A program made the translations under genes and the position numbers. Below, in pieces: positions 1 to 64,000 of a DNA stretch of 64,000 bases. Under the pieces are notes generated by a model. That model made no database searches, had not been told where the DNA came from, and saw only the letters and a list, made by a program, of their open reading frames with translations. Numbering within the stretch: position 1 is the first letter of the stretch; every line of letters starts with the position of its first letter. The stretch covers positions 1,096,835-1,160,834 of the forward strand of contig NZ_CP021455.1 of the NCBI RefSeq assembly GCF_002158865.1. The letters run 5' to 3'. Source of the DNA: Comamonas serinivorans (GTDB lineage: Bacteria; Pseudomonadota; Gammaproteobacteria; Burkholderiales; Burkholderiaceae_C).

Positions 1-537
1 GCGCGCTGGGCCAACGTGCAGGACTTCTGCGACTGGATCGTGGGCCGCTGCGGCGGCGAGATCGAGGACGGCACCAACGTGATGAGCGAGCGCCGCAGCG
101 TGCTCGAGGTGGCGCAGACCATCGCCCTCATCACCTCGCTGAAGGAGAAGGAGCAGGACGCCAACCAGATCACGCTGTCCACCCTGCATGCCAGCAAGGG
201 GCTCGAGTGGCCGCACGTGATGCTGGTGGGCGTGGTCGAAGGCCTGCTGCCGTTCCAGAGCGATGCCGAGGGCGCCCCCCCCATGACCGCCCAGCGCGTG
301 GAGGAGGAGCGTCGGCTGATGTACGTGGGCATCACGCGCGCGCAGCGCAGCCTGCAGGTGAGCTGGAGCCGTCAGCGCAAGAAAGGGCGCAGCCACGTGC
401 CGGCCTTGCCCAGCCGCTTCATCGGCGAGATGGCGCTGAACCACGCCACCACCCGCGAAGACCCGCGCGAAAAGCTCAAGGCCTTGCGTGCGGAGTTCGC
501 CAAGCGCGCCGCCAGCGCGCCGCGCGGCAATGCCTGA
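1..537 (+). CDS. rep: ATP-dependent DNA helicase Rep, C-terminal part (5' end outside window)
   Basis: Frame open from the window edge. TLHASKGLEWPHVMLVG...EERRLMYVGITRAQRSL...PSRFIGEM is collinear with the SF1 helicase motif V/VI region and the C-terminal tail of E. coli Rep. Confidence 0.8.
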   Translation, partial: ARWANVQDFCDWIVGRCGGEIEDGTNVMSERRSVLEVAQTIALITSLKEKEQDANQITLSTLHASKGLEWPHVMLVGVVEGLLPFQSDAEGAPPMTAQRVEEERRLMYVGITRAQRSLQVSWSRQRKKGRSHVPALPSRFIGEMALNHATTREDPREKLKALRAEFAKRAASAPRGNA

Positions 538-541
538 TCAA

Positions 542-590
542 GGGTATGACTGTGCTTCCGTTGTTTCTACATCGGCAATGAGGCGATACT
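542..590. repeat. nested-palindrome repeat family, copy R0
   Basis: GGGTATGAC...TTCCGTT-GTTTCTAC-ATCGGCAA...GCGATACT. Between the rep stop and the GIY-YIG start. Confidence 0.7.
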
Positions 591-594
591 GCGC

Positions 595-1095
595 ATGATG
601 CATCCCGACGCCACGACCCACACCAATCCCGCTTCGTCGGATGCTCGGGCCACCTTGCGCCTGCACGGCCTGGTGCCTTGCGGGGCCTGGGCGCCCGGCC
701 GCTACGCCAGCGTGAGCCATTTGCGCGACCAATGCGCGTTTGGCCTCGCCTACGAGGTGCAGGCCGATTGGCGCACGCGGCCGCATGTGGTGTACGCCTT
801 CGTCGCCGGCGAGGCGGTGCTCTATGTCGGCGAAACCTCGGCCGGCATGGCGGCGCGCTTTGCCGGTTACCGCTACGGCAACCCCCTGGTCAGCGACACG
901 GACAACCGTGTCAAGCTCGCCCTCACGCGCACCCTGCAGGCGGGCGGCAGCGTGGCCATCTGGGCCACGCAACCGCAGGCCAGCCTCAGCCTGCCGGACG
1001 GCACGGTGTTGACCGTGCCCGCCAGCAAGCCGCTGGAGGAGGTCCTGATCGCGCGGATTCGGCCCGAGCTGAATGTGAAAATGCTCGCTGTCTGA
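595..1095 (+). CDS. GIY-YIG nuclease-domain protein
   Basis: VVYAFVAGEAVLYVGETS...RF.GY...E.VLIARIRPELN fits the GIY..YIG..R..E pattern of the GIY-YIG fold. Repeat copy R0 lies directly upstream. Confidence 0.6.
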   Translation: MMHPDATTHTNPASSDARATLRLHGLVPCGAWAPGRYASVSHLRDQCAFGLAYEVQADWRTRPHVVYAFVAGEAVLYVGETSAGMAARFAGYRYGNPLVSDTDNRVKLALTRTLQAGGSVAIWATQPQASLSLPDGTVLTVPASKPLEEVLIARIRPELNVKMLAV

Positions 1096-1112
1096 TTTGC
1101 TGGATCGCCCCC

Positions 1113-1760
1113 ATGCCTCAACCCCACGACACCGCCACGTCCCTGTCTTCGCCCGTCACGTTCACGCGCCTGGTGCGGGCGCGCCTGTGGCGCTGGGCCG
1201 GTTTGATGGGGGTGCTGGGGCTCACGGCCTGCGCCTCGGACGATTTCATGCGGCAGTACCAGGACATCGGCCGCACGACCTTGCCCGCGCTGCCCACGCC
1301 GCGGGCCACGGCCGAACCAGGCACCTGCCGGGACGTGACGCGCATGACCGCCCGCGACCTCTACGGCGAGTGGCGGCTCAGCCTGCTCAAGCCCAACGTG
1401 GGCGGCCACATGCGGCTGTCGCAGCACCCCGAGTTCTCGGAAAGCCTGCGCGGCCACATCGCCTACGGCGACGTGCAGGCCATTGCCTCGGGCGACGTCA
1501 CGGCCGGCCAGTTCGACCTCGACGAGTCTGCGGACGGCAAGCGCATGACCGCCACCTGGTCCGGCAAACTGACGCCCGCCGCCTGTGGCAACGAAATCCG
1601 CGGCACCTGGACCGACCTGGAGCGCGACCAGAGCAGCGCTTTCGTGCTTCGGCGCGTGGGCGGCGCAGCGGCTGCGGCCGACGCCGCCAGCACGCCCGTG
1701 CGCGACGAACTGCCCGATGGCGTGCAGGTGTTGCCGGTGCCCGAACCGTCGCTGAACTGA
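1113..1760 (+). CDS. hypothetical lipoprotein
   Basis: Internal ATG of the 678..1760 ORF. Signal peptide plus lipobox (GVLGLTAC). The upstream part of the long ORF overlaps the GIY-YIG gene out of frame. Confidence 0.55.
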   Translation: MPQPHDTATSLSSPVTFTRLVRARLWRWAGLMGVLGLTACASDDFMRQYQDIGRTTLPALPTPRATAEPGTCRDVTRMTARDLYGEWRLSLLKPNVGGHMRLSQHPEFSESLRGHIAYGDVQAIASGDVTAGQFDLDESADGKRMTATWSGKLTPAACGNEIRGTWTDLERDQSSAFVLRRVGGAAAAADAASTPVRDELPDGVQVLPVPEPSLN

Positions 1761-1829
1761 GGCCTCAGCCGGGGCTGCGCGTGGCGCGGCTCCGGGCCGC
1801 GTCGGGCAAACAAACGCGTGGGATGCGGA

Positions 1830-2906
1830 TCAGGCGGCGTGGCCCGTGGCCAGGCTGCTCCGCGTCCTGACCTCGCCCGTTCGCTCGTCGATGGGCAGCA
1901 AGGGCAGGCGATCGCGGTGGTCGCCATACAGGCGCGCCACGCGTTCGTCCAGGCTGGGGTGGCTGGCCAGGCGTTCGCGCCAGCCACTGGCATTCTGTTC
2001 CCACTCGACCAGCAGCAGGTGGGCCATGGGCGCCCACAGCACGTCGCCCAGCGGCAGGCGGTTGGCGCGGCTGACGCTGTGCGTGACCTGCTGCGTCATC
2101 ACCTTGCGCAGCACGCCGCCCAGGCCGTCCACGTCGCGCGTCCACTGCACAGCGTGCGCGTCGGCCAGAAACTCGCGCTCGCGCGAGGCTGCGGCCTGCA
2201 GCAGGCGCGCGCCCAGCCAGCCCACGAAGCCCAGCGCCATGAACAGCCAGCCGATGGCGATCAGCTTGGGCAGCGGCAGGTCTTCGCGGCTGGTGTCGCT
2301 CATCCACTGGCCGTAGGTGTGCACCATGGCCAGGCCGCCCACCATGCCCATGAGCTGCAGGTTGAAGGCGGTGTCGCCCTCGCGCAGGTGGCTGCACTCG
2401 TGCGCCACCAGGCCTTGCAGCTCGCGGCGCGACAGGTGGGTGAGCGCGCCCTGCGTGACCACGATCAGCCAGTCCTTGGGCGTGAGCCCCAGCGCGAAGG
2501 CGTTGATCTCGTCGGCGCGGGGCAGCAGCATGACGCGCGGGCGGCGCATCTGGGCCGACAGCGCCATTTCGCTGACGATGTTGGCCAGCCGCTGCTCGGC
2601 AAAGCTGTGGGCCGTGCGCAGCTCGCGCGCACCCAGCCGCTGCGCCAGGCGCTCGCTGCCCTGGCGGATGACGCCGGCTTCCAGCCACCAGCCGCCCAGC
2701 GTCAGGAACAGCGCAATGCCCACGAAGGGCCAGGCCACCTTGGCGGGCAGGTGAAACGGCTGGCCGCTGACCAGGCTGATGACCCAGGCGCCACCCGCCA
2801 GCACGCCCAGCGGCGCCAGCACCGTGGCGGCGCTGACCAGGGCGAACGCCAGCATCAGCCGGCGCGAGCGTCGGCGGGCGGTGGCCTGGTGATCGAAGAA
2901 GCGCAT
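1830..2906 (-). CDS. M48 family metallopeptidase (HtpX-like)
   Basis: Two N-terminal TM segments, HECSH zinc motif, and the usual placement downstream of lemA. Confidence 0.8.
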   Translation of the reverse strand: MRFFDHQATARRRSRRLMLAFALVSAATVLAPLGVLAGGAWVISLVSGQPFHLPAKVAWPFVGIALFLTLGGWWLEAGVIRQGSERLAQRLGARELRTAHSFAEQRLANIVSEMALSAQMRRPRVMLLPRADEINAFALGLTPKDWLIVVTQGALTHLSRRELQGLVAHECSHLREGDTAFNLQLMGMVGGLAMVHTYGQWMSDTSREDLPLPKLIAIGWLFMALGFVGWLGARLLQAAASREREFLADAHAVQWTRDVDGLGGVLRKVMTQQVTHSVSRANRLPLGDVLWAPMAHLLLVEWEQNASGWRERLASHPSLDERVARLYGDHRDRLPLLPIDERTGEVRTRSSLATGHAA

Positions 2907-2930
2907 GGCGGCATCAGCAGGTTGTGATGG

Positions 2931-2980
2931 GGGTATGGGCGAGTTGTCGATTTTGTGTCATCGGAAATATGGCCATACCC
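2931..2980. repeat. nested-palindrome repeat family, copy R1
   Basis: GGGTATGGGC ... GTCGAT-TTTGTGTC-ATCGG ... GGCCATACCC. Between lemA and the M48 gene. Confidence 0.8.
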
Positions 2981-3122
2981 TGTAAAAAATGGGGTGAAGG
3001 CGTGCCTGGCCGCCGTCACCGGTGCAGGGCCTGGGTGTGTGCCGGGTCCGGCGGAGTCAACGCGTCACCGGCCAGGCGGCCCTGCAGCGTGTGGACCCGC
3101 GCTGCGCAACGGCGCCGCGCCC

Positions 3123-3710
3123 TCAAAACTGCACCTTGACGGGCTGCCGCTCGGCCTCGCTTTGCGTGGCCTGCAGCGCGCTGGCGGGCGTGAAGCCGGC
3201 CAGGCGCGCGACGAGCACCGTGGGCACGACCTGGCTGGCCGTGTTGAAGTCCAGCACGGCATCGTTGAACGCCTGGCGCGCAAAGCCGATGCGGTTTTCC
3301 GTGCTCGTCAGCTCTTCGCTGAGCTCGCGCATGGTCTGGTCCGCTTTCAGGTCGGGGTAGGCCTCGGACACCACCATCAGGCGCCCCAGGGCGCCCCCCA
3401 GCAGGCCATCGGCGGCGGCCAGGCCGGCCATGGCCTGGGCGTTGCCGGGTTCGCGCCGGGCCACCGCGGCGGCCGACTGCGCCTGGCCGCGGGCCGCGAT
3501 GACGGCCTGCAGCGTGTCGTGCTCGTGGCTCAGGTACTTCTTCGCCACCTCGACCAGGTTGGGCACCAGGTCGTGGCGGCGCTTGAGCTGCACGTCGATC
3601 TGGGCGAACGCATTGGCGATGCGGTTGCGCAGCTCGACCAAGCGGTTGTAGGCCATGACGGCCCAGACGATCACGCAAGCCAGCACGGCCGCTGCAATCC
3701 ACCATCCCAT
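3123..3710 (-). CDS. lemA: LemA family protein
   Basis: 195-aa product from MGWWIAAAVL. N-terminal TM followed by YNRLV.LRN....A.AQIDVQLKRRHDLVPNLVE, the LemA signature. The longer 3123..4499 ORF is an artefactual extension. Confidence 0.85.
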   Translation of the reverse strand: MGWWIAAAVLACVIVWAVMAYNRLVELRNRIANAFAQIDVQLKRRHDLVPNLVEVAKKYLSHEHDTLQAVIAARGQAQSAAAVARREPGNAQAMAGLAAADGLLGGALGRLMVVSEAYPDLKADQTMRELSEELTSTENRIGFARQAFNDAVLDFNTASQVVPTVLVARLAGFTPASALQATQSEAERQPVKVQF

Positions 3711-3775
3711 GTCGCACCTCCTCGATGTCGCCGCACCGTGCGGCGGTTGTGTGTCGGCCTGATGAGTCAGGGTTA

Positions 3776-3800
3776 GACATAACATGACGCATATTATGTC
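3776..3800. promoter_or_regulatory. AT-rich inverted repeat in lemA upstream region
   Basis: GACATAA-N11-TTATGTC, 66 bp upstream of the lemA start. Function unknown. Confidence 0.25.
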
Positions 3801-4061
3801 CAGCGAGCCACGCCTGGACAAGCGATTTTCGGGGCAGCCGTCGCGGCAGCGCAGAGCGATCTGTGCGTCACCGCGCGCTCCGTTCATGGCGTCTGGGCAT
3901 CGATGCAGCCGTTTCGCGTTACACGGGTGGTGTCGCGGGCTGTGTGCGCTGCATCGCGGTGCGGCCGCATAGACGCCGTTGGCGGGGTCTGCAGCCGCTC
4001 GGGTTGACCGGAGCCGCCGCCAGGGCCGGTTAGGATGCTGCGCTTTGCACGGACCCGAACC

Positions 4062-4376
4062 ATGAGCTTTGCCGACAACCTGCGTGACCTGCCCGCCATC
4101 GACCACCTGGCCGCCCTCGAGCTGCTGGACGAGGCGGGCCAGGTGGTGGCCTCGATCCCGAACCAGCCCGGCAAGGCGGGTTCGCTCAAGCTGTATGCGG
4201 CCCTGGCCGCCCGCCACGGCGCCATCAACCTGGCCGCCGCCGAAGAAGGCCTGGCCTTGTTCGCCGAACACACCGAGGATGCGCGCCAGCACCCGGGCAG
4301 CCACCCCAACATCGACCGCCTGTTCGAGGTCATCGCCACGGGCAAGCCCCTGTCGGTGCGCCTGTTGCCGGCTTGA
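4062..4376 (+). CDS. small conserved hypothetical protein
   Basis: 104-aa ORF with GC-rich third positions. Start at MSFADNL (alternative ATG at 4035). No family recognised with confidence. Confidence 0.45.
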   Translation: MSFADNLRDLPAIDHLAALELLDEAGQVVASIPNQPGKAGSLKLYAALAARHGAINLAAAEEGLALFAEHTEDARQHPGSHPNIDRLFEVIATGKPLSVRLLPA

Positions 4377-4406
4377 GGGGAGCCTCCTCGCGGTGTTTTG
4401 ATTCAA

Positions 4407-4459
4407 GGGGGTATGCGCCCATTTCCGTTTAAAGAAAAACGCAAGTGGATGCATACCCC
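4407..4459. repeat. nested-palindrome repeat family, copy R2
   Basis: GGGGGTATGC ... CCATTTCCGTTT-AAAGAAA-AACGCAAGTGG ... GCATACCCC. Confidence 0.8.
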
Positions 4460-4617
4460 ATGCATTGCGTGCGGATAAAGGGTGGCGCCATGCCGTCATG
4501 GCCAGCCATCCCGTCCCGGTGCCTCGGCCCCGCGCATGGGCTCAGGCACTTGGCCAGACGCCGACCCTACGGGCCGCCCGCCAACCGCAGACCCCCCATC
4601 GAGGTGGGTGCCGCCGG

Positions 4618-6603
4618 TCACTCGGGTGAGGGCGTCGGATCAGGGTGCCGCCTGCAGCCGTCAGTCGCCGGCTGCAACAGGTCTTGCACGCGTGCGCGCA
4701 TGGTCTCCAGCGTCTGCGCTTCGGGGGGCATGGCCTCGCCCACGCTCAGGCCCACCGGGCTGAAGGTCCCACGCCGGAATGGCTTGGTCATGGCGCCCGT
4801 GGGTTCGATGCGCGAGAAGTAGCTGCCCCAGAGGTTGGTCAGCGCCATGGGCACCACGGGCACGCTCAGGCCGTCGGCGCGCGCCTGCTCCAGGATCTTC
4901 AGCACCCCGCTCTTGAACGCACCCAGCTCGCCGTCGCGCGTGATGGCGCCTTCGGGGAAGATGGCCAGCAGCTCGCCTTCGCGCAGCACCTGGGCGGCTT
5001 CGACGAAGGCGCGCTCGTAGGCCGCGGGGTCGTCGCGTGCGGGGGCGATGGGGATGGCCTTGGCGAGCTTGAACAGCCAGCCCAGCACGGGCACCTTGAA
5101 GATCTGGTGGTCCATGATGAAGCGGATGGGCCGCGGGCTGGCCGCCATCAGCAGCACGGCGTCGATGAAGCTGACGTGGTTGGCGATGAGCACGGCCGGA
5201 CCGTCGGCCGGGATGTGGTCACGCCCGGTGATGCGGAAGCGGTACACCAGCTTGGTGAGCACCCAGGCGTGAAAGCGCAGCCAGTACTCGGGCACCAGGA
5301 AGAAGATGTAGGCCGCCACCAGCGCATTGGCGATGCCGGTGAACAGGAAGATCTGCGGGATGGAGAAGCCGGCCTGCAGCAGCGCGCCCGCGATCACGGC
5401 CGAGGCGATCATGAACAGCGCGTTGAGGATGTTGTTGGCCGCGATGATGCGCGCGCGGTGCGAGGGCCGGGCGCGCAGCTGGATGAGCGCGTACATGGGC
5501 ACGCTGAACAGGCCGGTGAACATCGACATCAGGCCCAGGTCGGCCATCACGCGCCAGTGCGCGCCCTGTTGCAGAAAGCCGCCCACGTCGAACAGGCCAC
5601 TGGCGGGCGGCGCGGGCAGGCTGCGCGTGGCGAAGAACAGGTCGATGGCGAACACCGTCATGCCGATGGCGCCCACGGGCACCAGCCCGATCTCGACCTG
5701 GTGGCCCGACAGCTTTTCGCACAGCAGCGCCCCCACGCCGATGCCGACCGAGAACACGGCCAGCAGCAGCGAGGCGACGTGGGCGTCGCAGTGCAGCACT
5801 TCTTTGGCAAAGGCCGGAAACTGGCTGAGGAACACAGCGCCGAAGAACCACATCCACGAGATGCCCAGCAGCGAGCGGAACACGGCCAGCTGCTCGTGCG
5901 CCAGGCGCAGGTTGCGCCAGGTTTCGGTCACAGGGTTCCAGTTCACCTGCAAGCCGGGGTCGGTGGCCGGCGACACAGGGATGAACTGCGCCGCAAGCCG
6001 CCCCAGCAGGGCCAGCACCACGCACGAGATGCCCACCCATTCGGGCCCCACCTGCGGCACCACCACCAGCACCCCGCCCACCAGCTGGCCCAGCAAGATG
6101 GCGACGAAGGTGCCCATTTCGACCATGCCGTTGCCGCCCGTCAGTTCGCGCTCGGACAGGTGCTGCGGCAGGTAGGCGAACTTCACCGGGCCGAACAGGG
6201 TGGAGTGCAGGCCCATGAGGAAGGTGCACAGCAGCAGCACCGGCACGTTGGCGCTGAAGAAGCCCCAGGCCGCCAGGGCCATGATGGCCACCTCCAGCCA
6301 TTTGACGAAGCGGATCAGCGCGCGCTTTTCCAGCTTGTCGGCCAGCTGGCCGCTGGTGGCCGAGAACACCAGATAGGGCAGGATGAACAGCGCGCCGATC
6401 ACCAGGCCCGCCATGTCGGCCGGCAGCCAGCTCACCTGCAGCATGTAGGTCACCATCACGGTGAACGCGAACTTGAAGAGGTTGTCGTTCGCGGCGCCGG
6501 CAAACTGGGTCCAAAAAAACGGCGCAAAGCGGCGCTGGCCCAGCAAGGCGAACTGCCCGGAGGGCGCTTGGCCGGCCTGGGCCTGGCGGGTCGATTCGGT
6601 CAT
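4618..6603 (-). CDS. MFS lysophospholipid transporter fused to acyltransferase (LplT/Aas-like)
   Basis: Twelve-TM MFS body followed by a PlsC-type acyltransferase domain with NHVSFIDAVLL (HX4D) and FPEGAITRDG. Start trimmed to MTESTRQ. Confidence 0.8.
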   Translation of the reverse strand: MTESTRQAQAGQAPSGQFALLGQRRFAPFFWTQFAGAANDNLFKFAFTVMVTYMLQVSWLPADMAGLVIGALFILPYLVFSATSGQLADKLEKRALIRFVKWLEVAIMALAAWGFFSANVPVLLLCTFLMGLHSTLFGPVKFAYLPQHLSERELTGGNGMVEMGTFVAILLGQLVGGVLVVVPQVGPEWVGISCVVLALLGRLAAQFIPVSPATDPGLQVNWNPVTETWRNLRLAHEQLAVFRSLLGISWMWFFGAVFLSQFPAFAKEVLHCDAHVASLLLAVFSVGIGVGALLCEKLSGHQVEIGLVPVGAIGMTVFAIDLFFATRSLPAPPASGLFDVGGFLQQGAHWRVMADLGLMSMFTGLFSVPMYALIQLRARPSHRARIIAANNILNALFMIASAVIAGALLQAGFSIPQIFLFTGIANALVAAYIFFLVPEYWLRFHAWVLTKLVYRFRITGRDHIPADGPAVLIANHVSFIDAVLLMAASPRPIRFIMDHQIFKVPVLGWLFKLAKAIPIAPARDDPAAYERAFVEAAQVLREGELLAIFPEGAITRDGELGAFKSGVLKILEQARADGLSVPVVPMALTNLWGSYFSRIEPTGAMTKPFRRGTFSPVGLSVGEAMPPEAQTLETMRARVQDLLQPATDGCRRHPDPTPSPE

Positions 6604-6901
6604 GGGGGCTTGGGTCCTGTGACGGCCTGGGGAAATGCGAGTGTGCGGCGCAGATTGTGAAGCCATGGCCGGCCGCACGGCCAGCGCCTGGACAGGCGGC
6701 GACGCCGCCAGGCTTGGTCGGATGCGTCGTCGTCCCCATCGACGCGGCGAACAGCTACGGTGAGTGGAGAGGACCAAGAGGGCAGGCCTGGGGCATTCGC
6801 CTGAGGACAGGGCGGCCACGCCGCCTCGCAGCGTCGCCCGAGGTGCCGGACGCGCGGCGGCCGGTGGACTCGGTGGGCGGCAGCGCGAACGCGACCCGGC
6901 A

Positions 6902-7753
6902 TCAGCGCCGCCGCATGGCCCAGCCGATGGGCACCACCGCCAGCGCCGCCACCGCGTGCTTGAGGCTGTGGCCGGCCACCCAGCCCTGGGTCAGCTCGAA
7001 CACGGCGTGGTCGCCCAGCTCCAGCACCTTGGCGGCGATGTAGGCCAGCACCACCCAAAGCCAGCGCACCCCCAGGCCGTCCGGCCGGTTGGGACTCAGG
7101 CCCAGACCCACCAGCAGCGCCAAGCCGGCGCCTTGCACCAGCGCCCAGGGCGTCATGTTGCCCACCTGCCAAGCCCACAGGGCCGCGCTGGCCGAGGCCA
7201 GCAGCAGCGGCAGCGGCAGCGCGCGACCCAGGCGGGGGCTCACGCGGTCGGCCACAGCCAGGCCGATCACGCCGGCAAAGGCCAGCGACATGCCGAGCCG
7301 GTCCACGGCCAGGCCCGCATCGCCGGGCGCCCAGTGGTAGACGCTGGAGCCCGCGGCCGTGGCGATCAGGCCCAGCACCACCCATCGCACGAGCACCATG
7401 CAAGTATGGTCGGCCATTCGATCATGGATGAAGGTAGATGAACCGATACCCGATGAAAAGATGGCGGCTCGCCGCCACAGCCACAGCGCCGCCAGGACGA
7501 ACGGTGCGTTGCTGAGCACGTCCAGGGCGTGCGGCAGTGCGCCCCAGGCGCGCTGGTCGGCGAAGTCGTGGTAGCCGGCGGGCAAGGGTGCGGCGGGCAG
7601 GCCGGCGGCCAGCACCACGGCGGCCAGCAAGGCCAGCAGCACGAGCCACTCGGCGCGGCGCAAGGGACCGAGGGCAGGGTGGGCGGGTTGGACGACGCCG
7701 GCCACGCCGGTAGACGGGGACGGGCGAGCGGCGGGCGGGCGAGCGTGTGGCAT
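6902..7753 (-). CDS. polytopic membrane protein, ceramidase (alkaline phytoceramidase)-like family
   Basis: YHDFADQR..G.P...DVLSN motif, several TM segments and SSVYHW/DRLGM motifs. Carries repeat copy R3 in frame (see findings). Confidence 0.5.
   Translation of the reverse strand: MPHARPPAARPSPSTGVAGVVQPAHPALGPLRRAEWLVLLALLAAVVLAAGLPAAPLPAGYHDFADQRAWGALPHALDVLSNAPFVLAALWLWRRAAIFSSGIGSSTFIHDRMADHTCMVLVRWVVLGLIATAAGSSVYHWAPGDAGLAVDRLGMSLAFAGVIGLAVADRVSPRLGRALPLPLLLASASAALWAWQVGNMTPWALVQGAGLALLVGLGLSPNRPDGLGVRWLWVVLAYIAAKVLELGDHAVFELTQGWVAGHSLKHAVAALAVVPIGWAMRRR
7403..7451. repeat. nested-palindrome repeat family, copy R3 (inside CDS 6902..7753)
   Basis: AGTATGG ... TTCGATCATGGATGAA ... CCGATACCC. 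Translated in frame as SGIGSSTFIHDRMADHTC. Locally AT-rich third positions. Confidence 0.6.
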
Positions 7754-7901
7754 TAGGCGCGACAAGGGGTGGACGCAGAAGTGGCCTGCACTGTGCGCAA
7801 GGCGCCGCCAACCGTCGCGTACATTGCGCCTCGGTGGCGCGGCTTCACGCTCAGGGTATCGTCGCACGCGCCCGAACCATCGACACGGAGGGAGGATTTC
7901 G

Positions 7902-8633
7902 ATGAGCACCACGCAGGACCTGGTCACCGCACTCAAACACGAACTGAAGGCCGCGCAGATGACCTATGCGGACCTGGCCAAGGAGCTCGGCATGGCCGAG
8001 TCCAGCGTCAAACGCATGCTGGCCAAAGGCGACATGCCGCTGACCCGCATCGACGCCATCTGCCGTGCGCTCAAGCTCGACTTTGCCGACCTGGCGCGCC
8101 GCGTGGCCGACGCCCAGCCCCTGCTCAGCCAGCTCACGCAGGCCCAGGAGGTGGCCGTGGTGGCGGACAAAAAGCTGCTGCTGTGCGCCATCTGCGTGCT
8201 GAGCCACTGGACGCTGGAGCAGATCTGCGAGGCCTACCGCATCGACGAGCCCGAGTGCATCCGCCACCTGGTGATGCTCGACCGCATCGGCATCATCGAG
8301 CTGCGGCCGCTGAACCGCTACCGCCTGAAGCTGGCCAAGACCTTCCGCTGGCGGCCCAACGGCCCGGTGATGGATTTCTTCCGCGAGAACGTGCTGCTGG
8401 ATTACTACGGCGGCAGCTTCGACCGCGACGACGAGGTGCTGCAGCTGGTGCACGGCACCATCGGCCACAGCATGGGGCCGGTGTTCGTCGAACGCATCCA
8501 GCGCATTGCGCAGGACTTTGCCAAGCAGCACCTGGCCGATCAGAAGCTGCCTGACGACATGCGCGAGGGCTACACCCTGCTGCTGTCCATGCGGCGCTGG
8601 GAATTCGCGGCCTTCACCGCCTTGCGGCGCTGA
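7902..8633 (+). CDS. XRE-family helix-turn-helix transcriptional regulator
   Basis: N-terminal HTH (MTYADLAKELGMAESSVKRMLAKGDM). RBS GGAGGGAGG lies upstream of the ATG at 7902. Confidence 0.7.
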   Translation: MSTTQDLVTALKHELKAAQMTYADLAKELGMAESSVKRMLAKGDMPLTRIDAICRALKLDFADLARRVADAQPLLSQLTQAQEVAVVADKKLLLCAICVLSHWTLEQICEAYRIDEPECIRHLVMLDRIGIIELRPLNRYRLKLAKTFRWRPNGPVMDFFRENVLLDYYGGSFDRDDEVLQLVHGTIGHSMGPVFVERIQRIAQDFAKQHLADQKLPDDMREGYTLLLSMRRWEFAAFTALRR

Positions 8634-8771
8634 TCGGGGCGCGGCCCTGGACCCGGGTGTGGACCATCCCGCCGGCGGGGGAAGTCGGGCGCCGGGCTGA
8701 CGACCTGCGGGTGCCGCACATCCCGGCAAGGGTGTGAGGTCGCTGCACGGGCCTAGGGTGGAGATGTCGTG

Positions 8772-8820
8772 CAGTATGGGGCGGTCTCCGGTGCAAAGAA
8801 AACGACAGTTGGCGAATACG
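8772..8820. repeat. nested-palindrome repeat family, copy R4 (degenerate)
   Basis: CAGTATGGGG ... CCGGT-GCAAAGAA-AACGA ... CGAATACG. Confidence 0.4.
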
Positions 8821-8868
8821 GGGCGAGTGCCGATGAAGCAATCGTGACGGTGGTGGCCCGCAGCTGAG

Positions 8869-8882
8869 CTGCATTGCAGTCT
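8869..8882. repeat. 14-nt direct repeat copy 1 (CTGCATTGCAGTCT)
   Basis: An exact 14-mer containing the palindrome ACTGCA-T-TGCAGT. It recurs at 9014. Confidence 0.6.
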
Positions 8883-9013
8883 TGTGGGTCTTGCCCAGTC
8901 GCCCCAGACCAGCGCGGCCGCCAGCGGCCTCGCAGGGCGCTGGCCAGGCCTGCGCGCGGCGTTGAGCATGACGCACCGAGCCGCCAGCGTGTGGTCGCTG
9001 GGGTGTGCCAGAA

Positions 9014-9027
9014 CTGCATTGCAGTCT
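9014..9027. repeat. 14-nt direct repeat copy 2 (CTGCATTGCAGTCT)
   Basis: Identical 14-mer 145 bp downstream of copy 1. Both lie inside the 630-bp gene-free gap 8634-9263. Confidence 0.6.
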
Positions 9028-9263
9028 CATACACAACCTCCAGCCACCGCAAACCGGGTGCGGCCACCTAGACTGGCGCGAGCGGTCAACGGCATGGTGG
9101 GCCCCAGGCCACGTTGAGGTGATACCGGGCCGGCACGAGGGGCTGCATGGCAGTCCCATGAATCGACCCCCAGCACCTGAGCGTGGGCCAGCCCATCGCC
9201 AGACCCAGGTTGCCCGGGCTGCATGCCGGGCGCCCCTCTTTCACCTGTTCCAGCGGAGTTTCC

Positions 9264-9992
9264 ATGAACCCACAGAAAGCTGTGCTCGTCATCGGTGCGG
9301 GCGATGCCACGGGAGGCGCGATTGCCCGCCGCTTTGCGCGCGAGGGCTACATCGCCTGCGTCACGCGCCGCAGCGCCGACAAGCTGCAGCCCCTGGTCGA
9401 GCAGATTCGCGCCGACGGCGGCCAGGCGCATGGCTTTGGCAGCGATGCCCGCCAGGAAGAGGCCATGGCCTCGTTGGTGGCGCACATCGAGCGTGACATC
9501 GCCCCCATCGAGGTGGCGGTGTTCAACATCGGCGCCAACGTGCGCTTTCCCATCACCGAGACCACCGCGCGCGTCTACTTCAAGGTGTGGGAGATGGCCT
9601 GTTTCGCCGGCTTTCTGATGGGACGCGAGGCGGCCAAGGTGATGGTGCCGCGGGGCCGCGGCACCATTCTGTTCACCGGGGCCACGGCCAGCCTGCGGGG
9701 GCGCGACGGGTTCGCGGCCTTTGCCGGCGCCAAGCACGGCTTGCGGGCGCTGGCACAGAGCATGGCGCGCGAGCTGTGGCCGAAGGGCATCCACGTCGCC
9801 CACCCCATCATCGACGGCGCCATCGACACCGACTTCATCCAGAGCAATTTCCCCGAACGCTATGCGACCAAGGCGCAGGACGGCATCGTCAACCCCGAGC
9901 GCATCGCCGAGCTGTACTGGCAGATCCACCAGCAGCCGCGCGACGCCTGGACGCACGAAACCGAGCTGCGGCCCTGGATGGAGCCGTGGTGA
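9264..9992 (+). CDS. short-chain dehydrogenase/reductase (SDR)
   Basis: VIGAGDATGGAIARRFA Rossmann motif; NIGAN; S...Y..AK-type catalytic region (FAGAKHGLRALAQSMA). Confidence 0.85.
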   Translation: MNPQKAVLVIGAGDATGGAIARRFAREGYIACVTRRSADKLQPLVEQIRADGGQAHGFGSDARQEEAMASLVAHIERDIAPIEVAVFNIGANVRFPITETTARVYFKVWEMACFAGFLMGREAAKVMVPRGRGTILFTGATASLRGRDGFAAFAGAKHGLRALAQSMARELWPKGIHVAHPIIDGAIDTDFIQSNFPERYATKAQDGIVNPERIAELYWQIHQQPRDAWTHETELRPWMEPW

Positions 9993-10220
9993 GGCCGCGT
10001 GAGCCTGGGTGACGCGCCGATGTGCGCGGGCCGGCGATGATGGCGAACACGGTGGCGTGGCGATCCGCCCATGAGCCTGGACCAGCCCGGCTACGCGGGC
10101 GATGGCCGCGACCGCGTGGCTGTCACCCAGCTGGGCGCGCCGTCTTGGCCGTGGGTGAGGTGGCGTGGTCCACAGGCGCCATCGGCGCGACACCCGTTGT
10201 GATGCAAAGATGAATTAAAC

Positions 10221-10272
10221 GCAGTATGCATGGCTTGCCGTTTGAAGATGAACGGCAATGGCTGCATACTGC
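10221..10272. repeat. nested-palindrome repeat family, copy R5
   Basis: GCAGTATGCA / TGCATACTGC perfect 10-bp outer arms. Inner TTGCCGTT-TGAAGATG-AACGGCAA. Confidence 0.9.
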
Positions 10273-10293
10273 ACACTGAATGCAGGAGACACC

Positions 10294-10896
10294 ATGAGCA
10301 AGACCGCGGATTTTCTGTTTGACTTCGGCAGCCCCAATGCCTACCTGAGCCACAAGGTGATCCCGCAGATCGAGGCGCGCACGGGCGCGCGGTTCACCTA
10401 CGTGCCCATTTTGCTGGGCGGCTTGTTCAAGGCGGCCAACAACCGCTCGCCCATGGAGGCCTTCGCCGACATCCCGAACAAGCTCGCCTACGAGCGCGTG
10501 GAGCGCGAGCGCTTCGTCAAGCGGCATGCGCTCACCGCCTTCCGCCACAACCCGCACTTTCCGGTCAACACGCTGCAGATCATGCGTGGCGCGGTGGCGG
10601 CGCAGCAGCTCGGCTGCTTCGAGCGCTACGTCGACGTGGTCTACGCCAGCATGTGGGAGCGCGGCGCCAACATGGCCGACGCTGCCGTCATCGCGGCCGA
10701 ACTCACGGCGGGCGGGCTGGACGCGGCGGCCATCCAGGCCGCCTCGCAGGCGCCCGAGGTCAAGGCCGGGCTGCTGGCCAACACGCAGCAGGCCTTCGAG
10801 CGCGGGGCCTTCGGCTCGCCCACCTTCTTCGTCGGCCCGGAGATCTACTTTGGCAAGGACAAGCTGCGCGAGGTCGAAGAGGCGCTGGCGGCTTGA
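10294..10896 (+). CDS. 2-hydroxychromene-2-carboxylate isomerase family (DsbA-like) protein
   Basis: FLFDFGSPNAYL...GAFGSPTFFVG.EIYFGKDKL is the typical HCCA isomerase / DsbA-fold pattern. Confidence 0.8.
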   Translation: MSKTADFLFDFGSPNAYLSHKVIPQIEARTGARFTYVPILLGGLFKAANNRSPMEAFADIPNKLAYERVERERFVKRHALTAFRHNPHFPVNTLQIMRGAVAAQQLGCFERYVDVVYASMWERGANMADAAVIAAELTAGGLDAAAIQAASQAPEVKAGLLANTQQAFERGAFGSPTFFVGPEIYFGKDKLREVEEALAA

Positions 10897-11023
10897 CGCC
10901 GAGCCTTGTTCACGGCCAACGCCGCGGCGTTGGGGCATGGCGCGGCCTGCTGAGGCAGCTCAGCGCCTGCAGCCCCATCACCACGTGCGTGCGACATTCC
11001 ATGAACCCCAAGGAGACACGGAC

Positions 11024-11437
11024 ATGAGCGACATCCATTACCAGGCCGTGCTGCCCGAGGGCTGGCAGCGCCCGCGCGGTTTTTCGCATGGCGTGGTGGC
11101 CCAGGGCAGCAAGCTGCTGCGCATCGCGGGGCAGATCGGCAGCAAGCCGGACGCGCACGGCGTGGAAGCGGGGCTGGATTTCGGCCAGCAGTGGGAGCGC
11201 GCGCTGGGGAATGTGGTGGCCGTGGTGCGCGCCGCTGGCGGCAGCGCGAGCCACCTGGTGGCGCTGCGCGTCTACGTCACCCGCATGGACGACTTTCGCG
11301 AGCACGGCGCCGCGATCGGCGCGGCCTGGTCCACGCACCTGGGCAAGCACTTTCCGGCCATGACGCTGGTGCAGGTGGCGGGCTTGCTCGATGCCCACGC
11401 CACGGTGGAGATCGAAGCCGAGGCCGTGCTGGCCTGA
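11024..11437 (+). CDS. RidA/YjgF family deaminase-like protein
   Basis: 137 aa; GQIG...LRVYVT...P A.T.V.V..L......VEIEAEAV C-terminal signature; RBS AAGGAGA. Confidence 0.8.
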   Translation: MSDIHYQAVLPEGWQRPRGFSHGVVAQGSKLLRIAGQIGSKPDAHGVEAGLDFGQQWERALGNVVAVVRAAGGSASHLVALRVYVTRMDDFREHGAAIGAAWSTHLGKHFPAMTLVQVAGLLDAHATVEIEAEAVLA

Positions 11438-11929
11438 ACGCTCGCCACGACCGGCGAGGCGCCGACGTGGCGGTTCGTCGCCATCGCGGGAAGCCCCATG
11501 CGCAGCACCAGGTGCCTGGCTGGGCTTGCAGCACTCGGCACCACCGGGTCATTGGCGTCAACGCCAGAGGTGACCGCCACCAGCTGCCTGTGGTTCAGGC
11601 CCTGGCCGTTCACCAGGCCCATACCGGCTTTGCCGGGGCGGTCTGGGCGATGGTGGATGCTGCGGTGGAGCGCCAGCCGGGAAGCGGAACATCACCTTGT
11701 CCCGACTGCTTCGGCGCAGAGCCATGACGACACAGCTGACGTGCGGGGCGGTGATGCGTGACGCGTGACGATGGCCTGTTGGATCAACAGGCAGCCGAAC
11801 TGCAAATCACCACGGCCACCTCCGCCGCTGAGCAACGGAAGTGTTCGTCATGCGGTGAGCGCGTCTGCGTCTGAGATGTCCACGACCTCCCATGCAATCC
11901 GGGGCCGTCGGCCTGGCCCGGGCGACGTG

Positions 11930-12991
11930 TCAGACAGGGGTGCCTGGCGGCCGCTCGCCCTGGCCGTGTGCAGCCTGGGTTGGCGGGATGTGCTGGGCAT
12001 CGGCGGGGGAGTTTGCGCCAGTTTCCGATGATGTTTCGGGTTCATTGACGTAATACTGCTGGCCGCCACCCGACTCGTAGTAAATGCGTGTGAGCAGCTC
12101 GCCAATCAGGCCGGCGGCGACGAAGGTGATGCCCATCAGCACCAGCATCACGCCGACGATGAGCAGCGGGCGCCCGCCGATGTCGTGACCGAACAGCTTG
12201 AGGAGGAACAGCCAGGCCAGGATGAGGAAACCCGGCGTGGCCAGCCACAGGCCCACGCCCCCGAAGGCGTGCAGCGGGCGCTGGCGGTAGCGCATCAGGA
12301 AGACCATGAGGATCAGGTCCAGGATGACGCGGAAGGTGCGGTCGATGCCGTACTTGGACACGCCGCGTGTGCGGGCGTGGTGGCGCACGGGCACCTCGGT
12401 GATGCGGGCGCCGGCATCGCGCGCCAGCGATGGGATGAAGCGGTGCAGTTCGCCATAAAGGTGGATGCGGTCGATGATGTGCCGCCGGTAGGCCTTGAGC
12501 GCGCAGCCATAGTCGTGCAGCTGCACGCCGGTGGCCTGGGAGATCAGGCGGTTGGCGATTTTGGACGGCAGCTTGCGCGAGAGCGCCGCGTCCTGCCGGT
12601 CCTTGCGCCAGCCCGAGACCATGTCCACGTCGGGATCGGTCTCGAGCCGGTTCAGCAGCAGCGGGATGTCGTCGGGCTCGTTCTGCAGGTCGGCATCCAG
12701 CGTGACCACGTAGCGGCCGCGCACGCGGTCGAAGCCCGCCTGCAGGCCGCTGGACTGGCCGTAGTTGCGGGCCAGCAGCACGGGGCGCAGCCAGGGCCGC
12801 GTGCGGGCCAGCTCGAGCAGCAGCTTGCCGCTGCCGTCGCGGGAGCCGTCGTCCACGGCAATCAGCTCGAACGACAGCGGCTGGCTGCGCATGGCGGCCT
12901 CGATGCGCGTGACCAGGTCGGGCAGGTTGTCCACCTCGTTGTAGATGGGGACGACGATGGAGACCTCAGGGGGTGTGGAAATGGGCTGCAT
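11930..12991 (-). CDS. GT2 polyprenyl-phosphate glycosyltransferase (ArnC/RgtE-like)
   Basis: SIVVPIYNE...AVDDGSRDGS...LARNYGQ...TLDADLQNEP followed by two C-terminal TM segments. The C-terminal tail is read through repeat copy R6. Confidence 0.85.
   Translation of the reverse strand: MQPISTPPEVSIVVPIYNEVDNLPDLVTRIEAAMRSQPLSFELIAVDDGSRDGSGKLLLELARTRPWLRPVLLARNYGQSSGLQAGFDRVRGRYVVTLDADLQNEPDDIPLLLNRLETDPDVDMVSGWRKDRQDAALSRKLPSKIANRLISQATGVQLHDYGCALKAYRRHIIDRIHLYGELHRFIPSLARDAGARITEVPVRHHARTRGVSKYGIDRTFRVILDLILMVFLMRYRQRPLHAFGGVGLWLATPGFLILAWLFLLKLFGHDIGGRPLLIVGVMLVLMGITFVAAGLIGELLTRIYYESGGGQQYYVNEPETSSETGANSPADAQHIPPTQAAHGQGERPPGTPV
12008..12059. repeat. nested-palindrome repeat family, copy R6 (in the 3' end of the GT2 gene)
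   Basis: GGAGTTTGC ... TTTCCGATGA-TGTT-TCGGG ... GTAATACTGC. The minus strand resembles R13 (TCATCGGAAA.TGGC.GCA.ACTCC). Confidence 0.6.
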
Positions 12992-13159
12992 GGCGGGTGG
13001 ATGAGGCGGGCGATGACGCATGGGCACGCTGGCGAACCGGCGTCCGGTGTCCTGGCGACAGGCCTGGCGCTGCGGGGCAGGTGGATAATCACCGCAAACG
13101 CCGATTGTGCCCATTCCGAGTTCCGTCGCGCGCTGCGCCACCGCCTGCCGCCCACCTCC

Positions 13160-14752
13160 ATGCCCCGTTCGCCCGCTGCTTCCTCAGACGCCGCCCGTCC
13201 GTCCCCTGCGCAGCGGCCCTGGCTGCAAGCCCTGTACGACAACCCCTGGCCCTGGCTGCTGGCCTTTTTGCTGGCCCACGTGGTGTCGCGCGGCGTGATC
13301 TCAACCGGCATGAAATGGGACGAGTCCGAGCAGATTCTCTGGTCGCAGCAGCTGGCCCTGGGCTATGGCGCGCAGCCGCCGCTCTACACCTGGCTGCAGT
13401 GGGCCGTGATCCAGGTGCTGGGGCCGTCGGTGCTGGCGCTGGCGCTGGTCAAGCACGCGGCCATTGGCCTGACCTATGTGCTGGCCTGGCTGGCCGCGCG
13501 GCAGCTGCTCACGGCGCGCGGTGCCTTCTGGGTCGCCAGCGGGCTGCTGCTGATGCCGCCTTTCGGCTGGAACGCGGTGCGCGACCTGACCCACACCGTG
13601 CTCGTCACGGCGATGGCGCTGGGCCTGTGCGGGGCCGTGCTGCGCCTGGTGCAGGCGCCCAGACCGGGCCACTACGCGCTGGTGGGCCTGTTCTGCGGCC
13701 TGGGCATGATGGCCAAGTACAGCTTTGCCCTGAGCATCGGCGCGTTCTTCGTCGCCTGCCTCACGGTGCCGCAGGCGCGGCGCGCCCTGTTTCAGCGCGG
13801 CTGGTGGCTGGCGCCGCTGGTGGGCCTGCTGATCTTCGCGCCCAACGGCTGGTGGGTGCTGAACCATTGGCACGAGGCCACGGCGGCCACCCTGGACAAG
13901 ATGGAGATCTCGCAGCAGGTGTCGGTCTTCACCGGCGCCGCGAACCTGCTGCAGATCACGGCGTCCACGTTGCTGCTGTGGGCCCTGGTGGTGGTGCTGG
14001 CCTTTCGCGGCCAGCTGCGCGCGCCCTTGCCCGCCGACGCCGATGCCCGCTGGCCCTGGCGCAGCTGGGCCTGGCCGCTGCTGGGGCGCTACCTGCTGTT
14101 CGTCGGCCTGGCCATGGTGGCCATGGTCGTGCTGGGCGATGTGAGCAACTTCAAGGAGCGCTGGCTGCTGCCCCTGGTGGCCGTGGTGCCGTTGGCGTTC
14201 TTCGTCTGGCGCCCGTCGCTGCAGGCCGACGACAACCCGCGCGGCGGCCTGTACACCGGGGCGGTGCTGGTGTTCGCGCTGATCTTCTTCGCCATGGCGA
14301 CGGCGCGGCCCTGGGTGGCCGGTGCACGCAACCAGGACAAGCCCGGCGAGGCCGACGAGCTGACTTTTCCGGTGCCCGAGCTGGCGGCCCGGCTGCGCCA
14401 GGCGGGCTACGACGGGCGTGGCGACATCGTGGGCGCCGACCACATGCTGGCGGCCATGATGCGGTCCGAGTTTCCCCAGGTGCAGGCGCGCGGCTGCGCG
14501 CCTTTGCCAGGTCGCACGCCGGCGGCCTGCGTGGCCCAGGCCCTGCAGCAGGCGCGTGCCACAGGGCGGGGCCTGCTGCTGGTGTCGCGTGCCCGTGACG
14601 CGGGCTGGTGGGCCGCAGTATTGCCCCAGACTGGTTACAAAGAGTACGAGAGCATGGCCATACCTTCTTCCAAAATGCCTGTTGACGCGGCACCGATGCC
14701 GTTCCATTTCGTGTGGGTGCCCCCGCAGACCGTGCCGGGGGCGCAGCCATGA
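13160..14752 (+). CDS. ArnT/PMT-like (GT39/GT83) lipid-linked sugar transferase
   Basis: Polytopic protein starting [26 protein letters not shown]. Divergent from the GT2 gene. The first 325 aa of the 12185..14752 ORF are antisense to the GT2 gene and were trimmed. Confidence 0.75.
14615..14664. repeat. nested-palindrome repeat family, copy R7 (in the 3' end of the ArnT-like gene)
   Basis: GCAGTATTG ... GGCCATACC outer arms with a degenerate interior. A partial inner-arm-like GATGCCGTTCCATTTCG follows. Confidence 0.5.
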
Positions 14753-15768
14753 GCACGGTGCTGGTCACCGGCGTGGCGGGCTTCATCGGCATGCATTGCG
14801 CGCGCGAGCTGCTGGGCCAGGGCCACCAGGTCGTGGGCATCGACAACCTCAACGCCTACTACGAGGTCTCGCTCAAGCAAGCGCGGCTGGCCCAGCTGCA
14901 GGCGCACCCGCATGCCGCGAACTTCCGCTTCGAGCGGCTGGACGTGGCCGACCGCGACGGCATGGCCCGGTTGTTCGACGCCACGCGCCCCACGCGCGTG
15001 CTGCACCTGGCCGCCCAGGCCGGCGTGCGCTACTCCATCGACCAGCCCGACGACTACACCGACGCCAACCTGCTGGGCTTTGGCAACGTGCTGCAGAACG
15101 GCCGCCGCCACGCCGTGCAGCACCTGGTGTATGCCAGCAGCTCCAGCGTCTACGGCGGCAACGCCAAGATGCCCTATGCCGAGCGCGATGCCGTCGACCA
15201 CCCCATCAGCTACTACGCGGCCACCAAGAAGGCCAACGAGCTGATGGCGCACACCTACGCCCACCTTTACGGCATGCCGACGACGGGCTTGCGCTTCTTC
15301 ACCGTCTATGGGCCCTGGGGCCGGCCCGACATGGCCTTGTTCAAGTTCACGCGCGCCATGCTGGCGGGCGAGGCCATCGACGTCTACGGCCAGGGCCAGC
15401 TGGTGCGCGACTTCACCTTCATCGACGACATCGTCCAGGGGGTGCTGCGCGTGCTGGACAAACCCGCCACGCCCGATGCCCAGTACGACGCCATGGTGCC
15501 CAATCCGGGAACGAGCACGGCCCCATACCGCATCTTCAACATCGGCAACAGCCAGCCCACGGTGCTGATGGACTACATCGCCGCCATCGAGCGCGCCCTG
15601 GGCGTCACCGCCAACAAACGCATGCTGCCCATTCAGCCGGGCGACATGCAGGCCACTTCGGCCGACACGCGTGCCCTGCGCGACTGGGTCGGCTTCGAGC
15701 CCGGCACGCCCGTGACCGTCGGCGTGCAGCGCTTCGTGGATTGGTACAGGGAGTTTTTCCGCACATGA
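14749..15768 (+). CDS. UDP-glucuronate 4-epimerase (NAD-dependent epimerase family)
   Basis: [69 protein letters not shown] are hallmarks of the LpsL/Cap1J-type epimerases. ATGA overlap with the upstream gene. Confidence 0.8.
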
Positions 15769-17135
15769 AAGTCACCGTATTTGGCACCGGCTACGTGGGC
15801 CTGGTGCAGGGGGCCGTGCTGGCCGATGCCGGCCACCACGTGCTCTGCGTGGACGTGGACGCCGACAAGGTGGCGGGCCTCCAGGCCGGCCGCATGCCCA
15901 TCCACGAGCCTGGCCTGGAGGCGCTGGTGCACCGCACCCAGCAGCTCGGCCGGCTGGACTTCACCACCGATGCCGCCGAGGGCGTGCGCCGCAGTCCCGT
16001 CATCTTCCTGGCCGTGGGCACGCCGCCCGACGAGGACGGCAGCGCCGACCTGCAGTACGTGCTGGCCGTCGCGCGCACCATCGCCACGCACATGGATGGC
16101 CCCCGCACCGTCATCAACAAATCGACGGTGCCCGTGGGCACGGCCGACAAGGTGGCGCAGGTGTTGCGCCAGGTGCTGGCCGAGCGCGGTGCCGACCACG
16201 TGTTCGACGTCGTCTCCAACCCCGAATTCCTCAAGGAGGGCGCCGCCGTGGCCGATTGCCAGCGGCCGGACCGCATCATCGTCGGCACCGACAGCCCGCG
16301 GGCCGAAGCCCAGCTGCGCGAGCTGTACGCGCCCTTCAACCGCAACCACGACAAGATCGTGGTGATGGACGTGAAGAGCGCCGAGCTGACCAAGTACGCC
16401 GCCAACGCCATGCTGGCGACCAAGATCAGCTTCATGAACGAGATCGCCAACATCGCCGAGCGCATGGGGGCCGACATCGAGGCCGTGCGCCGCGGCATCG
16501 GCAGCGATCCGCGCATCGGCTACCACTTCATCTACCCCGGGGTGGGCTATGGCGGCAGCTGCTTTCCCAAGGACGTGAAGGCCCTCATCCACACCGCACA
16601 AGAGGCCGGCTTCGAGCCCACGCTGCTCGACGCCGTGGAGGCACGCAACCGCGCCCAGCGCGAGGTGCTGTTCTCGAAGATCAGTGCGCATTACGCGGCC
16701 CGGGGCGGGTCGCTGGCCGGCAAGACCGTCGCCGTCTGGGGCCTGGCCTTCAAGCCCAACACCGACGACATGCGCGAAGCGCCCAGCCGCAACCTGCTGC
16801 AGGCCCTGTGGCAGGCCGGCGCCACCGTGCAGGCGCATGACCCCGTGGCCATGGCCGAGGCCCGCCGCATCTTCGGCGAGCGCCCCGACCTGCGCCTGGT
16901 GGACAGCCCCATGGCCGCGCTGCAGGGGGCCGACTGCCTGGCCATCGTGACCGAGTGGCAGAGCTTTCGCGTGCCCGATTTCGACGAGCTGGCCCAGGCC
17001 CTGACAGACCGCATCGTGTTCGACGGCCGCAACCTGTACGACCCCGCCGTGGTCGCCCGCCACGGGCTGACCTACGTGTCGATCGGTCGGCCGGTGCGCG
17101 GTGAGCCCGCCGGAGACTGGCTGAATCCGGTTTGA
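15765..17135 (+). CDS. ugd: UDP-glucose 6-dehydrogenase
   Basis: [14 protein letters not shown]...GGSCFPKDV...[19 protein letters not shown] overlap with the epimerase gene. Confidence 0.9.
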
Positions 17136-17142
17136 ACATCAG

Positions 17143-17195
17143 CCAGTATGGGTTGGTTGCCGTTGATGAAAAAACGGCAATGAGCTTATACCCCC
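17143..17195. repeat. nested-palindrome repeat family, copy R8
   Basis: CCAGTATGGG ... TTGCCGTT-GATGAAAA-AACGGCAA ... CTTATACCCCC. Between ugd and the GIY-YIG/DUF4357 gene. Confidence 0.85.
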
Positions 17196-17219
17196 ATTCA
17201 AGATGACACAAGGCAAGCC

Positions 17220-18149
17220 ATGAGCATCGGCCGCAGCATTCGCCTGTTCCTGGTGGACGGGTCTTCCAATGGCCTGCTGACCGCAGAAATCATGAACTGG
17301 ACCGGCCACGTGCTGACCGGTCCGCGCAGCAAGCTGGCCGAGGTGGTGCGGCGGCCCGAGTGCGCGCGCACCGGCATCTACTTCCTGATCGGCCCCGATC
17401 CCGACAACGCCTTGCTGACGCGCGTCTACATCGGTGAATCCGACGATGTGGCGGAGCGCCTCAAGCAGCACAACCGGCCCGAAACCCCGGACGGCAGGGG
17501 CGGCAAGGACTTCTGGGAGCGCGTGTGCCTGGTCACCAGCAAGGACATGAACCTGACCAAGGCGCACGCCAAGTACCTGGAGAGCAAGCTCATCGGCATC
17601 GCCACGGCTGCGGGGCGCTGCGTGGTGTCCAACGGCACGGCGCACGACTACGGGGCGCTGCCCGAGTCCGACCGCGCCGACATGGCGTACTTCCTCGACC
17701 AGATCCGCACCGTGCTGCCCGTGCTGGGCTTCGACTTTCTGCACGAGGCGCGACGGGCGCCGTCCACCTTGCCCGTCCCGCCGGTGGCCGACGCGCAAGG
17801 CTTCGAGATGAGCGTGCCGCGCCATGGCATCCAGGCCTTCGCCAAAGAGGTGGATGGCGAGTTCGTGGTGCAGCAGGGCTCGCGCGCACGCGGCAGCTGG
17901 ATCGGCGGCATCAGCGGCTACCAGGGGCTGTTTGAACAGCTGGTGGCCAGCGGCATCCTGCAGGCCGACGGGGCCGACCACTGCCGGTTTGCCGAGGACC
18001 ACGCCTTCAGCAGCCCCAGTGCCGCCGCGTCGGTGGTGTGCGGCCGCATCGCCAACGGCCGCACCAGCTGGCTGGTGCAAGGCAGCTTGCAAACCTATGC
18101 CGATTGGCAGGACGCCCAGCTCAAGGCCGACGGGGCGCCAGCCGAGTGA
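17220..18149 (+). CDS. GIY-YIG nuclease family protein with DUF4357-like C-terminal domain
   Basis: GIYFLIG...VYIGESDDVAERLKQH...KYLESKLI in the N-terminal half. C-terminal FVVQQGS.AR......Y..L.E.L...G.L...F.ED..FSSPSAAASVV.GR..NG...W matches the DUF4357 pattern. Confidence 0.7.
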   Translation: MSIGRSIRLFLVDGSSNGLLTAEIMNWTGHVLTGPRSKLAEVVRRPECARTGIYFLIGPDPDNALLTRVYIGESDDVAERLKQHNRPETPDGRGGKDFWERVCLVTSKDMNLTKAHAKYLESKLIGIATAAGRCVVSNGTAHDYGALPESDRADMAYFLDQIRTVLPVLGFDFLHEARRAPSTLPVPPVADAQGFEMSVPRHGIQAFAKEVDGEFVVQQGSRARGSWIGGISGYQGLFEQLVASGILQADGADHCRFAEDHAFSSPSAAASVVCGRIANGRTSWLVQGSLQTYADWQDAQLKADGAPAE

Positions 18150-18518
18150 CGCGCGACTGGCTGTGAGGACGCGCTGACGCGCTGGGCAAACGCAGCCATT
18201 GGTGCGCCCCTCACCGCCGGCCGTTCAGGGGGTGCACCGTGTTGCCAACTTGGCGCCTCGCCTTTTTGCCGCGACCGCGCGGAGCAGCTTCCTTCACGGT
18301 CACTTTGCTTCGGCGTCCCGTGACAAGTATGCGCAGGCGAATGGCGCACGCGAGGACACGCGTAGGCGGTACACAGGCCGTGTCAACACAAACCGCGTGG
18401 TCACCTGCGACCACCCCGAGCCGCCGGTGAGGGCTGCGCATCGGCTGCGTGGCCCGCGGGGGCCACGCCGGTTCGCGCCCCGCGGCGGGTGCCAGGCTGG
18501 CGCAGACCCTGGGCCGAC

Positions 18519-19406
18519 TCAGCGCCCGAAGGCGAACACGGCCGGGTCGTGCTTGCTGGGCAGGGCCACGGCATTCGCCTCGGCGTTCGCCCCGCTGGCG
18601 CGCAGCCAGCTGCGCCACTGGCTCACGCTGCCGCTGCGCGTGTGGCCGCCCGGCAGGGTCAGGCCCCAGCTCAGCGACAGCCGCGTGTTGGGCTGCAAGC
18701 CTTGCACCAGCGCCTGCAGCAGCGCGGCGTTGCGGAACGGGGTTTCGATGGCGATCTGCGTTTGCCCGGTTTTGAGCGCGTGCGCCTCCAGCTGCTTGAT
18801 GCGCGTGCTGCGTTGGCTGGCGTCCTGCGGCAGGTAGCCGATGAAGGCAAAGCTCTGCCCGTTCAGGCCGCTGGCGGCCAGCGCCAGCAGCAGCGACACC
18901 GGGCCGGGCAGGACGACCACGGGCACGCCCAGGGCATGTGCGGCCCGCACCACGGCGCTGCCGGGGTCGGCAATCGCGGGCATGCCGGCCTCGCTGATCA
19001 GGCCCACGTCCAGGCCTTGCTGGGTGGGGGCCAGCCAGGCGCGGGCCGCGGCCTCGGTCTGGCGGCCGGCCTCGTGGGTGCCGTCGTGGTCGCCCTGCTT
19101 GTGCGCGGCGCGCGGCAGTTCGCTGATCTGCATCTGCTGCAGCGGCACGGCCAGCGGGCAGACCTCGCCGATGCGTTTGAGCACGGCCCGGGCCGTCTTG
19201 GCGTTTTCGCACACCCAGTGCGTGATCTGCGAGGCGGTGTGCAGCACGCCGTGGGGCAGCACCTCGGTGATGGGCACACCCGCTTCGCAGCCGAAGTCCA
19301 GCGGCGCCGGCACCAGCACCAGGCGCCCCGGCGCACGCGGGCTTGGTTGCTCGCTGGGGGATGAAGAAACTTCGGCAGTATCGGGATTTTCCGTTGAGTG
19401 CGTCAT
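18519..19406 (-). CDS. SAM-dependent methyltransferase, tetrapyrrole-methylase (RsmI-like) superfamily
   Basis: GLISEAGMPAIADPG...VVVLPGPVSLLLALAASGL...F.F.GYLP. Lies immediately downstream of maf. The annotated start codon and first ~11 codons lie inside repeat copy R9, so the start is uncertain. Confidence 0.65.
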   Translation of the reverse strand: MTHSTENPDTAEVSSSPSEQPSPRAPGRLVLVPAPLDFGCEAGVPITEVLPHGVLHTASQITHWVCENAKTARAVLKRIGEVCPLAVPLQQMQISELPRAAHKQGDHDGTHEAGRQTEAAARAWLAPTQQGLDVGLISEAGMPAIADPGSAVVRAAHALGVPVVVLPGPVSLLLALAASGLNGQSFAFIGYLPQDASQRSTRIKQLEAHALKTGQTQIAIETPFRNAALLQALVQGLQPNTRLSLSWGLTLPGGHTRSGSVSQWRSWLRASGANAEANAVALPSKHDPAVFAFGR

Positions 19407-19426
19407 CGGTAATGCTAGATACTGGG
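19374..19426. repeat. nested-palindrome repeat family, copy R9
   Basis: GGCAGTATCGGG ... TTTTCCGTT-GAGTGCGTC-ATCGGTAA ... CTAGATACTGGG. Fills the maf/methyltransferase junction. Confidence 0.75.
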
Positions 19427-20047
19427 TCAGATGGGCATGCCGACGGCACGCAGCAAGCGGCAGGTGCGGATCAGCGGCAGGCCGATGAGGGCCGTGGGGT
19501 CGTCGTTGTCGATGGCGTCGAGCAGGCTGATGCCCAGGCCTTCGCTCTTGGCGCTGCCGGCGCAGTCGTAGGGCTGCTCGGCGTGCAGGTAGTGCTCGAT
19601 CTCGGCCTCCGTCAGCGTGCGAAAGCGCACGGCCACCTCCGCCACCTCGTGCTGCACAAAGCCGATGTCCTGGCAGACCACGGCCACGGCGGTGTGAAAC
19701 CGCACGGTCTGCCCGCTCATGCGCGTGAGCTGCGCCACCGCACGCTCGTGCGTGCCAGGCTTGCCCAGCGGCTCGCCATGCAGGTCGGCCACCTGGTCCG
19801 ACCCGATGACCGCGGCGTCGGGCCGCTGGCGCGCGACCGCCTGGGCCTTGGCCACCGCCAGGCGCAGCGCCAGGGCGCCGGGCAGCTCGCCCGCCAGCGG
19901 CGTCTCGTCCACCTCGGGCCCGATCACCTCGAAGGGCAAGCGCAGCCGGTGCATCAGCTCGGCCCGGTAGCGCGAGGTGGAGCCCAGCACCAGCGGACGC
20001 GGCAGGTTGAGGGACGAATTGAGGGAGATTTCGTGGACGTGCGACAT
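19427..20047 (-). CDS. maf: Maf-like nucleoside triphosphate pyrophosphatase
   Basis: LVLGSTSRYRAELM......E..DE......P..LA..KA......VIGSDQV....G...GKP........Y.CAGS.K.EGLGI is the Maf/YceF pattern. Confidence 0.85.
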   Translation of the reverse strand: MSHVHEISLNSSLNLPRPLVLGSTSRYRAELMHRLRLPFEVIGPEVDETPLAGELPGALALRLAVAKAQAVARQRPDAAVIGSDQVADLHGEPLGKPGTHERAVAQLTRMSGQTVRFHTAVAVVCQDIGFVQHEVAEVAVRFRTLTEAEIEHYLHAEQPYDCAGSAKSEGLGISLLDAIDNDDPTALIGLPLIRTCRLLRAVGMPI

Positions 20048-20229
20048 GTGGCGATTGTGCCGCTGAGCGGTGCCGCCGCGCGGTAACGCCACGCGGTAAC
20101 GCCGTGTCGTGCTGTCGAGCCAGCCTGGGGGCGGTTTGCACCCACGCGTGTGGCCCGCGACCGTTCGGCGCCAGGCCCGGCCGCCACGTCCAGCCGGGAC
20201 TACACTGCGGGCCGCGCCCTGGAGGCCCC

Positions 20230-20862
20230 ATGCCCGACACCCACCACCTGATTGCCTTCGCCCTGCTGTCGCTGGGCATGGCCCTGACCCCGGGGCCCAA
20301 CATGATCTACCTGATCTCGCGCTCGATCAGCCAGGGCCACCGCGCCGGCTTGATCTCGCTGCTGGGCGTGGCCGTGGGTTTCCTGTTCTACCTGCTGTGC
20401 GCGGCGCTGGGCATCACGGCCTTGCTGATGGCCGTGCCCTTTGCCTATGACGCGCTGCGCCTGGGCGGCGCGGCCTACCTGCTGGTGCTGGCCTGGCAGT
20501 CGCTGCGGCCCGGCGGCAGCTCGCCGTTTCAGGTGCGCCGGCTGCCTGCCGACAGCCCGCGCAAGCTGTTCCTCATGGGGTTGGTGACGAACTTGCTCAA
20601 CCCCAAGATCGCCATCATGTACCTGTCGCTGTTGCCGCAGTTCATCGCGCCAGGCCAGGGCCACGTGCTGGCGCAGTCGCTGGTGCTGGGGGCCGTGCAG
20701 ATCGTGTTCAGCATCGCCATCAATGGCCTGGTCGTGTTCACGGCCGGCGGCATTGCCGTGTTCCTGGCCACGCGGCCGCGCTGGCAGCTGGTGCAGCGCT
20801 GGGTCATGGGCACGGCGCTGGCCACGCTCGCGGTGCGCATCGCGCTCGATGGCAAGCGCTGA
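20230..20862 (+). CDS. LysE/RhtB family amino-acid exporter
   Basis: LTPGPNMIYLISRS...NLLNPKIAIMYLSLLPQF; six TM segments. Confidence 0.8.
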   Translation: MPDTHHLIAFALLSLGMALTPGPNMIYLISRSISQGHRAGLISLLGVAVGFLFYLLCAALGITALLMAVPFAYDALRLGGAAYLLVLAWQSLRPGGSSPFQVRRLPADSPRKLFLMGLVTNLLNPKIAIMYLSLLPQFIAPGQGHVLAQSLVLGAVQIVFSIAINGLVVFTAGGIAVFLATRPRWQLVQRWVMGTALATLAVRIALDGKR

Positions 20863-20871
20863 CTGGCAAGC

Positions 20872-20920
20872 CAGTATGGGGTGTTGACCGATCTGAAATT
20901 GATCGACGACGGCTGATACC
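20872..20920. repeat. nested-palindrome repeat family, copy R10
   Basis: CCAGTATGGGG ... ACCGATC-TGAAAT-TGATCGAC ... GGCTGATACC. Confidence 0.7.
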
Positions 20921-21265
20921 TCGGTCCATGGCGGTGCTTGCGAGGGCCATTTGCGCGGACCTCGGTGCTGCTGTCGCTGTGTCGATCAGGCCCCAGCTTC
21001 TGCAGCAGGGCGCGCCAGCTGACGCGGCCGCGGCGCTCGGACCCGCTGTCGGCTTGGCACCAGACCCTGGCCGGATGCGACCTCGAAGCACGGGCGCAGG
21101 GTGCATGAACGGTTGGCCGCCTGGGCGAGCGACACCCCGATGTGCCTCCACCCCTTCGCACTTTGCGCCTGCCATGGCGTGCCCGTCGTGTGGCAAACCG
21201 GCGCCCGGCGTTTGCGGCATGGCGGGCCTGCGGTCGCATCCGGGGCGCCGCCGGAGTGAGGCACT

Positions 21266-21898
21266 TCAGCCGGCCGGATCGGCCTCGCGCCAGGCGCCGG
21301 GGGCCAGGCCGGCCAGCGTGTGCGGCCCGATGGCCGCGCGCACCAGGCGCAGCGTGGGGTGGCCCACGGCGGCCGTCATGCGGCGCACCTGGCGGTTGCG
21401 GCCCTCGCGGATGACCAGCTCCAGCCAGCAGTCGGGGATGTGCTGGCGCACGCGGATGGGCGGGTTGCGGGGCCACAGCGCCGGCGCCTCGGGCAGCAGG
21501 CGCGCCTGCGCGGGCAGGGTGGGGCCGTCGTTCAGCAGCACGCCGTTGCGCAGCGCCTGCAGCGCGGCCTCGCTGGGCACGCCCTCCACCTGCGCCCAGT
21601 AGGTCTTGGCCATCTTGTGGCGCGGGTCGGCGATGCGCGCCTGCAGTGCGCCGTCGTTGGTCAGCAGCAGCAGGCCTTCGCTGTCGGCGTCGAGCCGGCC
21701 GGCCACGTAGACGCCGGGCATGGCGATGAAATCCTGCAGCCCCTGCCAGCGGCCTTCGGGCGTGAACTGGCTCAGCACGCCATAGGGCTTGTTGAAGCAC
21801 AGCAGCCGCGTGGGCTCGCGCGAGGCCGGGCTGGCGCGGCGGGGTGTGCGCGGGCTGCGGGGGGCGTGGCGCGAGGGTGAGGGAGGACGAGCGGGCAT
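21266..21898 (-). CDS. RsuA/RluE-family 23S rRNA pseudouridine synthase
   Basis: [11 protein letters not shown]....[18 protein letters not shown]...H...K.Y...V......L..L..GV.L. Basic N-terminal tail. Resembles RluE. Confidence 0.75.
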
Positions 21899-22235
21899 GG
21901 TGGGCTCGGTAGCAAGCAAAGGCGGGCCGCGTGCGAGGGCGAAGGCCGTGGCCACGGCCCATGCGGCAGGGGGCCGATCATAGGCGGGGAGGACCTGGCG
22001 GTGTGGCGGCGAGCCGAGCAGGTGTTCGAGCACTGAGCGGACAACGGCAGCGCCCCCGACTTGGCCAGCGGGTCCGTAGGCCGCGCCGGCCTTGGGCTGC
22101 TGGGGTGACCGCACCCAGCGCCTGATGAGCGGTGCGGTGCGACAATCGCAGATTGCCTTGCCCACTGCACCGCGGCAGGCGGCGCCGGCGCTGCATGCGC
22201 TGTCCTGCGCTCGCCCACGCCCGCACCGCCAGACC

Positions 22236-23612
22236 ATGACCCTGACCGCCTTGCCCCTGCGTTTGTCCACCACCCAGGCTGATTTCGAGCAGCGTTTTGC
22301 CGAACGCCTGCACTGGAGCGCCGACCAGGACGCCGCCATCGAGCAGCGCGTGGCCGACATCCTGGCCGACGTGCAACAGCGCGGCGACGCCGCCGTGCTG
22401 GACTACACGGCGCGCTTCGACGGCCTGCAGGCCCAGGCCATGGCCGATCTGGAGCTGACCCAGGCCGACTTCAAGCAAGCGTTCGACAGCCTGCCGGTGG
22501 AGCAGCAGCGCGCGCTGCAGGCCGCGGCCGACCGCGTGCGCCGCTACCACGAGGCGCAGAAAAAAGCCAACGGCGAGAGCTGGAGCTACCGCGACGAAGA
22601 CGGCACGCTGCTGGGCCAGAAGGTGACGCCGCTGGACCGCGTGGGCATCTACGTGCCGGGCGGCAAGGCCGCCTACCCCAGCAGCCTCATCATGAACGCC
22701 GTGCCGGCCCACGTGGCCGGCGTGGCCGAAATCATCATGGTGGTGCCCACGCCGGCCAAGGGCAGCGTGGCCACCGGCGGCAGCGGCGAGACCGGCTCGG
22801 CCGCCCCGCAGCGCGGCGAGCGCAACCCGCTGGTGCTGGCCGCGGCCCACGTGGCGGGCGTCACGCGCGCCTTCACCATCGGCGGCGCCCAGGCCGTGGC
22901 CGCGCTGGCCTATGGCACGGCCACCATCCCCAAGGTGGACAAGATCACCGGGCCGGGCAACGCCTACGTGGCCAGCGCCAAGAAGCGCGTGTTTGGCCAG
23001 GTGGGCATCGACATGATCGCCGGCCCGAGCGAAATCCTGGTGCTGGCCGACGGCAGCACGCCGCCCGACTGGGTGGCCATGGACCTGTTCTCGCAGGCCG
23101 AGCACGACGAGCTGGCGCAGTCCATCCTGCTGTGCCCCGATGCGGCCTACATCGACGCCGTGCAGCGCGAAATCGACCGCCTGCTGCCCGAGATGCCGCG
23201 CCGCGACATCATCGCCAAGAGCCTCAATGGGCGCGGCGCGCTCATCCTGACGCGTGACATGGACGAAGCCTGCGCCATCAGCAACCGCATCGCCCCCGAG
23301 CACCTGGAGGTCAGCAGCCGTGACCCGCACCGCTGGGAGCCGCTGCTGCGGCACGCGGGCGCGATCTTCCTCGGCGCCTACACCAGCGAAAGCCTGGGCG
23401 ACTACTGCGCCGGCCCCAACCACGTGCTGCCCACCAGCGGCACGGCGCGCTTTTCGTCGCCGCTGGGCGTGTACGACTTCCAGAAACGCTCCAGCCTGAT
23501 CGAGGTCAGCGAAGCCGGCGCGCAGGTGCTGGGCCAGACGGCCGCCGTGCTGGCCTATGGCGAGGGCCTGCAGGGCCACGCGCGCGCCGCGGAGATGCGC
23601 CTGAAGCGTTGA
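22236..23612 (+). CDS. hisD: histidinol dehydrogenase
   Basis: [76 protein letters not shown]. Contains a short low-complexity insertion ([19 protein letters not shown]). Confidence 0.9.
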
Positions 23613-23666
23613 GGGTAGTACGGGTCAATTCCCGTTGAAAATATAACGATAATGGATGCATACCCC
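23613..23666. repeat. nested-palindrome repeat family, copy R11
   Basis: GGGTAGTACGGG ... ATTCCCGTT-GAAAATAT-AACGATAAT ... GCATACCCC. Starts 1 nt after the hisD stop. Confidence 0.7.
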
Positions 23667-23964
23667 TTGATGATTTGCCTCTGAATGCCGTTTTGGCGTC
23701 ACAAGCCCGGATGTTCACAGGAGCGGCCTGTCGAAGCCGACGCCTGCTGGCGGGGTGTTCACGCCAACGTTGGGTGGGCCAGGCGCGCTGTCGGTCCTGG
23801 TGCCCGTGGCTGGGCGCGGGTTGCATGGCGCGGGTTGTCGTCGCCAGCCAGCTTGGGCCAGCGGCCCATTCACCCGCAGGGCGCGGGAGATGCGGGGCCG
23901 GGCCATCCGGCCCGGGCGCATCCGTTTTAGGCTTGTGCTTTCCCTGCTGCGACAAGGACTGGCC

Positions 23965-24360
23965 ATGCCCACTCTGCCACGACGCCGTTTCCACACCCAA
24001 CTGCTGGGGGCCGCGGGGCTGGCTGCCCTGCTGACCAGCGCCGCCGCCTGGGCGCATCACGGCTGGTCCTGGGCCGACGGTGACCAGACCACGCTGACCG
24101 GCACCCTCGAAGCCATTGCCATGGCGCCGCCGCACCCCATGCTCCTGGTCAAGGCCGACGGCGTCACCTGGCAAGTCGACCTGGGCAACCCGTCGCAGAC
24201 CGAGCGGTCCGGCTTCACCGGACAGTCGGCCAAGGTCGGCGATGCCATCACCGTGCTGGGCAACCGCTCCAAGGACCACAGCCAGCGCCACATGAAGGCT
24301 GTGCGCATCACGCTGGACGGCAAGCACTACGACATGTACCCCGAACGCCTGGGCCGGTGA
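23965..24360 (+). CDS. periplasmic protein, DUF6152-like
   Basis: Tat-like signal (RRRFHTQLLGAAGLAAL) followed by AHHGWSW. Family assignment is from memory of the motif only. Confidence 0.45.
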   Translation: MPTLPRRRFHTQLLGAAGLAALLTSAAAWAHHGWSWADGDQTTLTGTLEAIAMAPPHPMLLVKADGVTWQVDLGNPSQTERSGFTGQSAKVGDAITVLGNRSKDHSQRHMKAVRITLDGKHYDMYPERLGR

Positions 24361-24387
24361 GCCGCGCACCCGCGCACGAGCCTGTCC

Positions 24388-24882
24388 ATGGACGACCTGC
24401 TGAACCTGCTGGCAGCGTGGCCCGGTGCGCGCTGGCTGCAGGGCTCGGGCACCGCCTACCTGGTCGTGAACGCGGCGCACATCCTGGGTCTGGGGCTGCT
24501 GATCGGCGCCATCGTGCCGCTGGACGTGGCCGTGCTGCGCCACAAGCCGCCGGCTGCTGCCGGCACGGCTGCCGAGCGCCTGCGCGTGCTGCTGGACGTG
24601 TTGCCGCGCGCCGCGGCGCAGGGGCTGGTGCTGGCGCTGCTCACCGGCGTCTGGCTGTTCAGCGTGCGGCCGCACGACTACCTGGGCAATGCGGCCTTCC
24701 TGGCCAAGCTGGCGCTGCTGACCCTGGCCCTGCTCAACGTGGCCTGGCAACACCGCGGTCCCGCCTGGGCGGCGCTGCGGCGTGGGGCGCCGTCCACGGC
24801 CGGCCAGCGCCTGCGTGCGGCCCTGTCGCTGCTGCTGTGGGGAGCGGTGCTGCTGGCGGGGCGGTGGATCGGGTTCGTGTGA
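24388..24882 (+). CDS. hypothetical integral membrane protein
   Basis: 164-aa ORF with four hydrophobic segments, 27 nt downstream of the previous gene. Confidence 0.5.
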   Translation: MDDLLNLLAAWPGARWLQGSGTAYLVVNAAHILGLGLLIGAIVPLDVAVLRHKPPAAAGTAAERLRVLLDVLPRAAAQGLVLALLTGVWLFSVRPHDYLGNAAFLAKLALLTLALLNVAWQHRGPAWAALRRGAPSTAGQRLRAALSLLLWGAVLLAGRWIGFV

Positions 24883-25444
24883 GCGACCGGACCCGCCGCG
24901 CGTGATCTGCGGCAGTGGGGACCGGGGTGCCGCCGCGTGAACCGCAGCCGTTCCCGCGGCAAGGCGGGCAACACCCGGCAGCAGGGGAACTCGCCGATTC
25001 ACGAAGGTGCTGCCTGAGCGGCGCCAATGGCTTGCCTGGCGCGGCGGGCGCAGAAGGCACCCGGGGCGCATCCACCGACAACCCCGCGAATCCCTCGCGC
25101 GGCGGCTTGGGAGACGAGCCTGTGCCGACAGGACTGGCACTGCCCAGTCCGGTGGACGACAACGCGACGGCCACCCATCCCCCGAGCCCTTTGCTGGCGC
25201 GAGGTGGCGTCGGCGACGGCGTGCGCCTGGACGCACAGGCCGTCAAGCCGGGGCCTCCTCAGTGCGCCCGATACCGCCCCCTTACGGGCGCGCTGGCATC
25301 ACCTCGACCCCTCGCCAACGGTGGCACGCTGCAGGCCGAGCCCGGCGCAGGGTGGAGACCCGCCACGCGGCCTGTGCCTCGGCGGGAGGGGCAACAGTCC
25401 TGAGGGTTTGATTCACTCTGAACCTGCTGGAGCAGACGCAGACA

Positions 25445-25496
25445 GAGGTATGAGGCTGTGTCCGTTTCAAGGTAAACGGACAGATGGTCATACTCG
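25445..25496. repeat. nested-palindrome repeat family, copy R12
   Basis: GAGGTATGAGG ... CTGTGTCCGTTT-CAAGGT-AAACGGACAG ... GGTCATACTCG. Confidence 0.85.
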
Positions 25497-25617
25497 GAAT
25501 CCGAACGTATGGTGGCCAGCATCTGATGACCGGGTTGGCGCGCGGGCAGGGCTGCAGCGACCGGGCCTCATGCGGTGGATGTACCCCCGCTACCCCGTCA
25601 ACCCGCGGGGCAGTGGG

Positions 25618-26385
25618 TCAACGCGGGTTGGTGGCGGCGGACGCAGCGGGCAGCGCAGGCGTGGCTGGCGCCGAAGGCGTCGGCGCGGTGCCGGTTGGCC
25701 TGGCGCTGGGCGCGGGCTCGGTGGGCACGTCGGTCACCACGGTCTGCACGCCGGCGGCGGCGTTCGGAAAGTCCTTCAACGCCGCGTTCAGCATGGCCGC
25801 GAAGATGGCGTCGTTGAGCCCGCTGGGGCTTTCGTTGCGGGCGCGGGTTTCGTACACCGTCTGGCCGGTGCTCAGGTTCTGGATCGCCACGCGCAGCTCG
25901 CGCAGGTAGGTGCTGGGCGGCATGTAGGCGCCGCCCCAACCCCATCCCGGGTAGCCGTAGCCCAGGCCAAACCGCCAGCCGGGACGCCACGGTCCCCAGG
26001 GGCCCCAGCCACCCGGGCCCCAGTCGTCGACCCAGGCGGTGCGCAGGCTGGCCGACACCTGCACCGCGAGGCTGGCCGACGCGTCGTCGCGCACGAGGCC
26101 GTGGCGGTCCAGCGCGGCCTGGGTCATGGCCTGCAGCGGCGCGAGGTCCAGCCGCGATTGCGACGGCAGCACGTCGAAACGGTAGCGAGCCCCTTGCCAC
26201 TGCATCGGGGCCGCGGTGCCCGCAGGGGCGCTGAAGGCCTGTACCTCGGTGTTCACACGCAGGGGGCCGCTGGCGCAGCCGGCCAGAACCAGCGCCGCCA
26301 CGAGGGCGCCGGCGCGGACACAGGTGCGCGCGCCCGCGCCCAGGGCGCGCAGCGGAAGCGGGGGGGAAATCGTCAGGGTGACCAT
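25618..26385 (-). CDS. lipoprotein, DUF4136-like with Gly/Trp/Pro-rich insert
   Basis: Lipobox LVLAGCAS. Start trimmed to MVTLT. The rest of the 25618..26904 ORF is an upstream extension. Confidence 0.55.
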   Translation of the reverse strand: MVTLTISPPLPLRALGAGARTCVRAGALVAALVLAGCASGPLRVNTEVQAFSAPAGTAAPMQWQGARYRFDVLPSQSRLDLAPLQAMTQAALDRHGLVRDDASASLAVQVSASLRTAWVDDWGPGGWGPWGPWRPGWRFGLGYGYPGWGWGGAYMPPSTYLRELRVAIQNLSTGQTVYETRARNESPSGLNDAIFAAMLNAALKDFPNAAAGVQTVVTDVPTEPAPSARPTGTAPTPSAPATPALPAASAATNPR

Positions 26386-26546
26386 GGGATGAAGGCGTGA
26401 AGCGGGGCGCAAGGCTGTGTTGGATGGCGCAGTGTGGCCGCAGTTCCACCGTCGTGTCGACAACAGGGTGAACGAGACCGCCGGGCGCGCGAGCCGGCCC
26501 ACCGGAAGTGGGCGTGGTCGCGCAGCGGGTTGGGACAGGCCGTGGC

Positions 26547-27512
26547 TCAGCTTTTCTGTGTCAGCGCGGCCATCTTCTGGTAGCGGGCCAGCTCGCGGCG
26601 CTGGAACTGCAGCATGTCGGCCGGGCCGTAGTCCAGCGTGGTGCCGGGCTTGCCCTGCATCTGCCGCTGCACCGTGGGCGACTTCAGGGCCTGCGCCGTG
26701 GCGCGCGAGAGGGCGTCGACGATGGGGGCCGGCGTGCCAGCCTTGGCCGACAGCGAGCTCCAGACGTAGGACTCGAGCTCGGCGTAGCCCAGCTCCTTCA
26801 TGGTGGGCACATCGGGCGCTTGCGCATCGCGCGTGGCGCCGGTCTGTACCAGGGCTTTGACCTTGCCGGCCTTGATCAGCTCCACGGCGCTGGTGGCGTC
26901 GCACAGGCCCAGGTCCAGCCGGCCGCCAACGAGGTCGATCATCATGTTGGCCGGGCCTTTGTAGGTGATGTGGGTGGCGGGCGCGCCCTCCAGCGAGGTC
27001 ACCCAGGTGGCGAGCAGCTTGTAGCCCTCGGTGTAGTTGCCGATGTTGAGCGGCCGGCCTGCGGCCTTGGCCTGTTGCAGCGCCTGCTTGAGGCCGGCAA
27101 ACGCCGTGTTGGCCGGGGCGACGATGAACGGGGCCGAGATGTTCAGACCATGGACGGGCGTCAGGTCCCTGAAGGGGTCGTAGCTCAGGTCCTTGACGGT
27201 CACGAGGTTGACGACCAGCACCGAGGTCGGCGCCACCAGCAGCGTGTAGCCGTCGGCGGGCTGAGCGATGACGTGGCTGGCGGCGATGGCACCCACCGCG
27301 CCGGGCCGGTTTTCGACCACCACGGGCACCTTGAGGATGCGCTGCAGTTCATCGGCCACGGCGCGGGCGTTTTCGTCGGCGCCGCCACCGGGGGTGTAGG
27401 GCATGACGACCTTGATGGATTTGCTGGGCCAGCCCGATTCGGCGGCCTGCAGGGCGGGGTGGAGCAGGCCGGCACCCAGGGCGGTGCAGGCTTGGCGGCG
27501 AGTGAGGCTCAT
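26547..27512 (-). CDS. Bug-family tripartite tricarboxylate transporter substrate-binding protein (TctC)
   Basis: Tat-like signal, then [23 protein letters not shown]...[10 protein letters not shown]......ADGYTLL. Confidence 0.85.
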
Positions 27513-27730
27513 GGCGAGGTCCTTGGCAAAAACCGACGGCTGACGAGGGACGGGCACGGCGGGCATGCCGTGCGCGGGTTCACTGCCCGGCCAGCTTTGC
27601 AAGCCTGGGCGGCCGAGGCTGTGCTTTAGGCGTCAGCGCAGGCCGCAGATGCCGTGCCTGGCCGGTGGCGAACGCCCGCCTGCGGCCGCGGAGCGCGCGG
27701 CGGCCAGGCGGACTAAAATCACCGGCTTCG

Positions 27731-27847
27731 CACCAAGGAGCGCTGCAGTTGGCCCAGGCCTTGCCTGGCCGGGCCTGTCAGGCTTGGTGCGGAACGTGTC
27801 GCGCCGGCCACGCCTGCGCTGGCGCGTGGTGTCAACGGCGCTCACCT
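27731..27847 (+). promoter_or_regulatory. SAH (S-adenosylhomocysteine) riboswitch in the metH leader
   Basis: CCAAGGAGCGCTGC (27733-27746) ... CAGGCTTGG (27779-27787) ... CAACGGCGCTCACC (27833-27846) match the conserved SAH-element cores (AGGAGCGCUGC / CAGGCUCGG / AACGGCGCUCAC). P1 is CCAAG/CTTGG and extra hairpins occupy the variable positions. CTCACCTG (27841-27848) can pair with CAGGTGAG (27872-27879), which contains the metH RBS. Confidence 0.75.
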
Positions 27848-27883
27848 GTTGTGTTGCTTGTCGGTTTTTTGCAGGTGAGTGTG

Positions 27884-30652
<2,769 letters not shown>

Positions 30653-30657
30653 GGTGA

Positions 30658-30709
30658 GGAGTATGGAGTGTTTATCGATGATTCTTCATCGGAAATGGCT
30701 GCATACTCC
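30658..30709. repeat. nested-palindrome repeat family, copy R13
   Basis: GGAGTATGG ... TTTATCGATGA-TTCT-TCATCGGAAA ... GCATACTCC. Confidence 0.85.
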
Positions 30710-30722
30710 ATGTAGATGATGC

Positions 30723-31343
30723 TCAATCGCTGCGGCCGAATCCGGCGACAGGGTGTCGCAGGCGATCGTGGCGGTAGTCCTCGGCGACCTGTGCCCGCAG
30801 CACCTGCCAGTGCGCGCGGGACACATGCTGGCCCAGCGGCTGCCAGGCCGGGTAAGGGTTGTAGACCGCCACGTCGTCGGGGTACAGAAACGGCTGGAAC
30901 TTGAACGGGATGGGCAGCTGCGGTGCGGGCCCCAGGTTCAGCAGGGCCAGCAGACGCGCACAGCGGCCGCGAATGCGCTGCCAGTGTTCGCCCTCCACAA
31001 AGCCGCGGTGCGAGGTGTGCCAGGCCAGCTCGCGCACCACCTCGCGTTTCAAGGCTGGCGGAAAACGGTGCGCGTCGATCAGCCCATGCAGGCGCGGGTC
31101 GTCCAGCACGGCATCGGCCAGGTTCATCAGCTCGAAGTCCTGCAGCACCAGGGCGCAGAACAGCTGGTAGGCCGGGTTGCTGATGCGGTAGCCATGCTCC
31201 TCATCCAGCGTGATGGCGGCTTGGTGCGCGCCGGGGCTCACTGGCGTCAGCGTGCAGGTGTAGAAGTGCGCGAGCTGGGTGGCTGCTGGCAACTGGCCGA
31301 AGTGCAGCAACGCGTGCAGGTGGTTCAGGTCAAGCATCGGCAT
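30723..31343 (-). CDS. hypothetical protein (orphan, no recognised domain)
   Basis: 206-aa ORF, same strand and 77 nt downstream of the SPFH gene, with a 9-bp-stem hairpin (31379..31404) in the gap. Confidence 0.45.
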   Translation of the reverse strand: MPMLDLNHLHALLHFGQLPAATQLAHFYTCTLTPVSPGAHQAAITLDEEHGYRISNPAYQLFCALVLQDFELMNLADAVLDDPRLHGLIDAHRFPPALKREVVRELAWHTSHRGFVEGEHWQRIRGRCARLLALLNLGPAPQLPIPFKFQPFLYPDDVAVYNPYPAWQPLGQHVSRAHWQVLRAQVAEDYRHDRLRHPVAGFGRSD

Positions 31344-31420
31344 CCCCAGTCAGCGTCGCGCACAAAGCGTGGCAACTTGAGCGGCACGGTTCACGGTGCC
31401 GCTCATCCAGTGCTCGGCGC

Positions 31421-32581
31421 TCACCCTGGCTGGCGCAGCGTCACCAGGCCGTTCAGCACCTGATCGAGCCCGCCGACGACGGAGATCTTGTCGATGCGCT
31501 CGGCCACGCGCTCCAGCGTTTCCAGCTCCTTCATGCGCAGGGCGACGGGGTTGCCCTCCATCACCTTGGCGGTGTTCAACAGCGAACGCGTGGCCGCCGT
31601 TTCCTCGCGGCGGCGGATCACGTTGGCCTGGGCCGACTTTTCGGCCTCCACGACCTGGGCGAGGATGGTCTTCATCTCGCCGGGCAGGATGATGTCTTTC
31701 ACGCCCACGCTGTCCAGCGCCACGCCCGATTCAGCCAGGCGCTCGCGCACCTGGGCCAGCACGGCGCCATCGATGGCGGCCTTGTTTTCCAGCAACGCAT
31801 CCAGGTTCTGTTCGCCCACGGCGGCGCGCAGGCCGAATTGCAGCTCGCGGTAGACGTGGTCGGCTGGCTTGGGCATGCGCGCCAGCGCGCGCTGCACGTC
31901 GGTGAAGTGCCACACGGCCGAGAGGTTCAGTCGCAGGCCCACCTTGTCACGGGTCAGGATTTCCTGGCCATTCACCTCGGCGATCTGCGCTCGCAGGTCC
32001 ACGGTGCTCACGCTCACCTGACGGTTGAAGCGCCAGAAGCCATGCACGCCTGCCGGCAGCAGCGCTTGCATCTGGCCGTCCAGCGTGAGCACGCCAGCGT
32101 GGAACTCGGGCACCTGCACCAGCAGCACGCCGTCCAGGCCGCGCACGGCGCGCGGGCGCAGTGCCACGCTGTGCAGCTTGGCCAGCAACTCGGCGGGCAG
32201 GCGCGCGTCGGCGCTCAGGTCGACCACGTCCACGCGCTGTTCGCGCAGGCCGCGCCAGAACAGCTGGCGCGTGGACGGCGGCAGGATCTCGACCAGCACG
32301 CCGTCTTCGTGGCGCAGGCCGACCTCGGTTTCGCCCAGCACCACCTGCACGAACTCGCGGGCCAGCAGGGCCGGCTCGTGGGCTACGAAGTAGTCGGCCA
32401 GCTCGTGCTCAAAGCGCGCCGGCGCGTCCGGTTTGCCCAGCGAAAAGCGTTCCAGCGTCACATCGTCCAGGCCTGTGAACACGCGGTGCTTGCCCGGGCC
32501 AAACAGGCCGGCGAAATCGCCATCGCGCAGCAGCAGCGCGCGTTCGTGCTTTTTGACGGTGAAAATGGTGAATCCCAGCAT
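31421..32581 (-). CDS. SPFH/Band-7 (slipin-like) domain protein without TM segment
   Basis: C-terminal half: VGVKDIILPGEMK.ILAQVVEAEK.AQANVIRRREETAATRSLLNTAK is typical SPFH plus coiled-coil. N-terminal ~180 aa form an extra beta-rich region. RBS GGGAGAG. Confidence 0.75.
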   Translation of the reverse strand: MLGFTIFTVKKHERALLLRDGDFAGLFGPGKHRVFTGLDDVTLERFSLGKPDAPARFEHELADYFVAHEPALLAREFVQVVLGETEVGLRHEDGVLVEILPPSTRQLFWRGLREQRVDVVDLSADARLPAELLAKLHSVALRPRAVRGLDGVLLVQVPEFHAGVLTLDGQMQALLPAGVHGFWRFNRQVSVSTVDLRAQIAEVNGQEILTRDKVGLRLNLSAVWHFTDVQRALARMPKPADHVYRELQFGLRAAVGEQNLDALLENKAAIDGAVLAQVRERLAESGVALDSVGVKDIILPGEMKTILAQVVEAEKSAQANVIRRREETAATRSLLNTAKVMEGNPVALRMKELETLERVAERIDKISVVGGLDQVLNGLVTLRQPG

Positions 32582-32608
32582 GTTGCTCTCCCGGTGTGTT
32601 GTTGGTCA

Positions 32609-32660
32609 TGGGTATGGCCGTGTCGTCATTGATGATCAGTCGCAAAAATTGCCATACCCA
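32609..32660. repeat. nested-palindrome repeat family, copy R14
   Basis: TGGGTATGGC / GCCATACCCA perfect 10-bp outer arms. Interior TCATTGATGA. Lies just upstream of the SPFH start. Confidence 0.8.
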
Positions 32661-32933
32661 AGTTCTGTTCAAGGTGCCCAGCTCGCACAGGCTGCGGGCG
32701 ATCGGCGGGGTGCCGGCGCGCGTGGTCGTGCTCCCGGTTGTGTTGCTGGCACTGGCCTGGGCCAGGTGCACGGCCGCACAACCGCGATGGCGGCTGGCGC
32801 GCCAGGCACCGAAGCGCGAGGCACAGGCAGCCTGTGCGGGCAAGGTGCGCCGGGCGGCAGGACCAAGCCATTCGCCAAGCGCCGCCTTGCCAGGGCGGGT
32901 GGGGCTTTCGCCCCCATCCAAGCGGTGCAAGCA

Positions 32934-33040
32934 CCGCGGCAATGGGCGGGAATCGAACCCGCAGCCGCCACCGAAGTCGCGGTGTTCAACCATGAACAAG
33001 TCTTGGACCGAAACCAAGCGTCACCTCAGCCCATCCGCGG
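32934..33040 (-). ncRNA. tRNA-like structured RNA 3 (canonical T-arm, extended bulged stem)
   Basis: Minus strand: closing stem CCGCGGATGG / CCAT-TG-CCGCGG and a canonical T-arm GCGGG-TTCGATT-CCCGC. Internal hairpins are CTTGG-TTTCGGT-CCAAG, TGTTCA-TGGT-TGAACA, and CCGCGAC-TTCG-GTGGCGG (UUCG tetraloop). It begins ~85 nt downstream of promoter P1. Confidence 0.55.
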
Positions 33041-33134
33041 CATACCGCCCACCCAAGAACGGGTCTGGCGGGCGGCACCGGGCCGCATGCATGCGGCACC
33101 TCGTGCGGATGACTGCGTCCGACAGCAGGTGTCT

Positions 33135-33150
33135 TGCAGACGCCGTGCCA
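33135..33150 (-). promoter_or_regulatory. sigma-54 promoter P1 (divergent from rtcR)
   Basis: Minus strand reads TGGCACGGCGTCTGCA, with GG and GC elements at the exact consensus spacing (TGGCAC-N5-TTGCW). Confidence 0.7.
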
Positions 33151-33280
33151 ACTTCCGGCCCAGGCCGTTTCCGCGTGGAGGCCGCTGCGCCAATGCCTTG
33201 ATTTGCAAGCGGTTCGGTGCCCCTGGCCCGCTGACCTGCGTGTCAGCGGGCGATCGTCGGTGTTTGCTAGACTGAGGACC

Positions 33281-33310
33281 CTTGATTCATCCGGCGCGTT
33301 CTTGATTCAG
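33281..33310 (+). promoter_or_regulatory. candidate UAS direct repeats CTTGATTCA x2 upstream of P1 / at rtcR start
   Basis: CTTGATTCATCC (33281-92) and CTTGATTCAG (33301-10), plus a related CTTGATTTGCAAG at 33197-33209. They lie 130-160 bp upstream of P1 on its template. Confidence 0.35.
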
Positions 33311-33312
33311 CC

Positions 33313-34965
33313 ATGAAACCCATTCACGTCATCACCTTCCTGGGCACCCAGCTGGACAGCGGCAACGGTGCCGGCCGCTGGGAGAAGTGGCGGCCCACCG
33401 TGGCGCTGACCCAGCACGAGGACATGGAGGTCGCGCGGCTGGACCTGCTGCTGACCGGGCCCAGCCACCGGGCGCTGGCCGAGCGCGTGCGCGCCGACAT
33501 CGGCACGGTGTCGCCCGCCACCGAGGTCGTGCTGCACGAGTTGGCCGTGGACGATCCCTGGGACTTCGACGTCGTCTACACGCAGCTGTTCGATTGGGCC
33601 CGCGCGCAGGCCTTCGATACCGAGGCCGCGCAGTACTGGGCGCACATCACCACCGGCACGCATGTGGCGCAGATCTGCCTGTTCCTGCTGACCGAGTCGC
33701 GCGTGCTGCCCGGGGTGCTGTGCCAGACCTCGCCGCCCAAGCGGCAGCGCGAGGGCGCGGCCGGTGCCTACACGCTGATCGACCTCGACCTCTCGCGCTA
33801 CGACGCCATCGCCCAGCGCCATGCGGCCGACCAGCGCGATGCAGTGGCCTTCCTGAAAAGCGGCATCGCCACGCGCAATGCGCGCTTCAACGCGCTCATC
33901 GACGAGGTCGAGCGCGTGGCCGTGCGCTCCACCGCGCCGGTGCTGTTCGTGGGGCCCACGGGCGCGGGCAAGTCCTTCCTGGCCCGGCGCATGCACGAGC
34001 TGAAGAAATCGCGCCACCAGATCAACGGCGCCTTCGTCGAAGTCAACTGCGCCACGCTGCGTGGCGACGGCGCGGCCTCGACGCTGTTCGGCCACAAGCG
34101 CGGTGCTTTCACCGGCGCCGCCACCGACCGGCCCGGCCTGCTGCGCGCCGCCGATGGTGGGCTGCTGTTCCTCGACGAAATCGGCGAGCTGGGGGCCGAC
34201 GAGCAGGCCATGCTGCTCATGGCCATCGAAGACAAGCGCTTCTACCCCCTGGGTTCGGACCGCGAGGTGACCAGCGACTTTCAGCTGGTGGCGGGCACCA
34301 ACCGCGACCTGCGCGCCGAGGTCGCCGCGGGGCGGTTTCGCGAAGACCTGTTCTCGCGCATCAACCTGTGGACCTACGAGCTGCCTGGCCTGGCGGGCCG
34401 GCCTGAGGACATCGAACCCAACGTCGACTACCTGCTCACCCGCCATGCGCAAGCCTCGCGCCGCGCGGCCCGCTTCAACGTCGAAGCGCGCCGCGCCTAC
34501 CTGCGCTTTGCGCAAAGCGGCGAAGCGCTGTGGCGCGGCAATTTCCGCGACCTGTATGCCAGCGTGACGCGCCTGGCGACCCTGGCCGAGGGCGGGCGCA
34601 TCACCGAGCCGCTGGTGGTGGCTGAGATCAAACGGCTGCGCTGGATGTGGACGCGCGACAGCGCGGTGGCGGCGCCCGGCGCGCGCGCCTCGGGGGGCTC
34701 GCCGGGGGCGATGGCGGTCGATGCGGCGAGCGTGGACCTGGCCGACTTCTACGACGAAGCGGCCCTGGAGCAGATCGACCTGTTCGACCGCGTGCAGCTG
34801 CAGGGCGTCATCGCGGTGTGCCAGCGCTCGCGCACGCTGTCGGACGCGGGGCGCCAGCTGTACCAGGCCTCGCGGGCGCAACGCGCGGCGTTGAACGATT
34901 CGGACCGCCTGCGCAAGTACCTGGCCAAGTTCAACCTGAGCTGGGACCGCGTCAGCACACGATGA
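33313..34965 (+). CDS. rtcR: sigma-54-dependent transcriptional regulator RtcR (CARF-AAA+-HTH)
   Basis: Collinear over the full length with E. coli RtcR as I recall it: WEKWRPTV N-terminal region, HITTGTHVAQICLFLL, GPTGAGKSFLARR, GAFTGA loop, FLDEIGELG, and C-terminal DRLRKYLAKF HTH. Confidence 0.85.
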   Translation: MKPIHVITFLGTQLDSGNGAGRWEKWRPTVALTQHEDMEVARLDLLLTGPSHRALAERVRADIGTVSPATEVVLHELAVDDPWDFDVVYTQLFDWARAQAFDTEAAQYWAHITTGTHVAQICLFLLTESRVLPGVLCQTSPPKRQREGAAGAYTLIDLDLSRYDAIAQRHAADQRDAVAFLKSGIATRNARFNALIDEVERVAVRSTAPVLFVGPTGAGKSFLARRMHELKKSRHQINGAFVEVNCATLRGDGAASTLFGHKRGAFTGAATDRPGLLRAADGGLLFLDEIGELGADEQAMLLMAIEDKRFYPLGSDREVTSDFQLVAGTNRDLRAEVAAGRFREDLFSRINLWTYELPGLAGRPEDIEPNVDYLLTRHAQASRRAARFNVEARRAYLRFAQSGEALWRGNFRDLYASVTRLATLAEGGRITEPLVVAEIKRLRWMWTRDSAVAAPGARASGGSPGAMAVDAASVDLADFYDEAALEQIDLFDRVQLQGVIAVCQRSRTLSDAGRQLYQASRAQRAALNDSDRLRKYLAKFNLSWDRVSTR

Positions 34966-34966
34966 T

Positions 34967-35019
34967 GGGGTATGGTGTGAATGCCGTTTTCCATGAAACG
35001 GAAATGGCCTGATACTGCC
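34967..35019. repeat. nested-palindrome repeat family, copy R15
   Basis: GGGGTATGG ... TGCCGTTT-TCCATG-AAACGGAA ... CTGATACTGCC. Starts 2 nt after the rtcR stop. Confidence 0.85.
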
Positions 35020-35133
35020 AAGGCTAAGCATTCCACAATGGGATGATCAACAGCGCGCCCGCCGGCTTGCACGGTGGGGCGCATGCAGCGGCTGGCCCAA
35101 GGCCGGGTGCACGACATGGAGAGGGAGACGCAC

Positions 35134-35802
35134 ATGGCGCAGTACATCGAGGTCATTGGACAGGCCAGCGTGAGCGAAGTGGCCGTGGAGCAGCGCGTGG
35201 CGCTGACGGTGTCGCACCGCGGCAAGGGCGGTGGCATGTCGGACAAGGTGGTGGCGCACAAGGCCACGCAGCAGCGTGAGCGGGTGATCGCCACGCTGCT
35301 GGCCCACGGCATGCGGGAGCACGAATTGCATGAGGGCGGCATGGACAGCGGCACCTGGCACTTCAAGCGCAAGCGCGAGGTGCACCACAGCCACCGCATC
35401 CTGCTGATCTGCGAGGACGACGCGCGCCTGTTTGCGGCCCTCGAGGCCCTGGCGCCGCTGCAGGACGAGGGCGAGCTTGACTTGCAACTGGACATGCTGG
35501 ACGCCCGCTACGAGGTGCCGGCCGGTGCGCTGAGCGGGGCGCAGCAGGCGGCGGTGGCGCATGCCCGTGAGCATGCGAATGGCCTGGCGCAGGCTGCCGG
35601 CGTGGCGCTGGGCGCGGTGGTGCAGGTGCAAGAGCTGGCGCCGGCGCGGGAGCGTTCGGGTGCCTATGGCGAGTCCTGGTATGGCTTGGCCGCCGCAGGC
35701 GGCGCGGCTGCGGCACCGGCCATGACCCTCTTGGCGAGTAACCAGCGCACGCGCACCTTGAGCTACCGCGTGCGCTTTGCGCTGCAGCGGGCTGTGCCCT
35801 GA
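35134..35802 (+). CDS. SIMPL (DUF541)-like protein, no signal peptide
   Basis: YIEVIGQASVSEVAVEQRVALTV...A...A...A..LAQAAGVALGAVVQVQE pattern. RBS GGAGAGGGAG lies 6 nt upstream of the ATG at 35134. Confidence 0.55.
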   Translation: MAQYIEVIGQASVSEVAVEQRVALTVSHRGKGGGMSDKVVAHKATQQRERVIATLLAHGMREHELHEGGMDSGTWHFKRKREVHHSHRILLICEDDARLFAALEALAPLQDEGELDLQLDMLDARYEVPAGALSGAQQAAVAHAREHANGLAQAAGVALGAVVQVQELAPARERSGAYGESWYGLAAAGGAAAAPAMTLLASNQRTRTLSYRVRFALQRAVP

Positions 35803-35883
35803 CGCGCGTCGTTCGCCGCAACGCCTGGGCCGCGGTGGCCTGAATGTCGGTCCGACCGTGCACTGGGCAGGACGTGGGGCCAG

Positions 35884-35916
35884 TGAATCGCCTGCAACGC
35901 CCCTGCAGACGATTCA
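35884..35916 (+). promoter_or_regulatory. candidate enhancer (UAS) inverted repeat upstream of P2
   Basis: TGAATCG-N19-CGATTCA lies 110-140 bp upstream of P2. It shares the GATTCA core with sites upstream of P1 and P3. Confidence 0.35.
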
Positions 35917-36025
35917 TGGGCGGGCGTAGAGTTCGCATCGAAAGCGATACAGTGGGATCGTGTTCGGCGGTCATGGTGGCGTGCAGCCCTGCTGTCGCCC
36001 TGGGGTGAAGCGGGATGGGCCGAAC

Positions 36026-36041
36026 TGGCACGGCCGTTGCG
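36026..36041 (+). promoter_or_regulatory. sigma-54 promoter P2
   Basis: TGGCACGGCCGTTGCG is a perfect TGGCAC-N5-TTGC. The predicted start lies a few nt before the stem of tRNA-like RNA 1 (36059). Confidence 0.75.
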
Positions 36042-36058
36042 AAGGATGAGGTGAACGT

Positions 36059-36146
36059 GGGCCCAGGTCTGGGGTGGCGCAAAGCGAGCGCGTCGGACTT
36101 GAATCCGAAGGGTGCTGGTGCAAGTCCAGCCCCCAGACCTGGGCCC
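36059..36146 (+). ncRNA. tRNA-like / Y-RNA-like cloverleaf RNA 1
   Basis: Perfect 16-bp stem GGGCCCAGGTCTGGGG (36059-74) / CCCCAGACCTGGGCCC (36131-46). It encloses TG, D-like arm GCGC-AAAGCGA-GCGC, G, anticodon-like arm TCGGA-CTTGAA-TCCGA, AGGGT, and T-like arm GCTGG-TGCAAGT-CCAGC. There is no CCA end. Confidence 0.65.
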
Positions 36147-36292
36147 GCGAAACCCGGGGGCGCGACGGCGCGAGGCAGGCCTTGACGCGGCGGCCGTGTC
36201 GGCAAGGGTGCAGCGAGAAGCGGCTACCAGGCCGGTTGCCACGCATCGCAGCCCGTCGGCCAGCCCGACCGGCAGGGGATGAGGTCAGGTGT

Positions 36293-36373
36293 GCAACGGT
36301 CTGGCGCAGTTCAAGGAGAACGCCCGACCATGCATCGGGAAGGTGCTGGACAAGCCAGCCGCCAGACCGTTGC
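36293..36373 (+). ncRNA. tRNA-like / Y-RNA-like cloverleaf RNA 2 (paralogue of RNA 1)
   Basis: Perfect 14-bp stem GCAACGGTCTGGCG / CGCCAGACCGTTGC. It encloses CA, GTTC-AAGGA-GAAC, G, CCCGA-CCATGCA-TCGGG, AAGGT and GCTGG-ACAAG-CCAGC. The topology matches RNA 1, with compensatory changes in the D-like and anticodon-like stems. Confidence 0.65.
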
Positions 36374-36422
36374 GCATGGGCCAGTCCCCGTCCCGATCCA
36401 CACGAACACAGGGAGAGCGGCC

Positions 36423-39320
36423 ATGGGCCAGCACGACGAAGAGCACTCACCGGACGCCGGTGAGCACCCGGTGCCGCCGGCGCATGCGGCATCCGGGCTT
36501 GCCCAGGCGAACCCGGGCTGGGCAGCCGGCCAGCTTGCACGCGCCCGTGCGGCTTTGGCACAGGCACAGGTACAGCGGGACCCGTCAGGGCCCGACGCGG
36601 CCGGCGCTGCGTCATCCGCGGATACCGACGCTGCAGGCCACGCCGTGGCGCGTGCGCTGGCCAAGGTGAATGCCTGGCGCCAGGCCTTGGCCGGCATGGC
36701 CAGTGGCGAGCTGCAGGTGGGGTCGCGCACGCCGCTGCGCAACGTGGCGGCCTGGCTCACGCCGAATGTGTTGCACGGCGGATTCGCCTCGGGCCAGCTG
36801 ATGGCCGGGGGGCGCGCGCAAGCACACGAGACGCACTGGCTGGCGCAACTGGCGGCCGGTCAGCCGCTGGGCAGCACGCCGACCGACTGTGCCCGGATGG
36901 CCACGCTGGCGGCACAGCCCGTGGACCGCAGCACGCTGCCCCAGAAGCTGGACCGCACGCCGCTGAACGACTGGTTCCTGACCGAGGCGGGCCTGCAGCA
37001 GCTGATGCAGTGGCTGGACGACGGCCGCTGGCGCATCGCCGTGCCCGAGGAGGGCGCCTTGCTGGTGGTGGCCTGGCTGCTGAGGCAGGGGCATGACACC
37101 TCGGCGGCCCGCCTGTTGGACACCCTGTCGCCCTACTGGCACCGCGTTCGCTTTTACCCGCAGCCCGCTGCGACGCCCATGCCGGCGCTCGACCGCGTGA
37201 GCCTGCGCAGCGCGCAGGACGTGATGGCGCAGTTGAACCAGCTGCAGACGCCGCCCGCGGTGCTGGCCCAGCACCAAGCCATCCACGTGTGGCGCCCCTT
37301 GCTCGACGAGCTGGTGCTGCTGTGGCTGCAGGCCGTGCCCGGCGCGCTGCACGGCCCTGACGCTGCCGCGGCCCATGGCGAATCCGGGCGAGGTGCCGAC
37401 GGCGCCGTGACGGATGCGCTGCCGCGCCTGCGTGCCGGCACGCGCGAGGCCGAAGGCGGCTTGCCCCTGGCCGAGCCCGACGCCGACTGGCGGCAGCAGG
37501 CGGCGGCCTGGCGCCTGCGGGCGCGCGAGGCCGAGGCGCAGCACACGCGCAGCCGGGCGCACCGCAAGCCCGGCTCGCACGTGGCGCAGTTGTGGGCCAT
37601 GCTGGACCAGGTGCTGCAAGGTCAGGCCCTGAGCGAGGCACAGCGCCGCCGGCTGCGCTTTGTGCTGGCGTGCCAGGTCAGCGCCCATGGCGTGCCAGGC
37701 GATGCGAGGCACCACACCTGGCGCGCCGCGCAACGGGCGCAGACCGACACCGTGTGGCGCGCCCACTGGGCGTACGCACTGGCCGCGCGCGTGCAGGCGC
37801 AGGGCCCCTACGCGCTGGGCGATGGCCTGCCGGATCTGGACACCGCGCTGCAAGCTGCCACGGCGCAAGAGGCACAACAACATGCGCACCTGCCCGAAGG
37901 CACCGTGGTCTGGCCCAGCCTGCGCCGCAAGCTGCGCCGCGCCCACTTGGCCACCGTGCCGCAGCTGGTGCAAGCCGGCATCGTGCCGTCGAGCGAGGTG
38001 CTGGCCAGCGTGCTGCCCGGCACCACGGGCGCACAGCTGGCGCGCACCATGCCCGATGCGGCCAGCGCGCGGCTGCTGGGCGCGCTGTGGCGTGCGTTTC
38101 GCGGGCGACGCTCGGTGCTGCTGCTGAACCACGAGTCGCAGGTGCGCTTTCACGAGCTGCCCTGGGTGCTGCGCTTGCAGCAGCACGCCTGCGTGCCGGC
38201 GACGGCCGCCGGGACCGAGGGCGATTCGGCACATCGCTGGGACATGGCCGGCCTGGCGCGCAGCCAGGCGTTGGCGCAGCTGGATGCGGCCGCGCGCCTG
38301 GCGCTGACGCAATTCCCGCAATCGGCCTTCCCGAACCCGCTGCTGTGGGAGCTTCGCGCGCTGGCCGAGCAGGGTGGCTGGCAGCCGCCGTGGGTCGAAG
38401 ACATCGCGGCCGACATCTTCATGGGCAGCTTTGGGCCCAAGTTCGGGCAGGCCGTGCACGACGCGCTGCCCTGGTTGCAGGGCAGCCTGTATGCGCAGCA
38501 TTTCCAGCTCGACCTGGAGGCGCTGCGCCTGGCCATGGCGCCGGCCGTGGCCTGCCACGCGGCCTTTCAGCGTTACGCCGAAACGCCAGCGGGCTCACCC
38601 GGCAACCCCGCGGCCAAGCGCGAACAACAGGCCTTGCTGCAGCGCTATCACGCGGCGCCCGACCTGCTGGTGGCGCACCTGCGTGCGCGCACGGGCTGGT
38701 CGGCCGACGCCCGCGGCGTGGGCGCGAATGGCGCCGTCATCGAGCAGATGGGCCTGGTCAGCACGGCCAACTTCGCGCCGCTGGCGCAGCGCTTTGGCTG
38801 GGGCGTGGCCGGTGCCGGTTTGCGCGATGCCACGGCCCAGGCGCGCGAGCTCCAGGGGTGGGCGCAGGCCGCACGCACGGGCTTCGAGCGGCTGTGCGCG
38901 GGGCTGGACCTGGGCGTGCGCGAAGCCGGCGCCATGCTGGACAAGCCGCCAACCCAGATCCAGGCGACAAACCCGGCGGATGCCCATGCGGCAGCGACAG
39001 AAGCCCAGGCCGCCGACCGCCTGCTGGCCGAGCGCGTGCGCCGGGCCGCCACCAGCTGGCGCCAGGTCGTGCTGCTGCTGAGCCTGCTGCCCGCCGAGCA
39101 GCAGCGCGCCAACCTGCTGGGCATGCAGCGCCACCTCGCGGCCTGTGACACCCCCGCCAGCCGGGGCGTGACGCGCGCCCTGGCGCCCCAGCTGGCCGAC
39201 CTGATGGCCTGTGTGCAAGGCCAGGCGCGCGACGCCGGTCGGCCACCGTTCCACGGCTGGACCCAGCCAGGGCAGCGGGGCGTGCTGTTCACCCTGCGCC
39301 AGGGCCTGAAGGCCGGGTGA
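36423..39320 (+). CDS. large orphan protein (965 aa), predicted all-alpha, no recognised domain
   Basis: Longest frame in the region. RBS GGGAGAG upstream of the ATG at 36423. Ala/Leu/Gln/Trp-rich composition, versus an Arg/Gly-rich antisense ORF. Lies downstream of sigma-54 promoter P2 and the two tRNA-like RNAs. Confidence 0.6.
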   Translation: MGQHDEEHSPDAGEHPVPPAHAASGLAQANPGWAAGQLARARAALAQAQVQRDPSGPDAAGAASSADTDAAGHAVARALAKVNAWRQALAGMASGELQVGSRTPLRNVAAWLTPNVLHGGFASGQLMAGGRAQAHETHWLAQLAAGQPLGSTPTDCARMATLAAQPVDRSTLPQKLDRTPLNDWFLTEAGLQQLMQWLDDGRWRIAVPEEGALLVVAWLLRQGHDTSAARLLDTLSPYWHRVRFYPQPAATPMPALDRVSLRSAQDVMAQLNQLQTPPAVLAQHQAIHVWRPLLDELVLLWLQAVPGALHGPDAAAAHGESGRGADGAVTDALPRLRAGTREAEGGLPLAEPDADWRQQAAAWRLRAREAEAQHTRSRAHRKPGSHVAQLWAMLDQVLQGQALSEAQRRRLRFVLACQVSAHGVPGDARHHTWRAAQRAQTDTVWRAHWAYALAARVQAQGPYALGDGLPDLDTALQAATAQEAQQHAHLPEGTVVWPSLRRKLRRAHLATVPQLVQAGIVPSSEVLASVLPGTTGAQLARTMPDAASARLLGALWRAFRGRRSVLLLNHESQVRFHELPWVLRLQQHACVPATAAGTEGDSAHRWDMAGLARSQALAQLDAAARLALTQFPQSAFPNPLLWELRALAEQGGWQPPWVEDIAADIFMGSFGPKFGQAVHDALPWLQGSLYAQHFQLDLEALRLAMAPAVACHAAFQRYAETPAGSPGNPAAKREQQALLQRYHAAPDLLVAHLRARTGWSADARGVGANGAVIEQMGLVSTANFAPLAQRFGWGVAGAGLRDATAQARELQGWAQAARTGFERLCAGLDLGVREAGAMLDKPPTQIQATNPADAHAAATEAQAADRLLAERVRRAATSWRQVVLLLSLLPAEQQRANLLGMQRHLAACDTPASRGVTRALAPQLADLMACVQGQARDAGRPPFHGWTQPGQRGVLFTLRQGLKAG

Positions 39321-39710
39321 GCAGGTCGGGTGAGGTCAGGTGAAGCCAGCGGGGCCATGGGGCCCCATCTTCCAGGTTGGCCCGAATGGTGACCGTGGGT
39401 CTGGGTGCCGGTGCTGCCGCCCCAGGCGTTCGCTGTGGGCGCCTGGCGGACTGGCGCCGAGGAACGGAGGAGCTTGCGCGACAATCCGGCATCCGGTCCG
39501 GGCGAGGCTCGCTAGGACATGGCCATGGCGCGCGGCGGTCAGCACGCGGCGGTGTCGGCCCCGCAGCCGCGCGATCCCGGTGGTCGGGTGCAAGTGCCCT
39601 GTCGGCTTGCGTTCCACGCCAACAGGCCTGCTGCCGTGCCTCGTGCCATGTCAACCGTTGCTTGACGGTCGGCGGGCCCCGTGCCCACGCCGTGTTGTTC
39701 AGAAGTACCC

Positions 39711-40454
39711 ATGCCTTTACGCATCGACGAAGCCATCACCCAGCTGGATCACGGCTGGCTCAGCCATTTGAAATCGCAGGGTTACGGCGGCGATGCCTTG
39801 CGCCAGGCGATCGACCTGGTGCTGTACGCCCAACAGCAGGCGGCGGCGCGCAACAGCGCCGAGTTCAAGGCCGCCATCGCGCGCGTCAACCACCTGGTGG
39901 GGGCGGGCATCGCGTGTGACAACAACGGCGACTACCTGTACACGGCCGAGTGGCGCGACCCGGCTTGCGCCGGGCTGGGCTTCGCCATCGAATACGCGGC
40001 CGACCCGGCCAGCTGGCGGGCCGAGTTCCGCATGCCCGGCTGCTGGCCGCACACCGTGGACAACCTCGACATCACCGACACCCGCGCTGTGGACCACGAC
40101 TTTGCGCTCTGGCTGGCGCGCGCCAGTGCCCGCCATTTCACGCACCTGATCGAACGCCAGCTGCCCGAAGGCGAAGCACTGCGCGCGCCCTGTACGGCGG
40201 CCGTGCGGGCCGGCACCTGGGCCGAATTCGTGTGCCTGCACCCACTGCAACCCGTGGCCCGCCTGGGGCACGAGCGGCTGGAGCAGGCCGCCTGGTCGGC
40301 CCAATACCCCAGTGCCGCCCAGCGCGAGTTGCAGGCCCGCTTCGATGTGCAGAGCGCCTTGCTGCTGCGCTTGATCGTGGTTCAGCAGGCAGCATGGGCT
40401 TGGCATGAAGAGTATGGCGACAATCGCGATGACGATTCAACGGGAAGGCATTGA
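39711..40454 (+). CDS. orphan protein (247 aa), no recognised domain
   Basis: ORF between the 965-aa gene and rtcA on the same strand. The last ~15 codons and the stop lie in repeat copy R16. Confidence 0.5.
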   Translation: MPLRIDEAITQLDHGWLSHLKSQGYGGDALRQAIDLVLYAQQQAAARNSAEFKAAIARVNHLVGAGIACDNNGDYLYTAEWRDPACAGLGFAIEYAADPASWRAEFRMPGCWPHTVDNLDITDTRAVDHDFALWLARASARHFTHLIERQLPEGEALRAPCTAAVRAGTWAEFVCLHPLQPVARLGHERLEQAAWSAQYPSAAQRELQARFDVQSALLLRLIVVQQAAWAWHEEYGDNRDDDSTGRH

Positions 40455-40460
40455 TACTCC
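40410..40460. repeat. nested-palindrome repeat family, copy R16
   Basis: GAGTATGGCG ... ATCGCGATGACGATTCAACGGGAA ... TTGATACTCC. Supplies the last codons and the stop of the 247-aa ORF. Confidence 0.65.
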
Positions 40461-40814
40461 ATTTGATGTGGCGCTTGCTGAGGGCTGCTTGCCCGACACC
40501 GGAAGGCTGGCGTCGACGCAGGGACATGACGCGTGGCCAGCGGTGCATGGGCTCGCCAGCCGCCCGCACAGCGCCCCCAACCCGCTGACTGGGCGTCCTG
40601 ATGCAGCAGGCCTGGCTCGACCTGCCCGTGCTCTTTCGCCTGCATGCGCAGGCGCGTGGCCAACAGGTGGCGCAGCCCGAGCGGGCCGATGGGGTGTTCG
40701 CCATCCAGGGCACGGCCAGCGCGCAGCCTCACACCGTCCGAGACGGACCGCATCCGGGCCGATTGCCTGTGAAGGCGGGCTTGCAAGGGGCGCTGCATGG
40801 ATCGCTGGCGCGCT

Positions 40815-40828
40815 GGATGAATCAAGCC
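40815..40828 (-). promoter_or_regulatory. candidate UAS upstream of P3
   Basis: The reverse complement reads GGCTTGATTCATCC, nearly identical to the 33281 site and ~110 bp upstream of P3. Weaker CTTGATCCGG (40886-95) and TTGATTTGG (40919-27) sites follow. Confidence 0.35.
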
Positions 40829-40934
40829 AGTTTGGCTTGCGGTGGCTGAGCCGTGGCGAGGCGCAGGCGCCCTCGACGCCAAGTGCTTGATCCGGCAAGG
40901 GTTTGCGCGGCTCGCCTGTTGATTTGGCGGGGCC

Positions 40935-40950
40935 TGGCACGCCGCGTGCA
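40935..40950 (+). promoter_or_regulatory. sigma-54 promoter P3 (rtcA)
   Basis: TGGCACGCCGCGTGCA has correct GG/GC spacing and lies 38 nt upstream of the rtcA ATG. Confidence 0.65.
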
Positions 40951-40987
40951 ACGAGGATGGCCACACACAACTCAACTGGGAGCACAC

Positions 40988-42193
40988 ATGCCAACCGACG
41001 ACCAGGTGGAGGCGAAGCCGCGTCACCGTGACCCAGCTCGCACGGCCACCGCCGCAGACACCAAAAGCGTGACCGGCGCAGCGCAGACGGGCCGTGGCGC
41101 AGCCATCGAGATCGATGGCTCGCAGGGCGAGGGCGGCGGGCAGATCCTGCGCACGGCGCTGGCCTTGTCCATGATCACCGGCCAGCCGCTGCACCTGCGC
41201 GCCATCCGCGCCAAGCGGCCCAAGCCCGGGCTCATGCGCCAGCACCTGATGTGCGTGCAGGCGGCCGCGCAGGTCAGCGGGGCCCACATCAGCGGGGCCG
41301 AGCTGGGGGCCACCGAGTTGCGCTTCGCGCCGGGCCCGGTGCGGGCGAGCGCCTACGAATTTGCCATGGCCAGCGCAGGCAGCTGCATGCTGGTGCTGCA
41401 GACCGTGCTGCCGGCGTTGATGCTGGCCGATGCCCCCAGCACGCTGGTGCTGCGGGGCGGCACGCACAACCCCATGGCGCCCAGCTTCCACTTTGTGCGC
41501 GATGCCTTTGCGCCGCTGGTGCAGCGCCTGGGCGCCGGCCTGACGCTGCAGCTGCAGCGGCTGGGCTTTTACCCCGCAGGCGGTGGCGAGGTCACGGCCA
41601 CCATCACGCCTGCGGCCCGCCTGACCCCGTTCGACCTGACCGAGCGTGGCGAGCTGCAGCAGGGCGATGCTCTGTGCCTGACGCCGGGGCTGTCGGGGTC
41701 GATCGCGCGCCGCGAGCTGACGGCGCTGGGCCAGGCCATGGGCTGGGGCGAGGACCGCTTGCGCTTTGGCGAGGCCAGGCAGCACGAGGGGCCGGGCAAT
41801 GCCTTGATCGCCCGCCTGCGCTACGCCCACGTGACCGAGGTGTTCGTCGAGCTTGGGGCCCGCAACCTGTCGTCGGAGCAGGTGGCCGGCAAGCTGGTGC
41901 AGGCCATCCGGGCGTTTCAACGCCGGCCAGGTGCCGCGGTGGGCCCACACTTGGCCGACCAGCTGGTGCTGCTGCAGGCCCTGGCCGTGTGGCAGGCCGG
42001 ACGGACCGGCAGCCAGGCGGATGCGCCCCACGCCGATGTGCCCCAGGCGGATGTGCCGCAAGCACGCTTCTCGTGCAGCGAGGTGACCGAGCACTTGCGC
42101 ACCAACTGCGTGGTGATCGAACGCTTTCTGCCCGTGCGCTGCACGCTGACCCAGGGCCCTGTGTCCCGGGTGACGGTGCGCTGGGCGGGGTGA
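40988..42193 (+). CDS. rtcA: RNA 3'-terminal phosphate cyclase RtcA
   Basis: IEIDGSQGEGGGQILRTALALS..TG.P..L..IRA.R..PGL..QHL. RBS GGGAG upstream of the ATG at 40988. N-terminal ~35-aa extension and a 15-nt x3 in-frame repeat near the C-terminus. Confidence 0.85.
   Translation: MPTDDQVEAKPRHRDPARTATAADTKSVTGAAQTGRGAAIEIDGSQGEGGGQILRTALALSMITGQPLHLRAIRAKRPKPGLMRQHLMCVQAAAQVSGAHISGAELGATELRFAPGPVRASAYEFAMASAGSCMLVLQTVLPALMLADAPSTLVLRGGTHNPMAPSFHFVRDAFAPLVQRLGAGLTLQLQRLGFYPAGGGEVTATITPAARLTPFDLTERGELQQGDALCLTPGLSGSIARRELTALGQAMGWGEDRLRFGEARQHEGPGNALIARLRYAHVTEVFVELGARNLSSEQVAGKLVQAIRAFQRRPGAAVGPHLADQLVLLQALAVWQAGRTGSQADAPHADVPQADVPQARFSCSEVTEHLRTNCVVIERFLPVRCTLTQGPVSRVTVRWAG
42017..42061 (+). 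repeat. 15-nt x3 in-frame tandem repeat inside rtcA
   Basis: GCGGATGCGCCCCAC / GCCGATGTGCCCCAG / GCGGATGTGCCGCAA, encoding ADAPH-ADVPQ-ADVPQ. Confidence 0.7.
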
Positions 42194-42365
42194 GTCCCGC
42201 GCGCCAGTCGGGGCACTGAGGCGGGCTGGCGGGGCCCCTGGCCTCGCCGGCCGGGCCCATGCCATCCCGCGCAAGGCCCGCCGGCGCCGAGGTGCCCGGC
42301 GCCGCGCAACGGACGATGCGCGGAGCTAGGGCCGGGGTGAGCGGGATGGGCGACAATCGCGCGCC

Positions 42366-43250
42366 ATGACTGCAGCCAACCCCTCTGCGGATTCGACCGT
42401 GAATTCCAACGCCTACATCCTGACCCTGTCTTGCCCCGACCGCACGGGCATCGTCCATGCCGTTTCGGGCTTTCTGCTGGAGCAGGGCGGCAACATCGAA
42501 GAAGCCGCGCAATTCAACGACCCGGGCACCGGCCTGTTCTTCATGCGCGTGCGTTTTGCCAGTGCCAGCGCGGACTACGAGGCCCTGCGCGCCAAGCTGA
42601 CCGACTTCGCCAAGCCGCTGGACATGAAGCTGCGCCTGTATTCGACCAGCGAGCCCATGCGCACGGTGATCTTCGTCAGCAAGGAAGGCCACTGCCTCAA
42701 CGACCTGCTGTTCCGCTGGAAGTCGGGCCTGCTGCCCATCGACATCCGCGCCATCGTCAGCAACCACCGCGACTTCTACCAGCTGGCCGCGAGCTACAAC
42801 ATCCCGTTCCACCACCTGCCCATGACCCGGGACAACAAGGCCGAGGTCGAGGCCAAGCAGTTCGAGATCATCAAGCAGGAAAGCGCCGACCTGGTGGTGC
42901 TGGCGCGCTACATGCAGATCCTGTCGGATGACCTGTGCCGCAAGCTGGCGGGGCGGGCCATCAACATCCACCACAGCTTCCTGCCCAGCTTCAAGGGCGC
43001 ACGCCCCTACTACCAGGCGCACGAGCGCGGGGTGAAGCTCATCGGCGCCACGGCGCACTACGTGACGGCCGACCTCGACGAGGGGCCCATCATCGAGCAG
43101 GACGTGGCGCGCGTGGACCACTCGCGCACCGTGGAAGACCTGACCGCCATCGGCCGCGACACCGAGAGCCAGGTGCTGGCCCGCGCCGTGAAGTGGCACA
43201 GCGAGCACCGCGTGCTGCTCAATGGCCACAAGACCGTGGTGTTCCGCTGA
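42366..43250 (+). CDS. purU: formyltetrahydrofolate deformylase
   Basis: ACT-like N-terminus (ILTLSCPDRTGIVHAVSGFL), then SNH.D......IPF.H......K, INIHHSFLPSFKGA.PY.QA, ATAHYVT..LDEGPIIEQ. Confidence 0.9.
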   Translation: MTAANPSADSTVNSNAYILTLSCPDRTGIVHAVSGFLLEQGGNIEEAAQFNDPGTGLFFMRVRFASASADYEALRAKLTDFAKPLDMKLRLYSTSEPMRTVIFVSKEGHCLNDLLFRWKSGLLPIDIRAIVSNHRDFYQLAASYNIPFHHLPMTRDNKAEVEAKQFEIIKQESADLVVLARYMQILSDDLCRKLAGRAINIHHSFLPSFKGARPYYQAHERGVKLIGATAHYVTADLDEGPIIEQDVARVDHSRTVEDLTAIGRDTESQVLARAVKWHSEHRVLLNGHKTVVFR

Positions 43251-43388
43251 GCGCCTGAACGGGCGTCGTTCGCGGGTTTTGGGGAGTGCGCCGGCACGCC
43301 GGATGCCGGGTGCTCAACGGGGCCTGCATCGCACGCCGCAGCGCCAGCGGTGCGTGTCGTGTCTGGACGAGGTTGATGGGTGTGTGAC

Positions 43389-43440
43389 GGGGTATTGGGT
43401 CAGCCCCGTTCATATATCAACGGCGAGTAAGCCATACCCC
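43389..43440. repeat. nested-palindrome repeat family, copy R17
   Basis: GGGGTATTGG ... GCCCCGTT-CATATATC-AACGGCGA ... GCCATACCCC. Confidence 0.85.
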
Positions 43441-43599
43441 TGATTGATTCGGGTGTGGCATTCACGCCATCCAGCGCCGAGGATGAGGCGCTCAAGAGGA
43501 GCACCACCACTGACGCCTGGCCACCCGCGCATCCCGCATGGCGGCGCGTGCAATCGGCCACGCGGCCACGCCGTCGACCTGCCGCGTTGGGCACGCGAC

Positions 43600-44067
43600 T
43601 CAGCGTGCGCTGGATTCGCCGGCCGCGGGCTGCACCGGCCTGGGGCTTGCGCTGTTGGCCGCCGGCACCACGGCAGGCTGCGCGGGCTTGCGTGCGGGTG
43701 CTGGGGCCGTCGCAGCGCGGGCGGCGGGGCGCGTGCCGCCAACCGGCAACTCGGCATACGGGCGCGACAAGCCGTTGGCCAGGCAGTTGCGCATGGCCTC
43801 GCGGCGCAGCTGCGTCGTGTGCTTGGTCGACTCCCCCTGCACGGCGTTCGAGCTGCGGCGGCAATCGCGCTCGATCGCGGCTTCGGCCTTGGCGCGTCGT
43901 TGCAGGCAGGCCTTGAACTCGCTGGGGCGCTGTTCGGCTGGCAGGGCTTGCAACTCGTGTTGGCACATCTGCATGCGCGTGGGCACGTGCCCGGCGGCGA
44001 CGCCGTCGGCCTGGGCGGCGGACCAGGGCAGCGTCAGGACCAACAGAAGCGGGGTGAGGGGTTTCAT
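43600..44067 (-). CDS. hypothetical secreted protein (Cys-containing, Pro/Ala-rich tail)
   Basis: Signal peptide MKPLTPLLLVLTLPWSAAQA, four Cys residues and a low-complexity C-terminus. Confidence 0.5.
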   Translation of the reverse strand: MKPLTPLLLVLTLPWSAAQADGVAAGHVPTRMQMCQHELQALPAEQRPSEFKACLQRRAKAEAAIERDCRRSSNAVQGESTKHTTQLRREAMRNCLANGLSRPYAELPVGGTRPAARAATAPAPARKPAQPAVVPAANSASPRPVQPAAGESSAR

Positions 44068-44729
44068 GGTGACCGCATTGTCTCCGAGTCCCTGGCCGGC
44101 CCGCGTGACGATGCTGGCCGGTGTGGCGTGATGGAAACGGTGCAGGCGGCGCCCGCGCGTGGCCTGTAGATCCAGTGCGAATGCGCGTCGCGGGTCGCTG
44201 CGTGCGCCTCATGCCGACACGCGCGGCCACACAGGCTGTGTGGCTTGTCCTGCGGCTTCAGAGCGCTCAGGTGCATGCGCCGACGCTGATCGCCGGCTTC
44301 CACCGCCTGCGGCTTGGCCCATGCCCCTTAGACCGCGTGGCGCCGATGTGGCCAGCCGTGGGCATTCGACTGGGCAGCCGTTGGCGAGCGGTGCTTGGCG
44401 CGCCGGATGCGATCGTGTGGCTGAGCAGGACCAGTTCGGCAAAGGCGAGTGGCTTGGCACGCCGGTTTGGCATGCTGATTTGCAAAACAGTTGTGAGCAC
44501 GCGCCTGGGGCCTGGCCCTGGGGCAAGATCGGGCGTTTGGCGCGCATGGCCGCGGCGCGTGGGCCCGTGCGGTCATCGCAATGGCTTCGCGGCCGGCTGG
44601 TGTGCCAGCGCGGCGTGGTTCGCTGGGACCGGCGAGGCTGGCGCGGGCAGGCTGCCTGCGACGCCTTGCACTACGTGCGACTTGCGCATGCGGCCGCAGG
44701 CGCGGGTGAATGGGACGAAGGATGTGGGC

Positions 44730-45134
44730 ATGCAGGCCTTGATGGGGTTGATGTGGTTGCTGGTGTTTCAGGCGGGGGGCGAGTTGCTGGCCCAGAGCCT
44801 GGGACTGGCCTTGCCGGGGGCGGTGCTGGGCATGGCCCTGCTGGTGGTGGCCTTGCGCTGGCGCGCGGTGCGCGAGCCGGTGGCGGCCTGTGCCGACTTC
44901 CTGCTCACGCACCTGTCGCTGCTGTTCGTACCGGCCGGCGTGGGGGTCCTGGCCCACATGGGGCTGGTGACGCAGCATGGCCTGGTGCTGCTGGTCATCC
45001 TGCTGGTGTCCACCGCCATCGGGCTGGTGGTGACTGCCGTGCTGCTGAACTGGCTCACGCGCCATGAAGCCGCTCCATCGGCCGTCCCGCCTGGCGCGGC
45101 GTCGCTCCCTTCGTCGACGGAGCAGGGCGGATGA
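44730..45134 (+). CDS. CidA/LrgA family holin-like protein
   Basis: 134 aa with four TM segments and an ATGA overlap with the following LrgB gene. The long 44121 start is an artefactual extension. Confidence 0.7.
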   Translation: MQALMGLMWLLVFQAGGELLAQSLGLALPGAVLGMALLVVALRWRAVREPVAACADFLLTHLSLLFVPAGVGVLAHMGLVTQHGLVLLVILLVSTAIGLVVTAVLLNWLTRHEAAPSAVPPGAASLPSSTEQGG

Positions 45135-45880
45135 CGGCGCTCTCTGCCTGGGCCGGCCAGGCCGCAGCGCTGTGGCACAGCTGGGCGGCCACGCCGCTGT
45201 TCGGGCTCACGCTCACGCTCATGGTGTACCTGGCGGTGCAAACCGTGTACCGGCGCCTGGGCAACCTGACCTGGGCCAACCCCGTGTTCTGGTCGGTGCT
45301 GGTGGTGGCCGTGGTGCTCAGCGTCACCGGCGTGCCCTATGCGCGCTATTTCGCCAGCGCGCAGTTCATCCACCTGTTGCTGGGCCCGGCCGTGGTGGCC
45401 ATGGCCTGGCCGCTGTGGCAGCGCCGCGCGGCCTTGCGCCAGCGCGGCGTCAAGCTGTTGGCCGTGGCGATGGTGGGCGGCGCATGCGCCGCCGGCTCGG
45501 CCGTGCTCATGGCCTGGTGGTGGGGGCTGCCGCGCGAGGTGATCCTCTCGCTGGCGCCCAAGTCGGTCACCACGCCGGTGGCCATGGGCGTGGCCGACGC
45601 GATCGGTGGCATCCCGGCCCTGTCGGCGGTGTTCGCGGTGCTGACCGGCATGATCGGCGCCATTGGCGGCAAGACCGTGTTTGCCCTGCTGCGCCTGCCG
45701 GCCACCAGCCGCGGCGACATGGTGCGCGGCTTTGCCATGGGCACGGCGGCGCATGGCATCGGCTCGGCGCGCGCGCTGCAGGTCAACGCCGAGGCGGGCG
45801 CCTACGCCGGCCTGGCCATGGGGCTGCAATCGCTGCTGGCGGCCCTGCTGATTCCGCTGCTGGTGCAACTGTGGCCGTGA
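45131..45880 (+). CDS. LrgB family protein
   Basis: SLAPKSVTTPVAMGVA...GG.PAL.AVFAVLTG..GA; MGTAAHGIG.ARA. Confidence 0.8.
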   Translation: MTALSAWAGQAAALWHSWAATPLFGLTLTLMVYLAVQTVYRRLGNLTWANPVFWSVLVVAVVLSVTGVPYARYFASAQFIHLLLGPAVVAMAWPLWQRRAALRQRGVKLLAVAMVGGACAAGSAVLMAWWWGLPREVILSLAPKSVTTPVAMGVADAIGGIPALSAVFAVLTGMIGAIGGKTVFALLRLPATSRGDMVRGFAMGTAAHGIGSARALQVNAEAGAYAGLAMGLQSLLAALLIPLLVQLWP

Positions 45881-46192
45881 AGGCGGGTGGTCGGGCGGCC
45901 AGGCGAGCGCGTTCACCGTGGCCGACGTGGCGCGCGGCCATGGCGTCTGCCCCACGCCACTGAACACCACGCCCGCAACCGGGGTGGTGCTTTGATGGCC
46001 CAGGGCGGCGCTGCGCGCAGCATGCGCTCTGCCGCGGTTCGCGTGGGATGCCGCGCCGCCACGAATGCAATTGAGAATGCATGGCATGTGCATGCAGAGC
46101 GCCAATCAGGGGACATTGCGCCGCCGCTTTGTGGACGGCCCTGGGGGCGGGGATACTCTGGGCATTCGGATGAACCCTGAGGAGAATCGACC

Positions 46193-46669
46193 ATGCAAGG
46201 CGACGCCCAAGTTGTGGACTGCCTGATCGCGCTGCTGCGCGGCGAGCTTGCCGCACGCGACCAGTATTTCGTGCATTCGCGCACCTACGAGGACCAGGGC
46301 TTCACCAAGCTCTACGAGCGCCTCAACCACGAAATGGAAGAGGAAACGCAGCACGCCGACGCCATCCTGCGCCGCATCCTCATGCTGGGGGCGCGACCCG
46401 ACATGCGGCCCACCGCCTTCGAGCCGGGCCTGACGGTGCCCGACATGCTGCGCAAGGACCTGGCCACCGAGTACGAGGTGCGCGCCAACCTGCAGGCCGG
46501 CATTGCGCTGTGCGAGGCGCAGCGTGACTTCGTCACGCGCGACATCCTGCTCGCGCAGCTCCGCGACACCGAGGAAGACCACGCTTACTGGCTCGAAAAG
46601 CAGCTCGGCCTGATCGACAAGGTGGGCCTGCAGAACTACCTGCAGTCGCAGACCAGCGCTGGCGTGTGA
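46193..46669 (+). CDS. bfr: bacterioferritin
   Basis: MQGD..V...LN.LL..EL.A..QYF.H.R....G...L......E...E..HAD........LG..P; 158 aa; E/H ferroxidase ligands. Confidence 0.9.
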
Positions 46670-46986
46670 CAGCGCGGCGGGCCTTGGCTGGCTCGGCCAG
46701 CGGGTGACTGGTTGGCGGCGGGGCTTTGTCCCTGACCGCGGGCACTCGACCTTGGCGCGCCGCCGTTCCCTCCACCCGTTCGCTTGTTCAGCGGTGCGCC
46801 ACAGCTGCCGGCGAACACGGTGTTGCCACCTCCGTCAAGGGCAGACTCACCGCCAACACCTCACAGCCCACACCAACCATCTGACCTGTGCAGCCCTTGG
46901 CCATCCGCCACCCGGTGGTTGACGAGCTGTCAGCGTTTGCAACCAGCCATGACACATGTGGGTGCAGTGTATGGCTTTAGGTGTGA

Positions 46987-47039
46987 CCAGTATGGGTTGA
47001 TTGTCGTTGTTCAAAAAACGGAAATGGCCGCATACTGGG
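46987..47039. repeat. nested-palindrome repeat family, copy R18
   Basis: CCAGTATGGG ... TTGTCGTT-GTTCAAAA-AACGGAAA ... GCATACTGGG. An extra half-arm GCAGTGTATGGC lies at ~46965. Confidence 0.85.
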
Positions 47040-47158
47040 TCAGCTGTTGAATGACCTGCGGCATGCCAGACGACCAACCGGTCCATCGCAGCCCGCGCGT
47101 GGGGCCACCCCAGGTGGTCATAATGGCCCCCGTCTCAACTGACCTGGATGCCCTTCGA

Positions 47159-47626
47159 ATGACCAAGTTCCATGTGCCCTTGCTCGCCGCCCTGATGGCC
47201 ACCGCGTTGACCGCCTGTGCGGGCAACCCCGGTGACAAGTCCGCCGCTGCCGCGCAGCCGCAGCCGGCCGCAGCGCCCGCCGCGCCGGGCAAGGCCGTGA
47301 CCACCGCGAGCGGCCTGACCTACCAGAGCCTGAAGGACGGCACGGGCGCATCGCCCAAGGCCACCAACACCGTGCGCGTGCACTACCACGGCACCCTGGC
47401 GGACGGCAAGGTCTTCGACAGCTCGGTGCAGCGCGGCCAGCCGGCCGAATTCCGCCTGAACCAGGTCATCCCCTGCTGGACCGAAGGCGTGCAGATGATG
47501 AAGGTCGGCGGCAAGGCCAAGCTGACCTGCCCGCCGCAGATCGCCTACGGTGCCCGCGGCGCCGGCGGCGTGATCCCGCCCAACGCCACGCTGACCTTCG
47601 AGGTCGAGTTGCTCGACGTCAAGTGA
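47159..47626 (+). CDS. FKBP-type peptidyl-prolyl cis-trans isomerase lipoprotein
   Basis: Lipobox ALTAC. V.VHYHGTL.DGKVFDSS..RG.PAEF.L..VIP.W.EG...MKVGGK..L..P...AYG..G.GG.IPPNATL.FEVELL. Confidence 0.85.
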   Translation: MTKFHVPLLAALMATALTACAGNPGDKSAAAAQPQPAAAPAAPGKAVTTASGLTYQSLKDGTGASPKATNTVRVHYHGTLADGKVFDSSVQRGQPAEFRLNQVIPCWTEGVQMMKVGGKAKLTCPPQIAYGARGAGGVIPPNATLTFEVELLDVK

Positions 47627-47657
47627 CGCCTGGCCTGCAAGCGGCAGGCCATGACAC

Positions 47658-47683
47658 AGCCGACCTCAGGGTCGGCTTTTTTG
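47658..47683 (+). terminator. Rho-independent terminator after the FKBP gene
   Basis: AGCCGACC-TCAG-GGTCGGCT followed by TTTTTT. A second hairpin GGCCTGC-AAGCG-GCAGGCC lies at 47632-47650. Confidence 0.8.
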
Positions 47684-47909
47684 TGGGCGAGCCGGGCGGT
47701 GACGCTGGCTTCGGGTGTGATGCGGTGAGCGCCCTGTGTCACCTCGCCCACGGCTTGCCATGGCGGTGCAGCGGGACTGACCCATCGGCGTCGGGGCTGC
47801 GGCCGTGAAGCGATGGCGGTTGCTGCACCACCGCCTGTGCGCCAGGGGGCGGCTGAGTGGCGGCCCGATGGCCCGGCGCGGGCGGGAACGGGGTTATCCT
47901 CCGCGTCCC

Positions 47910-49190
47910 ATGTCATTTCACTCTCTGGGCTTGAGCCCCGCGCTGGCGCGCGCCGCCGCCGACCTGGCCTTTGACCAGCCCACGCCGATTCAGGCCGAGG
48001 CGGTGCCCGTCATCCTGCGCGGGGCCGACCTGCTGGCGCGCGCGCAGACGGGCTCGGGCAAGACGGCGGCGTTTGCGCTGCCGCTGCTGCAGGCCTTCGA
48101 GATCTCGCCAGACCAGGGCCCGCGCCGCGTGCAGGCGCTGGTGCTGGCACCCACGCGCGAGCTGGCGGCCCAGATCGGCGAGACGCTGCGCAGCCTGGCG
48201 CGGCACCTGGCGCGGGCGCCGCGCATCGCGGTGGTGTTCGGCGGGGCGTCCATCAACCCCCAGATGATGCGGCTGCGCGGTGGCGCCGACATCGTGGTGG
48301 CCACGCCGGGGCGGCTGCTCGACCTGGTGGACCACAACGCGCTGCGTCTCGCCGAGGTGCGCACGCTGGTGCTCGACGAAGCCGACCGTTTGCTCGACCT
48401 GGGCTTTGCCGACGAGCTGGGCCGTGTGCTGGCGCTGTTGCCGGCGCGGCGGCAGAACCTGCTGTTCTCGGCCACGTATGGCGGCGCGGTGCAGGCGCTG
48501 GCCGAGCGCCTGTTGCACGAGCCGGTGCAGGTCACGATCGCAGCGCCTGCAGTGGCTGACGCGCTGGTGCAGCAACGCGCCATCGCCGTCGATGCGGCCC
48601 AGCGCGCACCGCTGTTGCGCCACCTGCTGCGCCATGCGGGCTGGAGCCGGGTGCTGGTGTTCGTGGCCACGCAACATGCGACGGAGCACCTGGCTGCCAA
48701 GCTGCGCAGCCACGGCATCGCCGCCGCGCCGCTGCACGGGCAATTGAGCCAAGGCGCACGCACGCAGGCGCTGGAGGCCTTCAAGGCCGCGCAGGTGCAG
48801 GTGCTGGTGGCCACCGACCTGGCCGCGCGCGGCATCGACATCGCCCAGCTGCCCGTGGTACTGAACTACGACCTGCCGCGCTCCACCGTCGACTACACGC
48901 ACCGCATCGGCCGCACCGCGCGGGCCGGGCAGGCCGGGCTGGCGGTGAGTTTCGTCAGCGCCGAGACCGAGGCCCATTTCGCGCTGATCGAAAAGCGCCA
49001 GGGCCTGAGCCTGACGCGCGAGCAGATTGCCGGCTTTGAACCCACGCAGACCGACGCGCTACCGCTGGCATTGGTCGATGGCACGGGCGGCATCAAGGGC
49101 AAGCGGCCGAGCAAGAAGGACAAGCTGCGGGCCGCCGCCGCCGCCGCAGCAGCAGCAGCCGCCGCCGACAGCCCGCACCAGGCGGACTGA
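47910..49190 (+). CDS. DEAD-box ATP-dependent RNA helicase (RhlE-like)
   Basis: Q-motif PTPIQ, AQTGSGKTAAF, PTRELA, DEAD, SAT, HGQLSQ, ARGIDI and HRIGRTARAG. Basic, Ala-rich C-terminal tail. Confidence 0.85.
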   Translation: MSFHSLGLSPALARAAADLAFDQPTPIQAEAVPVILRGADLLARAQTGSGKTAAFALPLLQAFEISPDQGPRRVQALVLAPTRELAAQIGETLRSLARHLARAPRIAVVFGGASINPQMMRLRGGADIVVATPGRLLDLVDHNALRLAEVRTLVLDEADRLLDLGFADELGRVLALLPARRQNLLFSATYGGAVQALAERLLHEPVQVTIAAPAVADALVQQRAIAVDAAQRAPLLRHLLRHAGWSRVLVFVATQHATEHLAAKLRSHGIAAAPLHGQLSQGARTQALEAFKAAQVQVLVATDLAARGIDIAQLPVVLNYDLPRSTVDYTHRIGRTARAGQAGLAVSFVSAETEAHFALIEKRQGLSLTREQIAGFEPTQTDALPLALVDGTGGIKGKRPSKKDKLRAAAAAAAAAAAADSPHQAD

Positions 49191-49251
49191 CGCGTAGCGA
49201 GCGTCAGGCCTGCGCGGGCCGGATGTCTGTGTCCAGGCTGGCGCATTGCAT

Positions 49252-49305
49252 GCCAGTATGGGGAAGATGCCGTTGTTAAAAAAACGGGAGGGGCTAGATA
49301 CTGCC
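49252..49305. repeat. nested-palindrome repeat family, copy R19
   Basis: GCCAGTATGGGG ... ATGCCGTT-GTTAAAAA-AACGGGAG ... CTAGATACTGCC. Confidence 0.85.
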
Positions 49306-49372
49306 TGCTCGCTGCGCCTGCGTGGCATCACGCCGTGCAGCGGTCCGGCGCTTGGCTTGCGATGGCGCCTCG

Positions 49373-50305
49373 TCAGTCGTCCACGTCATCGTCGGGTGCA
49401 ACGCCTTGCGCCGCGGCCTGCGGGTAGATGGCCTGCACGCACGCCAGCCAAGCACGGGCGGCGCGCGAGAGGCGACCGCGCCGCCACAACAGGACCACGT
49501 CCCAGGCCAGCTCGGGCTCGATGAGCGGGCGGCTGGCCACGCGGGCGGGGTCGAAGCGCGCGATGACGTGCTCGAACATGACGCCCACGCCCAGGTTGGC
49601 GGCCACGAGGTCGCCGAGGAAATCCCAGTAACGCGTCTGCAGCTTCACCTCGGGCGTGAAGCCGGCTGCGGCGCAGGCGTCGAGCACGGCCTGGTGCAGG
49701 TGAAAGTCGGACGTGTAGAGGACGAAGGGCTGATCGGCCAGCTCGCGCCAGCGCACGGGCTGGTGGGGGTCGGCAACGGCCGCGGCCGGGAAGACCGCGC
49801 GCGTGACCTGGTGGGCGAGCACCCACTGCTGCAGCTCGGGATCGCGTTCGCCCCCGGGCTCGTCCCCCAGGCCCACCGTCATGTCGACCTCGCCGTCGAT
49901 CACCGCCTGACGCAGGCCGCGCGCGCCCAGCTCGGCCACCTGCAGCGTGACGCCCGGATGCAGCCGGGCAAAGCGCGCCAGCACCGGGGCCATGTAGTGG
50001 CCGCTGGTGGGCATGACGCCGACGGTGAGGGTGCCGCGTGCCATGCCGTCGACCTCGGCCACCTCCTGCTGCAGGCGCTGTGCATCGGCCAGCAGCTGCT
50101 GGCCGCGCGCGAACACGACCTGGCCGGCGTCGGTCAGCCGCACGCCACGGCCCTGGCGCACCAGCAGCGGGCCGCCCAGCTCGTCTTCGAGTGCGCGCAC
50201 CATCTTGCTGATGGTGGGCTGGGTGACGAACACGGCCTGGGCAGCGCGCGAGAAGCTGTTGTGGTTGACGACTTCGACGAAGTAGCGGAGCGCGCGCAAG
50301 TCCAT
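49373..50305 (-). CDS. LysR-family transcriptional regulator (CidR-like position)
   Basis: MDLRALRYFVEVVNHNSFSRAAQAVFVTQPTISKMVRALEDELG HTH. Divergent from the lrgAB-like pair. Confidence 0.85.
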   Translation of the reverse strand: MDLRALRYFVEVVNHNSFSRAAQAVFVTQPTISKMVRALEDELGGPLLVRQGRGVRLTDAGQVVFARGQQLLADAQRLQQEVAEVDGMARGTLTVGVMPTSGHYMAPVLARFARLHPGVTLQVAELGARGLRQAVIDGEVDMTVGLGDEPGGERDPELQQWVLAHQVTRAVFPAAAVADPHQPVRWRELADQPFVLYTSDFHLHQAVLDACAAAGFTPEVKLQTRYWDFLGDLVAANLGVGVMFEHVIARFDPARVASRPLIEPELAWDVVLLWRRGRLSRAARAWLACVQAIYPQAAAQGVAPDDDVDD

Positions 50306-50389
50306 GGTGGATCAATCATTCGTAGGGTGAATTGATTTCATGAAAATAAGTCATTTTGAGAATATCAGCGTAAACCCTAGGATGGGGCC

Positions 50390-50899
50390 ATGTCTCAGCC
50401 CCTGCAGAACGCGGACTTGTCGCACACCCACGCCGCACGCGCCGCCAAGGCCGCCCGGGCGCTGACCGGCGTGGTGGCGCAGGTGGCGGTGCTCAGCGCC
50501 ATCTGGGTGGCCATGGAGCAGCTGCGGCTGCTCCTGGGCTGGCGCATGCCGGCGGGCTTGCTGGGCCTGGCGCTGCTGGCCCTGGGCCTGTTCGCAGGCT
50601 GGGTGAAGGCCGATTGGCTGCGGCGGGGCACCAACTGGCTGTTGGCCGACATGCTGCTGTTCTTCGTGCCCGCCATGCTGGTGGTCACCGACTACCCCGA
50701 TCTGGTGCGCGCGCAGGGCTGGCGCATCCTGGCGGTGATCGTGCTGTCCACGGCGTGCGTGCTGGCCGTCACCGCGGTGGCGGTGGACCGGGTGTACCGC
50801 CTGGAGCTGGCGTGGGCGCGCCGCCGGTCCACCCGGCGTGCGCGGCTGAAGGTGCATGGGTATCAGGCTGCATCGATCGATCAACAAACGCAAAGCTGA
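50390..50899 (+). CDS. CidA/LrgA family protein (second copy)
   Basis: Four TM segments. The C-terminal ~14 codons and the stop lie in repeat copy R20. Confidence 0.65.
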   Translation: MSQPLQNADLSHTHAARAAKAARALTGVVAQVAVLSAIWVAMEQLRLLLGWRMPAGLLGLALLALGLFAGWVKADWLRRGTNWLLADMLLFFVPAMLVVTDYPDLVRAQGWRILAVIVLSTACVLAVTAVAVDRVYRLELAWARRRSTRRARLKVHGYQAASIDQQTQS

Positions 50900-50908
50900 A
50901 GTACTGCG
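50858..50908. repeat. nested-palindrome repeat family, copy R20
   Basis: GGGTATCAGG ... CATCGATCGATCAACAAACGCAAAG ... CTGAAGTACTGCG. The interior resembles R21. Overlaps the 3' end of the second lrgA-like gene. Confidence 0.55.
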
Positions 50909-50939
50909 CCATGATGAAACCAAACACCGAGGGCGTGCC

Positions 50940-51644
50940 ATGCTGACCGCCGTGTCCCCGGAAGCGGTCGCCCTGGGCTCGCTGCTGGTCACGGTGGCTT
51001 GCTATGTGCTGAACAAACGCCTCTACCGCGCCTGCCCGCATGTGCTGCTGATGCCGTTGATCGCCACGCCCGCGCTGCTCATCGCGCTGGCCTGTGCGTT
51101 GCAGGTGAGCCATGGGCAGTACATGACCCACACGCACTGGCTGGTCTGGCTGCTGGGCCCCACCACGGTGGCGTTTGCCCTGCCGCTGTACGACCACCGG
51201 CAGGTGCTGGCGCGGCACGGGCTGTCCATCGGCACCGGGGTGGTGGTGGCCAGCGCCGTGTCGATCTGCACCACGGTGTGGCTGGCGCGTTGGCTGGGGC
51301 TGCCGGTGGCGGTGCAAAAAGGCCTGGCTGTGCGCTCGGTCACGACGCCGTTCGCCATCGAGGCCGAGCGCGCACTGGGCGGCCCGACCGACCTGGCCGC
51401 GCTGTTCGTGCTGTTGACGGGGGTGGCCGGCATGTTGCTGGGCGGGTTGGCCCTGCGCGGGCTGCCCCGCGTGCGCGAGCGCCTGGCCGGCGGCGCGGTG
51501 TTGGGCGCGGCGGCCCACGGCACGGGCGTGGCCACGGCGCGCCAGCTGGGCGAGGTGCAGGCGGTGGTCGCGTCGCTGGTGATGATGATCGCCGGGGCGG
51601 TGAACGTGCTGATCGCGCCGTGGGTGCGCCTGGTGTTCTTCTGA
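50940..51644 (+). CDS. LrgB family protein (second copy)
   Basis: KGLAVRSVTTPFAIE....GG...LAALFVLLTG..GM; LGAAAHGTG.A.A. Confidence 0.75.
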   Translation: MLTAVSPEAVALGSLLVTVACYVLNKRLYRACPHVLLMPLIATPALLIALACALQVSHGQYMTHTHWLVWLLGPTTVAFALPLYDHRQVLARHGLSIGTGVVVASAVSICTTVWLARWLGLPVAVQKGLAVRSVTTPFAIEAERALGGPTDLAALFVLLTGVAGMLLGGLALRGLPRVRERLAGGAVLGAAAHGTGVATARQLGEVQAVVASLVMMIAGAVNVLIAPWVRLVFF

Positions 51645-51770
51645 CCCGTGTCGGCGTCGGCGCGATGCCGGCAGAGGTGACCGGCAGCTGGCTTTGGCAG
51701 CTTCGCGCTCGACACGGCGGCATGCGCCCCCCCAAAATGTTGTCGTTTGTAACGAAGCGAGGAGGCCGAC

Positions 51771-52634
51771 ATGGGCAACAGGGCATGCGCAAGCGGGGGC
51801 CGGTGCGGCGTGTTGGTCATCGGCGCCTGGCTGGCGGGCAGTGCCGCGGCGGCGGTGGTCACCACGCCGGCCGGGGTGCTGGTGGGGCCGGCCGGCGATG
51901 CGCCGGTGGCCGAGGTCTGGCAGCGCACCAACGTGCGCGTCGGGTCGTCGGCGGGCATCACGGCGGACTACCCGAACGCCAGCACGGCGTCGGGCCTGTT
52001 GACCTCGGACAGCGTGAACGGCAAGGCCGACTGGCAGTACCTGGCCGCCACCCCCTTGGGCCCCCTGAGCAGCTTCCGCTCGGCCACCTACCAGTGGTAC
52101 CGCGACGGCGCCAGCACCGTGGCGGGGCATTTCAGCCCGTTGCTGCGCATGCTGGTCGATGTGGATGGCAACCCGGCCACCACAGACCTGGCCTGGGTCA
52201 TTTACGAACGCGGCGCCATCGATGCCGTGACCCCGGTGCCAACCGACACCTGGGTCACCGAAACCATCGACGGCGACACGCGGGTGTGGGTGCATCAGGT
52301 GGGCTCGACCAACAACCAGGTGCCCTACACGCGGATGGCGGACTTCGCCGCCGGCACGCATGTGCCCGAAGCCGGCGGCACCCAGATCACGGGCGCCAGC
52401 CTGATCCTGGGCTTGCAGGCGGGCATCGGCTCGGGCTGGGACGGCGTGTTTCGCGGCGCGGTCGACCACATCGGCCTGGTGGCCCAGCGCAGCCTGGGGC
52501 CGGACAACTTCGAGCTGGCGCCCCCACCGCCGAGTCCCGCGCCCGCGGCCGTGCCGGCCGCATCGTGGTGGAGCCTGCTGGGACTGGGCAGCCTGCTGGT
52601 CTGCTGGGGCGCGTGGCGCCGCCGCAGGGCTTGA
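51771..52634 (+). CDS. secreted protein with IPTL-/PEP-CTERM-like C-terminal sorting tail
   Basis: RBS GAGGAGG, signal peptide, and a C-terminus of VPAASWWSLLGLGSLLVCWGAWRRRRA (short motif + TM + Arg cluster). Confidence 0.55.
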   Translation: MGNRACASGGRCGVLVIGAWLAGSAAAAVVTTPAGVLVGPAGDAPVAEVWQRTNVRVGSSAGITADYPNASTASGLLTSDSVNGKADWQYLAATPLGPLSSFRSATYQWYRDGASTVAGHFSPLLRMLVDVDGNPATTDLAWVIYERGAIDAVTPVPTDTWVTETIDGDTRVWVHQVGSTNNQVPYTRMADFAAGTHVPEAGGTQITGASLILGLQAGIGSGWDGVFRGAVDHIGLVAQRSLGPDNFELAPPPPSPAPAAVPAASWWSLLGLGSLLVCWGAWRRRRA

Positions 52635-52901
52635 TGCACACGGGCTTGGCGTGGCTGGACGATGGCCTGGCCCACCAAGCCGCGCAGGACCTGGCCTCGG
52701 GCGGCGCGGCGTGCGCCCGCGCGCTCGCGTTGGTTCGGCCTCGCGTCCAACCGCCTGGTGCCCGCAGCACCCACCGCACGGCGGGCACAGGCCCGGCGAA
52801 AGCCTGGCCGGATCGGCACGGGAGCCGGCCGCGGCCGCACGCATACCCGTGAAGGCTGGATGAGGGCTGCATTCACTCCCGGGCGTCGTGACCGCCCGGG
52901 C

Positions 52902-53345
52902 TCACGCCAGGTACTGCGCGGCGAACTCGGCGCTGGGGGCAATGGGCGTGATCACGTCGATCAGCGTGCCCTCGGGCCCCTGGGCGATGAAGTGGCGCTG
53001 GCCAAAGGCCTCGCTGCGCAGCGGCAGCAGGATGGGCAGCACCTCGCGCAGGCGCGCCCACTCGGCGTCCACGTCCGCCACCTCCAGGTTCAGCAGCAGG
53101 CCGTGCGCCCGGGCGCCGCGCTGGGCTGCGGGCACGGTGTCGTGGCTGGCGTCCAGCACGGCCAGGTTGGCCTGAGGATTGCCCGCGGACTGCAGGTGCA
53201 CGTACCAGCTGCTCTCGAACAGGGCCTGAAAGTCGAAGTGGGTGCGGAAGAAGGTGGCGGTCTGCGCCACGTGGGCGGTCATCAGCACCGGGTAGAACGA
53301 GCGGATGGGCGACGCGGTGACAGGGCTGGCAGCAGGGGAGGGCAT
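52902..53345 (-). CDS. VOC/glyoxalase-family protein
   Basis: ~147 aa with a beta-alpha-beta-beta-beta-type pattern. Divergent from the TetR gene. Start at MPSPAAS. Confidence 0.55.
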
Positions 53346-53357
53346 GGCGATTCCTTC

Positions 53358-53403
53358 AAAACATACAATCTGCATGTCTAAAGATTAAAACATACAGGCT
53401 GCA
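53358..53403. promoter_or_regulatory. probable TetR operator pair in divergent VOC/TetR intergenic region
   Basis: AAAACATACAATCTGCATGT (contains the imperfect palindrome ACATACA-ATC-TGCATGT) and AAAACATACAGGCTGCA are repeated 29 bp apart in an AT-rich 61-bp gap. Confidence 0.5.
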
Positions 53404-53406
53404 CGC

Positions 53407-54000
53407 ATGCAAGACAAGCCCACCCGAACCAACGCCGAACGCACGCAGGCCACGCGCGGTGCCCTCCTCACCGCGGCCCGCGCGCTGTTTGTGCAGCGCG
53501 GGTATGCCGACACCAGCACGCCCGAGATCGTGGCCGCCGCCGAGGTCACGCGCGGCGCGCTGTACCACCACTTCGCGGACAAGCGGGCGCTGTTCCTGGC
53601 CGTGGCGCAGGCTTCGGCGTTCGAGGTGGCCGAGGCCGTGGCGCACGCGAGCGACGGGGCCCCCGATGCCGTGCAGGCCCTGAACCGGGGCGCGCAGGCC
53701 TACCTGCAAGCCATGGCCGAGGCCGGGCGCGCGCGCGTGCTGCTCGTCGAGGCGCCGGCGGTGCTGTCGGCACCCGAGCTGCTGGCCCTGAGCGACCAGG
53801 CGGGTGCCCAGGCCTTGGCGCAGGGCCTGGGCGAGTTGTTTGGCGAGCGGGGCGTGGCGGTGCCCGCCGACGAACTGCATGCGCTGGCCCAGCTGTTGTC
53901 GGCCGCGTTCGACCGCATGGCCCTGGCGCTGGCGCGGGGCGAGGCGGTCGAACCCTATGCGGCCGCCATGCAGCGCCTGCTGGCGGGCTTGGCGGGCTGA
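53407..54000 (+). CDS. TetR/AcrR-family transcriptional regulator
   Basis: TRGALLTAARALFVQRGYADTSTPEIVAAAEVTRGALYHHFADKRALF is the canonical TetR HTH. Confidence 0.8.
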   Translation: MQDKPTRTNAERTQATRGALLTAARALFVQRGYADTSTPEIVAAAEVTRGALYHHFADKRALFLAVAQASAFEVAEAVAHASDGAPDAVQALNRGAQAYLQAMAEAGRARVLLVEAPAVLSAPELLALSDQAGAQALAQGLGELFGERGVAVPADELHALAQLLSAAFDRMALALARGEAVEPYAAAMQRLLAGLAG

Positions 54001-54056
54001 GGAAGGCCTTTGGCGCGGGGCCGCTGCAGAAGCCGTGCTGCGCCGTTGTGGAGGAT

Positions 54057-54106
54057 GAGTATCAGCCCATTGCCGTTCATCAACAAACGGTGATGGGGTG
54101 ATACGG
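54057..54106. repeat. nested-palindrome repeat family, copy R21
   Basis: GAGTATCAGCCCA ... TTGCCGTT-CATCAACA-AACGGTGA ... TGGGGTGATACGG. Confidence 0.85.
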
Positions 54107-54127
54107 TCTGAAAATGGTTGAGGCCTG

Positions 54128-55264
54128 TCAAACGCCCATCTGGTCGAGTGCGGCCTGAAGCTGTGCCACGCTGCGGTCCACGTTGCCCCACTTGTCCAGG
54201 CCGAACAACCCGAGGCGGAAGGTCCGGAAGTCCGGCCCTTCGCCGCATTGCAGCGGCACGCCGGCGGCGGCCTGAACGCCCACGGCTGCGAACTTGCGCG
54301 TGTTCTGGATGTCCGGGTCGCTGGTGTAGCTCACCACCACGCCGGGCGACTGGAAGCCCGCGGCTGCCACGCTGGGGAAGCCGCGTGATTCGAGCAGGGC
54401 CCGCACCTGCGTGCCCAGCGCGATCTGCTGGTCGCGCAGCGTGGCCAGGCCGCGGTCGCGCGCTTCGAGCATGGTGTCGCGCACCTGGGCCAGTGCATCC
54501 GTGGGCATGGTGGTGTGGTAGGCGTGCTGGCCATTCACATAGCCTTCGGCGATCTGCAGCCACTTCTTCAGATCGCAGGCAAAGCTGGAACTGGTGGTGC
54601 CGTCGATGGCGGCGCGGGCACGCTCGTTCAGCATGACGAAGGCGCCGCAGGGCGAGGCGCTCCAGCCCTTTTGCGGGGCGCTGATGAGCACGTCGACGCC
54701 GGTTGCCGCCATGTCCACCCAGATCGCGCCCGAGGCGATGCAGTCCAGCACGAACAGCGCACCCACCTCGTGCGCGGCGTCGGCCACCGTGCGCAGGTAG
54801 TCGTCGGGCAGCAGGATGCCGCTGGCGGTTTCGCAATGCGGGGCGAACACGACCTTGGGCTTTTCGGCGCGGATGGTGGCCGCCACCTCGTCCGCCGGCA
54901 TGGGTGTCCAGGGCGCCTGCGGGCCGCTGCCGACCTGGCGGGCCGCGCAGACGGTGGCGCCGCCATTCAGGCCGAAATGGCCCATGTCGAAGATCTGCGA
55001 CCAGCGGAAGCTGAAGAAGCCGTTGCGCACGATGAGCACCTTTTCGCCGTTGGCGAACTGGCGGGCCACGGCCTCCATGCCGAAGGTGCCGCTGCCGGGC
55101 ACGATGGCTGCGGTGTGGGCGTTGTAGGTGGTCTTCAGCGTGGCCAGGATGTCCTGCATGACGCCGATGAAGCGCTGGGACATGTGGTTGAGCGCGCGGT
55201 CGGTGTACACGACCGAGAACTCGAGCAGGCCATCGGGGTCGACGTGGGGCAGCAGGGCGGGCAT
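54128..55264 (-). CDS. class-V aminotransferase (serine-pyruvate/alanine-glyoxylate type)
   Basis: VPGSGTFGMEA, H.ETASG, D.IAS.G and SAPQKGW (PLP lysine region). Confidence 0.8.
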   Translation of the reverse strand: MPALLPHVDPDGLLEFSVVYTDRALNHMSQRFIGVMQDILATLKTTYNAHTAAIVPGSGTFGMEAVARQFANGEKVLIVRNGFFSFRWSQIFDMGHFGLNGGATVCAARQVGSGPQAPWTPMPADEVAATIRAEKPKVVFAPHCETASGILLPDDYLRTVADAAHEVGALFVLDCIASGAIWVDMAATGVDVLISAPQKGWSASPCGAFVMLNERARAAIDGTTSSSFACDLKKWLQIAEGYVNGQHAYHTTMPTDALAQVRDTMLEARDRGLATLRDQQIALGTQVRALLESRGFPSVAAAGFQSPGVVVSYTSDPDIQNTRKFAAVGVQAAAGVPLQCGEGPDFRTFRLGLFGLDKWGNVDRSVAQLQAALDQMGV

Positions 55265-55706
55265 GGGGGTCTCCGGGTGTGGGGTGGGCAATCGGCGTGC
55301 GGACGGTGCGACCGTGCGCGGTCTGCGCCGCAGGGCGCGCGGTGCGGGAACCTGGGGCCACCGGTTGGTGGCAGCGGCCCGATTCTAGGGCGTGCCTTCA
55401 GGTGCAGCGGCGGCCCGGCTGGGCGGGTTGGGCGGCATGGCTGCGGGCGGGTGCCGCTGTGCAAGGCATCGCCCGGGCGGTCGAGGCATCTTGGCCAGAG
55501 ATGGGTCGGGGCGGTCAGGTCGCGGCGGCTGAGCGATGGCGCCACGCTGGCGATGCTGCACGCCTTTTTCCGTCTCACCTGGGCTGTGCGCGGCCCGACG
55601 TGCTTGCCGCCATGGCGTTCAGCGTGGTGGGCCATTTCGCATCGCCGGCATCGGCGGTATGGGTGGGACGTGTGTGGCGTGAATGGCCAGTTCTGAGGTT
55701 TTGATG

Positions 55707-55758
55707 TGAGTATGGCCTCATTCCCGTTGTTCATTGAACGGGAACGAGGCCATACTCA
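55707..55758. repeat. nested-palindrome repeat family, copy R22 (most regular copy)
   Basis: TGAGTATGGCCTC / GAGGCCATACTCA perfect 13-bp outer arms. Inner TTCCCGTT-GTTCATTG-AACGGGAA is a perfect 8 bp. Confidence 0.9.
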
Positions 55759-55796
55759 TGTGCCATGATTCGCGCCACGCGTCAGCGCGCCGCTGC

Positions 55797-57044
55797 TTAC
55801 AGCCCGGTTTCCAGCGCCAGCAGGTCGTCCACGGTCTGGCGGCGGCGAATCAGCCGCGCCTGGCCGCCATCGACCAGCACCTCGGCCGCCAGCGGGCGCG
55901 TGTTGTAGTTGCTGGACATGCTGGCGCCATACGCGCCGGTGTCGTGAATCACCAGCAAGTCGCCGACCTGCGCGGCCGGCAGCATGCGCGGCAGCACCAC
56001 GCCGCCTTCGCCCTGGGTGAACACGTCCCCCGATTCGCACAGCGGGCCCGCCACCACGCTGGCCACCTCGGCGGCCTGGCTGCCATCCCGGCGCAGCAGG
56101 CCCATGGCGTGGTAGCTGCCGTACATGGAGGGGCGCATCAGTTCGTTGAAGCCCGTGTCGACCAGCACGAAATGCGAGCGGCCCTGGTTCTTGACGGCGC
56201 GCACCTGGCCCAGCAGCACGCCCGATTCGGCCACGAGGAAACGGCCGGGCTCGATCTCCAGGTGCAGGGCATGGCCCACGATGGCCTCGGCCTGCTGACG
56301 CGCGGCATGCCACAGGCTGAAGTAGTGCGCGGTGTCGATGCGATCGCCCCCCGCCTGGTAGGGGATGGACAGCCCGCCGCCGGCCGACAGGGCCTGCAGG
56401 TCCATGCCCGCGGCGCGGGTTTGCTCGACCAGGCCGACCATGGCGCCGCAGACGTTCTGCAGGTGGGCGTAGTCCACGCCCGAGCCGATGTGCATGTGCA
56501 GGCCGACCAGCGTCAAGCCATTGCGCTGCACGGCGGCCAGGGCCGCGGCCAGGTCGCCGTGCCAGATGCCGTGCTTGCTGTGCTCGCCGCCGGTGTTGGT
56601 CTTGTTGCTGTGGCCGTGGCCGAAGCCGGGGTTGATGCGCAGCCACACGGCATGGCCGGGCGAGGCCGCGCCGAGCTGGTCCAGCATGTCGATGGAGCCG
56701 GCGTTCACGGGCACGCGGTGTTCGACCACGGTGGCGAGCGTGGCCGGGTCGAACACGTCGGCCGTGAAGACGATGGGGGCGGGCTCGTCAAACCCGGGCT
56801 GGTAGCCGGCGGCCAGCGCGCGCAGGATCTCGCCGCGCGAGACGGCATCGACCCGGACGCCGCGCTCGCGCATCAGCGACAGGATGTGGATGTTGGAGCA
56901 GGCTTTTTGCGCAAAGCGCACGGTGTCGAAGGCCTGCAGCTGGGCGATGCGCTCGCGGATGGTGGCGGCGTCATACACCCACAGCGGGGTGCCGAACTCG
57001 TCGGCCAGGGCCCAGAGCTGGGCGGCAGAAAAAGGATTGGACAT
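55797..57044 (-). CDS. lysA: diaminopimelate decarboxylase
   Basis: FGTPLWVYD, FAQKACSN, HIGSG, GGGL.IPY, EPGR.LVA, and CESGD with a downstream D.GAY. Confidence 0.9.
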   Translation of the reverse strand: MSNPFSAAQLWALADEFGTPLWVYDAATIRERIAQLQAFDTVRFAQKACSNIHILSLMRERGVRVDAVSRGEILRALAAGYQPGFDEPAPIVFTADVFDPATLATVVEHRVPVNAGSIDMLDQLGAASPGHAVWLRINPGFGHGHSNKTNTGGEHSKHGIWHGDLAAALAAVQRNGLTLVGLHMHIGSGVDYAHLQNVCGAMVGLVEQTRAAGMDLQALSAGGGLSIPYQAGGDRIDTAHYFSLWHAARQQAEAIVGHALHLEIEPGRFLVAESGVLLGQVRAVKNQGRSHFVLVDTGFNELMRPSMYGSYHAMGLLRRDGSQAAEVASVVAGPLCESGDVFTQGEGGVVLPRMLPAAQVGDLLVIHDTGAYGASMSSNYNTRPLAAEVLVDGGQARLIRRRQTVDDLLALETGL

Positions 57045-57232
57045 GGGCAGGTGGCGTGGCGTCGGCCGGTGCAAGGCTGCGTGGCCGGTGAACCCGCGAT
57101 TGTCGCCGCAACGGCGCCAGGGGGCGCCGTGCGGGTGTGTCATTGAGGCGATGCAACAGGCGCCGGTGGCCTGCAGGCCATGGGCGGCATCGGCGGCCTT
57201 GCGCCGTGCGGGCTTGCCTGGGTGTCAGCCCC

Positions 57233-58801
57233 TTATCCGTTGTCGTCGCCGCCCTCGGGCAGGCGCTCGATCCGCACGGTCTTGATGCGCTGGGGATCCA
57301 CCTCGTCCACCGTGAACGCGTAGCCCTGGTGAACCGTGCTGGCGCCGCGCGCGGGCAGCTCACCAAACACGCGCAGCAGGTAGCCGGCCAGCGAATAGGC
57401 CTCGCTGCCCTGCACCAGGCCGTCCACGCCGAGGGTGCTTTCCAGCTGGTGCAGGTCAGCCGTGCCGGCCACGCGCCAGCGCCCGTCGCCGGCCGGCTGG
57501 ATCTCCAGCTGTTCGTCCTCGTCGGGGAATTCGCCGGCAATCGCTTCCAGCACGTCGATGGGGGTGACGATGCCCTTGAGGGTGCCGTCCTCGTCGTTGA
57601 CCAGCACCAGTTGGCCCTTGGCGCTTCGCAACACGCCGATCACGTCGATGACCAGCATGGATTCGGGCACGAACACGGGCTGGCGCAGGTAGCCGTTGGG
57701 CTCCAGCCGGCCCCTCTCTTCGATGGCGCCGAGCAGGTCCTTGGCGCGGGCCACGCCCAGCACCTGGTCCAGCGAGCCCTGGCACACCGGGTACATGCCG
57801 TGCGGCGCGGCCAGCAGCTTGCGTCGGTTCACGGCGCCATCGTCATCGACGTCCACCCACGAGATGTTGGAGCGCAAGGTCATGATGGAGCGCACGTTGC
57901 GCTCGGCCAGGCGCAGCACGCCGCCCACCATGTGGCGCTCTTCGGCCGCGAAGGCCGGTTCCGGGGCATCCGGCTCGGCTCCGCCACCCGCGGTGGCCGC
58001 CTGGGTGGCCTGCGCCGTCGTGCGGTGCCCCAACAGGCTCAGCACGCGCTCGGCCGTGCGTTGGCGCAGTGGCAGGCGCGCCTCGTGCTTGGCCGCGTTG
58101 CGGTTGGCCAGCTGGTTGAAGAACTCGATCAGGATGGAGAAACCGATCGCCGCGTACAGGTAGCCCTTGGGCAGGTGGAAGCCCAGGCCCTCGGCCACCA
58201 GCGACAAGCCGATCATGAGCAGGAAGCTCAGGCACAGCACGACGACGGTGGGGTGCGCGTTGACGAAGCGCGTGAGCGGCTTGGAGGCCAGCAGCATCAC
58301 GCCGATGGAGATGACCACGGCGGCCATCATCACGGGCAGCTGGTCCACCATGCCGACGGCGGTGATCACGGCGTCGAGCGAGAACACCGCGTCGAGCACC
58401 ACGATCTGCGCCACCACGAGCGAGAAGCTCGAGTAGGCGACTGTGGCGGTGGCCTGGTGCTGCACGCCTTCCAGCCGCTCGTGCAACTCCGAGGTGGCCT
58501 TGAACAGCAGGAACAGGCCGCCAAAGAGCAGGATCAGGTCGCGTCCCGAGAACGGATGGCCGAACACGTGGAACAGCGGTGACGTGAGCGTCACCAGCCA
58601 GGAGATCACCGACAGCAGGCCCAGGCGCATGATCAGCGCGAGGCTCAGTCCGATCACGCGGGCGCGGTCACGCTGGTGCGGCGGCAGCTTCTCGGCCAGG
58701 ATGGCGATGAAGATCAGGTTGTCGATGCCCAGGACGATTTCCAGGACGACGAGCGTGGCCAGGCCGACCCAGACGGCCGGGTCGGTCAGTAATTCAAGCA
58801 T
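57233..58801 (-). CDS. TerC-family membrane protein with CBS pair and CorC/HlyC C-terminal domain
   Basis: [16 protein letters not shown].. TerC motifs, then CBS domains and a transporter-associated C-terminal domain. Confidence 0.85.
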
Positions 58802-59112
58802 GGTGGGGATGGGTTAGGCGCGAGACCGGCCAGGCCGGCAAGGGCTGCCGGCAGCGGTGCGCACAAGAAGATGGGGGACGACCAGCACGGGATGCTGGCG
58901 GGTGGTGTCGAGCAAGGCCGTCGACTGGGGGGCTCGGCGTCGCTTGACGCAGAAGGAGAGTCCATGCGCAAAATTTTATCGGGGCCTCGAATGTCCCCGA
59001 GAGGCCCGGGCCGAAGGGGGCTTTAGCGGGCCGCCGAAGGCTGGTGCCATCGACCGGATGTCCGACAGGCATGGTCGGTCCTTCTATGCTTGGCCGTTTG
59101 AGCGGATCTCGC

Positions 59113-59703
59113 ATGCACCTTTTTCCACCGGCACACCCCTTGCTCACGCCGCGGCTGCAACTGCGGCGTTTTCGCGACACCGACTTCGCCGCGTATGCCG
59201 CCTACCACGGTGACCCGCAGGTGTACCGCTTTCTGTACCAGGCCGCACCCGAGGCCGACCGGCTGGGAACGCAGTTCGCCGAGGTGTTGCGCGCACCGTT
59301 CGACGGCGATGGGCACGCCTTGCGCCTGGCGGCCGTGCGCCAGGCCGATGAGGCCGTTGTCGGTGAGGTGCTGCTCAAGATCGCCAGCCTCGCGGCCTTG
59401 CAGCTGGAGGTGGGCTACATCTTCAACCCGCGCTTTGGCGGCCAGGGCTATGCGACTGAGGCGGTGCGCGCCCTGCTGAATTGGGGCTTCGAGGGCATGG
59501 GCGCCCACCGGATCTTTGCGCGGCTGGATGCGCTCAACACGGCCTCTGTCAAGGTGGTGGAGCGCCTGGGCATGCGCCGGGAAGCCCACTTGATCCAGAA
59601 CGACCGGTTCAACGGTGTCTGGGGAGACGAGTACATCCATGCGTTGTTGCGGTCCGAGTGGCCGCAGGTGGCTGTGTGCCCTGGCCAGGGCCCAGCAGGA
59701 TGA
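59113..59703 (+). CDS. GNAT-family N-acetyltransferase (RimJ/RimL-like)
   Basis: T.RL.LRRF...D......Y..DP.V..F; VGY.F.P.F.GQGYATEA..A.L..GF......HRI.A......N..S..V.E.LGM..E. Confidence 0.75.
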   Translation: MHLFPPAHPLLTPRLQLRRFRDTDFAAYAAYHGDPQVYRFLYQAAPEADRLGTQFAEVLRAPFDGDGHALRLAAVRQADEAVVGEVLLKIASLAALQLEVGYIFNPRFGGQGYATEAVRALLNWGFEGMGAHRIFARLDALNTASVKVVERLGMRREAHLIQNDRFNGVWGDEYIHALLRSEWPQVAVCPGQGPAG

Positions 59704-60055
59704 GGTGTTCGGCCTGGGGCAGGCCAGATGCCGGTCGAGCGACCCGGCCTCGGTCCCGATGATGGGGTGGCGAGGCATCGCAGCGCCATCTTGGGTGACT
59801 ACGCGATGGCATCGCCCATGGCGAACACCCTCTGCATGACGTGGGCGGCCACGGGTGTGAGGCTGCGTCTTGCCTGCGCGACCTGGCCGGGGGTCTGCTG
59901 ATGGATGCCATCGGCGTCGTGGCCTTCGCGCCGGTGCTGCTGGCGCGGCGCTGCTGGGCGTGGCCCTGCTGCTGCAACGCAGATCGCCCGCTCACCCGGC
60001 GCTGCAAGCCTGCTGGGCCGTTGTCCAGCCATCCACATCGCAGTGCAATTCTTGT

Positions 60056-60108
60056 GCAGTATGGGTCAACTTCCGTTTGATTGACATCGGATATGCGGGT
60101 ATACCCAT
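60056..60108. repeat. nested-palindrome repeat family, copy R23
   Basis: GCAGTATGGGT ... CTTCCGTTT-GATTGAC-ATCGGATA ... GGGTATACCCAT. Confidence 0.65.
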
Positions 60109-60149
60109 GTTGATGTGGCGTTTGCGGTGCCCGCCCCGAAGTCGGGTGA

Positions 60150-61547
60150 TCAGTCGCGTGCCGGGGCACCGCCTGCAGCCGGCTCCCCCGTGTCAGCGGC
60201 CCCAGCCTGGGGACCACCGGGCTCGGCATCCATGGAGAAGCCGATCGTCGTGCGGCCCTGGGCGGAATGGGCCGACGCCTGCCCGCCGTGCATGCGCGCA
60301 ACGGCGCTGACGATGGCCAGACCCAGGCCGTGGTGGCGGGCGGCGTCGGTGCGCGCGGCATCCACGCGGTAGAAGCGGTCGAACAGGTGCGGCAGGTGGC
60401 TGGCATCCAGGGGCGCGCCCTGGTTGCTCACCGCCAGCGTCACCTGGCCGTTGCCAGGGACGATGTCGATGCAGAGGTCGGAGCCCGCATCGGCATGGCG
60501 CACGGCATTCGACAGCAGGTTGGACAGGGCGCGCTCCACCAGCGGCTGGTCCAAGGCGCCGACGTGGTCGCCCCGAATCCGCAGGCCCAGACCGGCCTCG
60601 GCCAACTCGGCTTCGTGGTAGCTGGCGACCCGCTGTGCCACCGCAGCCAGGCTGGCGGGTGGGCCGCGCCGTGCGAGCGCCCCGCGGTCGGCCCGGGACA
60701 GGAACAACATGTCCTGAACGATGCTGGCCATGCGGTGCAGCTCTTCGAGGTTGGCGCCCAGCGTGTCGCGCAGGGTGCCCGCATCGCGTTGCCGCCGCAG
60801 GGCAATCTCGGTGCCGCCGATGAGGTTTGCCAACGGGGTGCACAGCTCATGCGCCACGTCGGCGTTGAAGCCCTCCAGCTGCTGGTAGGCGTGCTCCAGG
60901 CGCTCCAGCAGCGCGTTGAACTGCTCGACCAGGGGCCGCAGCTCGTCGGGCTGGCCGGCGAGCAGAAGGCGTTGGTGCAGGGTGTCGGCGCTGAGCTGGC
61001 GTGCCTGGTCGGTCAGCAGCCGCAAGGGGCGCAGGCCCTGCCGCACCAGGACAAAGCCGCCGGCCGAGATCAGCGCGGCCCCGATCACGCTCGCCAGCAC
61101 CAGGATCCAGGCGATGCGGGCCAGCAGCACTTGGTCGTCGTCGATCGACAGGCCGAGTTGGCCGCTCACCCGGGGTCGGCCTGCACCCGGCACACCCGGC
61201 AGGGCGCTCTCGATGGCCCGGGTGCGTTGGGCACGGCGGGGCACGTCGCCCGCTGGCGGGCGTGCATAGAACACCGTGCCGTCGGCGTGGCGCAGCACCA
61301 GCGACATGTCGCCATGCCCGAGCAGGAACTCATCGAGCCGATGGCGCAGGTCCGCCGCGCTGGACTCCGCGAACAGGTGCGCGAGCAGGGTGGTTTTCTC
61401 GTCGAGGAAGCGCGTCTGCCGCGATTCCAGCCCCATCGCAATCGCGGCATAGATGGCGAGGCAGATGGCGGCCAGGCCGGCCAGGCTTTGCAACGCCAGC
61501 CACATCGACAGGCGTCGGCCCAGGGAATGAGGGCTGTGCGCTGTCAC
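60150..61547 (-). CDS. heavy-metal-type sensor histidine kinase (CusS/CzcS-like)
   Basis: Two TM segments, HAMP, H-box FNADVAHELCTPLANL, N/G boxes (LLSNAVRHA, GLGLAIV). 4-nt overlap with the regulator gene. Confidence 0.85.
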   Translation of the reverse strand: MTAHSPHSLGRRLSMWLALQSLAGLAAICLAIYAAIAMGLESRQTRFLDEKTTLLAHLFAESSAADLRHRLDEFLLGHGDMSLVLRHADGTVFYARPPAGDVPRRAQRTRAIESALPGVPGAGRPRVSGQLGLSIDDDQVLLARIAWILVLASVIGAALISAGGFVLVRQGLRPLRLLTDQARQLSADTLHQRLLLAGQPDELRPLVEQFNALLERLEHAYQQLEGFNADVAHELCTPLANLIGGTEIALRRQRDAGTLRDTLGANLEELHRMASIVQDMLFLSRADRGALARRGPPASLAAVAQRVASYHEAELAEAGLGLRIRGDHVGALDQPLVERALSNLLSNAVRHADAGSDLCIDIVPGNGQVTLAVSNQGAPLDASHLPHLFDRFYRVDAARTDAARHHGLGLAIVSAVARMHGGQASAHSAQGRTTIGFSMDAEPGGPQAGAADTGEPAAGGAPARD

Positions 61548-62233
61548 GTCGAACGGGGCTCCAGGACGTAGCCCATGCCGCGAACCGTGTGCAACAGGGG
61601 GTGCGAAAACGGCTCGTCTATCTTGCTGCGGAGTCGGCGCACGGCCACGTCGATCACGTTCGTGCCATGGTCGAAGTTCACGTCCCAGACCTGCTCGGCG
61701 ATCTCGGTGCGCGACAAGACCTCGCCCGTGCGCCGCATCAGCAACGACAGCAGCTGGAACTCCTTGGCCGACAGGTCCAGCCGCCTGCCGTTCCGCGTGG
61801 CGCGCCGGCGGACCAGGTCCAGGTGCAGATCGGCCACGGTCAGCTGCAGCGTGTCGGCCAGGCCCGGCGCGGTCGCGCGCCGCAGCAGCACCTCGATGCG
61901 GGCCAGCAGCTCGGTGAACGCAAACGGCTTGACGAGGTAGTCGTCGGCGCCGGCCTTGAGCCCCTGCACGCGGTCTTCGACCTGGCCCCGTGCGGTCAGC
62001 ATCAGGATGGGGATGTGGGCCCGCGGTGACTGCCGGAGCGCCGCCAGCACCCCCAGGCCATCGATGCCGGGCAGCATGCCGTCCAACACGATGAGGTCGT
62101 GGTGGCCTTCGGTCGCAAGGTGCAGGCCATCGATGCCGTTGTGCGTCACCTCCACCACATAGCCTTCTTCGCCCAGCCCCTTGCGCAGGTAATCGGCCAG
62201 CTTGACCTCGTCTTCGACCACCAGGATCTTCAT
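61544..62233 (-). CDS. OmpR-family response regulator (CusR/CzcR-like)
   Basis: MKILVVEDE...DLIVLD...LMLTA...GADDYL.KPF receiver plus a winged-helix domain (RGMGYVL). Confidence 0.9.
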   Translation of the reverse strand: MKILVVEDEVKLADYLRKGLGEEGYVVEVTHNGIDGLHLATEGHHDLIVLDGMLPGIDGLGVLAALRQSPRAHIPILMLTARGQVEDRVQGLKAGADDYLVKPFAFTELLARIEVLLRRATAPGLADTLQLTVADLHLDLVRRRATRNGRRLDLSAKEFQLLSLLMRRTGEVLSRTEIAEQVWDVNFDHGTNVIDVAVRRLRSKIDEPFSHPLLHTVRGMGYVLEPRST

Positions 62234-62392
62234 GGCGCGATCCGATCCGTGGCGCGCCTCTGACATGACAGAACTGTCATCTGCCGGACCCGTTCCTGTT
62301 GGGTGCGGCTTCCTACAGTGGCCCCCATGCCTCGTGGCATGCGAGACGCGTTGAGAACACGTCCGCAATTTCCGCTGACAGGAGTGATCACC

Positions 62393-62716
62393 ATGAACAA
62401 GACTTTTTCCATTTTGACCATTGTCGCTGGCGTGCTGTCGGCCCCGGTGGCCGCGCATGCCGCATCGGCCTGGCACGAGGGCAACGGCAACGTGGTTCAG
62501 TTCACGCCCCACCACATCGGCTCCCAGCCGCGGGCCGAAGTGCAGGCCGACACCCGTGCGGCGCGCGAAGGCGGCACCCTGAGCACCTACCAGAGAGCGA
62601 TTCCCGTGCCGGGCAAAAGTTCGGCCAGCCCCAAGACGCGCGCCGAGGTGATCGAGGAGATGCGCACCCAGTCGCCGGAAGCCCGCCAGGCGTACAAGGC
62701 GCTGTACGGCGGCTGA
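62393..62716 (+). CDS. DUF4148-like small periplasmic protein
   Basis: Signal peptide ending AHA. C-terminal KTRAEV..E...... motif. Confidence 0.5.
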   Translation: MNKTFSILTIVAGVLSAPVAAHAASAWHEGNGNVVQFTPHHIGSQPRAEVQADTRAAREGGTLSTYQRAIPVPGKSSASPKTRAEVIEEMRTQSPEARQAYKALYGG

Positions 62717-62808
62717 TCGCCGCCGGGGGGGCGCCGACGCGCGCCGCGCTCGCATCGTCCAGGCCTGGCAGACGGCCTGAGACGATCTCCCTACAATCGC
62801 CCTCGCTC

Positions 62809-63246
62809 ATGAACCAGGCATCCCTTCGCAGCGCATCGAGCGGCGGCTCCGCCGCCGCGATGCCGGCTCGCCGTCAGCGGCTGGCCGGCTGGCTGCTGCT
62901 GGCCTTGCTGTGCCTGATGCCGCTGCAATTCAGTTGGGCGGCCGTGGCCCGCTATTGCCAGCACGAGGCCGTGGCCCCGGCTCAGCAGCCCCATGCCGGG
63001 CACCACAGCCACGAGCACCGGGCGCAGGTGGCGGGCGTGGTGTCCAGCCTGCCCGATGCGGATTGCCACTACTGCCATGCCTCGGTGGCGCCGTTCGTGA
63101 TCTCGCAGTACGCGCAGCAGGCGCCCAGTGTGCCGCCCCAGCAGCGGCTGCAGTCCCCCAACCCCGCTTTCCCTGGCTGGATTCCGCCCGGCATCGACCG
63201 CCCCAATTGGCCTTGGACCGACCGTTCCGGCATGGCGGAGGCTTGA
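62809..63246 (+). CDS. His/Cys-rich periplasmic protein, CzcI-like position upstream of the efflux OMP
   Basis: TM/signal segment, HAGHHSHEH and CHYCH motifs. Lies directly upstream of the CzcC-like gene. Confidence 0.45.
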   Translation: MNQASLRSASSGGSAAAMPARRQRLAGWLLLALLCLMPLQFSWAAVARYCQHEAVAPAQQPHAGHHSHEHRAQVAGVVSSLPDADCHYCHASVAPFVISQYAQQAPSVPPQQRLQSPNPAFPGWIPPGIDRPNWPWTDRSGMAEA

Positions 63247-63306
63247 GCTTGCTTTGACCTTGGCCATGTCGGATTCACGTTGGTTCGAGACTGAACGGAG
63301 AATTCG

Positions 63307-64000
63307 ATGGGCAAAGTTCGTGTGCCGCTCGCCTGGTTGGCGTGTGCGGCCTTGGCCGGCAATGCGCTGGCGGATGAGGGTCGGCTGGGGGATGCAGCAC
63401 CCCCTGTGCGAGGCGGGTTGAGCGAGCCCGCCCCTGCGCCCGCGACGGGCGCAGGGCTGGACCTGGCGACGGCGTTGCACCGCGCCGAGGCGCGCAGCCC
63501 CGACATGGCGGCCTCACAGCTGGAGGCGGAGGCGACGCGCCACGAGCTGGCGCAGGCGGGTGTTCGGCCCAACCCTGAACTGGGGGTGGACGTGGAGGAC
63601 GCGAACCGTCGCCAGCGCACGACCACCGTGCTGCTGAGCCAGCGCATGGAGCTGGGCGGCAAGCGCGACGCGCGGGTGCAGGCCGCGCGCAAGGCCAGCG
63701 AGCTGGCCACCGTTCAGACGCAGCAGCAGCGCGTGGAAACGCGTGCGGCGGTGACCCGCGCGTTCTTCGACACCCTGATCGCGCAGGAGCGCGTCCAGCT
63801 GGCGCAAGAGGCCTTGAACCTGGCGCAGCTCGGCGCCGCGGTGGCCGACAAGCGCGTGCAGGCGGGCAAGGTGTCGCCGGTCGAGCTGACCCGGGCCCGT
63901 GTGGCCCAGGCGCAGACGCGCATGGCGCTGACCCAGGCGCAGGGCGAGCTGCAGACCAGCCTGCACGCGCTGCATGCGGCGCTGGGCGGCGACACCCGCG
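63307..64000 (+). CDS. TolC-family outer-membrane efflux protein (CzcC/CusC-like), N-terminal part, runs off window
   Basis: My own translation from the ATG at 63307 (absent from the ORF track because no stop is reached): signal peptide LACAALAGNALA, then LDLATAL..A.ARSPD......E......L.QAG..PNPEL and the usual heptad-rich helices. Confidence 0.8.
   Translation, partial: MGKVRVPLAWLACAALAGNALADEGRLGDAAPPVRGGLSEPAPAPATGAGLDLATALHRAEARSPDMAASQLEAEATRHELAQAGVRPNPELGVDVEDANRRQRTTTVLLSQRMELGGKRDARVQAARKASELATVQTQQQRVETRAAVTRAFFDTLIAQERVQLAQEALNLAQLGAAVADKRVQAGKVSPVELTRARVAQAQTRMALTQAQGELQTSLHALHAALGGDTR

Follow-up and report, generated by a model that had tools for sequence, protein, structure and literature searches.

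Tandem tRNA-mimicking RNAs precede the gene of a large unannotated protein in an RtcR/sigma-54-associated locus of Comamonas serinivorans

What are the two tandem cloverleaf RNAs that lie at the 5′ end of a predicted sigma-54 transcript in Comamonas serinivorans, and how are they related to the 965-aa protein encoded immediately downstream? We analysed this locus within a 64,000-nucleotide stretch of the C. serinivorans genome (hereafter, the window), for which an initial annotation, made from the letters alone, had described the two RNAs, proposed that their structure was under selection and likened them to the bacterial Y RNAs YrlA/YrlB. The features of the locus follow one another from RtcR, via the DUF541 gene, the first sigma-54 motif, both RNAs, the 965-aa and 247-aa proteins and the second sigma-54 motif, to RtcA (Table 1).

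Table 1. Features of the C. serinivorans locus (positions within the window)
Feature	Position	Strand	Evidence
rtcR, sigma-54-dependent activator with RtcR/CARF N-terminal domain	33313–34965	+	Pfam RtcR 6.3e-76; Sigma54_activat 5.5e-49
SIMPL/DUF541 gene, between rtcR and the RNAs	35074–35802	+	Pfam SIMPL 8e-11
Sigma-54 −24/−12 motif TGGCACGGCCGTTGC	36026–36040	+	Pattern match
RNA1, tRNA-like cloverleaf (core 36068–36139; 19-bp closing helix)	36056–36149	+	ARAGORN, Rfam, R1, fold, covariation
RNA2, degenerate tRNA-like cloverleaf (core 36300–36368; 18-bp closing helix)	36289–36377	+	Fold, R1, orthologous copies
965-aa mostly alpha-helical protein (CCO03_04750)	36423–39320	+	Homologues; AF2 model
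247-aa protein	39711–40454	+	GC3 signal
Second sigma-54-like motif TGGCACGCCGCGTGC, ahead of rtcA	40935–40949	+	Pattern match; sequence
rtcA, RNA 3′-terminal phosphate cyclase	40989–42193	+	Pfam RTC 4.6e-74; NCBIfam equivalog 1.7e-111

Both RNAs were found to be cloverleaves at the places first described, and all anatomical details agreed, as judged by ARAGORN and Rfam for RNA1 and by the fold for RNA2. ARAGORN called a tRNA-like gene with an abnormal loop at 36068–36139. In the covariance-model scan with Rfam, the tRNA model (RF00005) matched positions 36068–36138 over its full length with 52.8 bits (gathering score 29), and the same model gave no match to RNA2, even at E≤10; the minimum-free-energy fold of RNA2 was nevertheless the cloverleaf described earlier. 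No Rfam family other than tRNA, with Y RNA and tmRNA included, matched either RNA at the gathering score or at E≤10. The fold z-scores were −6.6 for RNA1 and −6.0 for RNA2, and none of 200 shuffled sequences folded equally well. With R1, the covariance model of the family described below, RNA1 scored 70.8 bits and RNA2 scored 58.4 bits, both copies being part of its training set.

The arms of both RNAs are arranged in the order acceptor, D, anticodon, variable, T and acceptor, and a long helix prolongs the acceptor stem. The closing stems had been reported as 16 and 14 bp; the long helices were present, but with G-U pairs counted they measured 19 bp in RNA1 (36056–36074 paired with 36131–36149) and 18 bp in RNA2 (36289–36306 paired with 36360–36377). 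From positions 73–74 onward, the 3′ ends are paired with the 5′ leader within these helices, and no CCA is encoded, in agreement with the earlier remark that a free CCA end is lacking. The loops also depart from those of ordinary tRNA. The anticodon-like loop of RNA1 (CUUGAA) is 6 nt long instead of the canonical 7 nt with U33, and that of RNA2 (CCAUGCA) carries C at position 33. The D and T loops of RNA1 (AAAGCGA and UGCAAGU) and those of RNA2 (AAGGA and ACAAG, both of 5 nt) are without the canonical elbow nucleotides G18G19 and T54-psi55-C56.

The strings said to be shared by the two copies are present in the sequence, as are the paired substitutions in the D stem (GCGC/GCGC versus GTTC/GAAC) and in the anticodon stem (TCGGA/TCCGA versus CCCGA/TCGGG). 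Three metagenomic relatives, at loci L081, L082 and L085 of our comparison set, have helix extensions wholly different in sequence with pairing kept, so that covariation is seen when the extensions of the window, L082 and L085/L081 are compared. These changes, together with the compensatory changes in the family alignment, bear out the proposal of selection on RNA structure. A translated region, which would have contradicted it, was not upheld, as no third-position GC signal was detected from 35803 to approximately 36420. The GC3 profile, the shuffles and the covariation thus rule out both a translated region and chance hairpins, and confirm RNA1 and RNA2 as genuine structured RNAs selected on their structure.

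Because only the letters of the window had been visible, the wider family to which these RNAs belong was missed by the initial annotation. Among 80 genome loci encoding a homologue of the 965-aa protein, 72 carried one to four family-type tRNA-like genes just upstream on the same strand, and this linkage was found in Actinobacteria, Proteobacteria, Planctomycetota, Verrucomicrobiota, Acidobacteriota, Chloroflexota and a deltaproteobacterial MAG. All five metagenomic loci with the closest relatives (L081–L085) showed the same arrangement of RNA upstream of protein. The suspected link to the downstream protein therefore recurs across genomes and is the key to the locus, and a search of the relatives' loci with a covariance model that included both window copies likewise found family members beside the homologues. 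An adjacent tRNA-like gene was absent from 11 of 89 homologue loci (eight belonging to the 80 genome loci, the others being L086, L088 and L091), and therefore the RNA is not strictly required beside the gene.

In the alignment of 96 family copies, pairing holds in 99.9% of cells, and compensatory changes occur at 17 of the 21 pairs; none of 500 shuffles reached the family level, and slid controls fell to 33–44%. The RNAs are assigned to the + strand because G-U pairs fix the strand. Family members scored 72–91 bits with R1, whereas genuine tRNAs in the same loci scored 33–57 bits. RNA2 and its orthologues, with 53–58 bits, fall inside the genuine-tRNA range, and the family membership of this type of copy rests on position and shared acceptor sequence. 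Orthologues that had not been used for training scored 72.5 bits and 52.9–58.0 bits. Copy 2 in the Pirellulaceae locus L026 has exactly the acceptor of the window, TCTGGGG/CCCCAGA, and the second copies of L081, L082 and L085, which are orthologous to RNA2, likewise carry a 5-nt T loop. Two metagenome DNA pattern scans for hairpin-locked orthologues gave no match in the first case and two chance matches, without a model match, in the second.

The window clade is a variant of the common arrangement. The common form has a plain 7-bp acceptor and a spacer of approximately 0–32 nt, the start codon following the RNA by 0–2 nt in 54 of 72 loci and by ≤32 nt in all others but one; in Streptomyces the junction reads GGC(UU)AUG. 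In the window clade the acceptor is longer by 11–12 bp and the spacer measures approximately 45–50 nt; in the window, the ribosome-binding site GGGAGAG lies in this spacer, between the end of RNA2 and the ATG at 36423. RNA1 and RNA2 are thus divergent, hairpin-locked members of a tRNA-mimic family tied to the downstream protein.

One conserved family body bears more than 15 different anticodons: the entropy at positions 34–37 was 1.5–1.9 bits, against mostly <0.3 bits in the body. The anticodon loop is 7 nt long in 79 of 89 copies, with C32/U33 kept, and some loops have only 5–6 nt. Tandem copies inside any one locus all differ in anticodon, and the anticodon is the sole difference between near-identical Massilia strains. 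ARAGORN gives many members ordinary anticodons, and some encode N73-CCA; in one locus (L073) the encoded CCA and the ATG share one A. The actinobacterial copies are without T54, psi55 and G18G19. Because the anticodon is variable and some loops have only 5–6 nt, we read the family RNAs as non-decoding.

The ATG start of the 965-aa protein is backed by a conserved N-terminal motif and by P0002, which covers 99% of the query. Its relatives form 1871 clusters at 50% identity in many phyla. Searches with the protein and 38 relatives found nothing in Pfam, NCBIfam, PADLOC, PHROGs or a PDB sequence profile, and the AF2 model, although confident (pLDDT 88, pTM 0.86), had no structural neighbour among solved structures. 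The residues E62, R104, E135, R488/R489, D590, N695 and E700 (P0001 numbering) are invariant. No relatives were found in viral contigs (IMG/VR), and the plasmid-borne relatives were confined to seven actinobacterial megaplasmids; a mobile defence element is therefore unlikely. ORF clustering across the 80 loci detected no third conserved gene beside the protein beyond lineage-level synteny. We found no description of the RNA family or the protein in the full-text literature, although an earlier mention in comparative genomics is possible. This association between a tRNA mimic and a large protein is widespread and apparently undescribed.

The predicted transcription start from the TGGCACGGCCGTTGC motif lies approximately 3–5 nt ahead of the RNA1 helix, in line with the earlier placement of RNA1 a few nucleotides after a predicted start site. 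The pattern occurs three times in the window against 2.8 expected by chance, which is no enrichment; a motif of the same type is kept at equal spacing to the RNA in L081, L082 and L085, and the activator gene lies upstream. The motif at 40935 is likewise conserved in relatives. The window RtcR combines CARF-like and sigma-54 AAA+ domains, adjoins the module and is 84% identical to the RtcR at the equivalent position of L082. In 54 of 72 loci the start codon abuts the RNA, and no + strand terminator was detected in 35700–36700; RNA and protein are therefore co-transcribed. Whether the DUF541 gene forms part of the unit is uncertain; by tblastn it had no match in any other locus of the comparison set. 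The 247-aa protein had no Pfam or PHROG match, and genes of 252–327 aa take its place after the big protein in L081, L082 and L085. As for the enzymes of Rtc operons, the window encodes RtcA, and RtcB was not found in its 64 kb by tblastn; RtcB accompanies the module in L010 and L026.

RNA-repair genes adjoin the module in several lineages that are unrelated to one another. RtcR and RtcA accompany it in the window clade, RtcR-RtcB-RtcA in Chloracidobacterium and RtcR-Ro60-RtcB in the Pirellulaceae locus L026, where Ro60 lies upstream of RtcB in the same operon and stands apart from both the RNA and the protein of the module. A Ro60 gene is also present at L082, on the opposite strand and approximately 3.8 kb away. 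In a Rhodothermales genome RlaP-Pnkp lies directly upstream of the module, and in Massilia a kinase and an RNA ligase lie beside it. Most loci, those of Streptomyces, are without RNA-repair neighbours.

Taken with the gene order, these results somewhat favour a reading in which the RNAs are tRNA mimics that serve as the dedicated ligand of the large protein and act with it on damaged tRNA, from within an RtcR/sigma-54 transcript. Damaged tRNA would activate RtcR, the promoter at 36026–36040 would fire, and the first approximately 330 nt of the transcript would fold into two L-shaped tRNA mimics. With their ends sealed in the 18–19-bp helices, the mimics would carry no CCA or amino acid and would not decode. 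They may act as a tRNA-shaped subunit of a ribonucleoprotein with the 965-aa protein, or as its pseudo-substrate or operator, so that the activity or synthesis of the protein would be coupled to the condition of the tRNA pool, with RtcA (and, elsewhere, RtcB, Pnkp or an RNA ligase) at work beside it. Here we infer both the binding of the RNAs by the 965-aa protein and the direction of the effect. More tentatively, and with slightly less than an even chance of being right, the tRNA mimic and the approximately 800-aa protein could constitute a widespread two-part surveillance or repair system for damaged tRNA, in which the protein, of unknown fold, would read or act on a tRNA-shaped RNA with an anticodon free to change, and of which the C. 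serinivorans clade would be an RtcR-wired form with Y-RNA-like, helix-locked ends.

The near-fusion of RNA and start codon could also mean a purely cis-acting role, in which the tRNA shape recruits RNase P/Z (or the helices recruit RNase III), the excised RNA has no further job, and cutting of the leader creates a translatable mRNA 5′ end, coupling expression to the tRNA-processing capacity of the cell. An ATG only 0–2 nt after the RNA leaves no room for a Shine-Dalgarno sequence, a cut at the tRNA 3′ end would give a leaderless mRNA, the shared A of L073 is of this kind, and the RNA is missing from approximately one locus in eight. However, the spacer of the window holds a ribosome-binding site of its own, and the processing sites there are buried in the long helices. 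RNase P and RNase Z read mainly the acceptor and T arms, whereas conservation of the D arm, the anticodon stem and C32/U33 goes far past what they require, and arrays of two to four copies are unneeded for one cut. We consider this role unlikely, both as a signal and in its proposed effect on expression.

A little less probable again is that the mimics are decoys that compete with tRNAs for a ribotoxin, or, in an equally doubtful version, sentinels that are cut by it, with cyclic-phosphate fragments feeding back on RtcR or altering expression of the downstream protein. The hypervariable triplet in a frozen body with C32/U33 and mostly 7-nt loops would suit a bait, as would the anticodon differences between tandem copies and between Massilia strains, the RNA-repair genes adjoin the module, and a competitive-inhibitor role has been proposed for operon-encoded YrlA (PMC7790460). 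Yet the RNA1 loops of the window clade, with 5–6 nt, and RNA2, without U33, would make poor baits; anticodon variability fits a lack of constraint equally well, and the difference between tandem copies is not significant given the anticodon spread. Moreover, no nuclease partner was identified, and this reading offers no role for the protein.

The resemblance to YrlA/YrlB pointed out by the initial annotation, if taken literally as a kinship by which the RNAs would bind Ro60 and tether it to nucleases, is largely refuted and now very improbable. Operon-encoded tRNA-like RNAs under RtcR/sigma-54 do recall Salmonella rsr-yrlBA-rtcBA (PMC4201824), as does the joining of a long helix to a tRNA-like domain, but the cloverleaf order is native and not permuted, the GNCGAAN0-1G motif (and its GNCGAA part) was not found in 36026–36430, Pfam detected no TROVE domain among the neighbouring genes, and tblastn with two Ro60 proteins gave no match in the 64-kb window, in accordance with the earlier statement that no Ro gene is present. 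Ordinary tRNA genes, decayed pseudogenes or integration-site remnants lying beside the gene by chance are the least probable of all and, for the window, refuted: ordinary anticodons called by ARAGORN and the occasional N73-CCA speak for them, but one body carries more than 15 anticodons, the family scores well above the neighbouring real tRNAs on its own model, and actinobacterial copies lack the elbow nucleotides. In all phyla the RNAs keep a fixed place and strand with respect to the protein, those of the window lack a free 3′ end, and pseudogenes would not hold 99.9% pairing.

To our knowledge, operon-encoded tRNA mimics in bacterial RNA-repair loci have been known only from Ro60/YrlA, the role of which is poorly understood. 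The present family adds a second, independent and apparently larger pairing, that of a full, non-permuted tRNA mimic with an unannotated protein family. It offers a handle on how bacteria deal with damaged tRNA beyond ligation, a test case for protein recognition of tRNA shape independent of the anticodon and, in Actinobacteria, a case in which a tRNA-like element is joined directly to a start codon. In addition, approximately 90 genes that genome annotation lists as ‘tRNA’, with arbitrary anticodons, are probable mis-calls.

Among known systems, the Escherichia coli thrS operator is a tRNA-mimicking leader bound by ThrRS that mimics the anticodon arm only, with the loop as the key determinant. 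The present locus resembles it in that a tRNA-shaped element lies beside the ribosome-binding site of the gene of a presumed tRNA-binding protein, a placement through which the protein could regulate its own synthesis in competition with cellular tRNA; it differs in that the whole cloverleaf is mimicked, the anticodon varies freely and the protein is not a synthetase. In tRNA punctuation and mascRNA-type processing, which are mitochondrial or eukaryotic nuclear, RNase P/Z excise a tRNA-like element. Here too the element abuts a functional RNA, and in 54 of 72 loci a cut would yield the mRNA 5′ end, but the system is bacterial, the element is confined to a single gene family, and the window copies have helix-locked ends with an ordinary ribosome-binding site downstream. 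In type III toxin-antitoxin systems the toxins are small endoribonucleases, and the ToxI repeats form 36-nt pseudoknots with a terminator behind them. One to four tandem structured RNAs on the same strand upstream of a candidate partner recall ToxI/toxN, but this identity was rejected: the RNAs are tRNA mimics, there is no terminator, PADLOC was negative, and the protein, of approximately 800 aa in the family and 965 aa here, is unrelated and without a known fold.

The tRNA-ProX of Streptomyces is a mistranslating tRNA with A33/A34 and G21 that is encoded beside proSx/murG, charged and able to decode (PMC10404621). It shares with the present family a non-canonical body with various anticodons in Streptomyces and linkage to one neighbour gene, but the present RNAs have U33, lie beside another gene and, in Actinobacteria, show an aberrant T loop, and we regard the two as separate families. 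YrlA has a circularly permuted tRNA-like domain (T, closed acceptor, D), with the acceptor loop-closed and the long Ro-binding helix at the position of the anticodon stem (PMC4201824); it carries the GNCGAAN0-1G motif in the 5′ strand of that helix and adjoins a TROVE protein, encoded on the same strand no more than approximately 4 kb away. The present RNAs have the native order, neither that motif nor Ro60, and an unrelated partner without a solved-structure match, and their family is found mostly outside Rtc operons. What they have in common with YrlA/YrlB and Ro60 (Rsr) in the Salmonella rsr-yrlBA-rtcBA operon is a tRNA mimic inside an RtcR/sigma-54 RNA-repair operon, a long helix joined to a tRNA-like domain, two tandem copies and a presumed function with a co-encoded protein.

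RNA1 and RNA2, the tandem tRNA-like RNAs upstream of the gene for the 965-aa protein (here, the big protein), were checked against the sequence. The cloverleaf anatomy and shared strings given in the initial annotation were all correct, and the closing helices were indeed long, although their lengths of 16 and 14 bp should read 19 and 18 bp with G-U pairs counted. ARAGORN called a single abnormal tRNA in the gap, at 36068–36139 (RNA1), and the Rfam tRNA scan that had been proposed as a check matched RNA1 over its full length (36068–36138; 52.8 bits, gathering score 29) with a 6-nt anticodon loop; RNA2 (core 36300–36368) gave no Rfam match, even at E≤10. The minimum-free-energy structure of RNA2 was the cloverleaf originally described. 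Fold z-scores were −6.6 for RNA1 and −6.0 for RNA2, and 0 of 200 shuffles folded as well. The analysis shows RNA1 and RNA2 to be two real, strand-specific, tRNA-shaped RNAs.

The RNAs lie in a gap of ~620 nt between the SIMPL/DUF541 stop codon (35802) and ATG 36423, which carries no third-position GC signal; the GC content of the window is 70%. The upstream sigma-54 motif places the predicted transcription start a few nt 5′ of the RNA1 helix, and no + strand terminator was found between the RNAs and the 965-aa ORF, which is 100% identical to CCO03_04750. The locus is an Rtc-type RNA-repair locus, because RtcR, sigma-54 motifs and RtcA flank the RNAs and the uncharacterized proteins. By tblastn, RtcB and, as initially noted, Ro60 are absent from the 64-kb window. 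In the database, CCO03_04750 begins at GTG 36645 (891 aa), which probably truncates it by 74 codons; ATG 36423 is favoured, retains the conserved N-terminal family motif PGWAAGQLARA, and gives a 965-aa form of which a 63%-identical relative covers 99%.

Features of the Rtc-type locus in the window
Feature	Position	Strand	Remark
RtcR	33313–34965	+	upstream of the RNAs; CARF-type domain and sigma-54 AAA+ domain
Sigma-54 −24/−12 motif TGGCACGGCCGTTGC	36026–36040	+	pattern match
RNA1 with closing helix	36056–36149	+	
RNA2 with closing helix	36289–36377	+	
965-aa ORF	36423–39320	+	big protein
247-aa ORF	39711–40454	+	downstream of the big protein
Second sigma-54-like motif	40935–40949	+	ahead of RtcA, as its own motif
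RtcA	40989–42193	+	last of the downstream features

The closest relatives of the big protein (55–63% identical) were encoded on five metagenome contigs, L081–L085, in the order RtcR, sigma-54 motif, RNA1, RNA2, big protein, a 250–330-aa protein, a ~730-aa protein and RtcA. In this clade, the RNA and the big protein thus lie in an RtcR/sigma-54 context, which would control them. Both RNA types were found in each contig, the first copy being more tRNA-like and the second having a 5-nt T loop, with an additional D-loop insertion in L081 and L085. The helix extensions of the window (GGGCCCAGG/CCUGGGCCC), L082 (GCAAAGG/CCUUUGU) and L085 (GGUUCAAG/CUUGAGCC) are unrelated in sequence, yet still paired; thus, this clade has been under selection to keep the long closing helix. 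In most family members the acceptor is a plain 7-bp stem. The ~730-aa gene, which lies between the 250-aa gene and rtcA in L081, L082 and L085, matched phrog_33734 and had no Pfam match; the window lacks it and has ~480 nt of non-coding DNA (40455–40930) instead.

Relatives of the big protein numbered 39 in a word-seeded search and 1871 clusters at 50% identity in a full HMM search, with at least 508 matches among GTDB species genomes. In ~60 of the best 80 genome loci, ARAGORN reported one or two same-strand 'tRNAs' immediately 5′ of the homologue; these loci came from Streptomyces and other Actinobacteria, Variovorax, Massilia, Alpha- and Gammaproteobacteria, Planctomycetota, Verrucomicrobiota, Acidobacteriota, Chloroflexota and a deltaproteobacterial MAG. 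A family covariance model, R1, built from 51 copies including RNA1 and RNA2, detected tRNA-like RNAs in 72 of the 80; 57 of these loci held a single copy, 14 a pair and 1 a set of four. Scores were 72–91 bits for family members versus 33–57 bits for genuine tRNAs in the same loci. In the family alignment (96 copies), standard pairs filled 99.9% of cells, and compensatory changes were seen at 17 of the 21 pairs; 0 of 500 shuffles attained these values, and slid controls were 33–44% paired. Together with the re-paired extensions, these data bear out the selection on RNA structure proposed initially. Across the 80 loci no third gene was conserved beside the big protein, and RtcR/RtcA accompany it in few lineages only; therefore, the conserved unit is the tRNA-like RNA plus the big protein (the module). 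It is the big protein that the RNAs track, rather than Rtc or Ro. RNA1 and RNA2 are shown to be members of a family in tight genetic linkage with that protein. About one-eighth of loci had no RNA, which argues that it is not indispensable to the big protein.

The start codon followed the RNA by 0–2 nt in 54 of the 72 loci (GGC[UU]AUG) and, in all but one of the rest, by 8–32 nt, often with a Shine-Dalgarno sequence. At such close spacing, the RNA is always part of the big-protein transcript, showing that the two are co-transcribed. We infer that the RNA would be a tRNA-shaped ligand of the big protein, either an RNP subunit or a pseudo-substrate/operator, and that the pair may act on or sense damaged tRNA. 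A rival reading, a purely cis role of the RNA in processing, is strongly supported by the RNA–start-codon fusion in Actinobacteria; it has less support in the window, with its sealed RNA ends and, downstream of them, an ordinary ribosome-binding site.

The conserved body of the family RNAs comprises the acceptor, GUAGCUCAG..AGAGC, the anticodon stem, C32/U33, AGGGC and the T arm. In 61 distinct actinobacterial copies, anticodon positions 34–37 were the most variable (entropy 1.46–1.89 bits, versus mostly <0.3 bits elsewhere), and one family body carried more than 15 different triplets. Of 89 copies, 79 had a 7-nt anticodon loop and 7 had a loop of 5–6 nt. Copies from outside Actinobacteria retain G18G19 along with a UUCGAAU T loop, and N73-CCA is encoded by many of them; in actinobacterial copies the elbow is altered, with the T loop GGCGGAA. 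The family RNAs are not tRNAs that decode with a fixed identity. Another rival reading, a nuclease decoy or sentinel, is suggested by the freely varying anticodon and by what was proposed for YrlA (PMC7790460).

As for the putative protein partner of this ligand, the big protein had no match in Pfam, NCBIfam, PADLOC, PHROG or PDB sequences. AlphaFold2 (39 sequences) predicted a mostly helical model (pLDDT 88, pTM 0.86). The family has invariant acidic, Arg and Asn residues, which, speculatively, would be compatible with an enzyme. No relatives were found in IMG/VR, and the protein is rare on plasmids.

Besides the window clade, several unrelated lineages have the module within or next to sets of RNA-repair genes. 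The module ends RtcR(−), DUF6847, .., RtcB, RtcA in Chloracidobacterium (L010), where RtcB (6615–8567) contains an intein (Pfam Intein_splicing, 6.8e-20), and RtcR(−), Ro60, RtcB in a Pirellulaceae genome (L026), with Ro60 in the same operon, upstream of RtcB. In a Rhodothermales genome (L035 6292–12274), the big protein directly follows RlaP-Pnkp in one apparent operon; this Pnkp has kinase, phosphatase and ligase domains, and no tRNA-like gene was found at the locus. In Massilia (L089 3223–11502; L067 6720–14717), an EF-G paralogue and small EF-G domain IV-only proteins precede the module, and an AAA_33 kinase and RNA ligase lie beyond it on the opposite strand. Two Massilia strains with 99–100% identical flanking genes differed in the anticodon of the gene-adjacent copy (TCG versus CCG). 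In an Anaerolineales genome (L039 7049–9825), the big protein, with no tRNA-like gene, directly follows a DISARM-like pair, a PLD-family protein and a helicase carrying an MrfA Zn-binding domain; a defence-island setting may be indicated.

L082 carries Ro60 on the opposite strand, ~3.8 kb away. Because Ro60 coexists with the module in L026 and L082, the module is no substitute form of Ro/Y RNA, and a literal kinship with YrlA/YrlB, taken from the initial likeness, fails, since RNA1 and RNA2 lack three defining features of YrlA. Weak R1 matches (12–21 bits) at L082 3275–3798 (−), just downstream of the Ro60 gene (4351–5919, −), are plausibly YrlA-type Y RNAs separate from the module.

A third, weak tRNA-like signal in the window (32938–33006, −; 18.3 bits on R1), whose T arm, GCGGGUUCGAUUCCCGC (32946–32962), is perfect, matches no Rfam family. 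About 130 nt upstream, a sigma-54-like motif, TGGCACGGCGTCTGC (33136–33150, −), reads toward a Band7/SPFH gene (31421–32581), with rtcR behind it. Two other regions exceeded Rfam gathering scores, one as a SAH riboswitch (27729–27850, +; 48 bits) and one as a Bcj11-like Burkholderia sRNA (5794–5915, −; 69 bits).

No Rfam 15 family other than tRNA matches the RNAs, and a full-text search, with incomplete coverage of key comparative work, found no description of the RNA family or big protein. We regard the pair as a new form of the operon-encoded tRNA mimic with a protein partner, with a substantial chance of the entire system being new. Compared with Salmonella, the slot occupied there by rsr-yrlBA-rtcB is filled in the window by tRNA-like RNAs and uncharacterized proteins.

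Follow-up and report, generated by a model that had tools for sequence, protein, structure and literature searches.

Two open reading frames for proteins of 965 aa and 247 aa lie between rtcR and rtcA of Comamonas serinivorans, directly after two tRNA-like RNAs (TL1 and TL2; Table 1), in the 64,000-nt stretch analysed here (the window). As the first-pass annotation had noted, they are consecutive. The rtcR gene lies upstream and rtcA downstream of both ORFs, which are intact on the plus strand, with the coordinates of Table 1 exact, and are located behind a sigma-54-type promoter. This promoter is situated 27 nt upstream of TL1 and presumably serves a TL-TL-ORF1-ORF2 transcript. Equivalent sigma-54 sites are found ahead of other regulon genes in the window and in the loci L001 and L093, including the site before rtcA (L001, 16366; L093, 6867). 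The rtcA gene starts with the ATG at 40988, with GGGAG upstream. No terminator-like sites were found on the plus strand between rtcR and rtcA, including the interval between the TLs and the 965-aa gene, and neither RtcB nor Ro60 was found within the window.

The rtcR gene of L001 is the orthologue of the one in the window (84% identical) and adjoins the same module of TLs and large-protein gene. A third gene (726-732 aa) is intact in L001 and L093 between the small ORF and rtcA. Its relic in the window was detected by tblastn in two segments, with 47% identity over 30 aa and 56% over 16 aa (E 1e-4).

Table 1. Features between and including rtcR and rtcA in the C. serinivorans window
Feature	Position	Strand	Description
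rtcR	33313..34965	+	sigma-54-dependent activator, RtcR/CARF-type N-domain; Pfam RtcR 6e-76, Sigma54_activat 5e-49
Putative sigma-54-type promoter	36026..36041	+	TGGCACGGCCGTTGCG, TGGCAC-N5-TTGC; read from sequence, presumed function
TL1	36068..36139	+	tRNA-like RNA, full cloverleaf, 6-nt 'anticodon' loop CUUGAA
TL2	36300..36368	+	second tRNA-like RNA, more divergent; short T-loop, C at position 33
965-aa protein gene (CCO03_04750)	36423..39320	+	ORF intact; ATG preceded by GGGAGAG
247-aa protein gene (CCO03_04755)	39711..40454	+	ORF intact; acidic product
Relic of third gene's C-terminus	40619..40769	+	~46 codons; tblastn with L001 726-aa product
Second sigma-54-type promoter	40935..40950	+	TGGCACGCCGCGTGCA, ahead of rtcA
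rtcA	40988..42193	+	RNA 3'-terminal phosphate cyclase; Pfam RTC 5e-74, NCBIfam equivalog 2e-111

The two proteins

Both products had been described as orphans, which does not hold for the 965-aa protein. Relatives with 30-37% identity occur in about ten phyla, at least 537 GTDB species genomes encode one, and 39 were present among the protein-database matches listed; the protein is a member of a widespread, uncharacterised bacterial family, whose members comprise 750-965 aa, typically about 800 aa. The 247-aa protein is indeed nearly an orphan: profile searches of 5.8 and 1.8 billion proteins recovered only eight close relatives (53-79% identity), all restricted to the rtc-linked Comamonadaceae-type subfamily, and the protein is a lineage-restricted accessory.

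The first-pass annotation had held that homology gave no support for coding status. For the 965-aa protein this has changed, as the family alignment contains 50 invariant columns across phyla, and intact orthologues are present in L001, L093 and L094 (GC3 0.82-0.88, dN/dS 0.3-0.7). The ATG at 36423 is backed by N-terminal conservation among four orthologues and by a motif present throughout the family, ANPGYAxGQLARA, which the RefSeq start (891 aa) leaves out. The analysis corrects both the start codon and the 'hypothetical protein' label of this gene.

Amino acid counts bear out the composition reported earlier, with 19.6% Ala, 12.2% Leu, 8.4% Gln and 3.1% Trp in the large protein and five Cys and nine Trp in the small acidic one. 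Likewise, no recognisable motif emerged from Pfam, NCBIfam, PADLOC or PDB-sequence searches for either protein, and no solved-fold relative of either was found. Neither of the two ORFs, nor the 726-aa protein or the SIMPL protein, matched any PADLOC-DB family of known or candidate defence proteins at E<=0.1. The searches revealed no recognisable RNA-binding domain, no nuclease or toxin domain or fold and no similarity to a transferase or synthetase fold in the large protein, and no enzyme-like fold match for the 247-aa protein. The large protein had been expected to be all-helical, and its AF2 model is mostly helical (pLDDT 87, pTM 0.85) and alpha-solenoid-like; the top Foldseek matches, karyopherin-beta proteins (Kap95/importin-beta), are non-significant (E 0.09, probability 0.18, TM ~0.1).

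Conservation spans the whole protein and includes invariant Glu, Asp, Arg, Asn and Tyr. Ten Arg are invariant or near-invariant, among them those of F-x-R-R-R-R-S, as are nine acidic residues; no conserved His, Cys or Lys was found in the family alignment. The basic pI (9.4; family median about 9), in itself weak evidence, the arginines and the helical model fit nucleic-acid binding, and the nine acidic residues could indicate an enzyme instead of a binder.

Family members occur in variable genomic contexts in bacteria of soil and water and in antibiotic producers, and some are encoded on Streptomyces plasmids; no relative was found in 2.9 million viral contigs. The upstream tRNA-like RNA is the only conserved neighbour of the family gene, and outside Streptomyces synteny no conserved protein neighbour, and no conserved biosynthetic one, was detected. 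In Massilia the locus is flanked by genes for an EF-G paralogue, EFG_IV mini-proteins, an RNA ligase and an HD-kinase. One family locus adjoins a ParE toxin gene.

The tRNA-like RNAs and their linkage to the protein family

ARAGORN reports TL1 as tRNA-??? with a 2-nt anticodon; it scores 52.8 bits with the Rfam tRNA model and 74.4 bits with the TL family model R1. TL2 is a full-length R1 match (54.6 bits, E 3e-13) with an equivalent second copy in L001 (9897-9963). TLs in general are called tRNA by ARAGORN and Rfam (RF00005, 49-69 bits), and RF00005 was the only Rfam hit in positions 35700-41300, even at E<=1. With R1, TLs score 67-93 bits and the housekeeping tRNAs of the same loci 25-58 bits. 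The TLs have cloverleaf stems of 7/4/5/5 bp with conserved U8, A14, G53 and C61. In their alignment 99.7% of cells are paired, compensatory changes occur in 17 of 21 pairs, and covariation is 0.574; shuffles gave 0.167 (0/500) and slid controls no more than 0.115.

The body of these RNAs is constrained and the anticodon is not. Among 62 actinobacterial TLs, anticodon columns have an entropy of 1.3-1.9 bits, most others are near 0 and the D- and T-loops are somewhat variable; not only the shape but also the sequence is nearly invariant, and this extends to C32/U33 and the anticodon stem. The anticodon diverges about as much as, or slightly more than, the 4-fold synonymous sites of the neighbouring gene; for the remainder of the TL the divergence is 0.02-0.10 per site, and the body evolves 5-10 times more slowly than the anticodon. 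A decoding-competent loop has 7 nt, U33, R37 and a maintained anticodon; loop length is 6 nt in TL1 and 5-7 nt across the family, and TL2 carries C33. TLs are thus a structured cloverleaf RNA family of their own, which accounts for a class of odd 'tRNA' calls whose anticodons are impossible or random and is probably what annotation pipelines report as odd tRNAs.

Linkage of the two families is near-obligate. In 75 of 87 family loci from about ten phyla, one to four TLs lie directly upstream on the same strand (ARAGORN and R1). Conversely, 55 of the 56 loci found by TL pattern, i.e. metagenome loci with at least 500 nt downstream of a TL sequence-pattern match, have the family gene directly downstream; the reverse search yielded one orphan TL without it. 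These figures support the RNA-linked role that had been suggested for the large protein. The first in-frame start codon is found 0-2 nt past the TL 3' end in 54 of 74 loci, and independent PGAP annotation places a CDS start 2 nt after a TL. The 12 of 87 loci without an adjacent TL form two clades and retain every invariant protein residue; thus, the TL is dispensable in cis for the core function.

Repeated recruitment to RtcR operons

The window and L001 share the order rtcR, TL, TL, family gene, small ORF, 726-aa gene (a relic in the window) and rtcA; L093 begins at the family gene and matches this order from there on. In L021 the order is rtcB, rtcA, TL and family gene, and at the locus edge lies the N-terminal end of rtcR in divergent orientation; in L035 rsr, rtcB, TL, TL and the family gene follow beside rtcR. 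In L001, Ro60 adjoins the same rtcR. A rough NJ tree shows the three rtc-linked groups to be polyphyletic, and entry of the module into RtcR operons happened separately in each of three phyla, in line with the link to the Rtc system proposed earlier. About 5 of about 150 family loci are rtc-linked. The expected association with rtcR stands for several RtcR operons but not for most family loci: about 145 of 150 have no rtc neighbour, so the rtc context is one use of an autonomous RNA-protein module.

The first-pass annotation had placed the two proteins in the slots where Rsr and RtcB normally sit. This is correct as to position only, since elsewhere the family shares its operon with Rsr and RtcB. 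As the module lies beside them in other phyla, it adds to them and does not replace them.

Proposed function, alternatives and comparison with known systems

We propose with moderate confidence that the 965-aa ORF is the protein half of a two-part module which, according to a limited literature check, has not been described previously. The module would comprise one or more TLs and, immediately behind them, a large, basic, alpha-helical protein. Most probably this protein would recognise the body of tRNA, with its acceptor, D and T arms and elbow, and not the anticodon, and the co-transcribed TLs would be its dedicated ligands, acting as stable RNP partners, as decoys or pseudo-substrates, or as an autoregulatory operator comparable to the thrS leader, which mimics tRNA-Thr. 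RtcR is known to respond to tRNA breakage, its signal being 5' halves with a terminal 2',3'-cyclic phosphate. Since the C. serinivorans module lies behind an RtcR/sigma-54 promoter, it should be made when such broken tRNAs accumulate. The large protein would then most likely bind, sequester or present damaged tRNAs alongside RtcA, and the acidic 247-aa protein may be a clade-specific accessory, possibly a modulator of its basic partner. The best reading, which we consider about as likely as not, is that the module comprises a protein that recognises the shape of tRNA and has its own tRNA-mimic ligand, with tRNA damage as the inducer in this genome and a mechanism that we infer.

The same arrangement could arise if the TLs were only cis-acting expression signals, whose excision by RNase P and RNase Z leaves a leaderless or stabilised mRNA, and the protein had a function unrelated to tRNA. 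The TL-abutting start codons, which leave no room for a Shine-Dalgarno sequence, and the anticodon evolving at an approximately neutral rate fit a purely cis-acting processing signal equally well; the variable loop length and the loss of TLs in two protein clades also agree with it. A generic signal, however, would not have remained confined to a single protein family in about ten phyla, or have that family's gene behind it in 55 of 56 loci of the reverse search, and TL sequence is almost invariant beyond shape. Tandem arrays of 2-4 copies, CCA ends in some lineages and the orphan TL likewise argue against it. A remodelled tRNA elbow is expected to weaken RNase P recognition, so the actinobacterial elbow (T-loop GGCGGAA, D-loop without GG) should hinder, not favour, such processing. 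As the repeated recruitment to rtc operons is also left without explanation, we consider this alternative unlikely.

Less probable still is a type III toxin-antitoxin or defence-like module, in which the large protein attacks tRNA or translation, the TL repeats are a pseudo-substrate RNA antitoxin and the acidic 247-aa protein is an additional inhibitor or immunity factor. The architecture is ToxIN-like in that structured RNA units, 1-4 in tandem, immediately precede the protein gene. The variable contexts, the conflict-rich soil bacteria and Streptomyces plasmids in which the family is found, and the ParE neighbour of one locus would suit such a module. Against this, the PADLOC and viral contig searches were empty, the protein search gave no nuclease or toxin domain or fold, no terminator was found between RNA and gene, and it would be odd for a toxin gene to share a transcript with rtcB and rtcA, which are repair genes.

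A functional substitution of Rsr and RtcB by the two proteins, in which the large protein would be a scaffold like Ro60 and the small one an enzyme for sensing or for the processing of RNA ends, is very improbable. The operon position, a window in which neither RtcB nor Ro60 was found and the alpha-solenoid-like model speak for it, as do the upstream tRNA mimics, which recall yrlA in Salmonella (PMC4201824). Yet the family occurs alongside Rsr and RtcB in L035, alongside RtcB and RtcA in L021 and with Ro60 in L001. None of the 39 family members has a TROVE, vWA or RtcB (PF01139) Pfam match, hhalign probabilities are 0.2% against Ro60 and 0.6% against the L035 RtcB, and the small protein has no enzyme-like fold match. 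Identity of the large protein with Ro60/Rsr was rejected, as it has neither the TROVE HEAT-repeat ring nor vWA and the RNAs are complete cloverleaves, not Y RNA; identity with RtcB ligase was rejected with the lack of a PF01139 match, the low hhalign probability and the absence of invariant His or Cys for a metal/GMP site. Finally, TLs that are charged or otherwise serve as substrates of the large protein, e.g. an aminoacyl-tRNA-dependent transferase or a TL 3'-end modifier, are hardly to be expected: the full cloverleaf with 7-bp acceptor stem, the CCA encoded in Variovorax, Massilia, Planctomycetota, Cyanobacteria and Acidobacteriota and the enzyme-typical invariant residues over the whole protein would allow it, but CCA is missing from the window TLs and most actinobacterial copies, position 1 is a pyrimidine, the discriminator base is variable, the actinobacterial T-loop is non-canonical, and neither similarity to a known transferase or synthetase fold nor conserved biosynthetic neighbours were found.

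Returning to a protein that recognises tRNA shape, a wider reading may be offered tentatively: the module could be an unnoticed, widespread RNP of a non-decoding tRNA-mimic class and an ~800-aa protein that watches or buffers the tRNA pool; in some lineages it would be induced by RtcR and form an integral part of the response to tRNA damage, next to Ro60-Y RNA. Such an RNP might, for example, be a decoy or sensor for anticodon-loop nucleases, or hold broken tRNAs for RtcB and RtcA. Rtc and Rsr RNA-repair operons are still poorly understood; here a second, unrelated pairing of tRNA mimic and protein is plugged into the RtcR circuit in three phyla and is mostly free-standing in hundreds of soil, aquatic and antibiotic-producing bacteria. 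A family in at least 537 species genomes without a Pfam model, together with an RNA covariance model, provides a testable pair, from which a new bacterial way to recognise, protect or exploit tRNA shape could emerge.

The closest parallel is Ro60/Rsr-Y RNA, where a non-coding tRNA mimic is likewise encoded beside a large helical protein, in some genomes with both under RtcR/sigma-54 together with rtcB and rtcA. The Ro60/Rsr partner RNA is tRNA-like enough for tRNA-recognising tools and enzymes (PMC4201824; PMC7790460). Unlike that system, the protein here is unrelated in sequence and fold, the RNA forms a complete cloverleaf, anticodon arm included, instead of a Y RNA with Ro-binding stem, and the module lies mostly outside rtc operons and, in L035, alongside Rsr. 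Type III toxin-antitoxin systems (ToxIN, CptIN) share the tandem structured RNA units directly upstream of, and co-transcribed with, the gene of a presumed binder. Their protein is a ~170-aa endoribonuclease of ToxN/AbiQ fold, whereas the family protein is a helical one of 750-965 aa lacking PADLOC and Pfam matches, and the unit here is a 72-nt tRNA cloverleaf, presumably cut by RNase P/RNase Z and not by the partner, without an intervening terminator. As in the E. coli thrS operator, which is bound by ThrRS, a tRNA-like structure by the start codon would allow feedback control; that operator mimics the anticodon arm only and is anticodon-dependent, whereas the TL keeps the whole cloverleaf, has a free anticodon and can occur in tandem copies. 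In tmRNA-SmpB a dedicated bacterial protein is also paired with a tRNA-mimicking RNA in a translation/RNA stress response, but SmpB is small with a known fold and without detected similarity, and tmRNA has an mRNA domain and is not a co-transcribed leader directly upstream of smpB. Karyopherin-beta/exportin-t, for which homology is not claimed given the non-significant Foldseek matches, resembles the family protein in being large and all-helical, and exportin-t reads the body and ends of tRNA, not the anticodon.

Relatives, coding status and predicted fold of the two proteins

The 965-aa product of the large ORF (CCO03_04750) had been called an orphan in the first-pass annotation, which does not hold. 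A word-indexed search matched it, mostly at 30-37% identity, to 39 clusters, the majority 745-822 aa long, with Streptomyces, Kribbella, Massilia, Polyangia and Planctomycetes among the named sources. Scanning GTDB with a single genome per species yielded at least 537 confirmed relatives, distributed over Actinomycetota, Burkholderiales, Planctomycetota, Verrucomicrobiota, Acidobacteriota, Chloroflexota, Cyanobacteria, Armatimonadota, Myxococcota and Rhodothermales. A viral origin of the family was rejected, since IMG/VR contained no relatives.

The family alignment contains 50 invariant columns across its entire length, with the motifs GSRTP, W-x-T-x-x-V-x-x-GGFA-x-G, PEEGAL, F-R-R-R-R-S-L-L-L, FP-x4-PN, AADIFMG, NG-x-x-IEQ and AYAWRQ. 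Invariant or nearly invariant positions include ten Arg and nine Asp/Glu; conserved His, Cys or Lys residues were not found in the alignment. Binding of nucleic acids by the large protein would fit, weakly, with these Arg-rich motifs and the median pI of ~9 of the family.

Neither ORF matched Pfam, NCBIfam or PADLOC, in agreement with the earlier statement that no recognisable motif is present, and the composition described for both proteins (Ala/Leu/Gln/Trp-rich and several Cys and Trp, respectively) was likewise correct. Individual scans of all 39 family members against these databases (E<=1) gave no match, none of the 39 clusters contained a Pfam domain and a PDB profile search (E<=10) was also negative. 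The family lacks a Pfam or NCBIfam model and bears the RefSeq name 'hypothetical protein'. An AlphaFold2 model of the large protein, computed with the family alignment as input (pLDDT 87.4, pTM 0.85), consisted almost entirely of helices, apart from a small beta element (114-126). When this model was compared with the PDB by Foldseek, the best E-value was 0.09 and the weak top matches were karyopherin-beta proteins (probability 0.18). The predicted fold is without a solved relative.

Coding status, previously regarded as not supported by homology, is backed by the invariant family columns and by intact orthologues of both ORFs, in conserved order, in four metagenomic contigs (L001, L002, L093 and L094). 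Both ORFs lie where they had been placed (36423-39320 and 39711-40454) and show GC3 of 0.82-0.88 vs GC2 of ~0.5. The dN/dS estimates (NG86), a check that had been proposed, were 0.38-0.45 for the large and 0.30-0.68 for the small ORF; dS is probably too low at such codon bias. In RefSeq, CCO03_04750 (891 aa) probably begins 74 codons too late (region 36423-36644). The ATG at 36423 is preferred because four orthologues share the N-terminus M-x-Q-H/S-D/E and because the family-wide motif ANPGYAxGQLARA is encoded upstream of the RefSeq start.

The 247-aa small protein (CCO03_04755) had only 8 close relatives, every one in the same operon type. Profile searching across 5.8 billion proteins, and exhaustive HMMER comparison with 1.84 billion representatives, returned orthologues only, beyond three weak distant matches to repetitive surface proteins (Big_9, Flg_new, cadherin-like) that were judged spurious repeat artefacts. 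The small protein is acidic (pI 5.5), whereas the large one is basic; the most economical guess is that it modulates the large protein in a clade-specific manner.

The tRNA-like RNA upstream of the family gene

No protein neighbour common to distant homologues was seen in the inspected gene neighbourhoods, and all-against-all ORF clustering of 88 loci revealed no conserved ORF neighbour outside Streptomyces synteny. In 68 of 89 loci, ARAGORN placed a tRNA-like gene directly upstream of the family gene on the same strand. A covariance model of these tRNA-like RNAs (TLs), named R1, gave scores of 67-93 bits for them and detected them in 75 of 87 loci, all upstream and on the same strand and frequently as tandems of 2-4 copies; ordinary tRNAs of those loci scored 25-58 bits. 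The 12 loci without TL correspond to two clades of the protein tree, and a search for hidden divergent TLs in them found none. The reverse test started from the RNA: an IUPAC pattern for TLs of the non-actinobacterial type retrieved 62 metagenome contigs, of which 56 extended 500 nt or more downstream. In 55 of these 56, the family gene followed immediately 3' of the TL; the sole exception was an orphan TL without downstream family gene (L112, 9205-9277, - strand; 90.6 bits with R1). The RNA-protein pair was not described in the papers reached by a limited full-text literature search.

The distance from the TL 3' end to the first in-frame start codon was 0-2 nt in 54 of 74 loci, mainly actinobacterial ones (e.g. 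L157, 2759-2836), and thus TL and mRNA are made together. In a RefSeq plasmid record the PGAP 'hypothetical protein' CDS begins 2 nt past the TL, and in a few loci the A of the encoded CCA doubles as the A of the ATG. This arrangement implies that the mRNA either becomes leaderless once the 3' end is processed or has its start codon occluded by the TL.

TL sequences are clearly homologous to each other. When 37 diverse copies were aligned, the cloverleaf was 99.7% paired, with compensatory changes in 17 of 21 pairs and a covariation of 0.574 vs 0.167 after shuffling (0/500) and <=0.115 with slid partners. The TLs keep tRNA dimensions (7/4/5/5-bp stems, 5-nt variable loop) and the tRNA positions U8, A14, C32/U33, G53 and C61, and carry a pyrimidine at position 1 (U1-A72 or C1-G72). 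The elbow of actinobacterial TLs is remodelled, with a GGCGGAA T-loop and a D-loop without GG. CCA is encoded in some lineages and is missing from both window copies. The anticodon loop measures 5-7 nt (6 nt in TL1 of the window); TL2 has C at position 33 and a short T-loop.

Among 62 actinobacterial TLs, the anticodon columns had an entropy of 1.3-1.9 bits, most other columns ~0, and the D- and T-loops were somewhat variable. In 54 loci, anticodon divergence per site tracked or slightly exceeded that at 4-fold synonymous sites in the adjacent gene (e.g. 0.26 vs 0.23; 0.51 vs 0.36), and that of the rest of the TL was 0.02-0.10, so that the TL body is strongly selected and the anticodon essentially free. 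Diversifying selection on the anticodon, as in an arms-race decoy, is unsupported, as a rate near or slightly above synonymous is no clear sign of it. Loop lengths and the neutral anticodon led us to reject real decoding tRNAs. The TLs of the window belong to a distinct covarying RNA family and are not housekeeping tRNAs. For the same reason a genomic island beside a tRNA attachment site was rejected; the 0-2 nt spacing before the start codon and the lack of an integrase or conserved neighbour also speak against it.

Organization of the window locus

The two window products were 100% identical to CCO03_04750 and CCO03_04755 of C. serinivorans.

Features of the locus and further elements in the window
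Feature	Position	Strand	Remark
Burkholderia Bcj11-type sRNA	5794-5915	-	
SAH riboswitch	27729-27850	+	before metH-type gene (27665-30652 region)
SPFH/Band-7 gene	31421-32581	-	with a 206-aa ORF (region 30723-32581)
third sigma-54-type site TGGCACGGCGTCTGCA	~33150	-	directed away from rtcR
rtcR	33313-34965	+	Pfam RtcR and Sigma54_activat
SIMPL/DUF541 gene	35134-35802	+	between rtcR and TL promoter
sigma-54-type promoter TGGCACGGCCGTTGCG	36026-36041	+	
TL1	36068-36139	+	ARAGORN 'tRNA-???' with 2-nt anticodon; Rfam tRNA 52.8 bits
TL2	36300-36368	+	weaker tRNA-like element
large ORF, 965 aa	36423-39320	+	
small ORF, 247 aa	39711-40454	+	390-nt gap to large ORF
relic of 726-732-aa gene	40619-40769	+	C-terminus, ~46 codons
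second sigma-54-type site	40935-40950	+	rtcA's own
rtcA, 401 aa	40988-42193	+	start ATG 40988

No + strand terminator-like site was found from the promoter through the end of the small ORF. The gap between the two ORFs had no R1 or Rfam match and aligned poorly to L093 and L001 except for the last ~20 nt ahead of the small-ORF ATG, i.e. only the translation start region is conserved; a structured RNA or promoter in this gap was therefore rejected. RtcA carries an N-terminal extension of ~45 aa outside the Pfam/NCBIfam core.

The order rtcR - TL - TL - large - small - (726-732-aa gene) - rtcA is common to the window, L001 and L093, the last of which starts at the large gene and shows the order from there on. 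In L001 and L093 the third gene is complete and separates the small ORF from rtcA; C. serinivorans has lost it apart from the relic. A homologue of its product, 30% identical, adjoins the family gene in an Acidobacteriota genome (L080, 10469-8439, - strand). The 732-aa gene of L093 has a sigma-54 site of its own upstream (4485), as has rtcA in L001 (16366) and L093 (6867). The SIMPL/DUF541 gene is missing from the corresponding position of L001.

In L001, Ro60 is divergent and has its own sigma-54 site. The TGGCACGGCGTCTGCA site faces the SPFH/Band-7 gene and the 206-aa ORF, and its L001 counterpart faces Ro60; the RtcR regulon of the window may thus include the SPFH protein.

Relation to Rtc operons and possible function

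All functional statements made here rest on genomic association, covariation and the predicted structure, and we infer from these, as common denominator, that the family acts together with an RNA of tRNA shape whose body it reads. In the reading preferred here, the large protein would recognise the tRNA body and the co-transcribed TLs would be its dedicated ligands, as stable partner, decoy or operator. The TL might instead be a pure cis processing signal. Other candidate explanations are a type III TA-like module of TL and protein, a large protein that is an enzyme with the TL as substrate, or the replacement of Rsr or RtcB considered next.

The first-pass annotation had placed the two proteins in the operon slots of Rsr (the Ro60 protein) and RtcB. 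The 64-kb window contains no RtcB or Ro60 gene elsewhere; however, the family gene shares operons with both, and we conclude that the family accompanies Rsr and RtcB and does not replace them. A Pirellulaceae genome (L035, 1-8346) has rtcR / rsr - rtcB - TL - TL - family gene, a canonical rtcR-linked rsr-rtcB operon with the module added, and Chloracidobacterium (L021, 1-8382) has DUF6847 - two ORFs - rtcB - rtcA - TL - family gene, with the N-terminal end of a divergent rtcR at the locus edge. When profiles were compared, the family matched genuine Ro60 and RtcB of related loci with probabilities of 0.2% and 0.6%, respectively. The L021 rtcB bears an intein.

The family appears, from a rough NJ tree, to have been recruited to rtc operons more than once, since the three rtc-linked groups are not mutual closest relatives. 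In Massilia (L004, 6223-14502), an EF-G paralogue and two stand-alone EFG_IV proteins are located upstream of TL and family gene, which are followed by genes for an HD-AAA_33 kinase and an RNA ligase in opposite orientation. Neighbours of the rtc or Massilia type are absent from most family loci.

RtcR is switched on by 5' tRNA halves with 2',3'-cyclic phosphate ends (PMC7790460). In C. serinivorans, the pair of tRNA-body-recognising protein and TL ligands would be deployed under RtcR in response to broken tRNAs. For YrlA, the authors of the same study suggested that its tRNA-like part might compete with an anticodon nuclease (PMC7790460).
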